From: Methylococcaceae bacterium
GTDB lineage: Bacteria; Pseudomonadota; Gammaproteobacteria; Methylococcales; Methylococcaceae
Direction of reading: 5' to 3'
Length of the DNA stretch: 64,000 nt
Assembly (NCBI GenBank): GCA_044237765.1
Contig: JBIIEQ010000010.1
Span: 468-64,467, forward strand
Part shown: in pieces, positions 1-64,000 of the stretch
Layout: each line of letters opens with the position of its first letter
Numbering within the stretch: position 1 is the first letter of the stretch
Notes under the pieces: generated by a model
What the model saw: the letters and a program-made list of their open reading frames with translations, nothing else
Databases searched by the model: none
What the model was told of the DNA's origin: nothing
Position numbers and translations under genes: made by a program

Positions 1-1808
1 TTATTGGCAAGCAGACAAATATAAAAGATGTAACCATGCGTCCAGGTGAAGAAGCCACCCTAACATGGACGTTTAACGTGCCTGTAAAACCGTTTACAAT
101 TTTTGTGGAGGGCGGGGATTTAATTTCGCAGCCAACAGCGACAGATGAAACGAACATGACCTGGGCCGCAAAAGTTAAGGGGCTTGTTTGGAGGGAATTT
201 GCCGTCGTGCCCTCATTTTACATTGATCCAATTTCAACTGATTATATTAGTAGTTATTCAGATGATTATATTGTACCTTATGCGTTCTGGTATGTAAGCA
301 ATAATCAGGAATTTAATTACGTTTCCCCTAGTCCCATAGATGGAGCCGCAGCATGGGCGCGTGTCGACCGCTATCTGAGCTATGCAAGATGGGCCGACAA
401 CTACAAATCAATAAGTTTTGACCCCCCGACGGCCTCATTAAACTCATTAGCATTATTTGCCTCAACTGCTTCCATGCTTCCGAGTAATACACCGGCGCCT
501 GTTTATGCCTTTTCTATAGGTGCATACAGCATACAGGTGTTGCCTGCAATGTTGAATTCGGGCGCTGGACAAGTGCCTGCACCCTTTCAGGCGGCATTGG
601 ACGGTAACCTATTTACACTTGTCCCAAGCCTAAATACTGGCGGGGAGGTGCCAAAGTTTATGGTTCAAGTCTATGATGCTGCTGGTATCCCGGTAACCGG
701 GGTGATTGACTTGATTGCAGGGGATCCAAGCGCTATTCAGTCTGCCTTTACACTAGATGTGGTACAAAATCCTGTGTCTGGCGTGCAAGTCAAAGGCTAT
801 AACTTTTCTGCAGGGACAAATATTGATGTAACTAATGGAGCCATACCTACAAGCCAATTGGAAACGGGTGAGGTGTTCATGGATCAGGATCAGACGTTTG
901 GCCCTGTGCCGGATATTATTGAAATTAGTCCTGTCAATGGTGGGGTTGAGGGTGGTACCACTGTGACAATCACCGGGGCAAATTTGACCGACGTTACGCA
1001 GGTTAAATTTGGTCAGACAAACGCAGCATCATTTACTATTAATGCGGGTAATGTCCCGCAAACCATAACGGCCATCAGTCCTCCCATGTCGGCAGGTTCT
1101 GTTGACGTTTCAGTCGCCTCATCGATTGCGACTGATTATCTGAGAGGCGCTTATACCTATCTCGCTACACCAGTTTTGTCGGTAACCAACAGCACGGTCA
1201 CTTATACGGGAAATCCGATAGCTGCCATAGTGAACTGCTCAAGTGGTGGGGCAGTGACCAACGTCAAATACGATAGCAGCGCCACCATACCCACGAATGC
1301 AGGTACCTATGCGGTCACCGCCGATTGTGAGGCAACGGGCAACTATTTGGCCCTTACCGCAGCATCTGCAGGTAGCTTTGTGATTGGTCCGGCGCCACAA
1401 ACCGGATTTGCCCTCATTTTAAGTGCGACATCAGTCAGTTCGGGTTCATCTGTAAACCTGAGCTCAACAGGTGGGGAAGGTGACGGCGATGTTACTTACA
1501 TGGCGGTTCCGCAGTCACCACAAACCACCGAGTTTGCTGGCAACGTCGGCGCAGCCACCTCCGGTCTGCAATGCAACATCAGTGGCACTGTCTTGACCCC
1601 AACTGGCGGAGCGGGTGTTTGTGTGGTCACGGCAACCAAAGCGGCGAGTGGAAATTACGCTGCAGATTCTGCAGTTGGCAATGTCACCGTGACAGCAACT
1701 CCGTTACCCAACCCCATTCCCACGCTGAGCGAATGGGCACAACTGATGATGATGCTGGCTATGATTGCAACGGCTGGGTTTTATGGCTGGAGAATGAAGC
1801 AGCGGTGA
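1..1808 (+). CDS. Surface/secreted IPT/TIG-domain protein with IPTL-CTERM sorting signal; 5' end probably outside the window
   Basis: ORF 36..1808. The frame stays open back to nt 3 (..IGKQTNIKDVT before M36) and no signal peptide follows M36, so the true start is likely upstream. IPT/TIG-like segment PDIIEISPVNGGVEGGTTVTITGANLTDVTQVKFG. Ig/MBG-like repeats (TYTGNPIAA...NAGTYAVTADC). C-terminus PIPTLSEWAQLMMMLAMIATAGFYGWRMKQR = IPTL motif + TM helix + basic tail. Confidence 0.75.
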   Translation, partial: IGKQTNIKDVTMRPGEEATLTWTFNVPVKPFTIFVEGGDLISQPTATDETNMTWAAKVKGLVWREFAVVPSFYIDPISTDYISSYSDDYIVPYAFWYVSNNQEFNYVSPSPIDGAAAWARVDRYLSYARWADNYKSISFDPPTASLNSLALFASTASMLPSNTPAPVYAFSIGAYSIQVLPAMLNSGAGQVPAPFQAALDGNLFTLVPSLNTGGEVPKFMVQVYDAAGIPVTGVIDLIAGDPSAIQSAFTLDVVQNPVSGVQVKGYNFSAGTNIDVTNGAIPTSQLETGEVFMDQDQTFGPVPDIIEISPVNGGVEGGTTVTITGANLTDVTQVKFGQTNAASFTINAGNVPQTITAISPPMSAGSVDVSVASSIATDYLRGAYTYLATPVLSVTNSTVTYTGNPIAAIVNCSSGGAVTNVKYDSSATIPTNAGTYAVTADCEATGNYLALTAASAGSFVIGPAPQTGFALILSATSVSSGSSVNLSSTGGEGDGDVTYMAVPQSPQTTEFAGNVGAATSGLQCNISGTVLTPTGGAGVCVVTATKAASGNYAADSAVGNVTVTATPLPNPIPTLSEWAQLMMMLAMIATAGFYGWRMKQR

Positions 1809-1832
1809 TCGGCTGCAATTGATGGATGATGG

Positions 1833-1862
1833 GAACGGGCACTCGGGTGTCCGTTCTTGTAT
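1833..1862 (+). terminator. Probable rho-independent terminator of the IPTL-CTERM gene
   Basis: gaacgggcac-tcgg-gtgtccgttc gives a 10-bp stem with one G-U pair, followed by ttgtatgtgtg. It starts 25 nt after the stop codon. Confidence 0.5.
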
Positions 1863-1921
1863 GTGTGTCCGGCAGAGCGCAATTACTTGGAGGTAAAAGT
1901 CCCCGACCTACCCGGCAAGGG

Positions 1922-1945
1922 AAAGGCCAGGACTTCCTGGCCTTT
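1922..1945. other. Perfect 10-bp hairpin with tetraloop in a long intergenic spacer; function unknown
   Basis: aaaggccagg-actt-cctggccttt has no mismatch. No U-run on either strand, so it is not a classical terminator. Confidence 0.6.
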
Positions 1946-2256
1946 AGACCTGGCAGGACGTCGGTACCGCTAATGTAGTGGTCTTGGGTTCGAATCCTGG
2001 ATCAAAGCCTGCGTTACCTCACCCACACGAAATCGAGGTTGCAGGTTGCGGTTCGCTGACGTTCACCAAAGCCTACGATGGGCGACCACTTGGTTGATGC
2101 AATCCATCGTGGCTGATCCTCGGCTTCGCTGACAGCGCCGTGATCAATCCACACAAATTCCGTTACTTGCTGGCGTGCTCAGTCTAAAATTCGAGGCTGT
2201 CATGTGCAATTTCGCCATGGTTGCAATCAATCATTCCGACGGCATTGGATAAGCTG

Positions 2257-3837
2257 ATGATCAATAAAACCAACTTTCGTATCAACGGTCGCAAGATCAG
2301 TTTTTTGTTGCTGGGGTTTGCCCTGATCAATCCGTTCATGACGGCCATGGCCGGGGCGGGGCTCGATTTTGGGCCGGGGCGTTCCTTCAGTTATGAGTCG
2401 TTGGTGGAGCGGGCGGCTGATTTGGCCAAGAAACCCTATCTGGCGCCGCCCCGGCCGATGCCGTCGGTGGTCGAGAAAATCGACTACGAAGCCTGGGGCA
2501 ACATTCGTTATCGACCGGAGTCCTCGCTATTTGCCGCGGGCCCCGGCATCTTTCCGGCGACCTTTTTCCATGTGGGTCAGTTCTTCCAGAAATCGGTGAA
2601 GATGCACGTGGTGGAGAATGGCCAGGCCAGGGAGATTCTTTACAGCAGCGATTACTTTTCGATGCCGAAGAACAGCGTCGCGCGCAAGTTGCCCGCTGAT
2701 ACCGGCTTTGCCGGATTTCGACTGCAGGAGTCGCGTCACCGCGAGGACTGGCGCACCCAGGACTGGCTTGCTTATCTGGGAGCCTCCTATTTCCGGGCCA
2801 TCGGCGCGCTCAACCAGTTCGGGTTGTCGGCGCGCGGCGTTACCATTGATTCTGCCGAACCGACGCCGGAAGAGTTTCCCGATTTCACCGAGTTCTACAT
2901 CGAAGGCGCCAAGACAGAGGGCGAGCCGGAGGTGATTTACGCGCTGCTCAATGGCCCGAGTATCACCGGCGCCTATAAGTTCTCGGTGCGCCGGACCGAA
3001 GGAGTCGTGCAGGATATCGATGCCGCCCTGTTCATGCGCAAGGCTGTCGCTCGGATAGGGCTGGCCCCGCTGACCTCCATGTACTGGTTCAGCGAGACGG
3101 AAAAGCGTCGTCTGGAGGACTGGCGTCCCGAGGTGCATGACTCGGATGGTCTGGCGATCTGGACCGGCGCCGGGGAGCGTCTGTGGCGGCCGTTGATCAA
3201 TCAGCCTTATGCCGTCACCTCCAGCTTTGTCGACCAGAACCCCAAGGGATTTGGACTATTGCAGCGCGATCGCAATTTTGAAAATTATCTGGATGGCGTC
3301 AATTACGAGCGGCGCCCCAGCCTGTGGGTGGAGCCTATGGGTGAGTGGGGTCCGGGCGCTGTGCAGTTGATCGAGCTGCCGACGGATGACGAGATTCACG
3401 ACAATATCGGTGCCTACTGGCGCCCGGCGGAACCGGTAAAAGCGGGCGACTCCTATCGCTTGCGTTATCGTCTGCACTGGTTGGCAGACGAACCTTATCC
3501 CGCCAAAGTTGCCAAGTGCGTCGCGACCCGGATTGGCCGCGGTGGCCAGCCCGGCAAGCCGCGGCCTCAGGGGGTTTACAAGTTCGCTGTCGAATTTGCC
3601 GGTGAAGCGCTGGACCCGTTGTGGGGCGATAGCGTCAAGGCCAAGCCGGTCATTTCGGCCTCGCAAGGCACGATCAGCGATGCCTTTATGGAGCCGATTC
3701 CCGGAACCCGTCGGTGGCGGGCAATATTTGATCTGACGCCCAAAACCAATGATCCGGTGGAGTTGCGTTTGTTCATCCAGGGCAACGGCGACGCCATGAC
3801 CGAGACCTGGCTCTATCAGTTTCGTCCCGGCCGCTGA
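2257..3837 (+). CDS. opgG: Periplasmic glucan biosynthesis/processing protein, OpgG/OpgD (MdoG) family
   Basis: Matches E. coli OpgG along its length by eye: GFAGFRL, LGASYFRAIGALNQFGLSARG, EEFPDFTEFYIE, TGAYKF, GLAPLTSMYWF, HDSDGLAIW..WRPL, GFGLLQRDRNF, ELPTDDEIHDNIGAYWRP. Sec-type signal MINKTNFRINGRKISFLLLGFALINPFMTAMA with no twin-arginine motif. Start moved from TTG 2221 to ATG 2257. Confidence 0.88.
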   Translation: MINKTNFRINGRKISFLLLGFALINPFMTAMAGAGLDFGPGRSFSYESLVERAADLAKKPYLAPPRPMPSVVEKIDYEAWGNIRYRPESSLFAAGPGIFPATFFHVGQFFQKSVKMHVVENGQAREILYSSDYFSMPKNSVARKLPADTGFAGFRLQESRHREDWRTQDWLAYLGASYFRAIGALNQFGLSARGVTIDSAEPTPEEFPDFTEFYIEGAKTEGEPEVIYALLNGPSITGAYKFSVRRTEGVVQDIDAALFMRKAVARIGLAPLTSMYWFSETEKRRLEDWRPEVHDSDGLAIWTGAGERLWRPLINQPYAVTSSFVDQNPKGFGLLQRDRNFENYLDGVNYERRPSLWVEPMGEWGPGAVQLIELPTDDEIHDNIGAYWRPAEPVKAGDSYRLRYRLHWLADEPYPAKVAKCVATRIGRGGQPGKPRPQGVYKFAVEFAGEALDPLWGDSVKAKPVISASQGTISDAFMEPIPGTRRWRAIFDLTPKTNDPVELRLFIQGNGDAMTETWLYQFRPGR

Positions 3838-3969
3838 TCGGGACTGGCTGTTATCGGCCGATATCCCGACAGGAGCGGGATATCGGCCACGGTCTGCGGC
3901 CTTGGTGCCCGATGACGGTGGGCGTCGTCAGTAGCGGCCGACTTGGGTCCCATCATCAGGATATCGATA

Positions 3970-6843
3970 ATGAATGTTCCAGCCAAAGCGCAATGGAAGG
4001 TCATTGCCAGTTCGGGTGAAGCGTCCCTGGCGATCGATGATCGCTATGCCACGAGCTGGGTGAGCGAGCCCTCGGTCAGGGCATGGCTGCAAATCGATCT
4101 GGGCCGGGTGGCCACCCTGGCGGGCATTGAGGTGTATTGGGGCCGGTCGGTGGCGGACGTCTATGGGTTTGAAGCCTCTCTGAGTGGCCAGGATTGGGCG
4201 CCGCTCTGCAACACCCGCCATGGGGAGGGCGGGCAGAATGTGTTTGGCTTTCCGCCGGTCGAGGCTCGCTATGTGCGCCTGACTGATCAGGATCTGGGAC
4301 CGGAGCGGGTGCTCGATATTGTCGAGATCAACGTCTATGGTCCTGAAGATGCCATCCGGGTACTGGAGCCCGGGCGGATCGTCGCCCTGGGTCAGGCACC
4401 GGTGACGCTGTTGCCGGGTGAGAGCATCACGGTGGATTTTGGTTATATCCGGCCACCGATCGGCGCCCTGATCGAGTGGGGAGAGACCTATGGGACGGTT
4501 TTTTCGGTTCACCTTTCTGATGACGGACAGGACTTCCGTGAAGTGGGCCGGATTACCACCAGCAGCGGCAGTTATGACAACTTCTACTGGCGGTCGACCA
4601 CCAGTCGCTATTTTCGGCTGACTATCCACGAGACCAGCTCGCCGCAAGGCGCTGTCATCAATGAGCTGAAACTCCGCATCCTCAACAAGGACCGCATGCC
4701 GATTGGTCGGCTGGAGCGGGCGGCGCAGGACGGCCCCGGCGAGCTTTATCCGCAATCGTTGCTGGGTCGCCAGGTGTACTGGACCGCGCTGGGCGAGTTC
4801 GATCATCCGGAACAGGCCCTGTTTGATGAGTTCGGCAATCTGGAGGCCCAGGCGGGTATCGGGCAGCTGATGCCCCTGATCCGGCTGAGTGGCGTTCTGC
4901 ATGGCGCTCCCGGCGCCCCGGCGATTGCTCACTCGTTGGTCGACGGCTCGTTGCCGATCCCTTCAGTGAAATGGCGTCTTGCCGGCCTGGATGTCGAGGT
5001 CACGGCCTTGGCTCATGCGAGTCAGGCTGTGGTGGAGTACCGGCTGATTAATGCCGGTTCAAACCGACTGGATGGTTCACTGGTACTTGCCATTCGCCCG
5101 GCCCAGATCAATCCCTATTGGCAGCATGGTGGGCACGCCATTATCGACTCCATCAGGGTGGATGACCGGCAGGTTTGGGTGAATGATCGGCCTTACGCTA
5201 GCCTGTCCGAACAACCGGAGAGTGTCTGCATCGCTGATTTTGACCAGGGTGACATCGTCAATTTAATTGCCGACGGGGCCAGAAAGTCGCTGCCCAGTCT
5301 TCAATCGATTTCCGGTCTTTTGAGCGCGGCCCTGGAGTTCAGCTTTGCGCTGGCACCCGGCGAAGCCAGAAGTATTGTCGTTTCTGCCCCCATGCGGGAT
5401 GGCATCAATCCCAACACCCCCGTTTCGTTCGAAGATTTACGGCATCAGGTCATTCACCGCTGGCGCGAGAAACTCGGTCCGCGGCGGATTATGGTCGGTG
5501 ATCCCGAAGTCAGCGATACGGTAGAGGCCCAGACGGCCCTGATTCTGGTGAATGCCACCCAGTTTGCCTTCAAGCCCGGCCCGCGCAATTACGACCGCAT
5601 CTGGATTCGGGATGGTTCTTCGCAGGCGCTGGCGTTGCTTTGGGCGGGGCTGGTTGATGAGGCCAAACGCTATGTCCTCTGGTATGCGGAACGCGTCTAC
5701 GACCATGGCATGGTGCCGCCGATTCTGAACCCGGATGGCACCGTCAATCGGGGGTATGGCAGCGATATCGAATACGATGCCCAGGGCGAGTTTGTCACGA
5801 TTGCGGCGGATATTTATCGGATCAGCCGAGATGCCGATTTCCTGAGGGCCATCTACGAACCCGTTGTCCGTGCCACCCGATTCATCGAAGTGCTGTGTGC
5901 AGAGACCCATGCCCAATATGGGCCGGAGAGCCGGTTCCATGGCCTCGTCGCGCCCTCTATCAGCCATGAGGGATACAACAAGCCGAGCTTCAGTTATTGG
6001 GATGATTTCTTTGCCCTGAGTGCCTGGCGCAACTGCACGTATTTGGCCAGGGAGATCGGTGACGAGGCCACGGCGAGCGATGCCGATACGAAGGGTCGGG
6101 CGTTTGCCGAAGGGCTGACACGATCCTTGCGGCTGACCGCAGAGGCCCAGGGGAACGGCATGATTCCCGCTTCGGCGGATCGCGAGGATGTCGATCCGAC
6201 CTCGACATCGATCGCCTTCGAGCCATGCCGCGTGGGCGATGTCATTCCCGCTGATCTGATCCAGCCCACCTACGATCATTATGCTCATCATCTGGCCGTG
6301 ATTCGTGCGCCGGGCTTTGCCGGCGGATTTACTCCCTATGAGATTCGCAATCTCAATGCTTTTGTGGCGCTGGGCCGCTATGAAGATGCCTTTGGCTTGC
6401 TGAATGATGCCCTGACATGGCGCCGGCCCGCTGGCTGGCGTCACTGGGCGGAAGTGCTCTGGGGTGACCCTCGGGCTGCCGAGTACATCGGCGATATGCC
6501 GCACACCTGGATCGGTGCCGAATATGCGACGGCGGTTCGGCGGATGTTGTTGCGGGAGAACGGCAACACCCTGGAACTGTTCAGGGCTGTTCCCGATACC
6601 TGGTGGGCCGGCGAGGGCATCCGGCTGAACATGCTGCCGACTGCTTTTGGCTGGGCCAATCTGAGAGCCGAGCGGAGCACTGCTGGGGCGACGGTCACGC
6701 TGTCCCTGTCGGGGCCGGTGCCTGAGCGGATCACGCTACGTTATCCGGGGGTCCGTCGCGCCATGGCCGATGGGGTGCCTTGTGCCATTGAGGGTGACCT
6801 GATTTTTGCCCCCTGTTTCAGACAGCTTTCAATCGAAGCCTGA
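3970..6843 (+). CDS. Tandem discoidin (F5/8 type C) domain protein fused to an (alpha/alpha)6-barrel glycoside-hydrolase-like domain (GH15-like WIRDGS motif)
   Basis: N-terminal WKVIASSGEASLAIDDRYATSWVS...WLQIDLGRVATLAGIEVYW and a second ...YFRLTIHETSSPQGAVINELKL are discoidin-like. C-terminal half has PGPRNYDRIWIRDGSSQALALLWAG, typical of glucoamylase-type barrels. No signal peptide. Alternative TTG start at 3943. Confidence 0.65.
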   Translation: MNVPAKAQWKVIASSGEASLAIDDRYATSWVSEPSVRAWLQIDLGRVATLAGIEVYWGRSVADVYGFEASLSGQDWAPLCNTRHGEGGQNVFGFPPVEARYVRLTDQDLGPERVLDIVEINVYGPEDAIRVLEPGRIVALGQAPVTLLPGESITVDFGYIRPPIGALIEWGETYGTVFSVHLSDDGQDFREVGRITTSSGSYDNFYWRSTTSRYFRLTIHETSSPQGAVINELKLRILNKDRMPIGRLERAAQDGPGELYPQSLLGRQVYWTALGEFDHPEQALFDEFGNLEAQAGIGQLMPLIRLSGVLHGAPGAPAIAHSLVDGSLPIPSVKWRLAGLDVEVTALAHASQAVVEYRLINAGSNRLDGSLVLAIRPAQINPYWQHGGHAIIDSIRVDDRQVWVNDRPYASLSEQPESVCIADFDQGDIVNLIADGARKSLPSLQSISGLLSAALEFSFALAPGEARSIVVSAPMRDGINPNTPVSFEDLRHQVIHRWREKLGPRRIMVGDPEVSDTVEAQTALILVNATQFAFKPGPRNYDRIWIRDGSSQALALLWAGLVDEAKRYVLWYAERVYDHGMVPPILNPDGTVNRGYGSDIEYDAQGEFVTIAADIYRISRDADFLRAIYEPVVRATRFIEVLCAETHAQYGPESRFHGLVAPSISHEGYNKPSFSYWDDFFALSAWRNCTYLAREIGDEATASDADTKGRAFAEGLTRSLRLTAEAQGNGMIPASADREDVDPTSTSIAFEPCRVGDVIPADLIQPTYDHYAHHLAVIRAPGFAGGFTPYEIRNLNAFVALGRYEDAFGLLNDALTWRRPAGWRHWAEVLWGDPRAAEYIGDMPHTWIGAEYATAVRRMLLRENGNTLELFRAVPDTWWAGEGIRLNMLPTAFGWANLRAERSTAGATVTLSLSGPVPERITLRYPGVRRAMADGVPCAIEGDLIFAPCFRQLSIEA

Positions 6844-6987
6844 TCCCTGTCGACTCATCCTGAGTTGCGGGGGTATCCTCAAGTTTGACCCGCCGCGTGA
6901 AAGCCGGCCGTGAGCCGTTCCACAATTAGGAATCTAAGCTTGGCTCGGAGAGCGACCCGACGAAATGGAGAAATAGGCTGCGGAAGA

Positions 6988-7329
6988 CTAACGAATAGCC
7001 ATCACCGCCTCGTGTGAAACCACGAGAAGTCGGTGAGAGGGTGCGGCCTCATCGATGGCTGGCCAGACCTCAATCAGAATCTGTCTTAATTCGGCAAGGC
7101 GCAAATTGCCGACTTTGATCTGAACTACCCTTGGTGGCGGGGTCGACACCATGGCGCGGTCCGAGAAATCGGCATCCTTGCTGACGATGATCAAATCCTG
7201 CTGTCGGGCGTATTGCCATACCGTGGAATCGGTCCAGGCCGCATCATGATCTACCACCCATTCAAAATTTGCGCCTTCCCAAAGAGACAACTTTCGGGGA
7301 AGGTTGGCATCAATGAGAAAACGAGCCAT
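6988..7329 (-). CDS. PIN-like toxin, DUF5615 family (partner of DUF433)
   Basis: MARFLIDANLPRKL...IIVSKDADF acidic PIN-like signature, 113 aa. Its start overlaps the stop of the upstream DUF433 gene (ATGA-type junction at 7329). Confidence 0.7.
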   Translation of the reverse strand: MARFLIDANLPRKLSLWEGANFEWVVDHDAAWTDSTVWQYARQQDLIIVSKDADFSDRAMVSTPPPRVVQIKVGNLRLAELRQILIEVWPAIDEAAPSHRLLVVSHEAVMAIR

Positions 7330-7574
7330 CAGGCGACTCGCAGAAGCTCATATCGATGGTCCATCAAATGACTGGCAAATTGCAGGCATGCACGGATATC
7401 GGCGGCTTCCAGTTCTGGAAATTCATGAAGAATGTCGGCCTCGCTATCGCCTGCACTCAGGTACTCCAGAATGGATTGAGCCGTGATGCGTTGACCGCGA
7501 ATGGTGGGGTGACCGTTACAAATGTCAGGGTCGACCGTGATCCTGCCCTGCAGGAATTCGAGTGTTTTCGACAT
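7329..7574 (-). CDS. DUF433-domain antitoxin-like protein
   Basis: ITVDPDICNGHPTIRGQRITAQSILEYLSAGDSEADILHEFPELEAADIRACLQFA is the DUF433 core. Start set at MSKT (ATG 7574); the ORF track extends to 7640. Confidence 0.75.
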   Translation of the reverse strand: MSKTLEFLQGRITVDPDICNGHPTIRGQRITAQSILEYLSAGDSEADILHEFPELEAADIRACLQFASHLMDHRYELLRVA

Positions 7575-7680
7575 GTGACGTGCCTCGCAGGCTGAAATGA
7601 AATCCAACCGTGTCATCCTAGCATTATCAACGATCCTCAAAGTGTATCTGGCTGGTCATGACGGCATCGTCCTGTAAGCG

Positions 7681-9027
7681 TCAAAGCGCCGCGCCGTGGC
7701 TTTCGATCACCCGGCGGTAGAACAGCGCGCTGTCCTTCAGGGTCCGTGTCTGCGTCGCGTAGTCGACGTGAACCAGTCCAAAACGCTTCGAGTAGCCGAA
7801 GGCCCATTCAAAGTTATCCAGTAACGACCAGGCAAAATAGCCCTTCAGGTTGACGCCTTCGGCGATAGCCTCGTGCGCGGCGCGGAGATGGTCGCGGAAA
7901 TAAGCCACGCGAGCGGCATCGGGCACCCGCCCCTTGACGGGGCTAGGGTCATCGAAGGCGCCCCCATTCTCGGTGATGTACAGCGGTATGTCGCCGTAGC
8001 GGCGCTTGACCCAGAGCAGGCAGCTCTTGAGGCCCTTCGGGAAGATCTCCCAGTCCATCGCGGTATGAGGCGATTGATCCTGGCGGACCCGGTCGGCATG
8101 GAAAGGCAGCCGTCCTGGAGCGCTTTTCACGACCGAGCGGCTGTAGTAGTTGATGCCGAGAAAGTCGATTGGCGTCTGAATGACGCGGAAATCCTCCTCC
8201 GGAAAATCGGTGAAGTCCCGGCCATGAATGTCGGCCAACTCCTCGGGATAGCGGCCCATGAACACCGGATCGAGATACTGGCGGTTCATCCAGGCGTGCA
8301 TCCGGGCCATGGCGGCATGGTCCTCGGGCTGTTCCGATGCGGCATATTTCGGCTCCAGATTCACTACCAGCCCGATCGCTCCCTCGCCCCCATCGGCACG
8401 GAAGGCCTGAACAGCCAGGCCATGGCCCCGCAGCAGATTGTGGGTGGCCAGCCGTGCCTTGGGTAGTTCACGTAACCCCGGTGGATGAGAGCCTTGGACA
8501 TACCCTTCATGAACAATGACCCAGGGTTCATTCAGCGTTGCCCATTGCCTGACTCTTCCGCCCAGTGCCCTGAAAACAGCGTTGGCATAGTCGGCGAACC
8601 AGTACGCCGAATCCCGGTTCGTCCAGCCGCCCAGATCGGCCAAGGCCAGCGGCATATCCCAGTGATGCAGGGTCACGTTGGGTTGAATACCTGCGTCATG
8701 GAGTCGATCCAGTAGCCGGCGGTAAAAATCCAGCCCTTTCTCGTTCAGCGTGCCGCGTCCTTCGGGGAAAATCCGGTTCCAGGCAATGCTGAAGCGGTAA
8801 GCCTTGAGGCTCATCTCCCGCATCAGTTCAACGTCATCGGCATAGCGGTGGTAATGATCGCAGGCGAGGTCGCCGTGATCGCCCTGAGTGATGGTGTCGG
8901 GGGTATGACTGAACCGGTGCCAGTTGCTGGGGCCGGCTCCATCGGCCAGCGGTGAACCTTCAATCTGATAGGCCGAGGTCGCGGCGCCCCAGAGGAAGTC
9001 GGGTGGAAAGGTGTTGCGGTCAGTCAT
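7681..9027 (-). CDS. GH1 beta-glucosidase
   Basis: FLWGAATSAYQIEG, acid/base motif TLNEPWV, nucleophile motif YITENGGAFDD, 448 aa, no signal peptide. Confidence 0.92.
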   Translation of the reverse strand: MTDRNTFPPDFLWGAATSAYQIEGSPLADGAGPSNWHRFSHTPDTITQGDHGDLACDHYHRYADDVELMREMSLKAYRFSIAWNRIFPEGRGTLNEKGLDFYRRLLDRLHDAGIQPNVTLHHWDMPLALADLGGWTNRDSAYWFADYANAVFRALGGRVRQWATLNEPWVIVHEGYVQGSHPPGLRELPKARLATHNLLRGHGLAVQAFRADGGEGAIGLVVNLEPKYAASEQPEDHAAMARMHAWMNRQYLDPVFMGRYPEELADIHGRDFTDFPEEDFRVIQTPIDFLGINYYSRSVVKSAPGRLPFHADRVRQDQSPHTAMDWEIFPKGLKSCLLWVKRRYGDIPLYITENGGAFDDPSPVKGRVPDAARVAYFRDHLRAAHEAIAEGVNLKGYFAWSLLDNFEWAFGYSKRFGLVHVDYATQTRTLKDSALFYRRVIESHGAAL

Positions 9028-9393
9028 GGATGTTTGATGCTGCTACTAGCGGAAGGGATGGACGGTTGTCTGGATGAAGACCGAGCGGTTTCAGGCATCT
9101 GTGCCACGACAATACAGAAGCGTCCTTCAAGATAATTGACAATAACTCAGGGTAGCAGGCTTCGCCAAATGATTTAAGGGAGCCTTATCGAAGGGCATGA
9201 ATGGATCATTTGAGAAGCCCCCCTAAGCCAAGAGGTGACGGTGAGATCGACTTGAAAGTGCGGTACTTGAAGGGCGAACAGCGATATGGTTTCTGATCAA
9301 CGTCAGCTGCCGTCAGTTCGGGTCAGGGAAGGGGTCGGAATGTTATCCTTACGCGCTTTCGCGATCCCTTCTGCCGCTGCTGTTCTCGTCTCT

Positions 9394-10302
9394 ATGTCGC
9401 ATGAATCCGGTTCTCTGAAGTCCATTCTGTTTGCCCTGGGAGCCAATGCCGCCATTGCCGTGGCGAAACTCACGGCTGCTGTGTTCACCGGTTCCCATTC
9501 CATGCTGGCGGAGGCGATTCATTCGTTCGCCGATTGCGGTAACCAGGGTTTGCTGTTGTGGGGACTGAAGCGGGCCAAGCGCCCCCCCAGCCCGGATCAC
9601 CCGCTGGGTTTTGGTAAGGCGATTTATTTCTGGTCATTCATCGTTGCGCTGATCCTGTTCAGCATGGGTGGCGTGTTCTCGATTTATGAGGGTATTCACA
9701 AGCTGGATCAGGATGCCCCGCTCACCCTGCCGTGGCTCGCCGTCGGCATTCTGGTGTTCAGCATTCTGATGGAGCTGGTCTCGTTGCGCGCTTGTTTGCA
9801 GGAAGTGAACCGCGAGCGAGGGTCACAAGGGTTGTGGGCCTGGTTTCGCCAGACCCGCCAGAGCGCCCTGATGGTTGTCCTCGGTGAAGATATTGCCGCG
9901 CTGGCCGGTCTGGCCATTGCGCTGGCCGCCATTCTGTTGACCATGGTCACCGGCAATCCGGTATTCGATGCGCTCGGCAGCATTGCGATCGGGGTGTTGC
10001 TGGTGGGCGTGGCTATCGGTGTGGGTGCTGAAATCAAGAACCTGCTGATTGGCGAAAGTGTTGAACCGCGGATGCGGCAAGCCATGCAGCGTTTTCTCGA
10101 AGATCGGTCCGAGGTGGATCAGGTGTTCAATATGCTGACCCTGCAGATGGGTAATGATGTGATGGTCGCGGTGAAGGCGAGAATGCGAGAACAGAAATCG
10201 GCTCGGGACATGATCGATGATATCAATCGCTGTGAGAGAGCCTTTAAGCAGACTTTTCCTGATGTCCGCTGGCTCTTCTTTGAGCCGGATGTTTCGGATT
10301 GA
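9394..10302 (+). CDS. Cation diffusion facilitator (CDF) family metal efflux transporter
   Basis: GSLKSILFALGANAAIAVAKLTAAVFTGSHSMLAEAIHSFADCGNQGLLLWG, six TM segments and a C-terminal cytoplasmic domain. Start moved to MSHESG (ATG 9394); the ORF track starts at 9286. Confidence 0.85.
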   Translation: MSHESGSLKSILFALGANAAIAVAKLTAAVFTGSHSMLAEAIHSFADCGNQGLLLWGLKRAKRPPSPDHPLGFGKAIYFWSFIVALILFSMGGVFSIYEGIHKLDQDAPLTLPWLAVGILVFSILMELVSLRACLQEVNRERGSQGLWAWFRQTRQSALMVVLGEDIAALAGLAIALAAILLTMVTGNPVFDALGSIAIGVLLVGVAIGVGAEIKNLLIGESVEPRMRQAMQRFLEDRSEVDQVFNMLTLQMGNDVMVAVKARMREQKSARDMIDDINRCERAFKQTFPDVRWLFFEPDVSD

Positions 10303-10312
10303 TGTTATTCGG

Positions 10313-10951
10313 ATGAAATCCTATTCCCTGCCGAATCACAGGTCAGACCGGCGGCCCGGCTTTTTTTGGGTCTTGCTGATGCTCTTGTGGTTGGGTGGTT
10401 GCGCTAGCGTGCCCCCCAGTCAGCCGTCCAATCTCTGTGCCCTGTTCGAGGAGAAGGATGGCTGGTATGAGGCGAGTATCGCCGCTCAAAAAACATGGGG
10501 CATTCCGGTGCCCGTGCAGATGGCCATCATGAAGCAGGAGTCGGCTTTTGTGGCGGATGCCCGTCCGCCGCGCAAATGGTTTTTGGGCTTTATTCCGCTG
10601 TCTCGGCCTTCATCGGCTTATGGTTACTCGCAGGCGCTGGACGGTACCTGGGATCGGTATAGGGAGAGCACCGGTCACACGGGGGCCGAGCGCGACGATT
10701 TTGCCGATTCGGTCGATTTTATTGGCTGGTATGCCCGGCTGAGCCAGACCGAACTCGGCATTTCGACCTTGGACGCTTATCGTCAGTATCTGGCGTATCA
10801 CGAGGGGCAGGGCGGCTATGCCCGGGGTAGTTATCTGAAAAAACCATGGCTGCAGGACGTGGCGAGGAAAGTAGCCAGCACGGCGGATCGGTATCACCGA
10901 CAGCTGGACGGTTGCAAGCCGGATCTCGACGAGGAGCTGGCCTCCAATTAA
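10313..10951 (+). CDS. Lipoprotein with SLT-like lytic transglycosylase motif
   Basis: Lipobox LWLGGC after a hydrophobic leader. MAIMKQESAF (catalytic Glu-Ser context) and AYGYSQALDGTW. Start at ATG 10313, because the track ORF 10217 overlaps the CDF gene. Confidence 0.6.
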   Translation: MKSYSLPNHRSDRRPGFFWVLLMLLWLGGCASVPPSQPSNLCALFEEKDGWYEASIAAQKTWGIPVPVQMAIMKQESAFVADARPPRKWFLGFIPLSRPSSAYGYSQALDGTWDRYRESTGHTGAERDDFADSVDFIGWYARLSQTELGISTLDAYRQYLAYHEGQGGYARGSYLKKPWLQDVARKVASTADRYHRQLDGCKPDLDEELASN

Positions 10952-10986
10952 GCCCACCCGCAGGCGGGTCTTTGCATTACTACATC

Positions 10987-13188
10987 ATGACCATCACTAC
11001 CCGATTTTTTGCCACGGCCCCATTAGGGATCGAATTACTATTGGCCCAGGAGTTACGCGAGCTGGGTATTCCCGAGGTGGCAGAGGCGCGGGCGGGTGTC
11101 TCTTTCGGCGGCGGATTGTCTGCCGCGTATACCGCCTGCCTGTGGTCGCGTCTCGCCAATCGTGTACTGATGCCCATCGCCCAGTTTCCAGCCGCGACCG
11201 GAGAAGAGCTGTATGGCGGAGTGCGGTTGGTCGACTGGGGATTGCACATGGAGCCGGAATCGACGTTGGCTGTCGACTTCGCCGCCAGCCGTTCCGCCAT
11301 CACCCATACGCTGTTTGGGGCGCAGAAGGTCAAGGATGCCATCGTCGATCATTTCCGCAATGAGAGTGGAACACGCCCTTCGGTGGATCTGGCGCGACCG
11401 GATCTGCGGGTCAATGTTTATCTGGATCGCGATCAGGCCACGCTGAGCATTGATCTGTCCGGGGACAGTCTGCACAAACGCGGCTACCGGCTTGAAGGTG
11501 GCAAGGCGCCACTGAAGGAGAATCTGGCGGCCGCCATTTTGTTGCGTGCCGGTTGGCCGGCGGTAGCTGCGGCAGGAGGTCAGCTGATTGATCCGATGTG
11601 TGGGTCGGGGACTCTCCCCATTGAAGCCGCCCTGATGGCGGCGGATTTTGCCCCGGGTTTGCTGCGTTCCTGGTTCGGATTTCTCGGCTGGCGCGGCCAT
11701 GATGCGAACCTTTGGCTGGAGCGGCTGGCCGAGGCGGACCGACGCTCGGAAGTCGGTTTGAAGCGATTGCCGTTGATTGTCGGCTACGACGTGGATCGGC
11801 GAGCCGTGCACACGGCGTTGGGAAATGTGGATCGGGCCGGGCTGCGCGGTCTGGTGCATATCGAACGCAAGTCGGTCGAGGAGGTGCGCCCTCGCCAGGA
11901 GAGCGGTCTGCTGGTCGTCAATCCACCTTATGGCGAGCGGCTGGGTGACGAGCAGACACTGGTGCCGCTCTACATGGCGCTGGGCGAAACTATGCGCGAG
12001 CATTTTAAGGGTTGGCGGGCCAGTGTGTTTACCGGCAATCCGGAACTGGCCTTCAAGGTGGGTATTCGTGCCAGCAAGCAGTATGCCCTCTACAACGGTG
12101 CACTGGAGTGCAAGCTGTTCAATTTTGAGGTGGCTGACGGACGATTCTTCACTCCCCATGAGGGCGAGCCGCCGACCGAGGCAGAGCGTCATCGGCGGCA
12201 ATTGTTCCGCAAGGCCAGGTCGGTCGATCTGGCCTCGGGCGGGGCCGAGATGTTCGCCAACCGGCTGCGCAAGAATCTCAAGAATCTTGGGCGCTGGGCC
12301 CGGCAGAGCGAAACTTCCTGTTATCGGCTTTACGATGCCGACCTGCCGGAATATGCCGTTGCGGTGGATCTCTATCAGGGCGAAAAGCTCTGGGTTCATG
12401 TGCAGGAATACGAGGCGCCGATGACCGTTGATCCGGTCAAGGCGGAGACCCGGCTGATCGAGACGCTCGCGGGCATTCCGGCGGTGCTGGAAATTCCTCC
12501 CGAGCAGGTTTTTCTGAAAGTGCGCCGCCGCCAGAAAGGGTCAGCGCAGTATGAGAAGCAGTCGGAAACCGGTCACTTTCATACGGTCGAGGAGGGCGGA
12601 CTGAGCTTTCAGGTCAATTTTGAGGATTACCTCGATACCGGGCTGTTTCTCGATCATCGCCTGACCCGCGCACTGATCCGTGAGCGGGCCAAGGGCAGGA
12701 GCTTCCTCAATCTGTTTGCCTACACCGGCACCGCTACGGTCTACGCCGCCAGTGGAGGAGCGTCGTCTACGACCACGGTGGATATGTCGCGGACCTATCT
12801 CGACTGGGCGGCGCGCAACCTGGCCCTGAATGGTTTTCGGGGCGACCGTCATGAGCTAATACAGGCCGATTGTATCGAATGGCTGCAAGATGCCATGGAA
12901 AGCAATTGGCGATACGACCTCATTTTCCTTGATCCGCCCACTTTCTCCACCTCCAAGCGGATGAAGTACACGCTCGACATTCAGCGGGACCATGTCGATC
13001 TCATTCGTGATTGCTTGGAACTGCTCACCTCGGACGGTGTGCTGGTCTTTTCCACCAATCATCGAAAGTTCCGGTTGGACAACGCTGCGCTGGCAGATTG
13101 CAAGGTGGAAGACATCACCCGCCAGACTTTGCCGAAGGATTTTGAGCGTAACCCCAGAATCCATTACGGCTGGTTGATTGGCCGATGA
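10987..13188 (+). CDS. rlmL: Bifunctional 23S rRNA m2G2445/m7G2069 methyltransferase RlmKL
   Basis: THUMP + two SAM-MTase modules: DPMCGSGTLPIEAAL, VVNPPYGERLG, C-terminal FLNLFAYTGTATVYAA..IFLDPPTFS. Start at MTITTRFFATAP (ATG 10987), giving 733 aa. Confidence 0.92.
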   Translation: MTITTRFFATAPLGIELLLAQELRELGIPEVAEARAGVSFGGGLSAAYTACLWSRLANRVLMPIAQFPAATGEELYGGVRLVDWGLHMEPESTLAVDFAASRSAITHTLFGAQKVKDAIVDHFRNESGTRPSVDLARPDLRVNVYLDRDQATLSIDLSGDSLHKRGYRLEGGKAPLKENLAAAILLRAGWPAVAAAGGQLIDPMCGSGTLPIEAALMAADFAPGLLRSWFGFLGWRGHDANLWLERLAEADRRSEVGLKRLPLIVGYDVDRRAVHTALGNVDRAGLRGLVHIERKSVEEVRPRQESGLLVVNPPYGERLGDEQTLVPLYMALGETMREHFKGWRASVFTGNPELAFKVGIRASKQYALYNGALECKLFNFEVADGRFFTPHEGEPPTEAERHRRQLFRKARSVDLASGGAEMFANRLRKNLKNLGRWARQSETSCYRLYDADLPEYAVAVDLYQGEKLWVHVQEYEAPMTVDPVKAETRLIETLAGIPAVLEIPPEQVFLKVRRRQKGSAQYEKQSETGHFHTVEEGGLSFQVNFEDYLDTGLFLDHRLTRALIRERAKGRSFLNLFAYTGTATVYAASGGASSTTTVDMSRTYLDWAARNLALNGFRGDRHELIQADCIEWLQDAMESNWRYDLIFLDPPTFSTSKRMKYTLDIQRDHVDLIRDCLELLTSDGVLVFSTNHRKFRLDNAALADCKVEDITRQTLPKDFERNPRIHYGWLIGR

Positions 13189-13478
13189 CGACCGAACCAA
13201 AAAGGCGGGTTCTCATTCAGGTGGCGGGACGGGTGCAGGGTGTCTTCTTTCGCGCCTCGACCCGGGACAAGGCGCAAAGTCTGGGGCTTGGCGGGTGGGT
13301 TCGTAATCGTTCGAATGGTGATGTTGAATTGCTTGCCGAAGGGGAAGCCGGGGCGATTGCCCGATTGCTGGCCTGGTGCCATACCGGGCCCACATTGGCC
13401 CGGGTCGACACTTGCCATATCACCTACCAAACGCCGACCGGGGAGTTCGATCGATTCAGCGTGTTGTGTGACGAGTGA
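13185..13478 (+). CDS. acyP: Acylphosphatase
   Basis: GRVQGVFFRASTRDKAQSLGLGGWVRNRSNGDVELLAEGE, 97 aa. ATGA overlap with the rlmL stop. Confidence 0.88.
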   Translation: MTTEPKRRVLIQVAGRVQGVFFRASTRDKAQSLGLGGWVRNRSNGDVELLAEGEAGAIARLLAWCHTGPTLARVDTCHITYQTPTGEFDRFSVLCDE

Positions 13479-13541
13479 ATCCCCTCTGTGTTGAAGAACT
13501 GCGGCGAGGCCACTGTTTCCATGGCTGCTAGCGGGAAGTCC

Positions 13542-14162
13542 TTATGAGGGCTTTTTGGGAAGACATCTGATCTGCCGGTCATGCCATCGCGAAAGCATCA
13601 ATAAGGCCACGGCCGCCCCGATGAGTGCAAACAGCATATCGCTTTGCGCATCCCACACATCGCCCTGGGTGCCGAGGAAATCAACGGCGCCGTCCCCAAA
13701 GACTTCTGCTACCAGCCACTCCAATAGTTCATAAGTTGCACTGATCGCCAGCACGATGCAGGTAATCAGAAAAACCCGCATGCGGTTGCCATTCACAAAT
13801 TGACCCCGGATCAGGATTTCGCGTGCCGCAATAGCCGGTACCAGGCCCTGAAAAAAGTGGCCGATCTTGTCGTATGGATTCCGGTCGAGCCCCAGCCATT
13901 CTTGCAGCGCGAAGCCTAGGGGCACTCGTGCGTAGGTGTGTGTTCCGCCGATGATCAGCACGATGGCATGCAAAAAGATCAGGCTATAGAGCAGCACCGT
14001 CAGCGGGAAGCGTCGGCAGGTCAGCCACAGAACAGGCAGGACCAGCATGACCGGGAGTGTTTCCAGTAACCAGGTCGGCAGGTCATGGGCATGGAGGCCG
14101 GACCACATGAGCAGGCCGATCAGCGTCATCGACAGCAGGCCCAGCAATGGGGGGCGGGTCAT
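13542..14162 (-). CDS. DUF2238 (YjdF-like) inner-membrane protein
   Basis: Multi-TM protein with PYDKIGHFFQGLVPA and DVWDAQSDMLFALIGA motifs. Start set at MTRPPLL; the ORF track extends to 14198. Confidence 0.6.
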   Translation of the reverse strand: MTRPPLLGLLSMTLIGLLMWSGLHAHDLPTWLLETLPVMLVLPVLWLTCRRFPLTVLLYSLIFLHAIVLIIGGTHTYARVPLGFALQEWLGLDRNPYDKIGHFFQGLVPAIAAREILIRGQFVNGNRMRVFLITCIVLAISATYELLEWLVAEVFGDGAVDFLGTQGDVWDAQSDMLFALIGAAVALLMLSRWHDRQIRCLPKKPS

Positions 14163-14236
14163 CAAGCATCTATTTAGGATTCGGTGTCCCGACAGCATGT
14201 GCGTTCAGCGGCGGGCCGATTGGTCGTACAACCACA

Positions 14237-14620
14237 TCAGATCATCGCAATGACCAGAAGATAAGCGGCGCATACCAGCAACACGGCGAAAGTCAAAGTC
14301 ATCCCGAAGACCCTGAAATTAAAGTTCTCAGGGGTTCGGCTGACACCGATGGCATGCGAAACCCGCCCTATGACCAGAGTGGTACCCAGCGCGTGAACGA
14401 GCAGAGGGTGTGCTGCCGAAGACTCAACAAGGAAAATGAGCAACAGAGCGATTGGCACGTATTCGGCACAGTTCGCCTGTACCCTCATTGCTCTCAGCAT
14501 GTCGGGATTTTCTTCGTGCCCAAGGGATATGCCCAGGCTACGGCGAAGGCGAATGGTTCGTATGCTGAGATATACGAAGAGAAAAGCGAGCAGAGATGCG
14601 TAAATCGAGACGATCGTCAT
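14237..14620 (-). CDS. MAPEG-family membrane protein
   Basis: 127 aa, 3-4 TM, VYLSIRTIRLRR...LRAMRVQANCAEYVPIALLLIFL is typical of bacterial MAPEG/YecN-like proteins. Confidence 0.65.
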   Translation of the reverse strand: MTIVSIYASLLAFLFVYLSIRTIRLRRSLGISLGHEENPDMLRAMRVQANCAEYVPIALLLIFLVESSAAHPLLVHALGTTLVIGRVSHAIGVSRTPENFNFRVFGMTLTFAVLLVCAAYLLVIAMI

Positions 14621-14705
14621 GATGAGTGATCCTTACCCGTAGATTCGTGAGGGCCAAAGTGAATTGGGCAGGTAATGCGCTGCAGGGTGGGCAAGAGCAG
14701 CATGT

Positions 14706-15473
14706 TTAGGCTTTTCCACCGGATAACAAGCCTTGCACCCGCCGCAGGTCGGCCTCGGTATCCACACCGGCATGCGGGGCGGATTCTACCGGGACGACGA
14801 GGACACGCTCGCCTTGCCAGAGGATGCGCAACTGTTCGAGTGCTTCGACCGACTCCAGTTGCGAGGCAGGCCAACGGACATAGCGCCGCAGGAAGCCGGC
14901 GGAGTAGGCGTAAATGCCGATGTGCCGTAGCCACGGGTAATCGCTGGCCGCCTGGCGGTCGGTCTGGCCGAAACTTTCACGATGCCAGGGAATCGGGGCC
15001 CGACTGAAATAGAGGGCGTGGCCGTGGCGATCCAGCACCACCTTGACAGCATGCGGGTCGAAAACATCCGAGGGGTCATCGATGGGGGCGGCCAAGGTGG
15101 CGATACTGGCTGTCTGTTGTCCGGCCAGGGCGTCGGCCAGTTGGCGAATCAAGTCGGGTTGCATCAGTGGTTCGTCGCCCTGCAGGTTGACCACGAGCGT
15201 GTCATCCGGCCAGTTCAGTTGATTGGCCACTTCGGTGATGCGTTCTGTGCCGCTAGTGTGGTCCTCGCGGGTCATGACGGCCGTCACGGGCAGGCTGGCA
15301 ACCGCCTCGGCAATACGTCCGTCATCGGTTGCCACAAAAACTTCAGGGCCAGCCTCCAGGGCTCGCTCGCAGACGTGAACGATCATAGGCTTCCCGGCGA
15401 TATCCAGCAGGGGCTTGCCGGGCAACCGGCTCGAGCCATGCCGGGCAGGGATGACAATCTTGAAATGGGTCAT
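14706..15473 (-). CDS. kdsB: 3-deoxy-manno-octulosonate cytidylyltransferase (CMP-KDO synthetase)
   Basis: FKIVIPARHGSSRLPGKPLLDIAGKPMIVHV, NLQGDEPL, IGIYAY. Start at MTHFK (ATG 15473), 255 aa. Confidence 0.92.
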   Translation of the reverse strand: MTHFKIVIPARHGSSRLPGKPLLDIAGKPMIVHVCERALEAGPEVFVATDDGRIAEAVASLPVTAVMTREDHTSGTERITEVANQLNWPDDTLVVNLQGDEPLMQPDLIRQLADALAGQQTASIATLAAPIDDPSDVFDPHAVKVVLDRHGHALYFSRAPIPWHRESFGQTDRQAASDYPWLRHIGIYAYSAGFLRRYVRWPASQLESVEALEQLRILWQGERVLVVPVESAPHAGVDTEADLRRVQGLLSGGKA

Positions 15474-15520
15474 GGATTCTTGTTCGTGTTGATATGGGGC
15501 TGACAACCAGCCGCTTCAGA

Positions 15521-16297
15521 CTAGCGGATGCCGGGGCGGGTTTCGACTCCGTCATTTTCGTTGATGACCTTGGTTTTCGGAATCATCAACTTCGCCAGTT
15601 GCCGGTTCTTGATCCACACGCCCAGTCTGAACAGAAGCAGGAAAACAATGCCAAGTCCATAAAAGAGCGGGTCTGCGAGGTTGCCTTTCAACTGCATCGC
15701 GTAGTGAACGATAACGGCCACCGAGGCCGGATAGATCCAGCGATGCAGTTTTTTCCAGCGACGCCCCATGATTTTCATGGCGGCAGTGGACGAAGTCAGG
15801 GCCAGAAGCAGCAGAACGATGAACGCGAAGAGCCCAAACCAGATGTATCGGGTTTCAAGGATATCTATTGTGATGGATGACCAGATGAGGCCTTGATCGA
15901 TCCACAGATAGCCATAAACGTGGAGTGCCGTATAAAAAAAACTGGTGAGTCCGAATAGTTGCCGAAAGGTGGCCATGCCTTTCCATCGGGTCATGGTCTG
16001 GACGGGGGTCACGAACAGCGTGACGAGCAGGAAACGCAGGGACCAGATTCCGGTGAAAAGATGAAAACCCTCGATGGCGTTGGGACCCAGTCCGCCCGAT
16101 GCAATGAGAAGCAGAAGTTCGCCAAGCGGAAGGACACAAAGCGTCAGGCAGGCATTCCAGGGGTCAGACAACCAGACACACACTCGTATGACCCGAGGCG
16201 ATGTGACGCCGTAAGCCAGAGGGTCCAGTGATTTTTTCTGCTTTCGGAGGACCTGGATGAAGTCTCTCGATAATCCCCAAAGGTCGATTTGGCTCAT
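15521..16297 (-). CDS. msrQ: Methionine-sulfoxide reductase heme-binding membrane subunit MsrQ (YedZ), longer than usual
   Basis: Ferric-reductase-like TM protein with conserved His in TALHVYGYL and VIVHYAMQ. Its start overlaps the msrP stop. 258 aa with N- and C-terminal extensions. Confidence 0.8.
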   Translation of the reverse strand: MSQIDLWGLSRDFIQVLRKQKKSLDPLAYGVTSPRVIRVCVWLSDPWNACLTLCVLPLGELLLLIASGGLGPNAIEGFHLFTGIWSLRFLLVTLFVTPVQTMTRWKGMATFRQLFGLTSFFYTALHVYGYLWIDQGLIWSSITIDILETRYIWFGLFAFIVLLLLALTSSTAAMKIMGRRWKKLHRWIYPASVAVIVHYAMQLKGNLADPLFYGLGIVFLLLFRLGVWIKNRQLAKLMIPKTKVINENDGVETRPGIR

Positions 16298-17253
16298 CAG
16301 AATTGTCGCTTCAGGTCGATCCCCTGGTAGAGAGAAGCGACCTCGTTGCCATATCCATTGAAGATTTCAGTTTTCCTTCTGGGGGTAAAGAAGGGGTCGC
16401 CGAGAGGCCTCTCTGTTGCCTGACTCCAGCGCGGATGGGGCACTGTCGGGTTCACGTTGGCGTTGAAACCATAATCATCCGGGGCCGCCAGCATCCAGCT
16501 GGAGCTTGGTGGGCTGTCAAGAAGTTCGATCTTGACGATGGCCTTGATGCTCTTGAACCCATATTTCCAGGGAACAACCAATCGGAGTGGGGCGCCGTTC
16601 TGTAGGGGTAGATCGCGACCGTACATCCCGGTAGCGAGGATAGTCAGGGAATGCATCGCCTCGTCCAGTTGAAGACCCTCGGTATACGGCCAGGGTAGGA
16701 GCTTGTTCTCCCGCTGCATCGGCATGGCCTCGGGCTGGGTGACCGAACTGAACCGGACGAATTTTGCACTTGACAGGGGCTGGACTGTCTTCAAGAGCTC
16801 ACCCAGATGAAACCCTTTCCAGGGAACCACGGCGGACCAGCCTTCCACGCAGCGAAAGCGATAGATGAATTCTTGTTGATTAAATCGCTTTAGCAGGTCT
16901 TCCAGGCCCCATTGAGCAGGCTTTTCGCAAAGGCCTTCGATGCTGACAATCCATGGGTCGGTCTTGAGTTTTCCTGCGAGTCGCGAGGGTGATGTCTTGT
17001 CCCAGCCAAACTCATAGTAGTTGTTGTATTGCGTCACGGCATCGAAAGGGCTCGGTGTCAGGCTCTCAGCGTCGGGCGAAGAATTGGCCTTTGCGACCGT
17101 CTGAGCGAAGGCTGAGCGCATCCCAAGGGCCGGCAATGTCGCGGAGACTCCGATCAGGGATCCCATCGTTTGGACCCATCGACGTCTCTCGTGCCAGACC
17201 TTTTCGTCCGTGATCTCGCTTGGTCGGATCAGTGGTCGCGTCCTTATCAACAT
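16297..17253 (-). CDS. msrP: Periplasmic molybdopterin-dependent methionine-sulfoxide reductase catalytic subunit MsrP (YedY)
   Basis: Tat-type leader RRRWVQTMGSLIGVSATLPALGMRSAFA. YNNYYEFG, FRCVEGWS, NGAPLRLVVPWKYGFKSIKAIVKIEL. Confidence 0.92.
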   Translation of the reverse strand: MLIRTRPLIRPSEITDEKVWHERRRWVQTMGSLIGVSATLPALGMRSAFAQTVAKANSSPDAESLTPSPFDAVTQYNNYYEFGWDKTSPSRLAGKLKTDPWIVSIEGLCEKPAQWGLEDLLKRFNQQEFIYRFRCVEGWSAVVPWKGFHLGELLKTVQPLSSAKFVRFSSVTQPEAMPMQRENKLLPWPYTEGLQLDEAMHSLTILATGMYGRDLPLQNGAPLRLVVPWKYGFKSIKAIVKIELLDSPPSSSWMLAAPDDYGFNANVNPTVPHPRWSQATERPLGDPFFTPRRKTEIFNGYGNEVASLYQGIDLKRQF

Positions 17254-17340
17254 CCCGCTGGAACTCTTGTTGATTTTGGGCGCCCTGCGGATGAAATTGA
17301 TCCCGTCATCCGGAGCACCCTCCTCATATCAATCATGTCT

Positions 17341-17784
17341 TTAGGCCTTAATCATCTCGTTCAGCTTGCGGATTTCCTCTTCGGCGTCCACCTTGTAGGT
17401 GATGTCGTACTGAACGCCTAGGTAATACAGGAGCGAACCCTTGTTGTCATAGAGAGGTGTGATTTCCAGGCGATTGTGAAAGAGGGTTCCGTCCTTCCGG
17501 TAGTTTTTCAGGGTCACGGAACATCCCTCCTTTTTGGCGAGGGCTTGCCGCAGGATATCGAGTTGCGGTTGGTCCTTGTCGGATCCCTGTAGAAAACGGC
17601 AATTTCGGCCAATGATCTCGTCCTGCGAATAGCCAGTCAGCCGCTCAAATGCCTCATTCGCATAGATGATCGGACAGTCATCCTGATCCGGATCGCTCAG
17701 TGTCACGCCATTGACACAGTGGTTAAGAATCGTAGTCAGAACCTGCGGGATGAGTCCGGTGTCCTTTCTTAGAATGAGTGGCAT
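17341..17784 (-). CDS. Short LOV-domain blue-light photoreceptor, copy 1 (no effector domain)
   Basis: GRNCRFLQGSDKDQ (photoactive Cys), LKNYRKDGTLFHN, YLGVQYDIT (conserved Gln), C-terminal helical tail AEEEIRKLNEMIKA. Strong likeness to Pseudomonas putida PpSB1/PpSB2 short LOV proteins. Confidence 0.9.
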   Translation of the reverse strand: MPLILRKDTGLIPQVLTTILNHCVNGVTLSDPDQDDCPIIYANEAFERLTGYSQDEIIGRNCRFLQGSDKDQPQLDILRQALAKKEGCSVTLKNYRKDGTLFHNRLEITPLYDNKGSLLYYLGVQYDITYKVDAEEEIRKLNEMIKA

Positions 17785-17808
17785 GAAAATTCTCCGGGGG
17801 AGGTTCTG

Positions 17809-18297
17809 TCAGGTGCTTGATGTTTTTGGGTGGCTGAGCAGGGTCGAGAGTGTCGCTAGCGTGCTTTCGACGCCCTCGATCATGGCGCTGCGAATCAGCT
17901 TCACGAAGGGCCGCATGAAGAGGTCGACCTCAAGTAATTCGAATCGGAATGTCAGGTGGCTTTTGCCATGGCTGACCGGATCGATTCTATAAATTTGTCG
18001 ATAGGGCATATCGATTCCCTCAAAAGAGAAGGTATCGAAAGCCTCAAGTTCCTTGATCTCAAAGGTGGATGTGATCTGCTCATCGTTTTCCAGACGGACC
18101 TGACGGATTCGGGTCCCTTTTTTGACTGGAACTGGATCGAGACATTCAAGTTCGATGACATCCGTCATCCAGCGTGGGTAATTTTCATGGAAGTGGCCTG
18201 CTATGAAGTCGAAGACCTGTGCCTGTTCCCGGTCGATCATGGCCGACGCTTCAGCCGTGACAGGGTCGCTTCGATTCACGTTCAATTTCAATTCCAT
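17809..18297 (-). CDS. SRPBCC (START/Bet v1-like, polyketide-cyclase-fold) protein, copy 1; paralogue of 20402..20881
   Basis: Shares ENYPRW, STFxI, FEG and RPFxKLxRxA motifs with the 159-aa paralogue. Ends 24 nt before LOV copy 1. Start set at ATG 18297 (the track uses TTG 18330). Confidence 0.65.
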   Translation of the reverse strand: MELKLNVNRSDPVTAEASAMIDREQAQVFDFIAGHFHENYPRWMTDVIELECLDPVPVKKGTRIRQVRLENDEQITSTFEIKELEAFDTFSFEGIDMPYRQIYRIDPVSHGKSHLTFRFELLEVDLFMRPFVKLIRSAMIEGVESTLATLSTLLSHPKTSST

Positions 18298-18361
18298 GAT
18301 CTTGTGCCCCGGACGGTTAGGTAATTGCAAGGCGGTTGTCTCTTGTGACCACAGCTGGCGC

Positions 18362-19180
18362 CTAATTCGACCCCTTTCTGGGGATTATCCTGAGTATCCT
18401 CCGGAAGTGATTTTCTGTGAGCAAGGCCAGACAGAACAGTTGCAGGAAATTCTCCGCGATGATGACTTCCAGTCCCAGATTGACCGGCACTGTCTCAAGT
18501 CGGGTCCCAAAAAGCCTATCCCAAAACGCCAGAACGATGCCGTAGTTGCTGTCGTGCTCCTTGCGCAATGCCGAATGATGGGTTCGGTGTAGCGAGGGGG
18601 TGATGATCCAGTTGGACAAGGTGTCCTCGTTGGGAATTTTCACATTGGCGTGATGAAACAGGATAAACACCAACTGTATGGCCTCCATGGCCAGGACAAT
18701 GTGGGCATCGACGCCAATCAGAATGACGAAAAGACATTTGAAGGGTATTTCGATCAGAAGATCAAACACATGAAACCGGAATCCGGTCGTCACGTTATAG
18801 GATTTGTCGCTGTGATGAACCTTGTGGAAGCGCCAAAAAAATTCGTTGTGATGGTTCAGTACATGCCAGGCGTAGATGGCCAGATCATAAAGCAGGAAGG
18901 TGACCAGCCAGCGAAACGGCCCTTCCGCCATTCCGTTGAGCAACCCGTAGCCTGCAAACTGTTGAGCCACAAAGAAGAGCGATGTGGCCCGAATCAGGGT
19001 CAGAACAACGTTGTTGAAAAAAAACGCCGAGAGGTTGGTAAGTACAGACTCCTTGGTCGTCGACTTGTCGAATTTCCGGTAAGGATGTTTTTTTTCGGCG
19101 TAAAGAAGAAAGAAGAAGGCAACTAACGAAATAAAAATGAAAGTGTTGCTTACGACTTCCGCGAGTCTATCGGTGACCAT
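18362..19180 (-). CDS. Membrane fatty-acid hydroxylase / sterol desaturase superfamily enzyme (His-box di-iron)
   Basis: His boxes HVLNHH, HKVHHSD, HHANV and HRTHHS in a multi-TM protein. Start set at MVTDRL (ATG 19180), preceded by AGGGGG with a 5-nt spacer. The ORF track extends to 19237. Confidence 0.78.
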   Translation of the reverse strand: MVTDRLAEVVSNTFIFISLVAFFFLLYAEKKHPYRKFDKSTTKESVLTNLSAFFFNNVVLTLIRATSLFFVAQQFAGYGLLNGMAEGPFRWLVTFLLYDLAIYAWHVLNHHNEFFWRFHKVHHSDKSYNVTTGFRFHVFDLLIEIPFKCLFVILIGVDAHIVLAMEAIQLVFILFHHANVKIPNEDTLSNWIITPSLHRTHHSALRKEHDSNYGIVLAFWDRLFGTRLETVPVNLGLEVIIAENFLQLFCLALLTENHFRRILRIIPRKGSN

Positions 19181-19399
19181 GGATGCCCCCTGAAATCTCA
19201 CTTCCTTGACCATTACCCATGTGTTCGATTTCACCAAGCTTAACGGTAACGGTCATGTCACGGTGTCTTTTCAGACCCACCCTTTGTGAGGAAAGTTCGG
19301 GATGTATTAGCGGGAGATGGTGGCCCAGCCTTGGGGTGTTGATAACCTCGATTGAATCCTGGTTTTGCAGGAAATTCATATCCGAAAAGACTAAGCGGC

Positions 19400-19840
19400 T
19401 CATGCGGGAGATCTATATTTGCGGGCGGCTTGCCGGCAAAAGGCTTCCACCATGGAACCGGTGACCTCCTTGAATAAGCCGCCAAAAGCCATGCTCAGAA
19501 GGGCGTTTGCAAACTCGAAATCCAGGCTGAATGTGGCGGTGCAACCGCCGTCCCCACTCGGCTCGAATCGCCAGATCCCGTTCAATTTCTTGAATGGGCC
19601 ATCGACGAGTCGCATTCGAATGGATTTGCCGGGTTCCATGGTGTTCTCTGTCGTAAAGGACAATTTCACTTTGGATTTCGCAATGGTGATGGTGGCCTTG
19701 AGCTTGCCCGGCGATTCCTCGAGAAGTTTGACTTCGCTGCACATGGGGATGTAGCTCGGGTAGGCTTGCACATCGTTCACCAAGTTGAACATTTCCATGG
19801 GCGAATGCGTTACACAAACACTGGTCGATACATTGGGCAT
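19400..19840 (-). CDS. RatA/COQ10-like SRPBCC protein (ubiquinone/lipid-binding START fold)
   Basis: 146 aa. LVNDVQAYPSYIPMCSEVKLL, VDGPFKKLNGIWRFEP, FEFANALLSMAFGGLFKEV match the RatA/YfjG/Coq10 pattern. Confidence 0.78.
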   Translation of the reverse strand: MPNVSTSVCVTHSPMEMFNLVNDVQAYPSYIPMCSEVKLLEESPGKLKATITIAKSKVKLSFTTENTMEPGKSIRMRLVDGPFKKLNGIWRFEPSGDGGCTATFSLDFEFANALLSMAFGGLFKEVTGSMVEAFCRQAARKYRSPA

Positions 19841-19891
19841 GGGCTGTCGGCTCCTGGATATTTGAGTATCTCGATGGTCGAAGCGGATGTG

Positions 19892-20350
19892 TCAGGCCAA
19901 CTTTGGCATGCCTTCCAATGCTTGGCTCAAGCGATTAATCTCTTCTTCCGCCTGGACTTGCTGAGTTACGTCATATTGAACGCCGAGGTAATAAATCAGA
20001 TTGCCTTCATGGTCGAATAGTGGGGTAATCGCCAGATGGTTGTAGAACAGCTCGCCATTTTGACGGTAGTTTCTCAACGTAACCTCAACGGGCTGGCAGG
20101 CATCAATGGCCTCCCGCAGCGCTGCTCGAGCCTCCTGATCACGGTCATCGCCCTGCAGGAATCGGCAGTTCTTTCCCACGACCTCCTCCTGACTGTACCC
20201 GGACATGGTCGCAAAGGCTTTGTTGGCATAAACAATCGGCATGTCGGGTAAGTCTGGGTCGGCCAGGGTCACGCCATTCACGCAGGAATCAAGGATTTTG
20301 GACAGCATGTTGGGAATGATCCCAGGGTCTTTTTCAGGAATAAAAAACAT
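19892..20350 (-). CDS. Short LOV-domain blue-light photoreceptor, copy 2 (no effector domain)
   Basis: GKNCRFLQGDDRDQ, LRNYRQNGELFYN, YLGVQYDVT, helical tail AEEEINRLSQALE. 81 of 147 positions are identical to copy 1 in my gap-free hand alignment. Confidence 0.9.
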   Translation of the reverse strand: MFFIPEKDPGIIPNMLSKILDSCVNGVTLADPDLPDMPIVYANKAFATMSGYSQEEVVGKNCRFLQGDDRDQEARAALREAIDACQPVEVTLRNYRQNGELFYNHLAITPLFDHEGNLIYYLGVQYDVTQQVQAEEEINRLSQALEGMPKLA

Positions 20351-20401
20351 CGACCTGACCTCTTGTGACGAAATAATGGCAATCGGCTTTAACTAAACTC
20401 G

Positions 20402-20881
20402 TCAAGCGCTTGGGGCTTCGCGCTCGATCAGACCTTTAAGGTTTTTCACGGTTCTGTCCGCACCATCCTGGACAGCCACGCGAACCAGTTTTTCAAAGGG
20501 ACGAAGTATGGGTTCCAGTTCCGGGAACTCGAACGTAAACGTGACCCGCGTCAATGCGGACGCACCGTTTGGCTCCTCGAAATCATAGATACATCGATAT
20601 TTGTTCGAAACACCCTCAAAGGCTATTTTGCTGTCCGGCAGCAAATCAGTGATCCTGAAGGTCGAGTCTGACTTACGCCCGTGATCGACCCGAATTTGGC
20701 GCATCAGGCTGCCTACTTTCAGCGGCCCATCGGATAGTTTTTTCAGGTCGATGACCTCGCTGGACCACCTTGGGTAATTTTCAAAGAAATCTTCGGCAAC
20801 GAACTGGTACACGTCTTCCAGGCGAAGTCGGACGAGCCCGGAGGCTTTGCCTATGACCGGCTTGGGCGAGCCAAAAAACAT
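20402..20881 (-). CDS. SRPBCC (START/Bet v1-like) protein, copy 2
   Basis: FVAEDFFENYPRWSSEVIDL, STFRITDL, AFEGVS, LRPFEKLVRVAVQDG. Ends 51 nt before LOV copy 2. Confidence 0.65.
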   Translation of the reverse strand: MFFGSPKPVIGKASGLVRLRLEDVYQFVAEDFFENYPRWSSEVIDLKKLSDGPLKVGSLMRQIRVDHGRKSDSTFRITDLLPDSKIAFEGVSNKYRCIYDFEEPNGASALTRVTFTFEFPELEPILRPFEKLVRVAVQDGADRTVKNLKGLIEREAPSA

Positions 20882-20934
20882 GATCTAACTCCACGTTGGA
20901 ATTTTGTAGGGACAGCACCGAGGAAACATACAGT

Positions 20935-22089
20935 TCAAATGACAAATGTATCCAGCCCCGCTAACAGGAGATCGTATTGTGCTTCGACGATTTCCTTGAT
21001 GAGCGTGGCGGGTTGTCCGGCCACAATGTTTTGAGGTAATCCAAGCCAGCCGACCGCATCGTTTGGACCCATGCTGATCACATAACCGAGATCGCGATGA
21101 ATGTAAGGTTCCAGCAATTTCACTTTGCTGGAATGCCTCAGTACATTGTGTGCGACCAGTCGTCCCTTGCGGAGCGCTGTCTGGGCGCTGAGTGAGTTTG
21201 ATCCGGGTTTGTTGAAACGCGAGCAGTCGCCGGCCGCAAAAATTTTGGGAAGAGTTTTGCCTTCTAGTCGAACCTGCCCAAAAACATTTGTATCAATCAC
21301 AGGCTCGGGACGCATTCCCATGAACAAAAACGCGGCCTTTGACGGTAGTTGGCTGATTTCCCCCGTCTCCTTGTTTTCGATTTCGATGCTGTCTGACGTT
21401 TGCGCCTTGAAGTAGTGATTAGGGAAAAAATCGGTTCCTGTGTCTTCAAGGCGAGAGACAACGTATTTCCCCAATTTTGGGTTGAACTGCGAAAGGGGTG
21501 CATCCGCGCCATCCACCAGCCGCAAATGCCAATCCAAGCCTTGTTGTTTGATGTAGTGTGAAATTTCAAATAAAAACTGAATGCCGGTGGCGCCGGAGCC
21601 CACCAGGGTGAGCCAGACACCTTCAGCGCTATTGCCCTCGACCGCCCGGTTGAGGATTTCCGGACCCGAAGTGCGGGCAAAATCCTCCAGCCCGAAACAA
21701 TGATCGATGGCTTTGTGATGTTTGGAGCCTGTGCCGGTCGCCCAGATCAGGTAGTCGAATTCGATGAAGTCGCCGTTGATTTCCAGAAAGCCATCACTGG
21801 CCCATTGTTGTAATGAATCCTCTTCATAGGCAAGACAGGCCTGGATGTGGCGAGCGTCAAAACGCTTGGTAAGCAAATCGAACGGAACCCAGAATTCACT
21901 CAAGGGGCGGCGAAAGCTTTCATGCAAATGCGTGACCTTGAGATGCTGGTCCCGCGGGTCGATCAGCACGATTTCAGCTTCGGGGCTGTGTTCACGTAGC
22001 GCGACCAAAGCCGATAATCCAGCATAGCCTCCCCCGACAATGATGACTTTAGGTGCCTTGTCGGAAGGCAGATAAAAGGGCATGAACAT
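20935..22089 (-). CDS. NDH-2-like FAD/NAD(P)H-dependent pyridine-nucleotide-disulfide-family oxidoreductase
   Basis: Two Rossmann motifs, KVIIVGGGYAGLSA and LTLVGSGATGIQF. IFAAGDCS near the C-terminus. 384 aa. Confidence 0.8.
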   Translation of the reverse strand: MFMPFYLPSDKAPKVIIVGGGYAGLSALVALREHSPEAEIVLIDPRDQHLKVTHLHESFRRPLSEFWVPFDLLTKRFDARHIQACLAYEEDSLQQWASDGFLEINGDFIEFDYLIWATGTGSKHHKAIDHCFGLEDFARTSGPEILNRAVEGNSAEGVWLTLVGSGATGIQFLFEISHYIKQQGLDWHLRLVDGADAPLSQFNPKLGKYVVSRLEDTGTDFFPNHYFKAQTSDSIEIENKETGEISQLPSKAAFLFMGMRPEPVIDTNVFGQVRLEGKTLPKIFAAGDCSRFNKPGSNSLSAQTALRKGRLVAHNVLRHSSKVKLLEPYIHRDLGYVISMGPNDAVGWLGLPQNIVAGQPATLIKEIVEAQYDLLLAGLDTFVI

Positions 22090-22190
22090 GTTGACCCCGG
22101 CTTTAGTGGATGGGTGGTGACTGCTTGTGGCTGAAGGAGATCGGTTGCTGGTGGATAGTCAAGGCGACACGCTGGTAGGTTATTTGCCGG

Positions 22191-22748
22191 TCAGGGCTTT
22201 TCAGCCAATGCGGCCTCGATAGCCAGTCTGAGCAGGAGATCGTCAGGCTCGACATTCGAGGGAAAAACCTTGAGTACCTTGCCTTTTCGGTCAATCAGGT
22301 ATTTCTGGAAATTCCATTGTGGAGGGGTGCCTGACTGTTTTGTCAGTTCCGTGAAGAATGCATTAGCATGGTCACCCGATACGGCGCTCTTGCTGAACAT
22401 GGGAAAGGTTACGCCGTAATCGTTGAAGGAAACCTTAGCCGTTTGGCCCGGGTCTTCGTGTTCCTGTTTAAAGTCGTTCGAGGGAAAACCGAGGATCACG
22501 AATCTTTTGTTCTTGAACTCTTGGTACAGAGATTCAAGTCCCTTGAACTGGGGGGTGTAGCCGCACTGACTCGCCGTATTAACGGCAAGGATCACTTTTC
22601 CCCGGTAGGCTTCACAGAAATTAACAGGTCCTCCACCCAGCAAGGGGGCGCCGGAATATTGGAGTAGGGGAGGGCACTCACTGGAGTCCGCGATGGTCAG
22701 GGAGGGTCCCATGGCCATGAGTAAGGCAAAAGCAGGTAGCAAATTCAT
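22191..22748 (-). CDS. Glutathione peroxidase family protein with signal peptide (periplasmic)
   Basis: VNTASQCGYTPQFKGLESLY, FVILGFPSNDFKQEHE, WNFQKYLIDRKGKV. Leader MNLLPAFALLMAMGPSLTIA. Confidence 0.88.
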   Translation of the reverse strand: MNLLPAFALLMAMGPSLTIADSSECPPLLQYSGAPLLGGGPVNFCEAYRGKVILAVNTASQCGYTPQFKGLESLYQEFKNKRFVILGFPSNDFKQEHEDPGQTAKVSFNDYGVTFPMFSKSAVSGDHANAFFTELTKQSGTPPQWNFQKYLIDRKGKVLKVFPSNVEPDDLLLRLAIEAALAEKP

Positions 22749-22809
22749 CCCTTCTTCCTCCCGGTTGTCGTTGCTCGAATCTTCCGATTAGTAACCTTTG
22801 GTGTCCCCT

Positions 22810-23118
22810 TTAGCGGTTTAGTTGCAATAGTCGCCTACGGAGCCAATGCAGAGGCTTCCGCCAATCACGATGGCGGGTGAATCGCTCAATTTCCGCGTCG
22901 AAGAAAGCTCGAGCCAGCATTTCATCGGAGGGGGAGTAGCCGTATCGTTTTAGCCATGCCTCCTTTGCTTCAGCTTGCAGCCGATAGTAGGCGTAATCGT
23001 AGGCCGTATTGGCGTCATAGCTGAGTGTCTCCTTCCGGTGATCAATGCCCCGGCTACGAAGCTCATCGAAAAACCAGCGACGCAGTGTCAGGTAATCCTG
23101 TTTATCAAAAGTGCTCAT
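22810..23118 (-). CDS. Hypothetical soluble protein, Trp/Arg/Tyr-rich, no recognisable domain
   Basis: ORF 22810..23190. Start probably MSTFDKQDY (ATG 23118), giving 102 aa. Co-oriented, first gene after ycaR. Confidence 0.4.
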   Translation of the reverse strand: MSTFDKQDYLTLRRWFFDELRSRGIDHRKETLSYDANTAYDYAYYRLQAEAKEAWLKRYGYSPSDEMLARAFFDAEIERFTRHRDWRKPLHWLRRRLLQLNR

Positions 23119-23267
23119 ATGCTGTCTTGTCAGCCGGGTGTCGAGGGTTGGTTCATGTGGCCAGGGCCATGAGCCTCGAGAATGCTTCATGCCGCTTGGG
23201 GCTCCCTCTATGGAGCTTCCAGTCTGTCTGAAGTTCCATCATCCCGGATTCGGGGGCTTACAAGGAC

Positions 23268-23477
23268 TTACTCAACCAATGGGGTTTTCCTAGGTAGTGC
23301 ATCGTATTCTTCCAGACTGATTCGCCGAGCTTCGCCTTCCAGCATGACGGGAATGCCATCGCGAATTGGATAGGCCAGCCGGTCGGCCTTACAGATGAGT
23401 TCCTGCTCTTCCTTTTTGTAGATCAGATCGCTCTTGCAAACCGGGCAGACGAGAATTTCAAGCAGTTTTTTGTCCAT
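23268..23477 (-). CDS. ycaR: Trm112/YcaR family (UPF0434) zinc-ribbon protein
   Basis: [20 protein letters not shown]...[18 protein letters not shown], 69 aa. Overlaps the lpxK 3' end. Confidence 0.88.
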
Positions 23478-24483
23478 GAGTCTTTATCTTCAGTTGTGTG
23501 AGTAGTTGCTCGCCAAAGGCGTCGGGGAGTTGAGCCTGTAACGGGATGTACCAATGATTCGGGTTCGCGAATTGCCGGCATTTGACGGCGTCCTTCTCTG
23601 TCATGAACAGGGGGCTGGAACCGGCGAAAGCGAGGTCTTCGCGCCGGTAGGCATGATGGTCCGGAAAGGCGCGGCTCTCCACGGTAAGTCCCCGCCGTCG
23701 CAAATCGTCAAAAAACCGTTGCGGGTGGCCAATGCCCGCCATCGCATAGGTCTTCTCTCCCGCGAAATGGTCGAGGGGACGGTGCTGCTCGGGGTTGGCC
23801 AGGTTGACGGCAGCGTTACTGGCCAGTGACATGACGATGCTGTCCTCGGGGCCGGTGCCGGAATAAATGACCCAGTCGACGGTTTCAAGGCGCGCAGGCG
23901 GTTCGCGCAGCGGGCCGGCAGGGAGGCAGTGACCGTTGCCGAAGCCGCGGACGCCATCCACCACGGCAATCTCGATGTCGCGGGCCAGCGCATAGTGTTG
24001 CAGGCCATCGTCGGCAATGAGAATGTCGCAGTTACCGGCGGCCAGCAGGGTGCTTCCGGCTTCGGCTCTTCGCGGATGGATGCATACCGGGCAGCCACTG
24101 CGGCGTGCGATGAGGACGGGTTCGTCGCCAGCTTCCTCGGGTGTCGTCTCTAGGCCGACGATCAGCGGGCGGGACTGCTTCTTTCCGCCATAACCCCGAC
24201 TGATGATACCGGGACGATATCCATGATGCTTCAACAAGTCGGCGAGCCATAGCGTCAATGGCGTTTTGCCGGTGCCGCCCACGGTGAGGTTGCCGACGAC
24301 GATCACCGGCACGGGGAGCCGGTCGACCTTTTTGCGGTCCCGTCGATAGGCGTTTTGTCGCGCCCTGACGGCCTGTATGAAGAGTTTTTCCGCTCCCGTC
24401 AGGAAAGGACTGGGAGCGGGGGTTTCATACCACTGACGTTGCAACCATGAATGGAGGGATTGGTTCAGGCTCACGGGGATCAA
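23458..24483 (-). CDS. lpxK: Tetraacyldisaccharide 4'-kinase
   Basis: [19 protein letters not shown]-loop, ISRGYGG, DDGLQH. 341 aa. Confidence 0.92.
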
Positions 24484-24908
24484 TGCCCGGGGCTGCTTTG
24501 TGCGGCGAAGCTGATGTGCTGATAGCCCAGCTGTCCGGCGGCATCCAGGACCGTGATGACCGATTGATGGGTCGTGTTGCGATCGGCGTCGATGGTGATC
24601 AGCGGGTCGGGGTTGTCGCCGGCTGCTTCCTTCAGGGCTTGCTTCACAGTCTCTAGCTGGTTGTCTGTAAGCTCGCGCTGATTGATTCGGTATTGGCCTG
24701 CCGGGTTGATGACGATCTCAAGGCCGGTGTTTTGGGTAGGCGTCTGCGCCGTCCCCGCGCCCGGAGCTTCCGGGAGGCTGATGCGCAGCTGCGCCTCCCG
24801 GCTAAAGGTGGTGGTCAGCAGGAGAAAGATCAACAGCACGATGAGCACGTCGATCATGGGGATCAGGTTGAGTTCGGGTTCGTCGCGGTGTCGGGGACGG
24901 AAGTTCAT
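24480..24908 (-). CDS. ExbD/TolR family biopolymer transport protein
   Basis: ELNLIPMIDVLIVLLIFLL and C-terminal periplasmic domain. 142 aa. 4-nt overlap with lpxK. Confidence 0.88.
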   Translation of the reverse strand: MNFRPRHRDEPELNLIPMIDVLIVLLIFLLLTTTFSREAQLRISLPEAPGAGTAQTPTQNTGLEIVINPAGQYRINQRELTDNQLETVKQALKEAAGDNPDPLITIDADRNTTHQSVITVLDAAGQLGYQHISFAAQSSPGH

Positions 24909-24921
24909 GTTGACGGTCCGA

Positions 24922-25539
24922 TCAGGAAGGGCGATTGAGTGCGCCGATCAGCTCCACAGCTTCCTCCTCCATGCGCACCGTCAGCTCGGCCACCCTGCCT
25001 TGAAAATAACGGTAGAAGATCAGTGTGGGAATGGCCACTGCAAGACCCGCCGCCGTGGCAATGAGGATTTCGGAAATGCCGCCGGCGAGTTGTGCGGGGT
25101 TGGCGATATCGCTTCCCGCTGAAGAGAAGGTCGCAAAGACCTTCATCATGCCTAGTACGCTGCCAAGCAGGCCAAGATAGGGTGAGATGGAGGCAATGGT
25201 GCCCAGCGTATTCAGGTAGCGCTCCAGATCATGTACCACCTGGCGACCGGCTTGCTCGACGTTTTCCTTCATGACCTCGCGCCCTTCTTTTTGGCTGGAG
25301 AGGGCTGCGGCAACAATGGTGCCCAAGGGAGAACCGGTTTTGAGATTGCGCAGGGCCACGGCATCCAGCTTCTGATTACGGTGCAGGTCCCACACTTGGG
25401 GGATGAGTTCGGCGGGCATGATCCGCGCGGTTCTCAGCGCCCAGAGCCGCTCTCCAATGATGGCCATCGCGACGACGGAGCAGGCAAAGATGGGGGCCAT
25501 CATCCAGCCGCCCAGTTTGATGATTTCTAGCACGATCAA
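24922..25539 (-). CDS. MotA/TolQ/ExbB proton-channel family protein
   Basis: Three TM segments. ISPYLGLLGSVLGMMKVF...IATAAGLAVAIPTLIFY. Confidence 0.88.
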   Translation of the reverse strand: MIVLEIIKLGGWMMAPIFACSVVAMAIIGERLWALRTARIMPAELIPQVWDLHRNQKLDAVALRNLKTGSPLGTIVAAALSSQKEGREVMKENVEQAGRQVVHDLERYLNTLGTIASISPYLGLLGSVLGMMKVFATFSSAGSDIANPAQLAGGISEILIATAAGLAVAIPTLIFYRYFQGRVAELTVRMEEEAVELIGALNRPS

Positions 25540-25724
25540 TGCACTCGCTTGGTGGTGTGTGACAGGCGGTTTGGTTTGGGGCCTGGATCGCCATTACCTC
25601 ATTGATTCTAACATCCGCAACATCGCCTCGAGGTTTTTGGGGAAGCGGGATCAGGTTGCGGCGTCCGGGTGGGCTCCGGATAATCCGGGAGGTTATTCAG
25701 CTATTGAACACAGGAGTCAAAAAG

Positions 25725-26273
25725 ATGAGCGAGAGAATTATCATGCGGACTGGCGAGGCCCTGGTTGCAGGTGGTCCGCCTTTCACGGCGGCCGAGCCTG
25801 AGGTGGTCATCGGTGAACTGGACGGGCCCTTTGGCACGGCCTTCGCCAATCTCCTGGGTGATCAGGTCAAGGGTCATACGCGGGTCCTGGCGCTCATGAA
25901 TACGGACATGATGGTGCGCCCCGCCACGCTGATGGTCAGCAAGGTGACGGTCAAGGCGACTGCGTATACCAATATTCTCATGGGGACTGTCCAGGGTGCG
26001 ATTGCCAATGGTGTGCTGGATGCGGTGCGTAACGGCACTATCCCCAAGGAAAAGGCCAACGATCTGGGGATAATCGTCTCGGTCTGGCTTAATCCCGGAA
26101 TTACCACTGTTGCGGATCTTGATCATGAAGCGCTATTCACCATCCATCGCGAGGCTACCCGCAGGGCCTTGGAGAAAGCGATGAAGTGTGAGCCCAGCGT
26201 TGATTTCCTTCTGGAAAACCAGGAAAAGCTCGTTCACAAGTACTACCAGAATGCCCTGGACGCCCGCAAATAG
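25725..26273 (+). CDS. Formaldehyde-activating enzyme (Fae) family protein, divergent paralogue
   Basis: Aligns by eye with Methylorubrum Fae: TGEALV, IGELDGPFGTAFANLL, GHTRVLAL, RPATLMVSKVTV, GTVQGAIANGVLDAVRNGTIP, ANDLGIIVSVW. ATG 25725 is preceded by CAGGAG. The track ORF starts at 25602. Confidence 0.72.
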   Translation: MSERIIMRTGEALVAGGPPFTAAEPEVVIGELDGPFGTAFANLLGDQVKGHTRVLALMNTDMMVRPATLMVSKVTVKATAYTNILMGTVQGAIANGVLDAVRNGTIPKEKANDLGIIVSVWLNPGITTVADLDHEALFTIHREATRRALEKAMKCEPSVDFLLENQEKLVHKYYQNALDARK

Positions 26274-26357
26274 CCGAACCACTGAGCTCGAGACCGTCTG
26301 GCTGGGGTGTTTTCGATTAGAATGCGGGGCTATGTTTTTGATCAATTCACGAATGTC

Positions 26358-26537
26358 ATGATAAGAATCGAGCGAACGGCGTGGCTTTTTGTATCCGCCT
26401 TTCTGCTGTTTGGGTGTGGTCAGAAAGGACCGCTGTACATGGAGGGACGTGAGCCGCTTTCGTCGGGCAAAGCCCAAGCGCCGAGGCAGGCACCCGCCCA
26501 AAAGGCCCCTGAAGTCGAACCTTCCGCGCCCAATTAA
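26358..26537 (+). CDS. lptM: Small lipoprotein LptM (YifL family)
   Basis: Lipobox plus family motif LLFGCGQKGPLYM, low-complexity Pro/Ala tail. Sits directly before lysA-dapF, as in other gammaproteobacteria. Confidence 0.7.
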   Translation: MIRIERTAWLFVSAFLLFGCGQKGPLYMEGREPLSSGKAQAPRQAPAQKAPEVEPSAPN

Positions 26538-27787
26538 TGGATCACTTCAACTATCGCGGGACGTCTTTGTACGCCGAGGACGTCCCCCTGACTGACATTT
26601 CGGCGAAATTCGGCACCCCCTGTTACGTGTATTCTCGTGCCACGCTGGAACGGCACTGGCATGCCTTCGACAATGCCTTTGCAGCGCATCCCCACTTGGT
26701 GTGCTACGCCGTCAAGGCGAATTCCAATCTGGCTGTATTGAATGTGCTGGCGCGTCTCGGTTCGGGTTTTGACATCGTCTCCGTTGGTGAATTGGAGCGG
26801 GTGCTCGCGGCCGGGGGCGAGCCCGCGAAAATTGTCTTTTCCGGGGTGGGCAAGCGTGAGGACGAATTACGCCGTGCACTGGAAGTCGGGATCCGTTGCT
26901 TCAACGTCGAGGTGCCCGGCGAACTGGATCGGTTGAATCGTATCGCGGGTGAATTGGGTCGCGCGGCGGCCGTTTCCTTGCGTGTCAACCCAGACGTCGA
27001 CGCGCAGACACACCCCTATATTTCCACCGGGCTGAAAGAAAACAAATTCGGCATCGACGTGGATGAGGCAATGGCTCACTATCGACGAGCTGCGGCGATG
27101 CCTCATCTCGAGGTGGTAGGAATCGATTGTCATATCGGATCTCAGCTGACCTCGCTGGAGCCTTTTGTCGATGCTCTGGATCGAGTCTTGCTCATTGCTG
27201 AGCGGCTCAGGGAGGAGGGGATTGTTATCCGTCATCTCGATCTGGGTGGCGGCCTGGGAATTCGTTACAACGATGAAACTCCGCCCGAACCGGCCGCCTA
27301 TGCAGAGGTGCTGTCACGCCGACTTCAAGGTCTGGATTACGAGATCTTCATCGAGCCGGGCCGGGCCATAGTCGGCAATGCGGGCATCCTGCTGACGCGG
27401 GTGCAATATCTGAAGACGAACGGGACCAAGCGTTTTGCCATTGTTGATGCCGCCATGAACGACCTGATCCGGCCTTCGCTTTATCAGGCATGGCAGGCCA
27501 TTCTTCCGGCTCAGCGCAATGAGCAGGCGGAGCCTCACTGTTACGATGTGGTGGGGCCGGTCTGCGAAACCGGTGATTTTCTCGGTAAGGATCGTGAGCT
27601 TGCCATTGCGGAAGGGGATTTGCTGGCGGTGCGTTCTGCGGGAGCCTATGGTTTCTGCATGAGCTCCAACTATAACTCCCGTCCTCGTGTGGCTGAAATT
27701 CTGGTGGATGGGTTCAAGACCCATCTGGCAAGACCCCGTGAAACGGTGGCCGAACTGTTTCTAAGCGAACGGATATTGCCGGATTAG
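26537..27787 (+). CDS. lysA: Diaminopimelate decarboxylase
   Basis: TPCYVYS, CYAVKANSN (PLP Lys), DLGGGLGI, GPVCETGD, SAGAYG. Confidence 0.93.
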   Translation: MDHFNYRGTSLYAEDVPLTDISAKFGTPCYVYSRATLERHWHAFDNAFAAHPHLVCYAVKANSNLAVLNVLARLGSGFDIVSVGELERVLAAGGEPAKIVFSGVGKREDELRRALEVGIRCFNVEVPGELDRLNRIAGELGRAAAVSLRVNPDVDAQTHPYISTGLKENKFGIDVDEAMAHYRRAAAMPHLEVVGIDCHIGSQLTSLEPFVDALDRVLLIAERLREEGIVIRHLDLGGGLGIRYNDETPPEPAAYAEVLSRRLQGLDYEIFIEPGRAIVGNAGILLTRVQYLKTNGTKRFAIVDAAMNDLIRPSLYQAWQAILPAQRNEQAEPHCYDVVGPVCETGDFLGKDRELAIAEGDLLAVRSAGAYGFCMSSNYNSRPRVAEILVDGFKTHLARPRETVAELFLSERILPD

Positions 27788-27790
27788 TTC

Positions 27791-28621
27791 ATGTTGCTGA
27801 AATTCGTCAAGATGCAGGGCTTGGGCAACGACTTTGTCGTTATCGATGCGGTTCGGCAAAAAGTCCAGCTATCGCCCGAGAAAATCCGGTTTATTGCCGA
27901 TCGGCATTTTGGTGTGGGCTGTGATCAGGTCTTGCTGGTCGAGTCGGCTCATCATGCTCATGCCGATTTTCGTTACCGAATCTTCAATGCCGACGGCAGT
28001 GAAGTCGCGCAATGCGGTAATGGGGCGCGCTGTTTTGCCCGATTCGTGCGTGAGCAGGGCTTGTCTGACAAGGACGAAATTCAGGTGGATACGGATGCGG
28101 GTCGGTTGGCGCTCCGGCAGACCGATGCTGGGCAAGTGGTGGTCAATATGGGGGTTCCGCGTCATGCTCCAGCGGAGATCCCGCTGAGGGTTGAGTCAGA
28201 GCAGTTCCTTTATGCGGTTGAGATCGACGGACAGTCGCATTCCTTTGGCGCGGTTTCCATGGGTAATCCGCATGCTGTGCTGGTGGTCAATGATGTCGAT
28301 TCCGCTCCGGTGGAGTCATTGGGTCCCCGTTTGGAAAGTCATCCCTTGTTTCCCGAGCGAGTCAATGTCGGCTTCATGCAGGTTCTTGATGAGCATCAAG
28401 TCTGGCTGCGCGTTTTCGAGCGCGGCTCGGGTGAGACGCTGGCTTGTGGTAGTGGGGCCTGTGCGGCCTCCGTGGTCGGTATTGAGCAGGGATTGCTTAC
28501 CAGTCCGGTGTCCGTGGAGTTGCCTGGCGGCCCATTGACCATCGAATGGCTGGGGCGGGGTCATCCGGTTTATATGAAGGGCCCGGCCAAAACAGTTTTT
28601 GAAGGAACTATTGAAATATGA
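27791..28621 (+). CDS. dapF: Diaminopimelate epimerase
   Basis: [46 protein letters not shown] (both catalytic Cys). Confidence 0.93.
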
Positions 28622-29322
28622 ACCCCCTCATTTCGCCTCAGTTGGATAACGCCAGTTTGACTCCAGAAGAGGTTGAAGCTTACCTCCGGGCCCATCCTGC
28701 TTTTTTTCAGGATCATCTGTCGCTGCTGGAAGGGATGACGGTGCCGCACCCAAGCGGGGAGGCTATTTCCCTGGTTGCTCGGCAACTGGATTTGCTGAGG
28801 GAAAAGAATCATCGCTTGCACAAGCAGCTGGATGAACTGGTACAAATCGCTCGTGATAACGATGCCCTGTATCAGCGTATCCACCAACTGACCCTGACTC
28901 TTTTGGAAGCGAAAAGCGTCGAGGACGTTTTGGCCAGCCTGGATTGGGGTTTGCACCAATACTTTCAGACGGATTTCGTTGTCATTCGTATCCTGGAGCC
29001 TCACCGGGAAAGCGCAATTTCCAATCTGTTCGTGGTCGCGGATAGCCCCGATGTTGCGTGGTGTGAAAGTGTCATCGATGGGGATAAACCCCTTTGTGGA
29101 AAACCCGATGCCGAACATGTGGGTTTTTTGTTCGGCAAAGACGCCGAGGTGGTTCAATCCTATGCCGTCATCGCGCTGCGCCACGCCGGCTTGCGTGGGA
29201 TCTTTGCGATCGGTAGCCGTGATGCACAACGGTTTAATGCCGATATGGGGTCGGTTTTTCTGCGGCAGATGAGTGAAGTGCTGGCGGCTAAGCTGTCTGC
29301 TCTCGTCAATGATTTGTTCTGA
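28618..29322 (+). CDS. DUF484 (YigA-like) GAF-fold protein
   Basis: [16 protein letters not shown]...[15 protein letters not shown]. Conserved dapF-yigA-xerC position. Confidence 0.78.
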
Positions 29323-29327
29323 CTGGC

Positions 29328-30263
29328 TTGGATAGTTTCGCCCGCTGCCAGATCGACATCTACCTGGATCGATTGCGCTTTCAGCAGCAGGTGTCTGCTC
29401 ACACGCTGGATGCCTATGCTCGTGACCTCCGCCAGTTGGTAATTTTCTGCGGTGAACGAGAAATCTCTGCCTGGGCAGAGTTGCATCCGGCTGACCTGCG
29501 TGATCATGTGGCGCAACGTCACCGCAATGGTCTGGGTAGCCGAAGCCTGCAGCGAGCACTGTCTTCCGTTCGCGGCTTTTTCGATTTTCTGATCCGGGAA
29601 GGTGAGCTCGAGCGCAATCCAGCCGCCGGACTCCGGGCGCCAAAAGCCCCCAAGACCTTGCCGAAGCTGCTCGATGTTGACCAGATGATCGGACTCCTGG
29701 AGGCACCCGTTGATGATGTGCTGGAGTTGCGCGATGTCGCCATGTGGGAGCTCTTTTACTCGTCAGGTCTGCGCCTGACCGAACTCACGTCTTTGGATCT
29801 GGTAGACCTTGATCTGCCGGCCGGTTCGCTTCTTGTGAGACAGGGCAAGGGTCGCAAATCGCGGCATGTCCCAGTCGGCAGGTGCGCCAGAAGTGCGCTT
29901 GAGCGCTGGCTTCTGGCACGTAAGCAGATCGTTGCCGCTGCTGAGCCTGCGCTATTTCTGAGCCGTCGCGGTGTTCGCATCGCTCAGCGAACCGTGCAGG
30001 CGCGATTGGATCGCTGGCAAAAAAAGCAGGGGATTCCGGAGCATATCCATCCCCACATGCTGCGCCATTCCTTTGCCAGTCATCTTCTCGAGTCAAGCGG
30101 CGATTTGCGAGCAGTGCAGGAGTTGCTGGGTCACGCCAATCTCAGCACAACTCAGGTCTACACCCACCTCGATTTCCAGCATCTTGCCAGTGTTTACGAC
30201 CGAACCCACCCACGAGCCCGAGCCAGCGACTCAAGGCAGAAGGTAAAGAACAGTGCCGAGTAG
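29328..30263 (+). CDS. xerC: Tyrosine recombinase XerC
   Basis: SAHTLDAYARDL, GLRLTELTSLDL, HPHMLRHSFASHLLESSGDLRAVQELLGHANLSTTQVYTH (R-H-R-Y catalytic set). TTG start. Confidence 0.9.
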   Translation: MDSFARCQIDIYLDRLRFQQQVSAHTLDAYARDLRQLVIFCGEREISAWAELHPADLRDHVAQRHRNGLGSRSLQRALSSVRGFFDFLIREGELERNPAAGLRAPKAPKTLPKLLDVDQMIGLLEAPVDDVLELRDVAMWELFYSSGLRLTELTSLDLVDLDLPAGSLLVRQGKGRKSRHVPVGRCARSALERWLLARKQIVAAAEPALFLSRRGVRIAQRTVQARLDRWQKKQGIPEHIHPHMLRHSFASHLLESSGDLRAVQELLGHANLSTTQVYTHLDFQHLASVYDRTHPRARASDSRQKVKNSAE

Positions 30264-30275
30264 CCGCTTTATCTT

Positions 30276-30305
30276 CGTTTAGCCGACAGGAAACGGCGTT
30301 TTTTT
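30276..30305 (+). terminator. Possible rho-independent terminator after xerC
   Basis: Short alternative stems (cgttt/aaacg or gccg/cggc) followed by a 7-T run at 30299-30305. Confidence 0.4.
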
Positions 30306-30571
30306 GTTGGCTCGGAATTAAAAAATGCAAATTCACAAAAATTAGGCTAAGATGATCCCACAGAGGCGGTTCGAGTGACGACCTCCCCCCCATCCAGTCC
30401 AGCTTGGGCCGCTTCTGTATCCTCCCCTTCCTACGTCCCCCAAACAGCTTTATCCCGTCGGGATAGATCCATTCCCATTTGTGTTTGCATTGACCCTGGT
30501 GTTGCAGATGGGGTGAGAAAGCGTTGTTGTATACTCCCTCGCGCTAGAGCTAACGCAACAGGATTTCCAGT

Positions 30572-31600
30572 ATGTCAGTACCAGACCCGTCAGAAAACGA
30601 GATGCAGAATCCCGCTCCCAAGAAGAAGGGGTCTAATCTGCAGTCTTGGCTTGAGAACCGCATTTTTGCTCGGGTTCTCGGGGGTCTCCTGGGTATCTGC
30701 CTGATCATGTATGCCCTGGGTTGGTACTGGAGTCGTGAACCCAAACCATTTGATGTCGTCGAGGAGGCAGCCGAGGCTGCCAACGTCCAGAACCCCAAGG
30801 AATTGCCCCTGGGATACACCTATTCGACGACGCTGATCGAGATTGCCAATACCTTGCTGCACAAGCCGGGCGGCTTTTTGATGAACGACGTATTCCCGCC
30901 GAGTGTCATGCTGGACAATATTCCCAATTGGGAATTGGGCGCGCTGATTGCGCTGCGCGATGCCACGACCGCACTGCGTAACAATATTGCCCGCTCGCAA
31001 ACCCAGTCCCAGGAAGATCCCGACCTTTCCAAGGGGGAACCCTTTCTTTACTTCGATTACCGATCCTGGCAGCTGCCATCCTCGGAATCCGAATACGAAA
31101 AGGGGATAGAGTCCCTCGAGGCCTATCGCGAGCGCCTAAGGAAGCGAGATGCCAATTTCTATGCCCGTGCCGATAACCTTCGCCAGTACCTTGAGGTTCT
31201 GGAGAAACGCTTGGGAGACTATTCCAACCGCTTGAGTGCTAGTACCGCCGACCGATTGCCGGAGGGGTCAGAGGAGCGGCACACGGAGTTGGGGCGCACG
31301 CCCTGGCTGAAGCTGGATGATCGCTTTTTTGAGGCGCGGGGTTATGCGTGGGCGGCGATGCTGGTGCTGAAGGCCATCGAGTTCGACTTCAGGGATATTC
31401 TCGGCAACAAGACGGCGCTGGTTTCTTTGCAGCAGATCGTCAGGGAGCTTGAAAACAGTCAGGAATCCCACTTGAGTCCGGTCATTCTGAACGGCAGTGG
31501 CTTCGGTCTTTTTGCCAACTACTCGCTCACACTGGCCAATTACATTGCACGGGCCAACGCGGCAACGATCGACCTTCGGAGCTTGTTGCAGCAAGGCTAA
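30572..31600 (+). CDS. DUF2333-like membrane-anchored protein
   Basis: One N-terminal TM (VLGGLLGICLIMYALGWYW), then a soluble domain with PGGFLMNDVFPPSVMLDN.PNWE. 342 aa. Confidence 0.55.
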   Translation: MSVPDPSENEMQNPAPKKKGSNLQSWLENRIFARVLGGLLGICLIMYALGWYWSREPKPFDVVEEAAEAANVQNPKELPLGYTYSTTLIEIANTLLHKPGGFLMNDVFPPSVMLDNIPNWELGALIALRDATTALRNNIARSQTQSQEDPDLSKGEPFLYFDYRSWQLPSSESEYEKGIESLEAYRERLRKRDANFYARADNLRQYLEVLEKRLGDYSNRLSASTADRLPEGSEERHTELGRTPWLKLDDRFFEARGYAWAAMLVLKAIEFDFRDILGNKTALVSLQQIVRELENSQESHLSPVILNGSGFGLFANYSLTLANYIARANAATIDLRSLLQQG

Positions 31601-31620
31601 ATCGGGTGTTTCCGGAAACA

Positions 31621-31644
31621 AAAGGCGCCGCTATGGCGCCTTTT
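31621..31644. terminator. Bidirectional rho-independent terminator between the DUF2333 gene and rsgA
   Basis: acaaaa-GGCGCC-gctat-GGCGCC-ttttgtttg: a GC stem flanked by an A-run and a T-run. Confidence 0.75.
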
Positions 31645-31672
31645 GTTTGTCGGTTAGCTGAACTCTTCGATT

Positions 31673-32611
31673 TCAGGCGAGGTGCATTTTGCCCAGGAGC
31701 TTGACGAACCGTTCATAGCGGAAAGCATCGATCCGGCCCTCCTCAACCGCCTCGCGTACGGCGCAACCTTTGTCCTGAAGGTGTCGGCAGTCGTTGAACT
31801 GGCACTGGGTCAATAATTCCCGAAACTCACGATACCCTGAGGACAGGTCGGCGGCGTTCATTTCTGCCAGGCCAAAAACCGCGACGCCTGGGCTGTCGAT
31901 CAGATCGCCCCCCTCCGGGAGGTGGTATAGCATGGCCGCGGTGGTGGTATGCCGGCCGAGGCCGGCCTTTTCCGACAGTTCTCGTGTGCGCAGATTTTTT
32001 CCGGGCAGCAGCGCATTGGTGAGTGATGACTTGCCGACGCCGGACTGACCGGCCAGCATGCTGCAACGGTTCTTGAGGCTTCCCCGGAGTTCCCCAAGAC
32101 CTTCCCCCGTTTTCGCGCTGACAAGGTGGCACACATAGCCGATCGCCTGATAGGTGGCCAGCGTGTCCTCGACGGCCGAGCGTTGCGTTACGCGGTCAGC
32201 CTTGTTGATGACGATGCAAACATCCAGTGAACGGTGTTCGCTGGCGGCGGCATACTGATCTACCAATAGCCAGTCAGGTTCGGGTTCCGGTGCCACCACG
32301 ACCACCATTTGATCGAGGTTTGCTGCTACCGGTCGGATCCGCCCGCCATGGGCGGGCCGGGTCAGCAGGCTTCTGCGCGGAAGAATCTTCTCCACTCGTC
32401 CCAAATCGCCATCCTGAGGGGACCAGAGGACCCGGTCGCCAACCGCTAGGGTTCCGAGTTGTCGGCGGGTGTGACAGAGCACTATATTTTTGTCTGGCCC
32501 CTCTACCGCCAGGGCCTGTCCTAGGTGGCTGAGGATGAGTCCTTCCAAGAGCCCAAAGGACGGGGTGGCGGCTGGCTGGTCCGGTTCCTTGCCCGGAGCG
32601 GATGGGCTCAT
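31673..32611 (-). CDS. rsgA: Ribosome small-subunit-dependent GTPase A
   Basis: VINKADR, LAGQSGVGKSSLTNALLP, C-terminal zinc motif CQFNDCRHLQDKGCAV. Confidence 0.92.
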   Translation of the reverse strand: MSPSAPGKEPDQPAATPSFGLLEGLILSHLGQALAVEGPDKNIVLCHTRRQLGTLAVGDRVLWSPQDGDLGRVEKILPRRSLLTRPAHGGRIRPVAANLDQMVVVVAPEPEPDWLLVDQYAAASEHRSLDVCIVINKADRVTQRSAVEDTLATYQAIGYVCHLVSAKTGEGLGELRGSLKNRCSMLAGQSGVGKSSLTNALLPGKNLRTRELSEKAGLGRHTTTAAMLYHLPEGGDLIDSPGVAVFGLAEMNAADLSSGYREFRELLTQCQFNDCRHLQDKGCAVREAVEEGRIDAFRYERFVKLLGKMHLA

Positions 32612-33864
32612 GAAGCTTGCGTTCGGGTTTTCCCGTTCAGATTATCGATACGAATGGCGGCGGGCGGATGGCTGTAATGGAACGCCGCATACAAGGGGTC
32701 TGGCGTCAGGGTGCTGGCATTTTCGCGATACAGTTTTACCAGAGCGCTGATGAGATGTTTTGCCTCGGTATGGCTGGCAGCGAAGTCATCGGCTTCAAAC
32801 TCGTATCGGCGCTGAAAAAAGGCCATGAGGGGTTTCAGGAAGACAGTGAATACCGGCGCCACCAGCATGAACAGGAGCAGTGCGGTCGCATTTGAGTGTG
32901 AGTGAACTCCCAGTCCCTCGTAAAACCAGTCTTGCCGGCTGATCCAGCCCAGTAGTGCGAAACCGGCCAGGGTAATGGCGGAGCTGGTGAGGAGCATCTT
33001 GACCACATGACGTCGCTTGAAGTGGCCTAGTTCGTGGGCGAGAACAGCTTCAAGTTCATCATGTTCCAGCGAGTCGACCAGTGTGTCGAAGAAAACGATG
33101 CGCTTGCTGTCACCGATGCCGGTGAAATAGGCGTTGCCGTGGCCGGAGCGCCTTGAGCCATCCATGACGAAGATGCCCTTGCTATGAAAACCGCAGCGTT
33201 CCAGCAGTGCCTCAATGCGTTGTTTCAATGTTGCATCGGGTAGAGGAGTAAATTGGTTGAACAGTGGGGCCACGAAAGTCGGGTAGGCCCAACTCATCAG
33301 GATCGAGAAACCGATCACGATACCCCAGGCGAGCAGCCACCAAAATTGTCCCGTTGAGTCCATCACCCAGAGAATGAGCGCTAATAATGGTGCACCAATG
33401 GCAAGGCTCAGCAGCGTTTGTAGTCCAAGGTCCTTGGCGAATTGCCCGGGAGTGTTTCGGTTAAAACCATAGAGTTCCTCGATGACGAAAGTCTGGTAAA
33501 GACTCAGGGGCAGCTCGATGAGTTGAACCAGCAGGAGCGCGGTCAGAATCAGTCCAATACCTGTCGCCAGCGGGGATAGCCCAAGACCACCCCAACAGGT
33601 TTCGATCACATTGATGCCGCCGCCCAGCGTGAACAGCAACAGAACAGCGATCCCAATCACTCGGTCGATGTCGCCAAGACGACCTTTGTCGATGGTGTAG
33701 TCGGCTGCCTTGCGATGGGCTTCGGGACTCACGGTGTCGTGGAAAGCCCCGGGTACCTCTTCACGGTGAGATTTCACGTGATCTGACTGGCGTCTGGACA
33801 ACCAGTATTCGACGCCAAAGGACGCCGCTAGGGCGAATAGAAACAGTACAGTAAAATCGTTCAT
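32608..33864 (-). CDS. M48-family (Ste24/HtpX-like) zinc metallopeptidase
   Basis: HELGHFKRRH HEXXH motif, multi-TM N-terminal half. Start near MNDFTVLF, after GAGGA. The ORF track extends to 33882. Confidence 0.85.
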   Translation of the reverse strand: MNDFTVLFLFALAASFGVEYWLSRRQSDHVKSHREEVPGAFHDTVSPEAHRKAADYTIDKGRLGDIDRVIGIAVLLLFTLGGGINVIETCWGGLGLSPLATGIGLILTALLLVQLIELPLSLYQTFVIEELYGFNRNTPGQFAKDLGLQTLLSLAIGAPLLALILWVMDSTGQFWWLLAWGIVIGFSILMSWAYPTFVAPLFNQFTPLPDATLKQRIEALLERCGFHSKGIFVMDGSRRSGHGNAYFTGIGDSKRIVFFDTLVDSLEHDELEAVLAHELGHFKRRHVVKMLLTSSAITLAGFALLGWISRQDWFYEGLGVHSHSNATALLLFMLVAPVFTVFLKPLMAFFQRRYEFEADDFAASHTEAKHLISALVKLYRENASTLTPDPLYAAFHYSHPPAAIRIDNLNGKTRTQAS

Positions 33865-33963
33865 GGTCATTTTCCTCGGCAATCGATGTCTTTTGGGTGA
33901 GGCGTTGGAGGTTTGTTGGGAATGGTGGCCGGTTTTCTCATGACACCCTGATAAAGCTCAAAT

Positions 33964-34509
33964 ATGTCACAGAATCCGCAGAATCTCGTTTGGATCGATC
34001 TGGAAATGACCGGTCTTGACCCTAGCAAAGACAAGATCATCGAGATCGCTACCGTGGTGACTGACAAGGACTTGAATGTCCTCGCCGAAGGCCCCGTGCT
34101 GGCAGTTTTCCAGCCCGAGTCCACGCTCATGGCCATGGATGAATGGAATCAGAAGCATCACGGTGAATCTGGTCTGATAACCCGAGTCAGAGAGAGTTCC
34201 CTTAGGGAAGTCGATGCAGAACAGCTTACGCTGGACTTTCTGACTCAATGGGTGCCTGCGGGCGCGTCACCCATGTGCGGCAACAGCATTTGCCAGGATC
34301 GTCGTTTCATTGCTAGTGGCATGCCCAGGCTGGAAGCGTTCTTTCACTACCGCAATCTTGATGTCTCTACGCTCAAGGAACTGGTTGCGAGGTGGGCGCC
34401 CCAATTGGCCGAAGGCGTCAAGAAGGTCAGCAAGCATCAGGCGCTGGACGACATTCATGAGTCGATTGGCGAACTCAAGTACTACCGGGCAACTGTGCTC
34501 AATATTTGA
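33964..34509 (+). CDS. orn: Oligoribonuclease
   Basis: [41 protein letters not shown] (DEDDh). Confidence 0.93.
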
Positions 34510-34546
34510 CGGCAGCGCTTATTTTGCCGCAAAGGTGGTCGCTTTC

Positions 34547-34735
34547 TCAAAGACCGGCGATGATAGCGACCAGCAGCAGAATGAAGAGAATCCCGACAGT
34601 GACGGACATCGTGAACCAGCTCCACTTCGGGGTTGCCACAGAGAGGGTTTCACCGCTTTCATCAACACCGGCACCGCAGTTGCTGCAAACAACGGCTTTG
34701 TCCTTCAGTTCGCTTCCACAATGACGGCAAAACAT
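34547..34735 (-). CDS. Small zinc-ribbon protein with C-terminal TM helix
   Basis: MFCRHCGSELKDKAVVCSNCG (CxxC..CxxC), then WSWFTMSVTVGILFILLLVAIIAGL. 62 aa. Confidence 0.55.
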   Translation of the reverse strand: MFCRHCGSELKDKAVVCSNCGAGVDESGETLSVATPKWSWFTMSVTVGILFILLLVAIIAGL

Positions 34736-35080
34736 GGGCGGTCCTCAAGTTCAGTTGATCGGGTTCCAATGGCCGAGAGCATAGCTCAAGCAGCTGGGGG
34801 TTTCCATTCGTCGATTGATTGACCGGGTTTCCGCTGAGTTTGAACGGATGATGGTTTGTGTTGACCCAGCGCAAGCCTTGGCAGCGGCGACTGGATGAAG
34901 ACTTGCTAAAAGTGGCAAATGTGCAGAACGGAGACCGCTGTGTGAGAATATGTGCCGCTATCGCTCCGGTTAACAAGGCGGGATATTTGCGAGGTGCGGC
35001 CTACCGAGCCGACCTTATGTATGGCCTTTCATGGCGCTGATAGCTCTCATCATTCAACAACTATCGAGGTTCACCACTTA

Positions 35081-35410
35081 ATGAGCAAGAATAAATTCTC
35101 CACTTTCCTGGGTGCGGCTGTCGCAAGTTCTTTGGTGGGAGTCGCTGGAGCGAGCGAGAACCCATTTGCGGCGAAGGACTTGACGTCCGGTTACGTCCAA
35201 TTGGCTGAAGCGGGCAAGGAAACGAAGGAAATGGTCTGCGGCGAAGGAAAATGCGGTGGGCAAAAGATGCAGAGCCCCGAAATGAACTGCGGTGCCATGA
35301 TGGAACAGGCCAAGAAAACGCCGGACCAGGAAAGCAAGGCAATGGAAGGGAAGTGTGCCGGAATGAATATGGGCCAGCCCGCCAACGCCCCGGCTACCCC
35401 GAGCAACTAA
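35081..35410 (+). CDS. HvfA/bufferin-like Sec-exported RiPP precursor (Cys/Met-rich metallophore precursor)
   Basis: 109 aa. Signal peptide MSKNKFSTFLGAAVASSLVGVAGA. Core has GEGKCGG and MEGKCAG plus MVCG and MNCGA (4 Cys, 8 Met in 85 residues). Sits directly upstream of DUF692 + DUF2063. ATG 35081 was chosen over the track start 34952. Confidence 0.72.
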   Translation: MSKNKFSTFLGAAVASSLVGVAGASENPFAAKDLTSGYVQLAEAGKETKEMVCGEGKCGGQKMQSPEMNCGAMMEQAKKTPDQESKAMEGKCAGMNMGQPANAPATPSN

Positions 35411-35431
35411 ATCGGTCTAAACCCAGTTGTC

Positions 35432-36283
35432 ATGCCGGCATCGAGCCGATTTCCGGTTTATGGCGCTGGCTTAGGCTTGAGGCGGGCCTTGCTGGGCCCG
35501 CTCTCCGAGCTGAAACCGGCTCAGGTAGACTTCTACGAGGTTGCCCCAGAAAATTGGATGCGTGTGGGGGGGCGGTTCGGCAAGCAGTTTCGTGCGCTGA
35601 CTGAATCCCACCCCTGTTGCTGTCACGGTCTTTCCCTCTCTCTGGGATCTCCTGCTCCGCTTGACGAGCTGTTTCTCAAGGAACTCAAAACGTTTCTTGA
35701 TACTCACCACATTAGCAGTTACAGCGAACACCTAAGTTACTGCTCCGATGAGGGTCATCTTTATGATCTCATGCCGATTCCTTTCACCGAGGAAGCGGTT
35801 CATTACATCGCCGAACGTATTCGTCGTACTCAGACGATCCTCGATCGTCGCATCGCCCTCGAGAATATTTCCTACTATGCGGCGCCCGGAAAAGCCCTGG
35901 ATGAATGCGATTTCCTCTTGGCTGTGCTTGATGAGGCTGACTGCGACCTTTTGCTTGATGTAAACAATGTCTACGTCAACAGTATCAACCACGATTATGA
36001 CGCTGTGTCCTTCATTGATTCGATGCCGGCGGAGAAGATTGTAGGTCTTCATGTGGCGGGTCACTATGTCGAGGCCGAAGATTTTTTGATCGACACCCAT
36101 GGGGCGGCTGTCATCGATCCTGTGTGGCGTTTGCTGGACCGGGTTTATTCGAATTTCGGTGTGGTTCCAACCCTGCTGGAGCGGGATTTCAATCTGCCTC
36201 CACTGCCCGAATTGTTGATAGAGATCGACGAAATCAAGCGGCTTCAGCTGGCTCACGCTCCATTGGCGCTCCGCTATGCCTGA
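35432..36283 (+). CDS. DUF692 / MNIO-family RiPP maturase (HvfB/BufB/MbnB-like)
   Basis: [11 protein letters not shown]...[47 protein letters not shown] are hallmarks of the UPF0276/DUF692 TIM-barrel. Confidence 0.88.
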
Positions 36284-37040
36284 GTTTCTGTACGATTTTC
36301 AGCGCACCCAGGCCGCCTTTGCTGCCTACATCCGCGATCCGGAGGGAGTGATCCCGCCGAGCGATGTTTCTTGTCAGCGAATGGCCGCTTACCGTGACCT
36401 GTTCTTCAATAACATTGAAAACTTTATTGCGACCGCCTTTCCGGTATCGAAGAGTGTGCTGGGTGTAGAAGCCTGGCGATCCTTGATTAGAGATTTCTAT
36501 CGGGGGCACCACTGCAAAACACCATTGTTCATCGAAATTGCCGAGGAGTTTCTTGAATATCTATCCAATGAACGGTCAGAGGAGTTAGTCGACCCACCTT
36601 TCCTCCTTGAATTGGCACATTACGAATGGGTAGAACTCGCCCTAGCCGTCTCAGAAGAGGAGCTGCCGGAGGCCGGTAATGCATCCGGTAGGTCGATTCT
36701 GGATGACTGCATTTCCCTGTCGCCCGTGGCTTGGCCGGTAGCGTATCGATTTCCTGTGCATCGCATAGGCCCGAATTTCAAGCCGTCAGCTCCCGATGGA
36801 ACGCTGACCTTTCTTGTGGTGTACCGGAATCAGGAAGACCTGGTCCGGTTCATGGAGCTCAATCAGGTTTCATATCGTCTGCTTCAGTCGTTGGATGATT
36901 CGCCCGGGCAGACGGTTCGCGAGCATTTGTTGATGATTGCTCATGAGCTTCAGCATCCGGAGCCGGATATGGTGCTGGAGTTCGGTGTGGATCTGATCCG
37001 TAACCTGCATCTAAAGGGCCTGATCAGGCTTCTTGGCTGA
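36276..37040 (+). CDS. DUF2063 protein (HvfC/BufC-type peptide-modification partner)
   Basis: [47 protein letters not shown]. 8-nt overlap with the DUF692 gene. Confidence 0.82.
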
Positions 37041-37065
37041 GAAAAACCAGCTCTTGGTTTTCGCT

Positions 37066-37087
37066 GCCCCGAGATGGGGCTTTTTTT
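37066..37087 (+). terminator. Rho-independent terminator of the hvf-like operon
   Basis: GCCCC-gagat-GGGGC followed by TTTTTTT. A second weaker hairpin aaacca-gctct-tggttt lies just upstream. Confidence 0.65.
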
Positions 37088-37203
37088 GTGCCATTAAATG
37101 CCCCATTATGGTGCGAATTGTGGGTGGTGTGGTCTCTGGCTGACCAAGCATCCTCATCCTCATCATCGCAATCTTCTGGCCCCCAAATTGCTTGGTACTT
37201 GTT

Positions 37204-38283
37204 ATGAATTACCAAGATCCCGCGTCAATCAACCCCAGAATACTCGACCACCTCACCGATGCGGTCCTGTTGTTCGACCAGGGCTGTCGACTGGTCTACA
37301 TCAATCTTGCCGGGGAGATGCTGTTTGCCGTCAGTGCGCGGCAGGCCATGGGCGCAAGGGCCAAAGACCTGTTTGGCCCCAGCGATCACACCATGGAGTC
37401 GGATTTCAAGCGAGCCTTGACGAAAGGCGAATCGCTGACCAAGCGCAACCTTGCTTTGGGTACGCCAGCGCACCCCATCACGGTCAATCTGACCATCGTG
37501 CCGATTCAGGAAAAGGATACGGACAGAGCCGAAGCCGTACTGGTGCAGATAGAGCAGGTAGATCGGCACCTCCGTATTTCCATGGAAGAGCAGATTCTGG
37601 CGCAGCAAAACGCCGCACGCATGCTGCTGCGCGGGCTGGCACATGAAATCAAGAATCCCCTGGGCGGCATTCGGGGGTCAGCGCAACTCCTTCAGCGCGA
37701 ACTGGCCAGCGAGGAGTTTCGGGAATACACGCAGATCATCATGGACGAGTCGGACCGCCTGCAGTCATTGGTCGATCGCATGCTGGGACCGAACAAGCCT
37801 CTTTTGTTGGAGCCCATCAACATTCACAAGGTGCTGGAGCGGGTGCGGCAACTGGTTCAGGTGGAGGCTCCGGCGGGGGTCTCCATAGAGCGCGATTACG
37901 ATCCCAGTATTCCTCTGGTGAACGGAGACGGCGATTTGTTGATTCAGGCAATCCTAAATATTGTCAGGAACGCCGCTCAGGCGGTGGGGGTTCGGGGTCG
38001 GATTCTGATTCGTACTCGTATTCATCGGCAGGTCACCATCGGCAACAAACGAAACCGTCTGGTCGTGAAGATCGATGTGGAAGATGACGGGCCAGGCATT
38101 CCCGATGCGCTCATGGGGCAGATTTTTTATCCAATGGTCACCGGGCGGGCCGAGGGAACGGGCTTGGGTCTTTCGATTGCCCAATCACTGATCAATCAGC
38201 ATGGTGGATTGATCGAATGCAATAGTGAGCCGGGTCACACGGTTTTTTCTATCTTTTTGCCTCTGGAGATGGGTCATGACTAA
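37204..38283 (+). CDS. ntrB: Nitrogen regulation sensor histidine kinase NtrB
   Basis: N-terminal PAS, H-box GLAHEIKNPLGGIRGSAQLL, N-box NIVRNAAQA, G-boxes DDGPGIP and GTGLGLS. Confidence 0.88.
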   Translation: MNYQDPASINPRILDHLTDAVLLFDQGCRLVYINLAGEMLFAVSARQAMGARAKDLFGPSDHTMESDFKRALTKGESLTKRNLALGTPAHPITVNLTIVPIQEKDTDRAEAVLVQIEQVDRHLRISMEEQILAQQNAARMLLRGLAHEIKNPLGGIRGSAQLLQRELASEEFREYTQIIMDESDRLQSLVDRMLGPNKPLLLEPINIHKVLERVRQLVQVEAPAGVSIERDYDPSIPLVNGDGDLLIQAILNIVRNAAQAVGVRGRILIRTRIHRQVTIGNKRNRLVVKIDVEDDGPGIPDALMGQIFYPMVTGRAEGTGLGLSIAQSLINQHGGLIECNSEPGHTVFSIFLPLEMGHD

Positions 38284-39691
38284 AGCTGATCAGGTGTGGA
38301 TCGTCGATGATGACCGATCGATCCGCTGGGTGCTTGAAAAGGCTTTGCAAAAAGCGGGCATCGAGACCCGGAGCTTTTCCAGCGCGGACGGGTTGTTGGA
38401 AAGTCTGGGTCAGGCGCTGCCCGAGGCCATCATTACCGACATCCGAATGCCCGGCATGGATGGTTTGGCGTTGCTGAAACGGCTGCAAGAGCGTTATCCC
38501 GATCTGCCGGTCATCATCATGACTGCTCATTCCGATCTGGAGAGCGCAGTTTCCGCCTTTCATGGGGGTGCATTCGAGTATCTGCCCAAACCCTTCGATG
38601 TCGACGAGGCGGTGGATCGGGTTCAGCGCGCCTGTGCCCAAGCCCGAAATCTCCGGCTGGATCGGGAGCCCAGCCCCATGCCGGAGGCAACGCCGGAGAT
38701 CATCGGGGCCGCACCAACCATGCAGGAGGTCTTCAGGGCTATCGCACGGCTGGCGCGGTCACATATCACCGTGTTGATCAACGGCGAGTCAGGGACCGGC
38801 AAAGAACTCGTGGCCAAGGCCTTACACCGCCATAGCCCCCGCGCCGCTCAACCCTTCATTGCGCTGAATATGGCAGCGATACCGCGAGATCTTCTAGAGT
38901 CAGAATTATTCGGTCATGAGCGCGGGGCGTTTACTGGGGCGCAGGCCAGAAGGGCCGGCCGTTTTGAGCAGGCCGATGGGGGAACGCTGTTTCTCGATGA
39001 AATTGGGGATATGCCTGCCGAGCTGCAGACCCGGTTGCTGCGGGTTCTGGCCGATGGTGAGTTCTTTCCTGTGGGGGCTCACGCACCCGTCCGAGTAGAT
39101 GTCCGCATTATTGCCGCGACTCATCAGAATCTGGATTCATTGGTTGCCGAGGGCCGTTTTCGAGAAGATCTTTTCCATCGTCTGAATGTCATCCGGATTC
39201 ACTTGCCCCCATTACGCGAACGCCGACAGGACATTCCTTTGCTGCTGCGGCATTTTCTCAAGGAGGCCAGCAAGGAAATCAAGGCCGAAACGAAACTCCT
39301 GCGTCCGGATGTGGAGGCTTACCTGTGTGGCCTGGATTGGCCCGGTAATGTACGTCAACTGGAAAATACCTGCCGCTGGATCACGGTGATGGCGGCTGGC
39401 AAGGATGTTCATCTCGATGACCTGCCGCCCGAGCTGTTACAGCCACCGAGAGAATCCGTTTACGCGCAGGTAGGTGAGGGCTGGCAGGAGGCTCTGCGCA
39501 ATTGGGTGGATGAGGAGCTCAAGCGTGGTCACGTCAATATTGCCAAGGAGGCCATTGAATCAGCCGAAGGCATCTTGATCACGACGGCGTTGGGTGCAAC
39601 CCGGGGGCGGCGGCAGGAAGCAGCCAAGCTTTTGGGGTATGGTCGAAATACATTGACTCGAAAGATTGCCGAGCTCCATCTGGATGTTTGA
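38276..39691 (+). CDS. ntrC: Sigma-54-dependent response regulator NtrC
   Basis: Receiver [31 protein letters not shown]+ [11 protein letters not shown] and GAFTGA (GAFTGA loop), C-terminal HTH. Confidence 0.9.
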
Positions 39692-39890
39692 GTGCGTTCA
39701 GTGAATGGGCCGATTCCTGTTTGTGGCTCAATCATTGCCGTCATGAGTGAGATAATCAGGGTGAAATTACTACTGGCGGGATTGCCTTTGGATTCGATTC
39801 AATGACGTTCCTCGCTGGTTTGCTCTCCCCCAACCCCTTGTCTAGCGGTTTCTGGCCGAAAGATCCAGTTGCCTAAAACGGAAGATACGC

Positions 39891-42374
39891 ATGCCTCACC
39901 GTAAGCTAACCAAAAGCCATCCCACTGCTCACCTGACGGATACCTCTCCGCTGGGTATGAAGCCAAAGGAGCTGGCCAGGGATATTGCCCAGCACTTCAA
40001 TTACACGCTAGGTCGCGGCAAGTCCTGTAAATCCGCTCACTACACCTACACCTCTCTGGCGCTTGCTGTGCGCGACCGATTGATGGAGCGCTGGAAGAAT
40101 ACGCAGCAGGCTTATGGTGAGGGCAACTGCCGCCGAGCTTACTATCTGTCGCTGGAGTTCCTGATGGGGCGGGCGCTCAGCAATGCCATGCTCAACCTTG
40201 GTATCACCCATGCCACGGAAAAGGCGCTGCACACGCTGGGACTTGATCTGGAGGAGCTGGCCGATATCGAGGTGGATGCGGGTTTGGGCAATGGCGGGTT
40301 GGGGCGATTGGCGGCATGTTTTGTGGATAGCTGTGCGACCTTGCAACTGCCGGTAACAGGTTACGGCATCCGCTATGAGTACGGGATGTTTCGCCAGTTG
40401 ATTGATCATGGCTATCAGCTTGAAGAGCCCGATCACTGGCTACGAAATGGACATGTCTGGGAACTTGAGCGGCCGGAGTTAACCACCCGCATCTGTTTTG
40501 GTGGAAACACGAAGGCGATGGCAGACGGTCGCATGGAGTGGATCAATACACAGGACGTACTGGCGGTGCCCTTTGATGTCCCGATTCCCGGTTTTCAGAA
40601 TGGGACAGTCAATACTTTGAGGCTGTGGAAAGCGGCCGCAACCGATGAGTTTAGCCTTAGCGAGTTCAACGCCGGCGATTACACAGAGGCCGTGCGCTCC
40701 AAGAACATGGCGGAAAACATCACCATGGTGTTGTATCCCAATGACGCCAGCGAAAATGGCAAGGAACTGCGTCTACGACAGCAATACTTCCTGGCGTCGG
40801 CCAGCCTGCAGGACATTATTCGGGACTGGGTTCAGAAGCACGGCGAAAATTTCAGCCCGTTCGCAAAGAAAAATGTATTTCAGCTCAATGATACCCATCC
40901 GACCATCGCCGTCGCCGAGTTGATGCGTTTGCTGGTTGACGAGCATGGCGTGGCCTGGGACAAGGCCTGGCAGATTACCCGCCAGACCATGGCCTACACC
41001 AACCACACCCTGCTTCCTGAGGCTTTGGAGAAATGGCCTGTGCGGCTATTCCGCCAGTTGCTGCCTCGTTTGCTGGAAATCATTTTCGAGATAAATGCAG
41101 GTTTTCTTAAGGAGGTAAACGAGCGATGGCCCGGCGACAATGAGCGTTTGGCGCGAATGTCCCTGATCGAGGAGGGGTGGGAGCAACAGGTTCGGATGGC
41201 CTATTTGGCGATTGTCGGCAGCTTTTCCGTGAACGGAGTGGCCCAGCTTCATTCCGATCTCCTCGTGCAGGGCATGTTCAGTGATTTTCACGAGCTATGG
41301 CCTGAAAAATTCAACAACAAGACCAATGGTATTACCCCGCGGCGCTGGCTTGCGGGGTGCAATCCGGACTTGGCGGCGTTGATCACCAAGACCATTGGCG
41401 ATGAGTGGACCCACGATCTGTCCAGACTGGCTGAATTGGCCCCGTATGCCGACGATCCCGCCTTCCGCAAGCGTTGGCGATCCATCAAACGTGCCAACAA
41501 GGAACGTCTGGCGACTTACGCCTTCAATGAGCTGGGCCTGACGTTGGATCCAGACGCGTTGTTTGATGTTCAGGTCAAGCGCATTCATGAGTACAAGCGT
41601 CAATTGCTCAATGCCCTTCATGTCATTCATCTTTACGATCGGATTCGGCGGGGGGATTTGAAGGAATGGACGCCACGGGTAGTGATTTTTGGAGGCAAGG
41701 CCGCGCCGGGCTACCAGATGGCCAAGCGCATCATCAAACTGATCAATGCCATCGCCTATGTCGTCAATACCGATCCTTCGGTGGGCAACAAGCTCAAGGT
41801 CGTATTTCTGCCCAACTATCGGGTTACGGCGATGGAAACCATCTGCCCCGGTACCGATCTCTCGGAGCAAATTTCAACGGCAGGCAAGGAAGCTTCTGGA
41901 ACCGGGAACATGAAGTTCATGCTGAATGGCGCGCTAACCATCGGTACGCTGGATGGTGCGAACATCGAAATCCGCGAGGAAGTAGGCGCGAAGAATTTCT
42001 TCCTGTTCGGCTTGACCGCTGAAGAGGTTGAGCAGGCTCGTCCCCACTACAATCCCCAGGCGATCATTGAGGATGATGAGGATTTGAGTCGGGTCATGGC
42101 GTTGTTGGAGTCAGGCCACTTCAATGCAGGCGAGCCCGGAATCTTTGATCCGATCATCGATTCCATCAGGGGATCGTGGGATCCGTGGATGACGGCCGCC
42201 GATTTTGCCGGCTACATGGAGGCCCAACAGAGCGCGGCGACGGCTTATCGAGATGAAGAAAGCTGGACCCGAATGAGTATCCTCAACACGGCTGCTGCGG
42301 GTAAGTTTTCGTCAGACCGGACTATCGCCGAGTATAATCGCGACATCTGGAAGCTGAAGCCAGTGTCAGTCTAG
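39891..42374 (+). CDS. glgP: Glycogen/maltodextrin phosphorylase
   Basis: AYYLSLEFLMGR, GLGNGGLGRLAACF, TNHTLLPEALE, PLP-Lys motif EASGTGNMKFMLNGA. 827 aa. Confidence 0.93.
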   Translation: MPHRKLTKSHPTAHLTDTSPLGMKPKELARDIAQHFNYTLGRGKSCKSAHYTYTSLALAVRDRLMERWKNTQQAYGEGNCRRAYYLSLEFLMGRALSNAMLNLGITHATEKALHTLGLDLEELADIEVDAGLGNGGLGRLAACFVDSCATLQLPVTGYGIRYEYGMFRQLIDHGYQLEEPDHWLRNGHVWELERPELTTRICFGGNTKAMADGRMEWINTQDVLAVPFDVPIPGFQNGTVNTLRLWKAAATDEFSLSEFNAGDYTEAVRSKNMAENITMVLYPNDASENGKELRLRQQYFLASASLQDIIRDWVQKHGENFSPFAKKNVFQLNDTHPTIAVAELMRLLVDEHGVAWDKAWQITRQTMAYTNHTLLPEALEKWPVRLFRQLLPRLLEIIFEINAGFLKEVNERWPGDNERLARMSLIEEGWEQQVRMAYLAIVGSFSVNGVAQLHSDLLVQGMFSDFHELWPEKFNNKTNGITPRRWLAGCNPDLAALITKTIGDEWTHDLSRLAELAPYADDPAFRKRWRSIKRANKERLATYAFNELGLTLDPDALFDVQVKRIHEYKRQLLNALHVIHLYDRIRRGDLKEWTPRVVIFGGKAAPGYQMAKRIIKLINAIAYVVNTDPSVGNKLKVVFLPNYRVTAMETICPGTDLSEQISTAGKEASGTGNMKFMLNGALTIGTLDGANIEIREEVGAKNFFLFGLTAEEVEQARPHYNPQAIIEDDEDLSRVMALLESGHFNAGEPGIFDPIIDSIRGSWDPWMTAADFAGYMEAQQSAATAYRDEESWTRMSILNTAAAGKFSSDRTIAEYNRDIWKLKPVSV

Positions 42375-42651
42375 CCGCCCCTGTCCGAATGATGCCGTTC
42401 TGCATGAATCACCCCCGGCTTGAGATCGGGCGACCTCAAGCGGGTCTTGCCTTGGCCGGGTGCCTCGATATGCCAATATTGCTCGGATTGAATGGTGGAG
42501 CCTAAACGACGATAATGCCCGCAATTCGGAAGTCGTCGTTCTCAAATCAAGTCTTGTCCCGATTGTCACTTGGCTATCAGTTAAGTTGCAAAAGGGGTGG
42601 GATTATGCGCGGCGCTTTATACCAACCAAAGAGCACCCCACCACAGGACGC

Positions 42652-43221
42652 ATGGAAGAACTCGACGAGGAACTGGTCAGGCGCGTCCAACGGGGTGATA
42701 AGAAAGCCTTTGATGTGCTGGTCAGAAAATATCAGTACAAGATCGCCCAACTGATCAACCGTTACATCAAGGACCAGCATGAAGCGCTGGATGTTGCTCA
42801 AGAGACCTTCATCAAGGCTTACCGTGCCCTGCCTGGCTTTCGCGGGGACAGCGCTTTCTACACCTGGCTGTACCGCATCGCCATCAATACCGCGAAGAAC
42901 CATCTGTCAATGCGGTCTCGTCGACCATCGGGCGATGAGATAGAAATCGAGGATGCGGAACAATTCGAGTCCGGTGGACGTCTGAGGAACTGCGAAACTC
43001 CAGAAGGTCTGCTTTTGACCGAGGAGATCGCCGTCGCGATTCAGGATGCTTTGAAGAAGCTTCCCGATGAACTCAGAACAGCGATCACCTTGCGGGAGTT
43101 TGAGGGATTAAGCTATGAGGAGATAGCCCAGGTAATGGGCTGTCCGGTTGGAACGGTGAGGTCCCGAATTTTCCGTGCGCGAGAGGCGATAGATAAACGA
43201 CTTGAACCCCTGATTAGGTAG
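42652..43221 (+). CDS. rpoE: ECF sigma factor RpoE (AlgU-like)
   Basis: LVRRVQRGDKKAFDVLVRKYQYKI, SAFYTWLYRIAINTAKN, LSYEEIAQVMGCPVGTVRSRIFRAR. Start at MEELDEE (ATG 42652). Confidence 0.92.
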   Translation: MEELDEELVRRVQRGDKKAFDVLVRKYQYKIAQLINRYIKDQHEALDVAQETFIKAYRALPGFRGDSAFYTWLYRIAINTAKNHLSMRSRRPSGDEIEIEDAEQFESGGRLRNCETPEGLLLTEEIAVAIQDALKKLPDELRTAITLREFEGLSYEEIAQVMGCPVGTVRSRIFRAREAIDKRLEPLIR

Positions 43222-43228
43222 GAACACG

Positions 43229-43747
43229 ATGAACACTGAAGACAATGGCCAAAAATTGAGCGCCCTGCTCGACGAAGAATTGGGTTATCACGATTCTCTC
43301 TCCCTGATGAGTCGGCTTGAGAGCGACGGGGAGTTGAGTGCCAAGCTGCATCGCTATGCCGTGGTCAAGGAATGTATGAAATCCGGGAGCCCGTTGGTTC
43401 CTGATGCGGATTTTGTCGATCGGGTCCATGCATCGCTTGCTGAGGAGCCTGTGGTCCTTGCACCGCGCACTATGCGTAAGCCGGTCGGGGAAAAAGTCGC
43501 CACTTATGCGATCGCAGCCTCCATGGCTGTGATTGCTTTGCTCGTGGGGCGCTCCTTAACTGATTATTCACCTGACAGGGCCGGCCAACTGTTGGCCCAA
43601 GCGGAAATGACCAGCCCGGTCACTCAGGCATCGATGGAGCCTGAATTGCGTGATTATCTCGCGCTTCACAATGAATCTACCTACCTCTCAGGTAGCCAGG
43701 GCATGATGCCTTCGATCCGGTTAGTGAGCGGGTCAGTTGGGCGCTAA
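43229..43747 (+). CDS. rseA: Anti-sigma-E factor RseA/MucA
   Basis: LSALLDEELG N-terminal anti-sigma motif, central TM (ATYAIAASMAVIALLV), periplasmic tail. Confidence 0.82.
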   Translation: MNTEDNGQKLSALLDEELGYHDSLSLMSRLESDGELSAKLHRYAVVKECMKSGSPLVPDADFVDRVHASLAEEPVVLAPRTMRKPVGEKVATYAIAASMAVIALLVGRSLTDYSPDRAGQLLAQAEMTSPVTQASMEPELRDYLALHNESTYLSGSQGMMPSIRLVSGSVGR

Positions 43748-44759
43748 CGACAGGTCAAGGCTGCAGGTGGCTCGATTTTTCTCAAGCTCTCGAACGTCCA
43801 CTTTATTCCTCGCTGTCCTCAGTCTAAGCCCACTCCCGTTGTGGTCAGGGCAAGCCTCGGTGAAGCCCACAACCGGTGTTGAGTGGCTGCAGGGTATGCG
43901 TCAGGCCGCCGGTTCGCTGAATTACCAAGGGGTTGTTGCTTACATCAAGGATCAGCAGGTCGATAGTTTCAAGCTTTATCATCAAGTCATCGACGGTAAG
44001 GAACGCGAGCGACTGGTTGCAATGAACAGCCCTTTCAGGGAGGTTCTACGCGCCGATGGTAACGTGGCGAGATATACCGCCGACTCGCATCAGGTGGTGG
44101 TTGAGACAAGGTCATCGAATCAATCCGTACTCATCAACCTGCCTGAGGATACCTCCCTGCTGGATCGGTATTACCGGATCAACCTGCGTGGCCAGGAGTA
44201 TGTGGCTGGCGCCTTGACTCAGGTGGTGGCGCTGGAGCCGAAGGATGCCTACCGTTACAGTCGGCTACTATGGATTGATACCTCGACACATCTTCCGCTC
44301 AAGCTGGAAGTCCTGAATGAGGACGGGATGTCCGTGGAGCAAATGGTTTTTACCACCATCAACACCAAAGATCTGATAGCGCCACAGGACTTGCAGCCAT
44401 CGGTTCAGGCGACTTCAGCCATCACGCAGATCAGTCATCGGGAAACCCTTCCGGTGGACGGCTTGAAGTGGACTTTCAAGTCTGTGCCAGAGGGGTTTCA
44501 GATCCTCTCTTACTCTGTCCTCAAGCGACCCCCGCTGAACTCGCCGGTGGAGCACGTCCTGATGAGTGATGGGTTTTCATCGGTTTCGGTTTACATCGAA
44601 AAGCGAGACGCTCGCATCAATCCGGGTGCCAGAAAAATCGGTGCTGCGAGTGTCGACTCGGTTAAGTTGGGTGATTTTGAAGTTACCGTCATGGGTGAGG
44701 TGCCCCAAAAGACCGTTGAGCTCATCGCAAATGGTGTCCGAATAAAGGGCGATAATTGA
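43737..44759 (+). CDS. rseB: Sigma-E regulatory protein RseB/MucB
   Basis: WLQGMRQAAGSLNYQGVVAYIKD, LLWIDTSTHLPLKLEVL. TTG start overlapping rseA, with an alternative GTG at 43767. Confidence 0.82.
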   Translation: MGANDRSRLQVARFFSSSRTSTLFLAVLSLSPLPLWSGQASVKPTTGVEWLQGMRQAAGSLNYQGVVAYIKDQQVDSFKLYHQVIDGKERERLVAMNSPFREVLRADGNVARYTADSHQVVVETRSSNQSVLINLPEDTSLLDRYYRINLRGQEYVAGALTQVVALEPKDAYRYSRLLWIDTSTHLPLKLEVLNEDGMSVEQMVFTTINTKDLIAPQDLQPSVQATSAITQISHRETLPVDGLKWTFKSVPEGFQILSYSVLKRPPLNSPVEHVLMSDGFSSVSVYIEKRDARINPGARKIGAASVDSVKLGDFEVTVMGEVPQKTVELIANGVRIKGDN

Positions 44760-45193
44760 TGCTCGAGGCTGAAGCGGTCGTTGCAGATGTTTCGGGCGGT
44801 GCTGTTGTGCTGAGAGTGATTCCCCGGACCTGCAATGGCTGCAAAATATCTTGCTCAAAATCTGAAGGGCTTGACCCCAAATGTTTCGAGTTCAAAAACC
44901 TTAGCCTGATATCATCGACCGGTTTATCCGTTGGTCAGCCTGTTTTTCTTGATATACCCCGTGAGCGGCTGATAAGCGCCGCATTCCTCCTCTACCTTGC
45001 TCCATTGTTCGGGTTTCTGTTCGGCATGGTGTTAGGCAATTGGGTTGCTGCACGGTTTGTTCCCGAAATTTCCGAGTCATGCGCGATGATCGGTGGTTTG
45101 CTGGGCTTAACCTCGGTATTTCGTTGCCTGTCGAGCCAGAGAGTCGGTTTGAGTCTGTTACAAGTTGTGCCAACGATCAGGCCGTTGCGCTGA
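44756..45193 (+). CDS. rseC: RseC/MucC family sigma-E regulator
   Basis: N-terminal soluble segment with C..C..C, then two TM helices. Conserved position after rseB. Confidence 0.72.
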   Translation: MMLEAEAVVADVSGGAVVLRVIPRTCNGCKISCSKSEGLDPKCFEFKNLSLISSTGLSVGQPVFLDIPRERLISAAFLLYLAPLFGFLFGMVLGNWVAARFVPEISESCAMIGGLLGLTSVFRCLSSQRVGLSLLQVVPTIRPLR

Positions 45194-45238
45194 TCATTCA
45201 TCAAAGCTTTTTCGAATTTTCTTCCGCTGGAGTCACCG

Positions 45239-46678
45239 ATGCTGAAAGCCACATGGCGCCTCATTTATTTGCTAGTGCCCGTTTTTTTAATTGCTTCTCC
45301 CAGCTACGGGCAACTGCCTGACTTTACGGGTCTGGTCGAGCAAAATAATGCGGCTGTAGTGAACATCAGCACCACACAGAAAGTGGCTGCCAACCCAATG
45401 CAGCCTCAACTGCCCGAGGGTTTGGAGATTCCGGAAGGTGCGCCTTTCGATGAGTTGTTGAAGCGCTACTTTGGCGAGGGCGGACCTGGTGCACCAGGAG
45501 GTCCAGGTGGCGGTGAGCCGGATGATGCGAAGTCGCTGGGTTCCGGTTTCATCATTTCGCCCGATGGCTATGTCATTACCAATCATCACGTCATCAAGGA
45601 CGCTGAGGAAGTGGTTGTTCGTTTGCAGGATCGGCGTGAACTGGTTGCCAAAATTGTGGGCTCTGACAAGCGCAGTGATATCGCTCTGCTGAAGCTCGAA
45701 GCCAAGGATCTTCCCGTAGTGAAGTTGGGGTCATCGGATGAGCTGAAGGTCGGGGAATGGGTGCTGGCCATCGGTTCTCCGTTTGGTTTCGATCACTCGG
45801 TCACGGCCGGTATCGTCAGCGCCAAGGGCCGAAGCTTGCCCAGCGACAACTATGTACCTTTCATCCAGACGGATGTGGCGATCAATCCGGGCAACTCCGG
45901 GGGGCCTTTGTTCAACCTCGAGGGTGAGGTCATCGGTGTCAATTCGCAGATCTACAGCCGGACTGGTGGCTTCATGGGACTTTCCTTTGCCATCCCGGTC
46001 GATGTGGCCATGCAGGTAGTTGAGCAGTTGAAGTCGCAGGGGAAGGTTTCCCGCGGTTGGCTGGGCGTGCAAATTCAGGATGTTACCCGTGAACTGGCCG
46101 AATCCTTCGGTATGAAAAAGCCGCAGGGTGCACTGGTGTCGAAGATCATGCCCAAAAGCCCTGCAGGAGAATCGGGAATTCAGATCGGTGACATCATCGA
46201 GGAATTCAATGGCAGGGAAATCAATACCTCAGCCGAACTGCCGCCGATGGTAGGCACGACCAAAATTGGGGAAACAGCGAGGCTGAAGGTGCTGCGGGAG
46301 GGCAAATCGCTGGAGATTCCCGTCAAGATTGGTGCGCTGCCCGACGAGGAGCCTGCCATGGCGAGCAAGGAAGGGCCTTCCGTCGGCGACAAGGTAGCCC
46401 GATTGAATGTTGCTGTCGCCAATCCGACCGACGAGCAACGCGAACAGATGGAGCTGCCGAAGAGAGGCGGTGTTGTCATCATGGGCGTCAAGCCGGGGCC
46501 GGCAGCCGAAGCAGGTATTCGTCGCGGAGATGTCATTCTCCGCATAGGGGATCAAGCCGTTCGGGACGCCAAGCATTTCGGTGACATCATCCAGGTGTTG
46601 CCAAAAGGAAAGAGTGTCGCGGTCCTGGTGCAACGTCAGGGGGGATCACAGTTCCTCGCCATTAAACTCAAGGATTGA
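45239..46678 (+). CDS. degP: Periplasmic serine endoprotease DegP/MucD (two PDZ domains)
   Basis: [42 protein letters not shown] (His-Asp-Ser triad), two PDZ repeats. Confidence 0.92.
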
Positions 46679-46682
46679 GGCT

Positions 46683-48485
46683 GTGTCGGATCAAAAGCAC
46701 ATACGCAACTTTTCTATCATCGCTCACATCGATCATGGCAAATCCACCCTGGCGGATCGTTTTATCCAGACCTGTGGCGGGCTCAGCGAGCGGGAGATGT
46801 CTGCTCAGGTGCTCGATTCAATGGATATCGAGCGAGAACGTGGGATTACCATAAAGGCGCAAAGCGTTACCCTCGGCTACAAGGCTAGGGATGGACAGAC
46901 ATATCAGCTGAACCTGATCGACACGCCCGGGCATGTCGATTTTTCCTATGAGGTTTCGCGATCACTTGCGGCGTGTGAGGGCGCTCTGCTTGTCGTGGAT
47001 GCGGCCCAGGGTGTAGAGGCCCAGAGCGTGGCCAACTGTTATACGGCGATCGAGCAGGGCCTGGAGGTCATCCCTGTCCTGAACAAGATCGATCTGCCTT
47101 CTGCCGAACCGGATCGCGTCTGTACGGAAATCGAAGAAATAATTGGCGTGCCGGCGGATGAAGCCCTGCGCATCAGTGCCAAGACCGGGCTAGGTGTCGA
47201 AGATCTGCTTGAGCAACTGGTTGCCAAGGTACCCGCGCCAGAGGGTGATCCTGCTGCGCCCTTGCAGGCACTGATCATCGATTCATGGTTCGACAATTAC
47301 CTGGGCGTGGTGTCGCTGGTGCGGGTGGTCAATGGTTCGATCAAACGCAAGCAGAAGATGGTGATGATGTCGACGGGCAAGAGCCACATCGTCGATAAAC
47401 TCGGTGTGTTTACGCCCAAATCACTCAACAAGGAAAGCCTCGATACCGGCGAGGTGGGTTTTGTCATTGCCGGCATCAAGGATATATTTGGGGCGCCTGT
47501 GGGGGACACGATCACGGCGACCGATGAGCCATGCGAGCAGGCATTGCCCGGTTTTCAACAGGTTCAGCCGCGCGTGTTCGCGGGTCTCTATCCGGTTGAG
47601 TCCGATGATTACGAGGATCTGCGCGAAGCGCTAAACAAGCTGAACCTCAATGATGCCGCGCTGCAGTTCGAGCCCGAAACCTCCCAGGCGCTCGGCTTTG
47701 GTTTTCGCTGTGGGTTTCTCGGAATGCTCCATATGGAGATCATCCAAGAACGTCTTGAGCGTGAGTATGATCTCGATCTCATTACTACGGCCCCCACCGT
47801 GGTTTACGAGATTCTCAAATCCGATGAAACCACCATCGAGATCGATAATCCATCCAAATTGCCTCCGCCGAACGAGATTGTCGAGATTCGTGAGCCCATC
47901 ATCGAGGCCAACATCCTCGTTCCTCAAGATTATTTGGGCAATGTCATCAGTCTGTGCATCGAAAAGCGCGGTGTGCAGCGTCGCATGCAGTACACCGGCG
48001 GGCAGGTAGCCATCAGTTTCGAGTTGCCGCTGAGCGAGGTGGTCCTGGATTTCTTTGACCGACTTAAATCCGTCAGCCGGGGCTTTGCCTCATTTGATTA
48101 CGAGTTCCTGCGATTCCAGGCGGCGCCGCTCATCAAGCTCGATATTCTCATCAATGGCGAGCGGGTCGATGCCCTTTCCTTGATCGTGCACCGGGATATC
48201 AGTCAATCCCGCGGGCGCGATCTGGTTGAAAAAATGAAGGATCTGATTCCCCGGCAGATGTACGAAGTAGCCATTCAGGCCGCGATCGGCTCCAAGATCA
48301 TTGCCCGATCCTCGGTAAAGGCCATGCGCAAGAATGTTCTGGCCAAATGTTACGGCGGTGATATCACGCGAAAGAAAAAGCTGCTCGAAAAGCAGAAGGC
48401 GGGTAAGAAGCGTATGAAGCAGGTAGGTAAGATCGATATTCCGCAAGAAGCCTTCCTCGCTGTTCTACGCGTCAATAAGGATTAA
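46683..48485 (+). CDS. lepA: Elongation factor 4
   Basis: [34 protein letters not shown]-terminal LepA domain. GTG start at 46683 gives 600 aa; the track start 46581 overlaps degP. Confidence 0.93.
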
Positions 48486-48488
48486 CCG

Positions 48489-49265
48489 ATGGATTACGAT
48501 TTTTCGTTTTTTTTGGTGCTCGCGACCTTCGTCACGGGTATTGTCTGGGGCGTTTATGCCCTATTGCAGCGCAAGGGAATCTTAGATGCCGGTGCTCAGG
48601 AGCCCATCATTGTCGAGTATGCCCGGTCCTTCTTTCCGGTAGTGCTGGTTGTGTTGCTGCTGCGTTCCTTTCTGTTTGAGCCTTTTCGGATCCCCTCGGG
48701 CTCCATGATGCCCACCCTCCTGGTGGGTGACTTCATTCTTGTCAACAAATTTACCTACGGCGTACGCTTGCCGGTACTCAATACGAAAATTATCGAGAAT
48801 GGTTCACCTGAGCGGGGCGACATCATCGTCTTTCGTTTTCCCAAGGATCCAACGGTGGATTACATCAAGCGAGTGGTGGGCTTGCCCGGCGATCGCATCG
48901 GGTACTACAACAAGCAGGTTTTCGTGAATGGTGCTGCCATCAAGCAAACAGCCCTGGGCGAATACATGGGCGGGACTCAAGGAGCCGGCATGGAAGGGGA
49001 GTCGCTGTTCAGTGAGGAGTTGGGCAAGGTCACCCACGACATCCTGGTCAGGCAGGGGGATCCCTCGGCTCGTGAAGGCGAATTTGTTGTGCCCGCGGGA
49101 CAGTATTTCGTGATGGGCGATAACCGTGACAACAGCAACGACAGTCGTTTCTGGGGTGCGGTGCCTGAGGGCAATCTGGTCGGTCGAGCCTTCTTTATCT
49201 GGATGAGTTGGGATTCCGGCAAGCCCGGCATTTCCTTCAATCGAATTGGCCAGGTGCTGGAGTGA
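48489..49265 (+). CDS. lepB: Signal peptidase I
   Basis: IPSGSMMPTL (Ser), DYIKRVVGLPGD (Lys), VMGDNRDNSNDSRFWG. Confidence 0.93.
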   Translation: MDYDFSFFLVLATFVTGIVWGVYALLQRKGILDAGAQEPIIVEYARSFFPVVLVVLLLRSFLFEPFRIPSGSMMPTLLVGDFILVNKFTYGVRLPVLNTKIIENGSPERGDIIVFRFPKDPTVDYIKRVVGLPGDRIGYYNKQVFVNGAAIKQTALGEYMGGTQGAGMEGESLFSEELGKVTHDILVRQGDPSAREGEFVVPAGQYFVMGDNRDNSNDSRFWGAVPEGNLVGRAFFIWMSWDSGKPGISFNRIGQVLE

Positions 49266-49681
49266 TGACCGTCCATCCGCGATGCGTGACCAACATGGGG
49301 AGATCCCGGCGATGCCGGTCATTCCAGAGGGGCATGACATTGCTGTCATTTCTGGTGACTGTTGCGATTGCCATTGTGCTGGGCACCCTGGTGATGGGTT
49401 TGTTGCCGGCCTACGTCAATCATTACAAGGTGAAGGCTTCGCTCGCGGCCCTGCAATCCCAGCCGGAGTGGGCTTCACGGTCTCGGGAAGAGATCATTAG
49501 CGCTCTGCAAAAACATTGGGAGGTTGATTCGGTGGATGACGTCACCCCGCGAGACATTGCCATTACCCGCGAGGGGCGGAACACCAATGTACGTGTCGCC
49601 TACGATGTGACCCGGCCTTTTTTCCGCAATATCGAACTGGTGATCCATTTTGATGAGGCGATAGAGGCGGCTGACCGTTGA
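49265..49681 (+). CDS. DUF4845-like small membrane protein
   Basis: QRGMTLLSFLVTVAIAIVLGTLVMGLLPAYVNHYKV. Conserved lepB-X-rnc position. The start could be ATG 49265 or 49295. Confidence 0.55.
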   Translation: MTVHPRCVTNMGRSRRCRSFQRGMTLLSFLVTVAIAIVLGTLVMGLLPAYVNHYKVKASLAALQSQPEWASRSREEIISALQKHWEVDSVDDVTPRDIAITREGRNTNVRVAYDVTRPFFRNIELVIHFDEAIEAADR

Positions 49682-50370
49682 TTCAGGAGCCCGAAAAACT
49701 CGCCAGGAAACTTGGTCTCAAATTCAAGCAACCGATGCTCGTGAAGCGGGCATTGACGCATCGAAGCGCCCATGCCGACAACAACGAGCGACTCGAATTT
49801 CTGGGGGATTCGGTGCTTGGATTTGTCATTGCCGAGCGGCTTTACCAGAAGTTCACCGAAGCGGACGAGGGGGTGCTGAGCCGCCTGCGCGCCACCCTGG
49901 TCAATCAAACGGCCCTGGCCAATATCGCCCGCAAGCTCAGCTTGGGCGACTACCTGATCCTTGGCTCGGGTGAACTGAAAAGTGGTGGCTATCGCCGGGA
50001 CTCCATTCTCTCCGATGCCATGGAGGCATTGATCGGTGCCTTGCTCATCGATCAGGGCATTGATGCCTGCCGTGTCTGGATTCTGGGGTTATTCGCAGAT
50101 CAGATCGACGGACTTTCCATGCGTGACTGGAAAAAAGATCCCAAAACCCGGTTGCAGGAATCCATGCAGGCCAGAGGATTGGATCTCCCGGCTTACACGC
50201 TCAAGTCAGTGGTGGGGCAACCTCATGATCAAAGTTTTGTGGTGGAGTGCCGGGTTTCTCTCACCGAGGAAACTTGCGAGGGGAGGGGGTCTTCCCGTAA
50301 ACGGGCCGAGCAGGAATCCGCGGAAAAAATGCTCGCTAAACTCATCGAAGAATTTGGGTTGAAAGCATGA
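49678..50370 (+). CDS. rnc: Ribonuclease III
   Basis: ALTHRSA, ERLEFLGDSVLG signature, C-terminal dsRBD. TTG start. Confidence 0.92.
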   Translation: MIQEPEKLARKLGLKFKQPMLVKRALTHRSAHADNNERLEFLGDSVLGFVIAERLYQKFTEADEGVLSRLRATLVNQTALANIARKLSLGDYLILGSGELKSGGYRRDSILSDAMEALIGALLIDQGIDACRVWILGLFADQIDGLSMRDWKKDPKTRLQESMQARGLDLPAYTLKSVVGQPHDQSFVVECRVSLTEETCEGRGSSRKRAEQESAEKMLAKLIEEFGLKA

Positions 50371-51248
50371 AATCTGGTTTTGTTGCGCTCGTCGGTCGGC
50401 CGAATGTAGGTAAGTCGACCTTGCTCAATCATCTGGTGGGACAAAAGATCAGTATTACGTCGCGCCGCCCGCAAACGACGCGTCATCGCATACATGGGAT
50501 CAAGACGACTGAGGCTGGGCAGGCGATTTTTGTCGATACTCCCGGCATCCATGCCAGCGAAAAGCGCGCCATGAACCGGTATCTCAACAAGGCCGCCGGT
50601 TCGGCCCTTGGCGATGTCGATGTGGTGGTATGGCTCATCGATCGGCCAGCGTGGTTGCCGGAGGACGAGTTGGTGCTGCAACGCATCAGCACGGCAGGGG
50701 TGCCGGTTATTCTGGTCATCAACAAGATCGACCGTATTGAGGACAAGGACGAGTTACTGCCATTTTTGCAGGCAGCTTCGGAAAACCATGACTTCGCCGC
50801 GATGATTCCGGTTTCCGCGCTGAGGAGTTCCAATCTCGATGTGCTGGATCGAACGATCATGGATCTTCTGCCCGAGGGGGAGCCAATTTTTCCGGAAGAT
50901 CAGATTACCGATCGTTCCATGCGCTTCATGGCGGCGGAGATTATTCGGGAAAAGTTGATCCGTTCCCTGGGCCAAGAGGTGCCCCATGCGTTGACCGTTG
51001 AAATCGAGGAGTACAAGCAGGAGGGGGAATTGACCCGCATCCGTGCCTTGATCCTGGTTGAACGGGCCGGACAGAAAGCCATCGTCATCGGCAAGAAGGG
51101 CGAGGTGCTGAAAAAAGTCGGCGAACGCGCCCGCCATGACCTGGAGCGGATGCTCGAGGGTAAGGTATTCCTGCAGTTGTGGGTCAAGGTGAAGGAGGGT
51201 TGGTCCGACGATGAGCGCGCCCTGAGGAGTCTGGGTTACGCGGATTGA
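50367..51248 (+). CDS. era: GTPase Era
   Basis: GRPNVGKSTLLN, DTPG, NKID, C-terminal KH domain. Confidence 0.93.
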   Translation: MKSGFVALVGRPNVGKSTLLNHLVGQKISITSRRPQTTRHRIHGIKTTEAGQAIFVDTPGIHASEKRAMNRYLNKAAGSALGDVDVVVWLIDRPAWLPEDELVLQRISTAGVPVILVINKIDRIEDKDELLPFLQAASENHDFAAMIPVSALRSSNLDVLDRTIMDLLPEGEPIFPEDQITDRSMRFMAAEIIREKLIRSLGQEVPHALTVEIEEYKQEGELTRIRALILVERAGQKAIVIGKKGEVLKKVGERARHDLERMLEGKVFLQLWVKVKEGWSDDERALRSLGYAD

Positions 51249-51260
51249 AGCGACCCTGGC

Positions 51261-51977
51261 ATGGTGCAGAGTCGCTATCCCTGCGATTTGATGGATGAAG
51301 CCATCATCCTGCATTGCCAGCCCTACCGCGAGACCAGCCTGTTCGTCGATGTGCTGACCGAAGGTCATGGCCGGCTTCGGCTGCTGTCCAAGGGTGCCCG
51401 GCGGGGGCGGCATCCACTTTCCCATATACTGCGGCCTTTTTCGCGAGTCCGACTCTCCTGGGCCGGGCGAGGGGAACTGCCGTTGCTGACGGTTGCCGAG
51501 CCATCCGAGCCGTCCGTTTGCCTCGAAGGCACGGCCCTGTTCTGCGGGTTCTACATTTCAGAGCTTCTGTTGAAGCTATTGGCCCTTCAGGATCCGCATG
51601 CAGGGATATTCAGGCTGTGCCTTGAGACGCTGCAGGCGCTTGAGCGGGGTGCCGATCTGCAGCCGACGCTCAGGGGCTACGAGGTCGCTTTGCTGGAGGA
51701 AATTGGCTATGGGCTGCGTCTGGATGAAGATGCCGAAGGACGACCCATCAGTGCCGATCAGGTCTATCTTTATCGACTCGAAGAGGGTGCCGTGCCGGTC
51801 GGGTCGGGGAGGCGGAATGGGGTTCGGGGGGCGACCCTCCTGGCATTGCAGCAGCGTCAGTTCAGCGATGACTCAGAGTTGCGCGAGGCCAAACGACTGA
51901 TGCGGGGTGTTCTCAAGCACTACCTTAACGGACGCTCACTCAAGAGCCGTGAACTGTTCAAACCAACAAAGAGTTAA
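51261..51977 (+). CDS. recO: DNA repair protein RecO
   Basis: [35 protein letters not shown]. Conserved era-recO-pdxJ order. Confidence 0.88.
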
Positions 51978-51984
51978 TGCGATC

Positions 51985-52746
51985 ATGAGCGCGACATCAC
52001 CCATCCTGTTGGGGGTCAACATAGACCATATTGCCACCGTCCGTCAGGCGCGCGGGACCCGCTTTCCCGAGGTCATCCATGCCGCGTTGATCGCAGAGCA
52101 GGCCGGAGCGGACGGCATTACCGCCCATCTGCGCGAGGACAGGCGGCATATCCAGGACAGGGACATCGAACTGCTGAGCCGTATTTTGCAAACCCGGCTG
52201 AATTTGGAAATGGCCGTCACCGACGCAATGGTGGAAATGGCCGTCACCGTCCGCCCTGGTGCCTGTTGTCTGGTGCCCGAAAAGCGCGAGGAACTCACCA
52301 CCGAAGGCGGACTGGATGTGGTGGGTAACTTCGACCGGGTAAAGGCAGCCTGCGCAGCGCTCGGTGAGGCGGCAATCGAGGTTTCTCTCTTTATCGATGC
52401 CGACACACCTCAAATCGAGGCAGCCGTCCGGGCCGGAGCGCCGGTTGTCGAGCTGCACACCGGTCATTATGCAGACGCGGTCACATCGGGGGACCGGCTG
52501 CAGGAATTGGAGCGTCTCCGGGTTGCAGCACGGCGGGCGGCCAGCCTAGGGCTTGTCGTTAATGCCGGTCATGGCCTTAATTACCATAATGTTGCCGATG
52601 TCTGCCGAATTCAGGAGTTTCGGGAGTTGAATATCGGTCATTCCATCATCGCCCGTGCACTCTTCTCGGGCCTCGATAAGGCGGTTCGTGACATGAAGTC
52701 CATCATGGAAACGGCTCGGGTGGCCGCTTCAATTGACCCCGCTTAG
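51985..52746 (+). CDS. pdxJ: Pyridoxine 5'-phosphate synthase
   Basis: [60 protein letters not shown]. Confidence 0.93.
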
Positions 52747-52832
52747 GCATTCTGCGATAGTTCCCGCCCCGCTAAATCACCTAACTTGAGGGCGCTGTGG
52801 GTTGCATTTCGGTGTAATCCGCCTAATTTGGT

Positions 52833-53504
52833 ATGCCAGCTTCACGACACGGCGAGCAGGAATTGGCCACACCATCCCGGCGGCGACAGCTGTCCGGACG
52901 GAGCTTGCCGCCCGTTCAGACCGCTTATCAGCGTCCGGTCATACTCGGCTTTCTGGTCTTTTTTATCATCCTGGCCTTGTTGTTCCATCAGCTCCACACC
53001 CGGTTGGCCGATATGGAATCCAGCTTGGCGACCGAGGCTGTGGGAGGCGGCCGACTGGATGCCATGGGGCAACAGATGGAGGTTCTTCGCAACCGGCTGC
53101 ATGGATTGCTGGCTGATTCTGTCGAGATTCGGCTCAAGTCACTGGAGCGTGATATCTCGCTGGGCAAGGTGAGTACCGAGGATCTGCAGCTGTTTGATAC
53201 CCTTCAAAACGACCTCAAGGCGCTGGAGAACTACTCCAGCATGGCGGGCTCCATCGGGATCGATGAGGCGGTGCGCGAGCATCCTCGTTATCAGTCGCTG
53301 GCCCTTGCATCCGGGAAAGCTATCGCCCACGGCGAGATGCTGAACGAAATTTCCCGGCTACGGATATTGCTTTATCTCTGTCTGACCGGTCTGATCGCCG
53401 GCGGTGCCGTTCTGGCGGGTCGCTACTGGGTCGAATCCCGCCGGCAGTCGGCCCTCTTGCCGCCAAAGGTATCCAAGCCAGCTCTATTGGGGCGGCGCCG
53501 CTAG
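52833..53504 (+). CDS. Hypothetical membrane protein (N- and C-terminal TM helices around a coiled-coil-like region)
   Basis: VILGFLVFFIILALLF ... LRILLYLCLTGLIAGGAVLAG. No recognisable domain. Confidence 0.45.
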   Translation: MPASRHGEQELATPSRRRQLSGRSLPPVQTAYQRPVILGFLVFFIILALLFHQLHTRLADMESSLATEAVGGGRLDAMGQQMEVLRNRLHGLLADSVEIRLKSLERDISLGKVSTEDLQLFDTLQNDLKALENYSSMAGSIGIDEAVREHPRYQSLALASGKAIAHGEMLNEISRLRILLYLCLTGLIAGGAVLAGRYWVESRRQSALLPPKVSKPALLGRRR

Positions 53505-53578
53505 ATCCGTTGCCTCAATCAACCGTTTCGGCAGGGACATAGCGTGCTGCACGAATTCGCCAACCACTCTCCGCGCCA

Positions 53579-54565
53579 TTGTCTGCGACTCCCTTAAGAC
53601 GAACTGTCTCCGTCGCGCCCATGCTCGACTGGACTGACCGCCATTGCCGATTCTTTCTGCGGCTGATTTCCTGTCGGGTGCTGCTGTACACCGAGATGGT
53701 GACGACAGGGGCCGTTTTGTATGGCGATCGGGAACGGTTGCTGGGGTTCAATTTGCCGGAAAAACCGCTGGCGCTTCAGTTGGGTGGCAGCGATCCGGCC
53801 GACCTTGCCGAGTGTGCTCGCATTGGGGAAGGATGGGGTTACGATGAGATCAACCTGAATGTCGGTTGCCCGAGCGATCGCGTGCAACGCGGACGTTTTG
53901 GTGCCTGCCTGATGGCTGAACCGGAACTGGTCGCGGAATGTATCGCGGCCATGGCCAGCGCCGTCAGGATTCCGGTGACAGTAAAAACCCGCATCGGGAT
54001 TGACGAGCGGGATTCCTACGAAGAGCTGGCCCACTTTATCTCCACAGTGGAGGCGGCGGGTTGCGAAACCTTCATCATTCATGCGCGCAAGGCCTGGCTC
54101 AGTGGGCTCTCGCCCAAGGAAAACCGAGAGGTCCCGCCGTTGCGGTATGACATCGCAGCGCAGATCAAATGCGATTTCCCCAGGTTGGAGATCATTCTGA
54201 ATGGAGGAATCCAGTCGCTTGATGAGGCGAAGGCCCATTTGGAGACCTTCGATGGCGTCATGATAGGGCGCGCGGCCTACCATAATCCTTATCTGCTGGC
54301 TGACGCCGATCGTCTGTTATTCGGCGAGGCTCATTCGCCTCTTCCCCGACGGGCCATCATCGAGTCCATGTTGCCCTATATTCAAGCTGAACTGGATCGC
54401 GGTGTTCGTCTTCACTCCATCAGTCGCCACCTGCTAGGTCTCTACCATGGTCAGCCCGGCGGACGACTTTGGCGGCGGCATCTCGGTGAAGCGGCCACCC
54501 AGCGCACGGCGGGTGTGGCGGAGCTTCGGGACATTCTTGAGCGGGACTGGCTCAGATCAGCCTGA
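53579..54565 (+). CDS. dusA: tRNA-dihydrouridine(20/20a) synthase DusA
   Basis: VSVAPMLDWTDRHCRFFLRL, INLNVGCPSDRV, FIIHARKAWL. TTG start. Confidence 0.92.
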   Translation: MSATPLRRTVSVAPMLDWTDRHCRFFLRLISCRVLLYTEMVTTGAVLYGDRERLLGFNLPEKPLALQLGGSDPADLAECARIGEGWGYDEINLNVGCPSDRVQRGRFGACLMAEPELVAECIAAMASAVRIPVTVKTRIGIDERDSYEELAHFISTVEAAGCETFIIHARKAWLSGLSPKENREVPPLRYDIAAQIKCDFPRLEIILNGGIQSLDEAKAHLETFDGVMIGRAAYHNPYLLADADRLLFGEAHSPLPRRAIIESMLPYIQAELDRGVRLHSISRHLLGLYHGQPGGRLWRRHLGEAATQRTAGVAELRDILERDWLRSA

Positions 54566-54622
54566 ACAGTAAGCGGTCTGGCCGGGGTATACTTAGCGCC
54601 TCGTGAAATTCGGTGACATGAC

Positions 54623-55177
54623 ATGCAAGACAAGATGGAACAACTGTTTTCCCAAATCATTCAGGAAATCGGGGAAGACGTGACGCGGGAGGGCTTGGTT
54701 GACACCCCCAAGCGCGCAGCGGCGGCGTTCCGCTTTATCAACAATGGCTACACTCGCAGCCTGGATGATGTGCTGAATAACGCCATCTTTGAGGCCGATA
54801 CCGAAGACATGGTGATCGTCAAGGATATCGAGCTGTATTCGCTGTGCGAGCACCACTTGCTCCCTTTTATCGGCAAATGCCACGTGGCCTACCTGCCTAA
54901 GGGGAAGGTCATTGGTTTGTCCAAGGTGGCCCGTATCGTTGACATGTATGCCCGTCGCCTGCAGATCCAGGAGCGGCTGACCAATCAGATCGCGACAGCC
55001 TTGCATACGGCCATTGACCCGGTCGGGGTAGCCGTTGTAATCGAGGCCAAGCATCTGTGCATGATGATGCGGGGTGTCGAAAAGCAGAACTCGGTCATGA
55101 CGACGTCCTCGATGCTGGGACTGTTTCGCAAGCAGATCAGCACCCGATCGGAATTCCTTAATCTGATCAACCGCTAG
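54623..55177 (+). CDS. folE: GTP cyclohydrolase I (FolE type 1)
   Basis: [44 protein letters not shown]. Confidence 0.93.
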
Positions 55178-55297
55178 GCCGGATGAAAAGCGCCCTCGTG
55201 GGATGGCCGGTCGCCGGTCATCGATACCCGGCTTCTTGTGCATGGGTCATTGGGTGAAAATGTCTTTGGAACCCAGTAGGCCCCGGAGACTTGGGCG

Positions 55298-57658
55298 GTG
55301 AGGGCTGATAAGTCGGAAAGGAGTCGGCGGACTCATCGACGCTTACAAAAAAAGCCCCGCTCATTTTTTTCGGCTATCGGTCGATTCTTTCTTTATCTGA
55401 CGCCATTCGTTCTCGCCGCGTTGGTGGCCTACGTGGGTTATCAGGATCGTCTGGTCCGAGAACAGTTCGAAGGTAAGCGGTGGGCATTGCCCGCCCGCGT
55501 CTATGCCAGTTCAGCCGAGATCTTCGTTGGCGCGTCTTACGATGCAGGCAGCTTTGAGTGGCTGCTGAATCAACTCAAATACCGAAAGGATGCCCAGCTT
55601 TCGACCCAGGGGAGCTACATCCGGCTGGGCGATGAAGTGGTATTCAAGACCCGGGATTTTCAGTTCCCCGACAAGCCGGAACCGGCCCGCGAGTTGCGCG
55701 CACAATTCGCTCAGGATCAGATCATCCTGCTGGAGGACATGGCCTCCGGTAAAGCCGTGCCCCTCCTGCGGATGGAGCCTGCACAAATAGGCAGTTTCTA
55801 TCCTGCCCGCCGGGAGGATCGCGTGCTGATCAAGCTGGATCAAGCCCCCGATGATCTCCTGAACGCCCTGTTCGCCAGCGAGGACCATGATTTTTATGGT
55901 CATCACGGCGTCTCGCTGCGCGGCATTATGCGGGCCATGTTTGTCAACGTCCGTGCTGGGGGCATCGTCCAGGGCGGCAGCACGCTAACGCAGCAGCTGG
56001 TCAAGAACTTTTACCTTTCCTCGGAGCGGACCTGGTGGCGCAAGATCAACGAAATCGTGATGGCGGTCATCCTGGATGCCCGCTATTCGAAAGAAGAGAT
56101 ACTGGAAGCCTATCTCAACGAAATTTACCTGGGTCAGGATGGCTCCCGGGCCGTGCATGGTTTCGGGTTGGCCAGCCAGTATTACTTTGGCCGATCCATC
56201 GAGGAACTCCAGCTCCATCACATTGCTTTGCTGGTTTCTTTGGTGCGCGGTCCTTCCTACTACGATCCCTACAAGACGCCTGATCGGGTTTTGAAACGGC
56301 GGGATCTGATTCTCGATGAGATGGTGGCGCAAGGCTTTATTGAGCCGCCCGTGGCGGACGAGTCCAAGTCACATCCGCTGGACGTGGTGGCCGATCCGCA
56401 TCAGTCGATCACCCGCTATCCAGCCTTCATGGATCTTGTACGTCGCCAGTTGCAAAAGGAATACCGAGCGGAGGATCTCACCTCTGAAGGGCTGAAGGTG
56501 TTCACTACGCTGGATGTCAACGTGCAAAAGCAATTGCAGACGGTGATGGCCAATCAGCTGGACAGCCTGGACGGTCGTAGAAAAAAATCTCCGCTCCAGG
56601 GCGCGGCCATTCTGACCCGACGAAGTACGGGGGAAATAGCGGCATTGGTGGGTGGTCGTGACCCCGAATCTACCGGATTCAATCGTGCCCTGGATGCCTA
56701 TCGGCAGATCGGTTCGCTCTACAAACCCGTGGTTTATTTGACCGCGCTGGAAAATTCCGATCAGTACACGGTGTCGACCTTGCTTCAGGACACCGCGATA
56801 CAGGTCAAGAGCCCCGGATATACCTGGGCTCCCAAGAACTTTGATGGACGCGAGCATGGGTCCATTCCCTTGTTCAATGCCCTGGTGCATTCCTACAATC
56901 TCGCGACGGTCAGGTTGGGCATGGATGTGGGTATTGCACATACCGCGCAAACCCTGCGGCGGCTCGGTGTGGAACGGCCCGTGGAGATGTTGCCGTCACT
57001 GTTATTGGGGACCTCGACGCTCTCGCCGCTGGAAGTGGCCCAGATGTACCAAACCCTCGCCAGCGATGGCTTTGTCACGCCGATACGCGCCATTCAGGCT
57101 GTCGTTTCCCCCGAAGGCAAGATGCTGCAACGGTTCGGTCTGGATGTGCGGCAATCCGTCGATGCCTCGGTGGTGTTCATGTTGAATACGCTGCTGAAGG
57201 AGGTCATGCGCAGCGGGACCGGCAAGCCTGCATTGAGCCTGATGCCGGCCAGTCTCGAACCTGCCGGTAAAACCGGTACCACCAACGATATGCGGGATAG
57301 CTGGTTTGCCGGTTTTACCGGAGATTATCTCGGCGTTGCCTGGATCGGGCGGGATGATAATCAGCCGGCCGGTCTGACGGGTGCGGAGGGCGCCCTGCGG
57401 ATCTGGGCGACGGCGATGAAGAAGGTGAGTCGTGAACCGCTGGAACTGGATCAGCCGGAAAACATTGATCTGATCTGGGTCGATGCGCAAAGAGGCGGGC
57501 GTTCCGATTCGGGTTGCTCCGGCGCGATTCCCATGCCCTTCATCAAGGGGTCCGCGCCGGATCGGGTCTCAGGGTGCGGTGGCGGCGGTAGCGTCAAATC
57601 GGCGCCGACCCGCAAAAGCAAGCCTTCTGCTGATCGTCGGGTTGAGGATCTCTTCTGA
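55298..57658 (+). CDS. mrcB: Penicillin-binding protein 1B (bifunctional glycosyltransferase/transpeptidase)
   Basis: N-terminal TM, UB2H-type insert, GT51 motifs EDHDFYGHHG, GGSTLTQQL, RKINE. TPase motifs SLYKP, SYN, KTGTT. GTG start. Confidence 0.9.
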   Translation: MRADKSERSRRTHRRLQKKPRSFFSAIGRFFLYLTPFVLAALVAYVGYQDRLVREQFEGKRWALPARVYASSAEIFVGASYDAGSFEWLLNQLKYRKDAQLSTQGSYIRLGDEVVFKTRDFQFPDKPEPARELRAQFAQDQIILLEDMASGKAVPLLRMEPAQIGSFYPARREDRVLIKLDQAPDDLLNALFASEDHDFYGHHGVSLRGIMRAMFVNVRAGGIVQGGSTLTQQLVKNFYLSSERTWWRKINEIVMAVILDARYSKEEILEAYLNEIYLGQDGSRAVHGFGLASQYYFGRSIEELQLHHIALLVSLVRGPSYYDPYKTPDRVLKRRDLILDEMVAQGFIEPPVADESKSHPLDVVADPHQSITRYPAFMDLVRRQLQKEYRAEDLTSEGLKVFTTLDVNVQKQLQTVMANQLDSLDGRRKKSPLQGAAILTRRSTGEIAALVGGRDPESTGFNRALDAYRQIGSLYKPVVYLTALENSDQYTVSTLLQDTAIQVKSPGYTWAPKNFDGREHGSIPLFNALVHSYNLATVRLGMDVGIAHTAQTLRRLGVERPVEMLPSLLLGTSTLSPLEVAQMYQTLASDGFVTPIRAIQAVVSPEGKMLQRFGLDVRQSVDASVVFMLNTLLKEVMRSGTGKPALSLMPASLEPAGKTGTTNDMRDSWFAGFTGDYLGVAWIGRDDNQPAGLTGAEGALRIWATAMKKVSREPLELDQPENIDLIWVDAQRGGRSDSGCSGAIPMPFIKGSAPDRVSGCGGGGSVKSAPTRKSKPSADRRVEDLF

Positions 57659-57660
57659 AC

Positions 57661-58500
57661 ATGTCGGCACCATTGGACAAAGCCGTTCTGATTACTGGTT
57701 GCTCCTCGGGTATCGGGCTATGTGCTGCGCGTCAACTACGCCAGCGGGGTTATCGCGTCATGGCGACGGCCAGGAATCCGCTGGATGTCGCGCGGCTTGA
57801 AGAAGAAGGGTTCGAAGCCTTTTGCCTGGATCTGGCCGATTCCGCTTCGATCCGGTCGGCGCTGCGTCAGGTCCTGGAGGCCACTGGCGGTGTGCTTTAT
57901 GGTCTCTTCAATAACGGAGCCTACGGACAACCCGGAGCGGTTGAAGACCTCAGCCGGGAGGTGCTGCGTGAGCAGTTCGAGACCAATCTGTTTGGCACGC
58001 ACGAACTGACCAACCTGGTGATCCCCGTCATGCGCCGCCAGGGCGATGGCCGGATTATTCAGAATAGCTCGGTTCTGGGGTTTGCCGCCATGCGTTACCG
58101 GGGTGCCTACAATGCCAGCAAGTTTGCTCTGGAAGGTCTTTCCGACACACTGAGGTTGGAACTGCGGGGAACGGGTATCCATGTTTCGATCATTGAGCCC
58201 GGCCCAATTCTCAGTCGGTTTCGTGAAAATGCCTACACCATGTTCCGCAAGAACATCCTTGTCGAGAATAGCCCGCACCGGGAAACCTATCGATTGATGG
58301 AGGCTCGACTGCAAAAGGAGGGGCCAGCGGTTCCCTTCACTCTCGGGCCCGAAGCAGTTGTTGATAAAGTTGTTCATGCACTGGAGTCAAGGCGGCCCAG
58401 AGCCCGCTATTACGTGACTTTTCCCACCTACCTGTTTGGCTATCTCAAACGGGTTCTGCCGGGCAGAGCGCTGGACTGGATGTTGGGAAAAGTGGGGTAG
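57661..58500 (+). CDS. Short-chain dehydrogenase/reductase (SDR)
   Basis: VLITGCSSGIGL, NNGAYG, catalytic YNASKFALEG. Confidence 0.85.
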   Translation: MSAPLDKAVLITGCSSGIGLCAARQLRQRGYRVMATARNPLDVARLEEEGFEAFCLDLADSASIRSALRQVLEATGGVLYGLFNNGAYGQPGAVEDLSREVLREQFETNLFGTHELTNLVIPVMRRQGDGRIIQNSSVLGFAAMRYRGAYNASKFALEGLSDTLRLELRGTGIHVSIIEPGPILSRFRENAYTMFRKNILVENSPHRETYRLMEARLQKEGPAVPFTLGPEAVVDKVVHALESRRPRARYYVTFPTYLFGYLKRVLPGRALDWMLGKVG

Positions 58501-58540
58501 GGTTCCGGTTCGAAGAATCCTTCCCTATTTTCGAGGCACT

Positions 58541-59689
58541 ATGAGTTCTAAAAACAGGCATCTTGCGATCTTTGTGTCCTTTTCGGGTAACGGAGGTGTG
58601 GAGCGTGTCACCCTCAACCTGCTGCAGGGCCTCTCCCGGCTGGACGTCAAGGTGGACCTGTTGATGGTCATTGCCAAAAGGGGGCAGCCGCCCTCCATTC
58701 CCTGGCCGAACATTCGCGTCATTGACCTCAAGGTCAAGCACTCGCAGATGGCCATACCCGCCTTGATCCGCTATCTGCGGAGCGAGCGGCCAGATGTGTT
58801 GATGGTGGCCAAGGATCGCGCCGTGAGGGCGGCGATCATTGCGCATTGGCTGGCCCGCGTGAACACCCGGCTGGTGGGGCAGCTTCACATGAACATGACG
58901 GGTTTTCTGAAGAGCAAACCCCGGTTGCACCGATGGCTCAGAGCCGCGCCCATGCGTTGGCTATTCCCCTATCTCGACAGGATCATCTGCGTCTCCGAAG
59001 GAGTGGTCGAGGATACGCTGGCGATTACGGGAATGCCGCCGGATCGCGTGGTGGCCATCCATAACCCCGTGATTACCCCGGAACTCGCCGAACAGGCAAG
59101 GGAGCCGGTTGATCACCCCTGGTTCAACGAGGATATTCCGATCATTGTTGGCGCGGGTCGGCTGACGCCGGAAAAGGATTTTCCTACTCTGATCAGGGCG
59201 TTCGGTCGGGTGCGACAGGAGAGAACTTGTCGGTTGATGATTCTCGGTGAGGGGCCGTTGCAGCCGGAACTGGAGAGCCTGATCGCCGAGCTCGGTCTTT
59301 CAGAGTCTGTTTCGCTCCCTGGTTTTTGCGCCAATCCCTTTGCCTATATGAAAAGGGCGTCCCTGTTTGTAATGTCTTCGGCCTGGGAAGGCTCCGGCAA
59401 CGTATTGGTTGAGGCGCTGGCGCTGGGCATTCCCTCGGTGTCCACAGACTGCCCCTATGGCCCACGGGAGACGCTGGCAGATGGAAAATACGGGCCGCTG
59501 GTGCCTGTTGGCGACCATGAGGCGCTGGCCAGGGCTATGCTGCAGACCATGAACAATCCATTGCCCAGCGACTTCCTGAGACAGGCGGTCACCGAGTTCA
59601 CCATCGAATACAGCGCCCAGCGCTATCTCGACGTGCTGTTTTCCGATTTGCCCAAAAGGTCATTGCCTGGGGTTGGTCATCCGTCATGA
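58541..59689 (+). CDS. GT4-family glycosyltransferase (LPS core/O-antigen related)
   Basis: GGVERVTLNLLQGL at the N-terminus, GRLTPEKDF and EGSGNVLVEALALGIPSVSTD (E-x7-E region). Start at ATG 58541; the track ORF overlaps the SDR gene. Confidence 0.82.
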   Translation: MSSKNRHLAIFVSFSGNGGVERVTLNLLQGLSRLDVKVDLLMVIAKRGQPPSIPWPNIRVIDLKVKHSQMAIPALIRYLRSERPDVLMVAKDRAVRAAIIAHWLARVNTRLVGQLHMNMTGFLKSKPRLHRWLRAAPMRWLFPYLDRIICVSEGVVEDTLAITGMPPDRVVAIHNPVITPELAEQAREPVDHPWFNEDIPIIVGAGRLTPEKDFPTLIRAFGRVRQERTCRLMILGEGPLQPELESLIAELGLSESVSLPGFCANPFAYMKRASLFVMSSAWEGSGNVLVEALALGIPSVSTDCPYGPRETLADGKYGPLVPVGDHEALARAMLQTMNNPLPSDFLRQAVTEFTIEYSAQRYLDVLFSDLPKRSLPGVGHPS

Positions 59690-59774
59690 AGCTTGGGTCG
59701 GCCCACCGCCGTGCGTATGATGCCCGCGTAAATCACTGCCTCACTGGCAAAAGTGCTTTCAAGGTTAATGCGCG

Positions 59775-60968
59775 ATGACGGAGTCAGTTTCAACATTCTC
59801 TGCTGCGACTAGCAAGCTTACTTTTTATGCAGTCCTGATGCTGGCGATCAGTCTGTTACTGGGGCGTGGTCTCTACGCTTTGGCTCTGGTCACTATTCTA
59901 TTAGGGGTTCTCGGACAGGGGGTATCCGGCAATGGGGTTCATCTGTCACGATCGCTCAAACTACTTTTGATTCTGGGTGTCATTCTGTTTGTTCAAGGCA
60001 TCGCGGTTGCTACTGTCGCGTACGACATATCCCCCTATCCGATCCTGTGGTGTCTGATCACTGCCACGGGTATTTGGTGCTTGCCGGGAAGGGCATCAGG
60101 CCAGGTTGTGAATTTTCAGGTCATTGGTTTGATTTTGGTCTTGTTTGTATTTGCCAATTTGACCTTTAACGCTTTCTGGACTCACTGGCCGAGAGATGGC
60201 AAGGTGGGGTTGTTTTCCAATGTGCATTATATGTCGATGTATTGCGTGATGACATTTCCCATCCTGATGTATGCCATCACCAATGCACCATCTCTAAGGG
60301 TTCGCTGGTTTATGAGTCTGACCCTTCTGGGAGACGTCTGGCTTTTGTTGGAAACCCACTCGCGCCCTGGTTATCTTGCAGTCATGTTTTCGGCACTGGT
60401 GGTTATTCCATTTATGGCACCTCACTTGCGCTGGAGACTGGGCACTCTCACGGCCAGTATTCCAATCCTCCTTTACCTTGGTAATGTTGCCGGTTTTTCT
60501 GCTCGGGTCGATGATTTTGCAGATCACTTTGCCCAAGATGAGCGTTGGGAAATCTGGGTCGAGGCCATTCGCTTGCAGATGCAGAGCACTGGTCTACATT
60601 GGCTCCGCGGGCACGGCATTGGCGCCTTTCACCATGACTTTCGGGCCTTTGCCTTGTCGCTTGGTATGGGAACCTATCTGTCCCAGCATAACTTTTTCAT
60701 GGAGATTCTATACAGTCATGGGGTGATAGGACTGATTGTGGTAACGCTTGCATATGGCTTTTTTATCTATCGGCTAGCTCGAATCACATGGTTTGATAAC
60801 TACTTGCCGTCCCGACGAATTGGGTTGCTCCTGCTATCAGTGGCAACAGCACAATGGGTCCACGGATTCTCTACAGTGCCTTTTTTTTCAAGAGATTATC
60901 TTTTACCCCTGGGGTTTGTGCTGGGGGCTGGTTTTTTGTATGCCGAAAAATCCAATCGGGCGCTCTGA
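59775..60968 (+). CDS. O-antigen ligase (WaaL/Wzy_C) family membrane protein
   Basis: About 10-12 TM segments. LLLETHSRPGYLAVMFSALVV is a Wzy_C-like loop. Lies between two glycosyltransferases. Confidence 0.62.
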   Translation: MTESVSTFSAATSKLTFYAVLMLAISLLLGRGLYALALVTILLGVLGQGVSGNGVHLSRSLKLLLILGVILFVQGIAVATVAYDISPYPILWCLITATGIWCLPGRASGQVVNFQVIGLILVLFVFANLTFNAFWTHWPRDGKVGLFSNVHYMSMYCVMTFPILMYAITNAPSLRVRWFMSLTLLGDVWLLLETHSRPGYLAVMFSALVVIPFMAPHLRWRLGTLTASIPILLYLGNVAGFSARVDDFADHFAQDERWEIWVEAIRLQMQSTGLHWLRGHGIGAFHHDFRAFALSLGMGTYLSQHNFFMEILYSHGVIGLIVVTLAYGFFIYRLARITWFDNYLPSRRIGLLLLSVATAQWVHGFSTVPFFSRDYLLPLGFVLGAGFLYAEKSNRAL

Positions 60969-61035
60969 CGGGGTCTGTCCTGCCGGGCCGCTAGATAACC
61001 CGAAGCCCGACCTCCACCACGCTTGTTGATGAGTC

Positions 61036-62004
61036 ATGTCTGATTTGCCCCCGGTAAGCATCATCATCCCCAATTTCAACGGGGCAACTCTCCTGCAGAA
61101 TAATCTCCCCTCTGTACTCGATGCGCTGGAGTGTTATCCGGGGGGTGGCCGCGTGATCGTGGTCGATGACGGTTCCCAGGATGACAGTGTGCATGTCGTT
61201 GCGCAGCATTTTTCGCAAGTCTGGCTGGAAAAGCATGCAACCAATCTGGGCTTTGCCGAAGCCATCCACTCGGGCGTCCGTGTGGCGAAATCTGATGCGC
61301 TGATCTTTCTCAACTCCGATGTCAGGCCCGAGCGAGACTTTATTGCGCCACTGATTCGCTGCCTGAGGGAAGACGGGGTATTTTCGGTCCAGTCGGCGAT
61401 TCGGGAGGAGGCTGGGAATATTCATCCCTACTGTCTGACCCGGTTCCGATTTCGCATGGGCGTGCTCAAGCGACTCAAGACCCTGGATCTGGGGCATCAG
61501 CCTTGGTGGTGTCTCTATGCCTCGGGCGGATCCATGGCCGTGGATAAGGACAGGTTCAATGCCTTGGGCGGTTTTTTGCCCATCTTCAAGCCGTTTTACT
61601 GGGAGGACTTCGATTTGGGCGTTCGCGCCTGGCGACGTGGCTGGAGGACTCTATTGGAACCCACCAGCGTCGTACTTCATCAGGATCGCGGTTCGATCCA
61701 GGATAACGTCAAGCGGCAACGGGTCCGGCGGGCTTTGCAACGTAACAAACTACTGGCCGAATGGATTCATTTCCCAGCCAGCACTCTCGCTGTATTCATG
61801 TTGCCTCGACTGCTTCTGCGGATGTTGACGCGAACATTGGTGGGAGATTTTGGAGTCTGGGCTGCGCTGTTCGGGGCTCTGGGCCGAGTGCCCGAGGTGC
61901 TGGCGACAAGACGCTCCATCAACACGACCGCCAAACAGGGTTTCAGGGAAATCCTGCGTGGTATCGAGCAGGAGAACGCCCGTCATGGACAAAAATCATC
62001 ATGA
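61036..62004 (+). CDS. GT2-family glycosyltransferase
   Basis: VSIIIPNFNGATLL, VIVVDDGSQDDS, FLNSDV, EDFDLGVRAW (D,D,D + ED motif). Confidence 0.85.
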   Translation: MSDLPPVSIIIPNFNGATLLQNNLPSVLDALECYPGGGRVIVVDDGSQDDSVHVVAQHFSQVWLEKHATNLGFAEAIHSGVRVAKSDALIFLNSDVRPERDFIAPLIRCLREDGVFSVQSAIREEAGNIHPYCLTRFRFRMGVLKRLKTLDLGHQPWWCLYASGGSMAVDKDRFNALGGFLPIFKPFYWEDFDLGVRAWRRGWRTLLEPTSVVLHQDRGSIQDNVKRQRVRRALQRNKLLAEWIHFPASTLAVFMLPRLLLRMLTRTLVGDFGVWAALFGALGRVPEVLATRRSINTTAKQGFREILRGIEQENARHGQKSS

Positions 62005-62025
62005 AATTGACTAAAGTAAGCCACC

Positions 62026-63093
62026 ATGCTTGAGATAAGAGCCGGGCGTGATACCGACAAAGCCGCGATCCTTGGGCTGATCAAGGAGGTCTTCGGCGCC
62101 GAGGAAGCGGAACGCGCCGAACGCCGCTGGCATTGGCAATGGCAGGAAGATCCTCGTCTCGGGTCGCCGGGGTATCGCGGGGTCGTCGCCGAATGGAAAG
62201 GGCAGGTCATTGCCAACCTCAGCTGTTTGCCTTCCGGTTTGCATTTGCACGGAGAACCGGTGGACGCCTACTGGTTTGCGGATGCCCTGGCGCATTGGGG
62301 CAGTATCCGACGGGCGATGCGCGAAATGAAACGTGCCGGTGTGGTGGAGGGAGGTCCTGACCTTTCCAAGGGCATCGCCGCCGCCATGCTGAATCATCCG
62401 GCAGCGGGCGATGCGCAGCTGGGCAAGCATCTCACGGATCCCATGGCCGTGGTCGCTTACAAGATTGGATCGAGCGATCAGAAAGACACCGGCAGTTGGG
62501 CGCGCATCATTTCCTTTAGGCAACCCCTGGAGAACTATGTCGGAAAGTTTTTGGCCGGTGTCCTGGGTTGGGTCGCCGACTGGGTGCTGCCTCGCCTGCA
62601 CAGGCCAAGGAAGGAAGTGAGGCGACTGGAAGGTTCCTTTGACGAGCGGTTTGATGCCCTGTGGGAGCAGGTCAGGCGCGAGTATCCGGCCATCACGCGG
62701 CGAGATCGAGCCACCCTGCAATGGCGCTATCGCAAGCACCCCGATACGACTTATACGGTGCTGATCTTGGAAGACCGCGGAGAATTGCTGGGCTATCTGG
62801 TTTACGCCTGCTTTCATCGTCACCAGCAACATCGGGCGCAAATCGTCGATATTCTTGCGCCTCGTGATCACACAGACGTGCTCGATGACTTGCTGAGTGA
62901 TGCTATGCAACGCATGCGACGTGACGGGGTCCACAAGGTCGAATGCTATGCAGGCGGAAAAACCTTGATCACCGCGCTGGAGGGGCTGGGGTTCAAGCAA
63001 AGGTTGCATAACGGAAAGCCTCAATCCACCCTGATCAGAAGGTTGCCCGATGTTGAGCTATACGTCACCCGGGGAGATGGGGATGGCGGTTAG
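62026..63093 (+). CDS. GNAT-like N-acetyltransferase family protein (two-lobed, 355 aa)
   Basis: MLEIRAGRDTDKAAILGLIKEVFG is a GNAT-like start. The C-terminal half (TVLILEDRGELLGYLVY..) looks like a second acyl-CoA N-acyltransferase fold. Assignment is by general appearance only. Confidence 0.45.
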   Translation: MLEIRAGRDTDKAAILGLIKEVFGAEEAERAERRWHWQWQEDPRLGSPGYRGVVAEWKGQVIANLSCLPSGLHLHGEPVDAYWFADALAHWGSIRRAMREMKRAGVVEGGPDLSKGIAAAMLNHPAAGDAQLGKHLTDPMAVVAYKIGSSDQKDTGSWARIISFRQPLENYVGKFLAGVLGWVADWVLPRLHRPRKEVRRLEGSFDERFDALWEQVRREYPAITRRDRATLQWRYRKHPDTTYTVLILEDRGELLGYLVYACFHRHQQHRAQIVDILAPRDHTDVLDDLLSDAMQRMRRDGVHKVECYAGGKTLITALEGLGFKQRLHNGKPQSTLIRRLPDVELYVTRGDGDGG

Positions 63094-63114
63094 TGAGGCC
63101 GGAGAAACCGGAAA

Positions 63115-64000
63115 ATGAGCCTGTGGAGTGGCGTTCGGGCCTGGGCCCATCGGTGGGTAGAGCGCAAGGCCAGGAAAGACAGCGAGCGCAACATCACATT
63201 CCAATGGTTTTTGTTGGCCGGCTTCCGTGACCGTCAGGCCTTTGCAACGCCGCAACCTGACCGTTTAAATCCGATTTATCCTCCCCGCGATCGTTTCTGG
63301 GCGGACCCTTTTGTCTGGCGACGGGAAGGCCGCTATTTCGTCTTCTACGAGGAATACCCCTACGCCACGCGCCGCGGGCATATCAGCGTGATGGAGATGG
63401 GAGAGGATGCCCGTCCATTAGGTGAGGGAAGCCCTGTCATTCGGGAGCCTTACCACCTGTCATATCCCTTCCTGTTTGAGTTCGAGGGTGAGCTCTACAT
63501 GGTTCCGGAAAAGAAAGAAAAACGACGGGTCGACATCTACCAATGCACCCGATTTCCCGATCAATGGGAAGTCGTCAGAACGATTTTTACCGGGGTCAAA
63601 ATGGTGGATTGCACCCTGTTTGAACATGAGGGACGCTGGTGGCTGTTCGGCTCGGTCAAACGCAACGGACTGCGTTATGACGAAACCCTCTTTGCCTATT
63701 ACGCTGACACTCCGCTGAGTCATCGCTGGACACCCCATAAGCTCAACCCGTTGATACGTGATTTCGGCAAGGCCCGTCCTGGTGGAAGAATTCTTCGTGC
63801 TGCCGATGGGCGTCTGTTCCGTCCCTCGCAGGATTGTCTGCGTCGATATGGGGATGGTTTGAATGTCAGCGAAATAACCCGGCTAACCCCCAAGCAGTTT
63901 GACGAACATTCAGTATGGCACCAAAGCGGAGAGGCGGCTGGCTGGCACGCCATGCATCATCTGGATTGGCATGAAGGGCTGATGGTCATGGATGCTCAGA
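63115..64000 (+). CDS. Conserved hypothetical protein, 3'-truncated by the window end (not in the supplied ORF track)
   Basis: ATG 63115 is 9 nt after GGAGA. I translated 295 codons with no stop up to nt 64000 (MSLWSGVRAWAHRW...FWADPFVWRREGRYFVFYEEYPY...LSYPFLFEFEGELYMVPE...). Aromatic-rich, GC-typical codon usage, same strand as the LPS cluster. Confidence 0.55.
   Translation, partial: MSLWSGVRAWAHRWVERKARKDSERNITFQWFLLAGFRDRQAFATPQPDRLNPIYPPRDRFWADPFVWRREGRYFVFYEEYPYATRRGHISVMEMGEDARPLGEGSPVIREPYHLSYPFLFEFEGELYMVPEKKEKRRVDIYQCTRFPDQWEVVRTIFTGVKMVDCTLFEHEGRWWLFGSVKRNGLRYDETLFAYYADTPLSHRWTPHKLNPLIRDFGKARPGGRILRAADGRLFRPSQDCLRRYGDGLNVSEITRLTPKQFDEHSVWHQSGEAAGWHAMHHLDWHEGLMVMDAQ

Follow-up and report, generated by a model that had tools for sequence, protein, structure and literature searches.

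In the 64,000-nucleotide window analyzed here, the conserved lpxK-ycaR-kdsB unit is interrupted by a block of eleven genes that is probably a lineage-specific insertion of three modules native to the genus, likely serving light- and oxidation-related defense of the envelope and reading into kdsB. The block is not foreign to the lineage; its genes are native ones in a new arrangement. ORF and domain calls place eleven co-oriented ORFs on the minus strand at 15521–23190, between kdsB (ATG at 15473) and ycaR (stop at 23268), in agreement with the preliminary description of this DNA, which had reported eleven same-strand genes splitting ycaR from kdsB and a 47-nt distance from msrQ to kdsB; the latter figure was also verified. 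The tight three-gene adjacency is absent from the window's genome (G000), where kdsB now lies 7.8 kb from ycaR. The genes and junction that frame the block are as follows:

14706–15473, minus strand: kdsB (CMP-Kdo synthetase; Pfam CTP_transf_3, 4e-62); the ATG at 15473 is the start used in relatives.
15474–15520, minus strand: msrQ-kdsB spacer, 47 nt, the right-hand insertion junction, aligned to the empty site in G003.
23268–23477, minus strand: ycaR (Trm112-like; Pfam Trm112p, 2e-19), the left border gene, 97% identical to the G003 protein.
23458–24483, minus strand: lpxK (Pfam LpxK, 3e-108), the upstream member of the interrupted unit.

Comparison with 41 related genomes reveals that lpxK, ycaR and kdsB are contiguous in most of them, with a gap between lpxK and kdsB of ~200 nt in nine (G003, G005, G007, G008, G013, G002, G021, G024 and G020) and also in most genomes from other families of the order. 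Whether ycaR and kdsB adjoin elsewhere had been posed as a question, and alignment to these genomes gives the answer: the two genes adjoined ancestrally, and the block was inserted at their junction in a single lineage. At the empty site of G003, the nearest block-less relative, the gap between ycaR and kdsB is 3 nt (TAA-ATC-ATG), and the alignment at the junction reads 'GGTTGAGTAA-ATC-ATGACC'; the insertion point is this 3-nt spacer joining the ycaR stop to the kdsB start. Among the genomes compared, the block was found only in G000 and its two nearest relatives, G001 and G017; these closely related species group together with support, G003 and then G005 being the successive outgroups. Because only those three carry it, the block entered their common ancestor. 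The carriers are a small clade of lake Methylococcaceae. A different arrangement is seen in another subclade of the genus, where lpxK is altogether detached from exbBD, ycaR and kdsB.

The eleven genes fall into three modules. In the direction of transcription, module C consists of a small helical protein and a secreted glutathione peroxidase; module B of an NDH-2-like reductase, an SRPBCC protein, a short LOV protein and a Coq10-like SRPBCC protein; and module A of a membrane di-iron hydroxylase, an SRPBCC protein, a short LOV protein, MsrP and MsrQ. In order of coordinate, the genes are:

15521–16297, minus strand: msrQ, heme-binding membrane subunit (NCBIfam MsrQ, 131.4 bits against a cut-off of 130, marginal; Pfam Ferric_reduct).
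16297–17253, minus strand: msrP, periplasmic molybdopterin methionine-sulfoxide reductase (NCBIfam MsrP equivalog, 423 bits; cut-off 207).
17341–17784, minus strand: short LOV photoreceptor A, 147 aa, with GRNCRFLQG (PAS_9, 2e-22; YtvA-family model, 3e-48).
17809–18297, minus strand: SRPBCC protein 1, directly upstream of LOV A (Pfam Polyketide_cyc2, 1e-8).
18362–19237, minus strand: membrane di-iron hydroxylase of the FA_hydroxylase superfamily, module A gene 1 (Pfam FA_hydroxylase, 1e-26; start codon uncertain).
19400–19840, minus strand: SRPBCC protein 2, Coq10/RatA type, last gene of module B (Pfam Polyketide_cyc, 2e-34).
19892–20350, minus strand: short LOV photoreceptor B, 152 aa, with GKNCRFLQG (PAS_9, 1e-21; YtvA-family model, 4.5e-47).
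20402–20881, minus strand: SRPBCC protein 3, directly upstream of LOV B (Pfam Polyketide_cyc2, 1e-10).
20935–22089, minus strand: NDH-2-like FAD/NAD(P)H oxidoreductase, module B gene 1 (Pfam Pyr_redox_2).
22191–22748, minus strand: module C glutathione peroxidase with a signal-like segment at its N-terminus (Pfam GSHPx, 2e-25).
22810–23118, minus strand: small helical protein, 102 aa from Met25 in an ORF that reaches 23190; member of module C and the block's first gene.

The enzymes of these modules differ in how closely they can be assigned. The msrP and msrQ genes are adjacent, overlap by 1 nt and both exceed the curated cut-offs, and the MsrP translation shows an N-terminal signal containing RRR. 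In the hydroxylase, His boxes are visible and the OlsE-like match is weak (83 bits, where the cut-off is 475). SRPBCC protein 2 scores above the cut-off for PF03364 (119 bits), and reaches 146 bits against the 258 required of a RatA equivalog. Residues 12–378 of the module B reductase align with the NDH-2 enzymes of S. aureus (5na1, 4e-22) and Caldalkalibacillus (4nwz, 8e-16), a full-length similarity to characterized enzymes on which its predicted NDH-2-like identity rests; its matches to FSP1/AIFM2 are weak (E 1e-6 to 1e-8) and confined to partial stretches. The small helical protein has no Pfam match, and only 11 clusters of homologues were found, nearly all of ~102 aa; AlphaFold predicts a four-helix model (pLDDT 81), for which a fold search gave no match. 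Its gene is linked to that of the glutathione peroxidase in seven congeners.

It is informative to examine the block in light of where its parts reside in other members of the genus. Congeners hold modules A, B and C as separate units at other loci, and the genus as a whole shows no fewer than four contexts for them; module A, for example, lies between coaE and zapD in G006 and module B between zur and yjgA in G007, and both of these sites are unoccupied in G000. The block of the three carriers consists of these native modules set head to tail and all facing one way, an arrangement that arose in their common ancestor. In the module B tree the G000 clade is nested inside the genus, and a donor outside the lineage is not indicated. 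An alternative that we consider unlikely, yet worth real weight, is that the block or its modules came by horizontal transfer from the same genus or family and were not moved within the genome. The variety of contexts is in keeping with such transfer, as is the finding of no short LOV genes in the nearest block-less genomes, G003 and G005, although these assemblies are only 70% and 83% complete, respectively. Likewise, the GC content of the modules lies below that of their flanks everywhere (13 of 13 related loci examined), as is often the case in accessory genes. An AU test on module B mildly disfavors the species-like placement (p = 0.022), and therefore transfer from an unsampled congener, instead of relocation within the genome, keeps a minor share of our confidence; however, the group tested was chosen after the tree had been viewed, and the G018 branch is long. 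Furthermore, the protein divergence of the modules resembles that of core genes, no sampled genome is nearer in block genes (55–78% identity) than in core genes (52–74%), and the third-position GC is native-like. We thus favor consolidation of the lineage's own modules over their acquisition from a relative.

The base composition of the block at first sight suggests a more distant source. Its GC content is 52.2% compared with 56.8% for the genome, a difference of 4.6 points that places it at the 4th percentile among equal-sized windows of the genome, and sliding-window GC is 0.48–0.55 over ~15.5 to 23.6 kb versus 0.57–0.65 on both flanks, bearing out the lower GC recorded in the preliminary description. 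The right-hand step, however, had been put near 23.2 kb and is actually at ~23.5 kb, at the overlap of ycaR and lpxK; similarly, the 58–67% GC given for lines within kdsB, ycaR and lpxK fails for ycaR, which has only 49.5%. Despite its low GC, ycaR is native. The implied link between low GC and acquisition, in contrast, finds no support: GC3 of the individual block genes falls between the 9th and 48th genome percentiles (24th when pooled), the GC-normalized tetranucleotide correlation of 0.88 is at the 15th genome percentile, and the modules are low in GC in congeners too. The deficit is located in codon positions 1–2, and would stem from the amino-acid make-up of the block proteins rather than from recent import. 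A foreign genomic island from a distant, lower-GC donor would be suggested by the GC deficit, by the raw tetranucleotide distance (94th percentile) and by the interruption of a conserved operon, but is very unlikely given the ordinary GC3 and normalized tetranucleotide usage, the orthologous modules in congeners and a tree that nests the block within the genus. Searches for a tRNA gene at the block, meaningful repeats at its edges and recombinase domains in its genes were all empty, as had been claimed for integrase, tRNA and direct repeats. Low GC in an insertion that splits a conserved operon need not, therefore, mean foreign origin; in this case, functionally related native modules were probably brought together in one co-directional array without a mobile-element signature.

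It is harder still to accept that the block originally occupied the ycaR-kdsB junction and that the other lineages lost it by exact deletion. The broad occurrence of the modules in the family accords with this scenario, and nothing speaks directly in its favor; the tight adjacency of ycaR and kdsB extends across several families of the order, repeated exact deletions restoring a 3-nt spacer are implausible, and the modules lie at unrelated loci in other genomes. The genome is metagenome-assembled and in 152 contigs, but an assembly or binning artifact is scarcely credible when the junctions and gene order recur in two other assemblies (G001/L057; G017/L061 and L043) with separate GenBank accessions and isolate names.

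Within the inserted block of native modules, C and A would retain sigma-E-type promoters of their own. The sequence features relevant to this proposal are:

19271–19298, minus strand: ECF (sigma-E-type) promoter-like footprint GAACTT-N17-TCTGA, upstream of module A, conserved in relatives.
23209–23237, minus strand: ECF promoter-like footprint GGAACTT-N16-TCCATA in the spacer between ycaR and the block, kept in G000, G017 and G001.
42655–43221, plus strand: rpoE (RpoE equivalog, 314 bits), followed by rseA, rseB, rseC and degP up to 46678.

The sigma-E pattern (GAACTT at −35, a TCTGA-like −10 and 16–17 nt between them) was found in five genomes each for modules A and C. Specifically, CCGAACTTT-N15/16-GTC(T/G) is kept 5′ of the hydroxylase gene in G000, G001, G013, G018 and G015, whereas the surrounding sequence is not, and GGAACTA-N16/17-TCCAAG lies upstream of the homologue of the small helical protein in G006 and G010. 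The module B footprint of other genera is degenerate in the G000 clade. Across the whole genome, the strict form of this pattern shows no enrichment (6 matches versus ~11 expected). A Sigma70_r2 search of the window's genome gave five matches, only one of them a full ECF sigma factor, RpoE, which is thus a candidate reader of both footprints. No terminator-like site was found on the coding strand in any intergenic gap of the block, including that between msrQ and kdsB, where the absence of a terminator had been claimed; read-through into kdsB is plausible on this account, and the block now probably reads through into that gene. Transcripts of both the block and the lpxK operon would run on into kdsB.

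The two LOV proteins provide the clearest clue to what the array may sense. Both retain the photoactive-cysteine motif (GXNCRFLQ type), have no fused effector, include helical extensions at both termini and align end to end with the structures of Pseudomonas short LOV proteins, which are the closest solved structures to LOV A (7a6p, 2e-36; 3sw1); both qualify as short LOV proteins and are predicted to bind flavin and undergo a blue-light photocycle. SRPBCC-LOV gene pairs are widespread and conserved: a LOV gene follows a gene of the SRPBCC family at 54 of the 75 assessable loci, and ~23 clusters contain natural single-chain SRPBCC-LOV fusions. No solved structure is related by sequence to the SRPBCC family, whose module A member, SRPBCC protein 1 (alignment A1), has a start at MELKLN predicted from relatives. 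The family is concentrated in methane oxidizers and ammonia oxidizers, both of which are inhibited by light, and one fusion gene adjoins rhodopsin and carotenoid genes. To our knowledge, the only output shown so far for an effector-less short LOV protein is a LitR-type regulator, in Pseudomonas. The SRPBCC-LOV pairs and their natural fusions make a second output directly testable, and so bear on a standing question in photoreceptor biology, namely which partners receive the signal of effector-less short LOV proteins. Light-dependent binding to the product of a neighboring gene has been described for PmSB-LOV (PMC9758184). In the block, each LOV protein would pass a blue-light signal to its own SRPBCC partner, and the array would guard membrane lipids, quinones and periplasmic proteins from photo-oxidative damage.

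One can imagine a more ambitious reading, which we regard as speculative and doubtful: the block would be an antioxidant system of the membrane gated by blue light, a bacterial counterpart of FSP1-CoQ10/GPX4, built from recombinase-free, promoter-carrying cassettes. LOV, via SRPBCC, would act on the quinone- or lipid-directed enzyme encoded directly upstream (the NDH-2-like protein in module B, the di-iron hydroxylase in module A), and the Coq10-like protein, glutathione peroxidase and MsrPQ would complete a switched axis against lipid peroxidation. As cassettes, the modules would repeatedly settle inside housekeeping operons, at the ycaR-kdsB, coaE-zapD and zur-yjgA junctions. In the window's genome, this would couple the expression of kdsB, a normally essential LPS gene, to a stress-responsive array.

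Comparison with known systems places these proposals in context. The LOV proteins are most like PpSB1-LOV, PpSB2-LOV and PmSB-LOV of Pseudomonas, being effector-less, ~150 aa long, equipped with the photoactive cysteine and encoded next to a partner. However, the partner here is an SRPBCC (START-like) protein, fused to LOV in some bacteria, and there a MerR/LitR regulator (class II LitR); the linked genes here encode MsrPQ, NDH-2-like, Coq10-like, hydroxylase and glutathione peroxidase proteins, and there photolyase and furan fatty-acid genes. Compared with MsrPQ (YedYZ), the block MsrP and MsrQ clearly belong to the family and have genes that overlap, although they represent a second paralogue, the housekeeping copy of the genus being ~51% identical and located elsewhere; the block type is always accompanied by the LOV-SRPBCC pair and the membrane hydroxylase. 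The likeness to the eukaryotic FSP1-CoQ10/GPX4 systems is one of content only (an oxidoreductase of the NDH-2/FSP1 superfamily, a quinone-binding START protein of the Coq10 type and a glutathione peroxidase), with weak homology to FSP1 and light control that is here putative. Finally, the block resembles genomic islands as a multi-gene, lower-GC insertion within a conserved operon junction, but it differs from them in having no integrase, tRNA target or repeats, in its native codon usage, and in drawing its content from modules native to the lineage.

The eleven minus-strand genes at 15521-23190, between ycaR and kdsB of the Methylococcaceae genome G000 (3.40 Mb in 152 contigs, 56.8% GC; the window is bases 468-64467 of contig C42), are a genuine insertion, datable and non-canonical, in a gene junction that is ancestral. 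We searched for lpxK and kdsB in 41 genomes, from the organism's own to others of its genus, family and order. The two genes lie about 200 nt apart, with space for ycaR alone, in G003, G005, G007, G008, G013, G002, G021, G024, G020 and most genomes from the order's other families, which upholds the ycaR-kdsB contiguity expected in the preliminary description. G003 is the nearest genome to lack the block, and its junction, GGTTGAG-TAA-ATC-ATG-ACC, has just three bases between the ycaR stop and the kdsB start. In only three of the 41 genomes, G000 and its relatives G001 and G017, are lpxK and kdsB separated by about 8 kb, and all three carry a shared eleven-gene set with protein identities of 76-100%. 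A tree of lpxK and exbD, with good support throughout, gives ((G000,G017),G001), then G003, then G005; given this order and the restriction of the block to the three species, the insertion dates to their common ancestor. An assembly artefact is disfavoured, as the same junctions recur in three assemblies with different accessions and isolate names. The insertion per se is an ordinary type of rearrangement. Its interest lies in its content: two SRPBCC-LOV pairs among oxidative-repair genes, an arrangement of which we found no description in the searched literature. ORF calls returned all eleven co-oriented genes, given here with their flanks in order of transcription:

23268-23477, minus strand: ycaR, 49.5% GC
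First block gene, minus strand: small helical protein, 102 aa counted from Met25, a start judged from homologue clusters
Second, minus strand: glutathione peroxidase with a signal-like N-terminus
Third, minus strand: NDH-2-like flavoprotein, with a full-length alignment to type-II NADH dehydrogenases of solved structure (4e-22)
Fourth, minus strand: SRPBCC protein 3, preceding LOV B
Fifth, minus strand: short LOV protein B, motif GKNCRFLQG
Sixth, minus strand: Coq10/RatA-type SRPBCC protein
Seventh, minus strand: membrane di-iron hydroxylase, fatty-acid hydroxylase superfamily
Eighth, minus strand: SRPBCC protein 1, preceding LOV A
Ninth, minus strand: short LOV protein A, motif GRNCRFLQG, closest solved relatives the Pseudomonas short LOV proteins
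Tenth, minus strand: MsrP
Eleventh and last, minus strand: MsrQ
14706-15473, minus strand: kdsB

The flavoprotein also has a weak match to FSP1. The small helical protein has 11 homologue clusters in a search of 5.8 billion proteins, no Pfam match even at E 0.1 and, for its AlphaFold model (pLDDT 81), no fold match at E 0.001.

The low GC of the block is real, although its interpretation as a mark of acquired DNA does not hold. Sliding-window GC is 0.48-0.55 over about 15.5-23.6 kb versus 0.57-0.65 on either flank, and the block's 52.2% falls at the 4th percentile among genome windows of equal size. The preliminary description had placed ycaR in the high-GC class; its GC is just 49.5%, and the right-hand step therefore lies near 23.5 kb. 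As described, the borders are bare: there is no tRNA or recombinase domain, and border repeats are not above chance. Against foreign origin, the GC3 values of the eleven genes rank between the 9th and 48th percentiles among 2017 long ORFs (pooled, 24th), and the GC deficit is located in codon positions 1 and 2, where it reflects amino-acid composition. Tetranucleotide usage appears atypical as a raw distance (94th percentile), but the base-composition-normalised correlation with the genome is 0.88 (15th percentile), which is ordinary. Proteins of the module genes are 55-78% identical to those of congeners, parallel to the core genes kdsB and lpxK (52-74%), and in a concatenated tree of module B (NDH-2-like, SRPBCC 3, LOV B, Coq10-like) the G000 clade falls within the genus, with successive outer branches formed by G024, Methylocaldum and Methylotetracoccus. 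Furthermore, module GC is below flank GC in 13 of 13 related loci, in hosts whose flanks range from 49 to 63% GC; hence these genes are inherently low in GC wherever they are sited. The short LOV genes have no second copy in G000. To the question of foreign origin the evidence says no: the block is a consolidation of native modules.

These modules have relocated repeatedly. Module A (hydroxylase, SRPBCC 1, LOV A, MsrP, MsrQ) is found elsewhere in G013, G018, G006, G015 and, in another family, G040; module B in G018, G020, G024, G007, G006 and G013; and module C (small helical protein and glutathione peroxidase) in G015, G018, G012 and G016, with a divergent arrangement in G006, G010 and G019. 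The modules also occur in cultured bacteria: Methylotuvimicrobium buryatense 5G, Methylotetracoccus oryzae and Nitrosospira multiformis. In G006, coaE and zapD flank module A and run in its direction; in G000 the two are adjacent on contig C122, about 100 nt apart. Likewise, the Zur and YjgA genes flank a co-directional module B in G007 and are adjacent in G000 on contig C147. Module A of G018 and G015 occupies a third genomic context, modules B and A of G013 are adjacent and convergent, and no recombinase was found beside the module loci in G006, G007, G018, G015 or G013. The copy in the G000 clade may have moved within the genome, or it may have been transferred from an unsampled congener. 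Two observations lean towards transfer, each with a caveat: the nearest block-less genomes, G003 and G005, show no short LOV genes, but are just 70% and 83% complete; and an AU test is mildly against a species-like placement of module B (p = 0.022), but for a group picked post hoc and with a long branch involved. Two msrP paralogues occur in the genus. One is a housekeeping copy that shares about 51% identity with the copy in the block (contig C133:2126-3049 in G000, with counterparts in relatives); the other is the module A copy, which always accompanies LOV A. Partial msrP matches in G003, G002 and G010, considered as module A, are the housekeeping paralogue.

The "conserved" LPS unit is itself evolutionarily labile in this genus rather than inviolable. 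In a subclade comprising G009, G016, G015, G010, G004, G006, G018, G019 and G011 (loci L011-L019 and L009), lpxK stands alone, apart from exbBD, ycaR and kdsB. G017 has an extra insertion of about 1 kb within the 5′ end of kdsB (L043, contig C8, ~1790-2870), so the kdsB start looks like a recurrent insertion point. This insert encodes a toxin-antitoxin pair (a Gp49/HigB-like toxin and an HI1420-type antidote), is associated with a duplicated TTCAAAATCGTCA and provides a substitute kdsB N-terminus, MTAFKIV instead of MTHFKIV. On the far side of kdsB, G000, G001 and G017 have genes for a MAPEG-family protein and a DUF2238 protein (13542-14620, minus strand, in the window); G003 has unrelated genes there, and synteny is thus broken on that side as well. 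A Fae (formaldehyde-activating-enzyme) homologue at 25602-26273 (plus strand), which separates exbB from lysA, is missing from the same place in G003, where the gap is about 500 nt, and may be another small lineage-specific insertion. The GC3 of ycaR, over only 70 codons, is 0.56-0.64 in the three block-bearing genomes versus 0.71-0.76 in G003 and G005, despite 91-99% protein identity among all five. A Nitrosovibrio-type Trm112-like gene, divergent to module B and 72% identical to ycaR (L068 and L069, ~3100-4430), was considered as a link to ycaR; an ADP-ribosylglycohydrolase gene adjoins it, lpxK and kdsB are absent, and we treat it as a probable coincidence.

A footprint, CCGAACTTT-N15/16-GTC(T/G)GA (19271-19298), precedes the module A hydroxylase gene and is kept in G000, G001, G013, G018 and G015 while the adjoining sequence is not. 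The gene for the small helical protein is preceded by GGAACTT-N16-TCCATA (23209-23237), kept in G000, G017 and G001, with the variant GGAACTA-N16/17-TCCAAG in G006 and G010. Both footprints resemble the consensus of sigma-E/AlgU-type promoters. The module B footprint of other genera, GAATTT-N16-GTCTA, is degenerate in the G000 clade. A regulon defined by a strict sigma-E-like pattern was dropped, as the genome-wide count showed no enrichment (6 matches versus ~11 expected). A single complete ECF sigma factor, RpoE, was found in G000; a second match (contig C13) is a protein of 126 aa that has region 2 alone. The rpoE gene heads a canonical cluster:

42655-46678, plus strand: rpoE-rseA-rseB-rseC-degP

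As described from the sequence, no terminator precedes kdsB; none occurs on the coding strand in any intergenic gap, including the 47-nt msrQ-kdsB spacer. Since kdsB in G000 is without its 3-nt coupling to ycaR, it would most simply be transcribed by read-through from the block promoters and the lpxK operon.

It is informative to consider what the LOV pairs accompany. The neighbouring genes encode a methionine-sulfoxide repair system of the periplasm, a secreted peroxidase, a flavoprotein akin to quinone reductases, a START protein of the quinone-binding type and a membrane-bound hydroxylase, all of which, judging from their families, appear to concern oxidative envelope damage. Both LOV proteins are predicted to be intact, effector-less photoreceptors, and the block may constitute a defence of the membrane and the periplasm that is informed by blue light.

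The association of SRPBCC and LOV proteins extends well beyond this clade. In a locus scan with one genome per species, using a pattern from an 8-sequence SRPBCC subfamily alignment (a 15-sequence alignment had no sufficiently conserved stretch), a LOV gene lies directly downstream of the SRPBCC-3 family gene in 54 of 75 assessable loci, spanning Methylococcales, Nitrosomonadaceae, Competibacteraceae, Accumulibacter and others; an NDH-2-like gene lies directly upstream in 23 of 70. A query that concatenated the two proteins recovered about 23 clusters of natural single-chain SRPBCC-LOV proteins of 304-322 aa, from sources named Rubrivivax and Pelomicrobium among others, with the same part order, 92-97% of both parts covered, and the family motifs and LOV cysteine present. 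These fusions strongly suggest that the SRPBCC and LOV proteins act as one unit. In a Rubrivivax MAG (L166, 3555-6963) the fusion gene adjoins a bacteriorhodopsin-family gene and carotenoid genes (phytoene synthase, phytoene desaturase-like, lycopene cyclase); the Pyr_redox_2 gene before it, considered as an orthologue of the block reductase, is just 22% identical. Methylocystis and related Hyphomicrobiales have a LOV domain that shares 58-64% identity with LOV B (P0041-P0131) and is fused to a GlxA-family regulator with DJ-1/PfpI and AraC-HTH parts (about 488 aa), a different output architecture for the same LOV lineage in alphaproteobacterial methanotrophs. Neither a short LOV protein with an SRPBCC partner nor LOV in methanotrophs or nitrifiers was found in the literature searched. 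There is a precedent for a short LOV protein signalling via an adjacently encoded partner: PmSB-LOV binds the LitR repressor, encoded next to it, in the light only (PMC9758184).

Follow-up and report, generated by a model that had tools for sequence, protein, structure and literature searches.

A minimal hvfABC operon with a short, methionine-rich precursor in a Methylococcaceae genome, predicted to yield a copper-binding thiooxazole peptide

Organization and conservation of the locus

The stretch of DNA analyzed here (64,000 nucleotides, hereafter the window) belongs to a Methylococcaceae MAG and carries, at window positions 35081-37040 of the + strand, three same-direction open reading frames that are all intact in translation. 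The first, hvfA (35081..35410), encodes a precursor of 109 aa, the second, hvfB (35432..36283), an MNIO (DUF692) maturase of 283 aa, and the third, hvfC (36276..37040), a DUF2063 partner of 254 aa, that is, a type-1 MNIO partner (PME1) with a C-terminal RRE-type domain. The gap between hvfA and hvfB measures 21 nt and hvfB overlaps hvfC by 8 nt, so that the compact three-gene operon described in an initial annotation of this DNA is borne out. The hvfA start at 35081 is supported because conservation of the protein begins at MSK and the DNA upstream is unconserved except for a GAGG ribosome-binding site; a longer gene call of 129 aa in one database has no comparable conservation behind it.

Synteny of the locus is complete across the genus, and HvfB homologues were detected in 40 of 41 related genomes at the order level. 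Housekeeping genes surround hvfABC, with no stress regulator among them, and neither a copper regulator nor a copper gene was found adjoining it in the neighborhood. A sigma/anti-sigma pair dedicated to hvfABC was considered and rejected: the only ECF sigma factor nearby (42460) lies ~5 kb off and is part of an ordinary rpoE-rseABC-degP-lepA block. In Caulobacter vibrioides, by comparison, the buf1 operon is expressed through SigF (PMC11626156), and Buf1 clusters come with sigma/anti-sigma (NrsF) genes, whereas none adjoins hvfABC here. Across the whole assembly we found no second MNIO, no second precursor and no DoxX reaching the cut-off, the best DoxX match being 22.2 bits within a 904-aa open reading frame. 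The initial remark that the cluster lacks both DoxX and sigma/anti-sigma genes thus holds. This sets the locus apart from the operon of nontypeable Haemophilus influenzae, which adds the DoxX-like HvfX, but a minimal ABC layout without DoxX is a known arrangement, since the fon cluster of Fontimonas thermophila is organized in the same way; with BufD also being dispensable, HvfX counts as optional. Judged from its sequence, hvfABC is a complete, vertically inherited operon of the Lys-Cys captophorin (Buf_EGKCG/oxazolin) type.

Upstream of hvfA we identified a candidate promoter or operator at 34921..34949 (+), composed of GTGCAG, a 17-nt spacer and the extended -10-like TG-n-GAGAAT. It was missed by a consensus promoter scan because its -35 is weak. 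The region includes the 11-mer TGTGTGAGAAT (34939-34949), which is nearly invariant across 19 orthologous spacers that otherwise align poorly, and the conserved TGTGAGAAT element predicts hvfA transcription to start near 34956. The 11-mer occurs once in the 3.4-Mb genome; a genome-wide regulon was accordingly rejected, the element being unique to the hvfABC locus. No riboswitch or other known RNA was recognized in the ~125-nt leader or the spacer, where no Rfam match fell below E = 0.88. Downstream of hvfC lies a putative intrinsic terminator (37066..37087, +) made up of GCCCC-GAGAT-GGGGC and a run of seven T (T7). Terminator-like hairpins are no more frequent in the region than chance predicts (3 observed vs 2.9 expected), but at least 9 of 14 orthologous loci likewise have GCCCC-loop-GGGGC and a T-run 3' of hvfC, the loop sequence varying between them, which makes this one a real conserved feature. 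The clean terminator noted at first is thus corroborated by a position-conserved hairpin and T-run in most loci of the same genus.

Maturation enzymes and class assignment

Family membership was judged by NCBIfam curated cut-offs together with Pfam domains. Searched with NCBIfam profiles, as the initial annotation had proposed, the three proteins all scored above the HvfA-family, HvfB and HvfC cut-offs. HvfB reached 425.9 with the HvfB equivalog NF003818 (cut-off 360) over 264/264 profile positions and matched PF05114 (DUF692/MNIO) at an E-value of 5e-101. HvfC reached 293.9 with the HvfC equivalog NF050145 (cut-off 142) and contains PF09836 (DUF2063, residues 11-96) and PF22106 (residues 149-244); it also matches PDB 3DEE, the partner protein of Neisseria gonorrhoeae, at an E-value of 3e-7. 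The original DUF692 and DUF2063 assignments are confirmed by these domains. Alignment of HvfB to 3BWW and to MbnB (7DZ9) showed that nine of nine iron ligands are kept (H65, H100, E144, D176, N179, H207, D221, H223 and E250), as is the catalytic base D252, while the ~22-residue insert of 3BWW is missing. Loss of iron ligands had been named at the outset as grounds for abandoning the DUF692 reading, which with every ligand in place stands. N179, D221 and H223 correspond to N175, D242 and H244 of the characterized HvfB, all three required for activity, and the specificity residues R17 and R18 (Arg-Arg) and D252-F253 (Asp-Phe) match the determinants described for Lys-Cys-class MNIO enzymes (PMC13097082).

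The locus had been labeled an HvfABC/bufferin-type MNIO RiPP operon, of which the first half is upheld by NCBIfam and the second is not. HvfB scores 260.5 with the BufB model NF050167, short of the 310 required, and neither DUF2282 nor any other Pfam family matches the precursor. ApyH and ChrH were likewise rejected, both models remaining below their curated cut-offs. Methanobactin (MbnABC), in which an MNIO of the methanotrophs Methylosinus and Methylocystis makes copper ligands from Cys of a ribosomal peptide, was also discarded, as the sole MNIO of the genome scores 36.1 with the MbnB model TIGR04159 against a cut-off of 325. Methanobactin further differs in its partner protein, in its product, a small secreted oxazolone/thioamide peptide, and in the dedicated transport genes of its operon.

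The HvfABC class itself is well described, with oxazolin, fontiphorin, gonophorin and bulbicupramide being jointly termed "captophorins", and the operon analyzed here adds one ordinary case to it. The statement that products from environmental gammaproteobacteria are essentially uncharacterized no longer applies, now that fontiphorin from Fontimonas thermophila and bulbicupramide from Microbulbifer have both been produced and studied. A close parallel is FonABC, also from an environmental gammaproteobacterium and likewise free of DoxX, which combines a precursor, an MNIO and a DUF2063 partner and shares with our locus the EGKCG-type sites of the precursor and the Arg-Arg and Asp-Phe residues of the enzyme (PMC13097082). 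MmrABC of Microbulbifer, a marine heterotroph, is similarly a three-gene MNIO/DUF2063 cluster kept genus-wide, with a conserved leader and a variable EGKCG core that holds 5-8 Cys in cassettes, and its product bulbicupramide chelates copper with 4 H lost per Cys (PMC12538549). Bufferins BufABC(D) of C. vibrioides resemble these systems in that a Sec-exported precursor is converted by an MNIO and a DUF2063 partner to 5-thiooxazoles that bind periplasmic copper (PMC11626156), but the families of bufferin precursors (DUF2282 or Buf_6/12Cys) differ from that of the HvfA found here.

A short, methionine-rich precursor

Residues 1-24 of HvfA are predicted to form a Sec signal peptide (AGA|S), as judged by n/h/c-region and the AXA rule only, and the conserved leader reads E26-NPF..L..GY..AE-44. 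The core contains four Cys (C53, C58, C70 and C92) flanked by eight Met (M51, 63, 68, 73, 74, 88, 95 and 97). The two EGKC(G/A)G motifs reported earlier are present in the translation as EGKCGG (residues 55-60) and EGKCAG (89-94), and the additional Cys are C53 in MVCG and C70 in MNCG. Matches to family models are modest: HvfA exceeds the cut-off of the HvfA-family domain NF050137 by 4 bits (23.5 vs 19.5), and it gave no match at E <= 0.01 to the HvfA equivalog NF050188, whose cut-off of 95 lies far above the 18-20 bits of close orthologues. HvfB and HvfC do pass the equivalog models of the oxazolin system, whose precursor likewise has a Sec signal and EGKCG motifs (PMC11252979; bioRxiv 10.64898/2026.06.05.730506). 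In H. influenzae HvfA, however, six sites are arranged in three AEGKCGEGKCG repeats and the N-terminal region contains a disulfide. FonA also has its sites, seven in number, in repeats, with no Met in the fragments quoted for it (PMC13097082), as opposed to four Cys, one doublet and eight conserved Met here. Double-EGKCG repeats of 17 residues are absent from our HvfA, being replaced by one CGEGKCG doublet and two single sites; such repeats mark the typical subtype and do not define the enzyme system.

The retained sites are strongly conserved. The CGEGKC doublet (C53 and C58; 35237..35254, +), in which a canonical EGKCG site is preceded by a V-C-G site, coincides with the NF050137 match (residues 53-72) and is invariant among 11 genus-level orthologues. 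C70 (35288..35290, +) lies in the non-canonical context E-M-N-C-G-A-M-M, of which M68-N69-C70-G71-A72-M73 is invariant in the genus-level alignment. C92 (35354..35356, +) occurs in A-M-E-G-K-C-A-G-M-N-M, with Ala after Cys, and in a 65-sequence alignment C92, A93 and G94 are invariant while conservation of C58, C70, M68, M88 and M95 reaches 90% or more. The short subtype (3-4 Cys, ~9% Met) is common to ~110 cluster representatives and extends to cultured Methylocaldum and Methylomagnum, where the NCBI name is likewise HvfA family; 19 of 121 family members have three Cys only, and some lack C53 or C70. Among cultured species, Methylocaldum szegediense, Methylomagnum ishizawai and Methylococcus geothermalis carry the subtype. 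AlphaFold2 run with 65 sequences gave no fold (pLDDT 52.7, pTM 0.12); the model is either uninformative or reflects disorder of the precursor, which is probable.

Predicted modification chemistry

We consider it quite likely that hvfABC installs copper-binding thiooxazole rings at Cys of a small exported peptide. Gene content, family, catalytic residues and the conservation of Cys and Met, all read directly from the locus, argue for this, with chemistry, export and copper binding taken by analogy from characterized members: each of oxazolin, fontiphorin and gonophorin is a Cu binder with 5-thiooxazoles, and by likeness to oxazolin a 5-thiooxazole Cu(I) binder would be the expected product. HvfA would be made in the cytoplasm with its Sec signal peptide and conserved NPF..L..GY leader and bound by HvfC, which combines DUF2063 with an RRE-type domain and would in turn pair with the iron enzyme HvfB. 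With O2, HvfB would oxidize Cys preceding Gly or Ala by four electrons, each such Cys joining the carbonyl of the residue before it in a 5-thiooxazole and losing 4 Da (-4 Da per Cys). The modified peptide would then be exported via Sec and cut after A24, and the ~85-residue, largely disordered product would bind periplasmic Cu(I) by thiooxazole N/S donors, probably aided by the invariant flanking Met.

The initial annotation had assigned oxazolone-thioamide to the EGKCG motifs of H. influenzae HvfA and thiooxazoles to bufferins. The former is out of date, having been reassigned in 2026 to 5-thiooxazole (PMC13097082; bioRxiv 10.64898/2026.06.05.730506), and the chemical contrast between Hvf and bufferin systems has thereby gone. 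In 2024 the Cys of HvfA were first assigned as methanobactin-like oxazolone/thioamide pairs, and the NCBIfam descriptions still say so. However, two independent 2026 studies moved oxazolin to 5-thiooxazole on the basis of alkylation-assisted HMBC, UV absorbance at 302-305 nm and side-by-side comparison with methanobactin, and the original authors now adopt thiooxazole. As the HvfB encoded here is also far nearer the HvfB than the MbnB model (425.9 vs 36.1 bits), we regard oxazolone/thioamide products as scarcely credible at this locus.

How many rings the thiooxazole chemistry would install is less certain. The candidate sites number up to four, C58 and C92 being canonical and C53 and C70 non-canonical. 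FonBC was found inactive on a single-repeat substrate (PMC13097082), and modification of the isolated sites C70 and C92 is therefore not assured. A possible, though less probable, outcome is that only the canonical EGKC(G/A) residues C58 and C92 are modified, with C53 and C70 persisting as thiols or as a disulfide in a mixed thiooxazole/thiol/thioether copper site. Such context dependence is seen with NVCGG-type substitutes, which FonBC modifies just once (PMC13097082), and the N-terminal region of H. influenzae HvfA holds two unmodified, disulfide-linked Cys; the loss of C53 or C70 in some family members, including those 19 of 121 with three Cys, points the same way. On the other hand, all four Cys precede Gly or Ala, which is the key requirement of FonBC, an enzyme that accepts Ala following Cys and also Val, Ala, Arg or Thr preceding it (PMC13097082), and C53 falls within the CGEGKCG doublet that matches the profile.

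Copper buffering or copper supply

For the physiological role we favor periplasmic copper buffering, by analogy with bufferins, which protect against copper in the periplasm (PMC11626156); this is the least certain part of our interpretation. The same biosynthesis could instead serve supply, with the peptide carrying or storing Cu(I) in the periplasm for the copper enzyme pMMO in gammaproteobacterial methanotrophs, which lack methanobactin genes. Several observations are compatible with such a role. The host belongs to the Methylococcaceae, its sole MNIO is HvfB with the MbnB model far below cut-off, and hvfABC is near-universal in the order (40/41 genomes), set among housekeeping genes under a conserved, locus-specific promoter-like element and without a stress regulator. 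Furthermore, Methylococcus and Methylomicrobium lack mbn operons though chalkophores have been suggested for them (Kenney and Rosenzweig), and copper scavenging was named as one possible role of oxazolin (Manley 2024). Against this, around one half of Pseudomonadota reference genomes, methanotrophic or not, possess MNIO-PME1 clusters, which as a rule respond to excess copper, gold or oxidative stress by induction. In vivo evidence comes from bufferins only and points to protection (PMC11626156), and hvfABC has no transporter or pmo linkage. Nor was pmoA found in this assembly. Among 20 genomes of the same genus, 5 do contain the gene, in two cases at a contig end, so its absence here may reflect an assembly gap. 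Our literature search returned no work tying hvfABC to methanotroph copper physiology, only a DUF2282-type cluster in Methylocapsa gorgona. Taken together, we judge a supply function unlikely. More speculative still, and in our view improbable, is a Methylococcaceae-specific adaptation in which the short, Met-rich, four-Cys HvfA forms mixed thiooxazole/thioether Cu(I) sites and acts as a constitutive periplasmic carrier supplying or storing pMMO copper; if true, it would explain in part the long-suspected, genetically unassigned chalkophore activity of mbn-less gammaproteobacterial methanotrophs.

Since the chemistry of captophorin/Hvf operons is established and roughly every second Pseudomonadota reference genome has one, a further copy adds little by itself, and the only notable points of this one are its methane-oxidizer lineage and its short, methionine-rich peptide. 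A subtype with V-C-G, N-C-G and K-C-A sites and invariant Met would widen the known substrate range, and it might provide a mixed thiooxazole/thioether copper site. Moreover, hvfABC is the sole MNIO system in a lineage with a copper-dependent central enzyme and no methanobactin genes, and the cultured Methylocaldum and Methylomagnum carrying the same subtype make copper defense versus supply directly testable.

The operon encodes an Hvf-type captophorin system

Three open reading frames run in one direction on the plus strand: hvfA (35081–35410, 109 aa), encoding the precursor, hvfB (35432–36283, 283 aa), encoding the MNIO (DUF692) enzyme, and hvfC (36276–37040, 254 aa), encoding its DUF2063 partner. 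A gap of 21 nt separates hvfA from hvfB, and hvfB overlaps hvfC by 8 nt (ATG...TGA). A terminator-like hairpin (GCCCC-GAGAT-GGGGC followed by seven T) is located at 37066–37087. A consensus terminator scan on its own was not significant (3 sites found vs 2.9 expected); this same stem and T-run are nevertheless found at an equivalent position 3' of hvfC in most orthologous loci, where the loop sequence differs. Based on the reading frames, their junctions and this position-conserved hairpin, the initial annotation of a three-gene operon at 35081–37040 with 21-nt and overlapping junctions and a downstream terminator was correct in coordinates and description.

NCBIfam and Pfam models agreed on a DUF692 enzyme and a DUF2063 partner, and NCBIfam also recognised an HvfA-type precursor. 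All three proteins exceeded an NCBIfam cut-off: the precursor with NF050137, the HvfA-family domain model (23.5 bits, cut-off 19.5), HvfB with the equivalog NF003818 (425.9 bits, cut-off 360) and HvfC with the equivalog NF050145 (293.9 bits, cut-off 142). The operon had been labelled HvfABC/bufferin-type; the Hvf part of this label holds, while the bufferin part does not, as the BufB model scored under its cut-off (260.5 vs 310). The MbnB (36.1 vs 325), ApyH and ChrH models were likewise under cut-off in NCBIfam. In Pfam, the hvfB product matched PF05114 and the hvfC product PF09836 and PF22106, with no match for the precursor. HvfC also matches 3DEE, the partner structure of N. gonorrhoeae.

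We aligned HvfB with two structures, 3BWW (an MNIO of Histophilus somni) and 7DZ9 (MbnB). All metal ligands are kept (H65, H100, E144, D176, N179, H207, D221, H223 and E250), as is D252, the Asp serving as catalytic base in FonB of the Fontimonas thermophila fon cluster. The loss of iron ligands that the initial annotation named as refuting is therefore not seen. N179, D221 and H223 correspond to the site-3 residues of characterised HvfB, where their substitution abolishes activity. Residues R17-R18 and F253 match those tied by Gadgil et al. to Lys-Cys-type substrates (PMC13097082). Overall, the locus genuinely belongs to the Hvf-type captophorin class; it is a further case of an already described kind and stands out mildly by its precursor subtype.

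The precursor is short and rich in methionine

Residues 1–24 of HvfA (MSKNKFSTFLGAAVASSLVGVAGA) resemble a Sec signal with an AXA cleavage site, a putative assignment made by rule. The leader ENPFAAKDLTSGYVQLAE follows and is presumably the part recognised by HvfC; its NPF..L..GY core is common even to distant repeat-type relatives. Each of the four Cys in the core peptide precedes Gly or Ala: M-V-C53-G, E-G-K-C58-G, M-N-C70-G and E-G-K-C92-A. The two EGKC(G/A)G motifs noted initially are thus those at C58 and C92. Eight Met are grouped around the Cys sites. Among 11 genus- and family-level orthologues, no substitution affects the four Cys or M51, M68, M73, M95 and M97. In a wider set of 65 sequences, with identities as low as 43%, C92 never varies, and conservation reaches at least 90% for C58, C70, M68, M88 and M95. 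Met residues are typical Cu(I) ligands in periplasmic copper proteins, and the conserved ones here may act likewise. AlphaFold2 with the 65-sequence alignment gave no confident fold (pLDDT 52.7, pTM 0.12).

This short Met-rich subtype averages 4 Cys and 8 Met, with Met contributing 9% of mature residues, and accounts for approximately 110 of the 121 cluster representatives retrieved with this precursor as query. Cultured carriers include Methylocaldum, Methylomagnum, Candidatus Methylocalor and Methylococcus geothermalis. Several of these proteins are named "HvfA family oxazolone/thioamide-modified RiPP metallophore" in NCBI; within the genus studied here, HvfA is still annotated as hypothetical or low-complexity. 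Canonical precursors with many repeats occur in other families of the order. Of two distant homologues (P0119 and P0114), one has a Tat signal (TIGR01409) replacing Sec and the other is fused to EF-hand domains; both kinds of variant are on record already.

Predicted chemistry and possible role in copper handling

In H. influenzae, HvfBC acts on six Cys of HvfA to give oxazolin, a Cu(I)-binding product (PMC11252979). The oxazolone-thioamide structure cited in the initial annotation follows the original naming (PMC11252979) and is superseded by the 2026 reassignment to 5-thiooxazole by Gadgil et al. (PMC13097082) and the original laboratory (bioRxiv 10.64898/2026.06.05.730506). Its description of environmental gammaproteobacterial products as essentially uncharacterised was likewise outdated, given fontiphorin and the Microbulbifer copper chelator, whose cluster is conserved genus-wide (PMC12538549). 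The HvfABC-type reading therefore stands, apart from the bufferin label and these two points. Gadgil et al. covered fontiphorin, oxazolin and gonophorin under the class name "captophorins" and counted >24,000 MNIO-PME1 (MNIO plus DUF2063-type partner) loci, with roughly every second Pseudomonadota reference genome a carrier (PMC13097082); the catalogue of Leprevost et al. holds ~2,000 Buf_EGKCG/oxazolin precursors.

By analogy, HvfB and HvfC would convert Cys of HvfA into 5-thiooxazoles ahead of Sec export; once mature, the peptide (~85 residues) would bind Cu(I) in the periplasm. The fontiphorin enzymes FonBC require a small residue after Cys, accept Ala, and tolerate Val, Ala, Arg or Thr before it (PMC13097082), which suggests that all four sites are chemically admissible. 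Since FonBC is also context-dependent and fails on a single-repeat substrate (PMC13097082), each peptide may carry two to four rings.

In line with the initial annotation, the cluster lacks DoxX, with none above cut-off in the whole genome. The fon cluster is a similarly minimal ABC set (PMC13097082), and DoxX is dispensable for Caulobacter bufferins, which provide periplasmic copper protection (PMC11626156). The operon could serve in copper buffering or in copper provision to particulate methane monooxygenase (pMMO). Our literature search returned no paper tying Hvf-type operons to methanotroph copper physiology; Kenney and Rosenzweig reported that Methylococcus and Methylomicrobium lack methanobactin (mbn) operons. 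The pMMO marker pmoA (PF02461) was not found in the 3.4 Mb, 99.97% complete assembly. It is present in only 5/20 same-genus genomes (truncated by a contig end in two) and in most other genera of the order, so its absence here may mean that the pmo operon was lost during assembly or binning, or that some members truly lack it.

Genomic context and regulation

The nearest public loci are from Methylococcaceae or "Methylococcus sp." MAGs of lake and river origin. The genome encodes one MNIO and one HvfA-type precursor, and HvfB homologues were detected in 40/41 related genomes. Gene order (rsgA, M48 peptidase, orn, an oppositely oriented small zinc-ribbon gene, hvfA, hvfB, hvfC, ntrB, ntrC, glgP) is fully kept across the genus, which argues for vertical inheritance of the operon. 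HvfC evolves the quickest, with 43–54% identity where NtrC retains ~85%.

The divergent zinc-ribbon gene (34547–34735, minus strand) encodes 62 aa with CxxC-x11-CxxC and one C-terminal TM helix (PF13240). It still adjoins hvfA in other Methylococcaceae genera (L009, L036–L038), even with orn displaced by ~1.2 kb, and is not found beside repeat-type hvfA of other families. This adjacency may reflect a functional link or mere inherited synteny. The 345-nt spacer between the two genes is poorly conserved except for two blocks. The first, TGTGTGAGAAT at 34939–34949 with GTGCAG 17 nt upstream, is a candidate hvfA promoter of extended -10 type with a predicted leader of ~125 nt; this 11-mer occurs once in the whole genome. 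The second, AGAGCATAGC-N15-TTTCCAT at 34776–34807, reads TGGAAA-17-TATGCT on the minus strand and is likely the sigma-70 promoter of the zinc-ribbon gene. The spacer and leader region matched no Rfam family.

No metal-responsive regulator adjoins the operon. No sigma/anti-sigma pair accompanies it either, as initially annotated: the closest ECF sigma factor belongs to rpoE-rseABC-degP, within an ordinary, unrelated envelope-stress block (42460–48485; rpoE, rseA, rseB, rseC, degP-like protease, lepA). Downstream, a sigma-54-type -24/-12 element (TGGCCC-N5-TTGCT, 37177–37192) is found immediately 5' of ntrB, and the same element (e.g. TGGCCCCTTTATTGCTT) was seen in several same-genus intergenic sequences. 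Judging from these motifs, ntrBC seems to be transcribed apart from the hvf operon, from a sigma-54 promoter of its own and with a very short leader.
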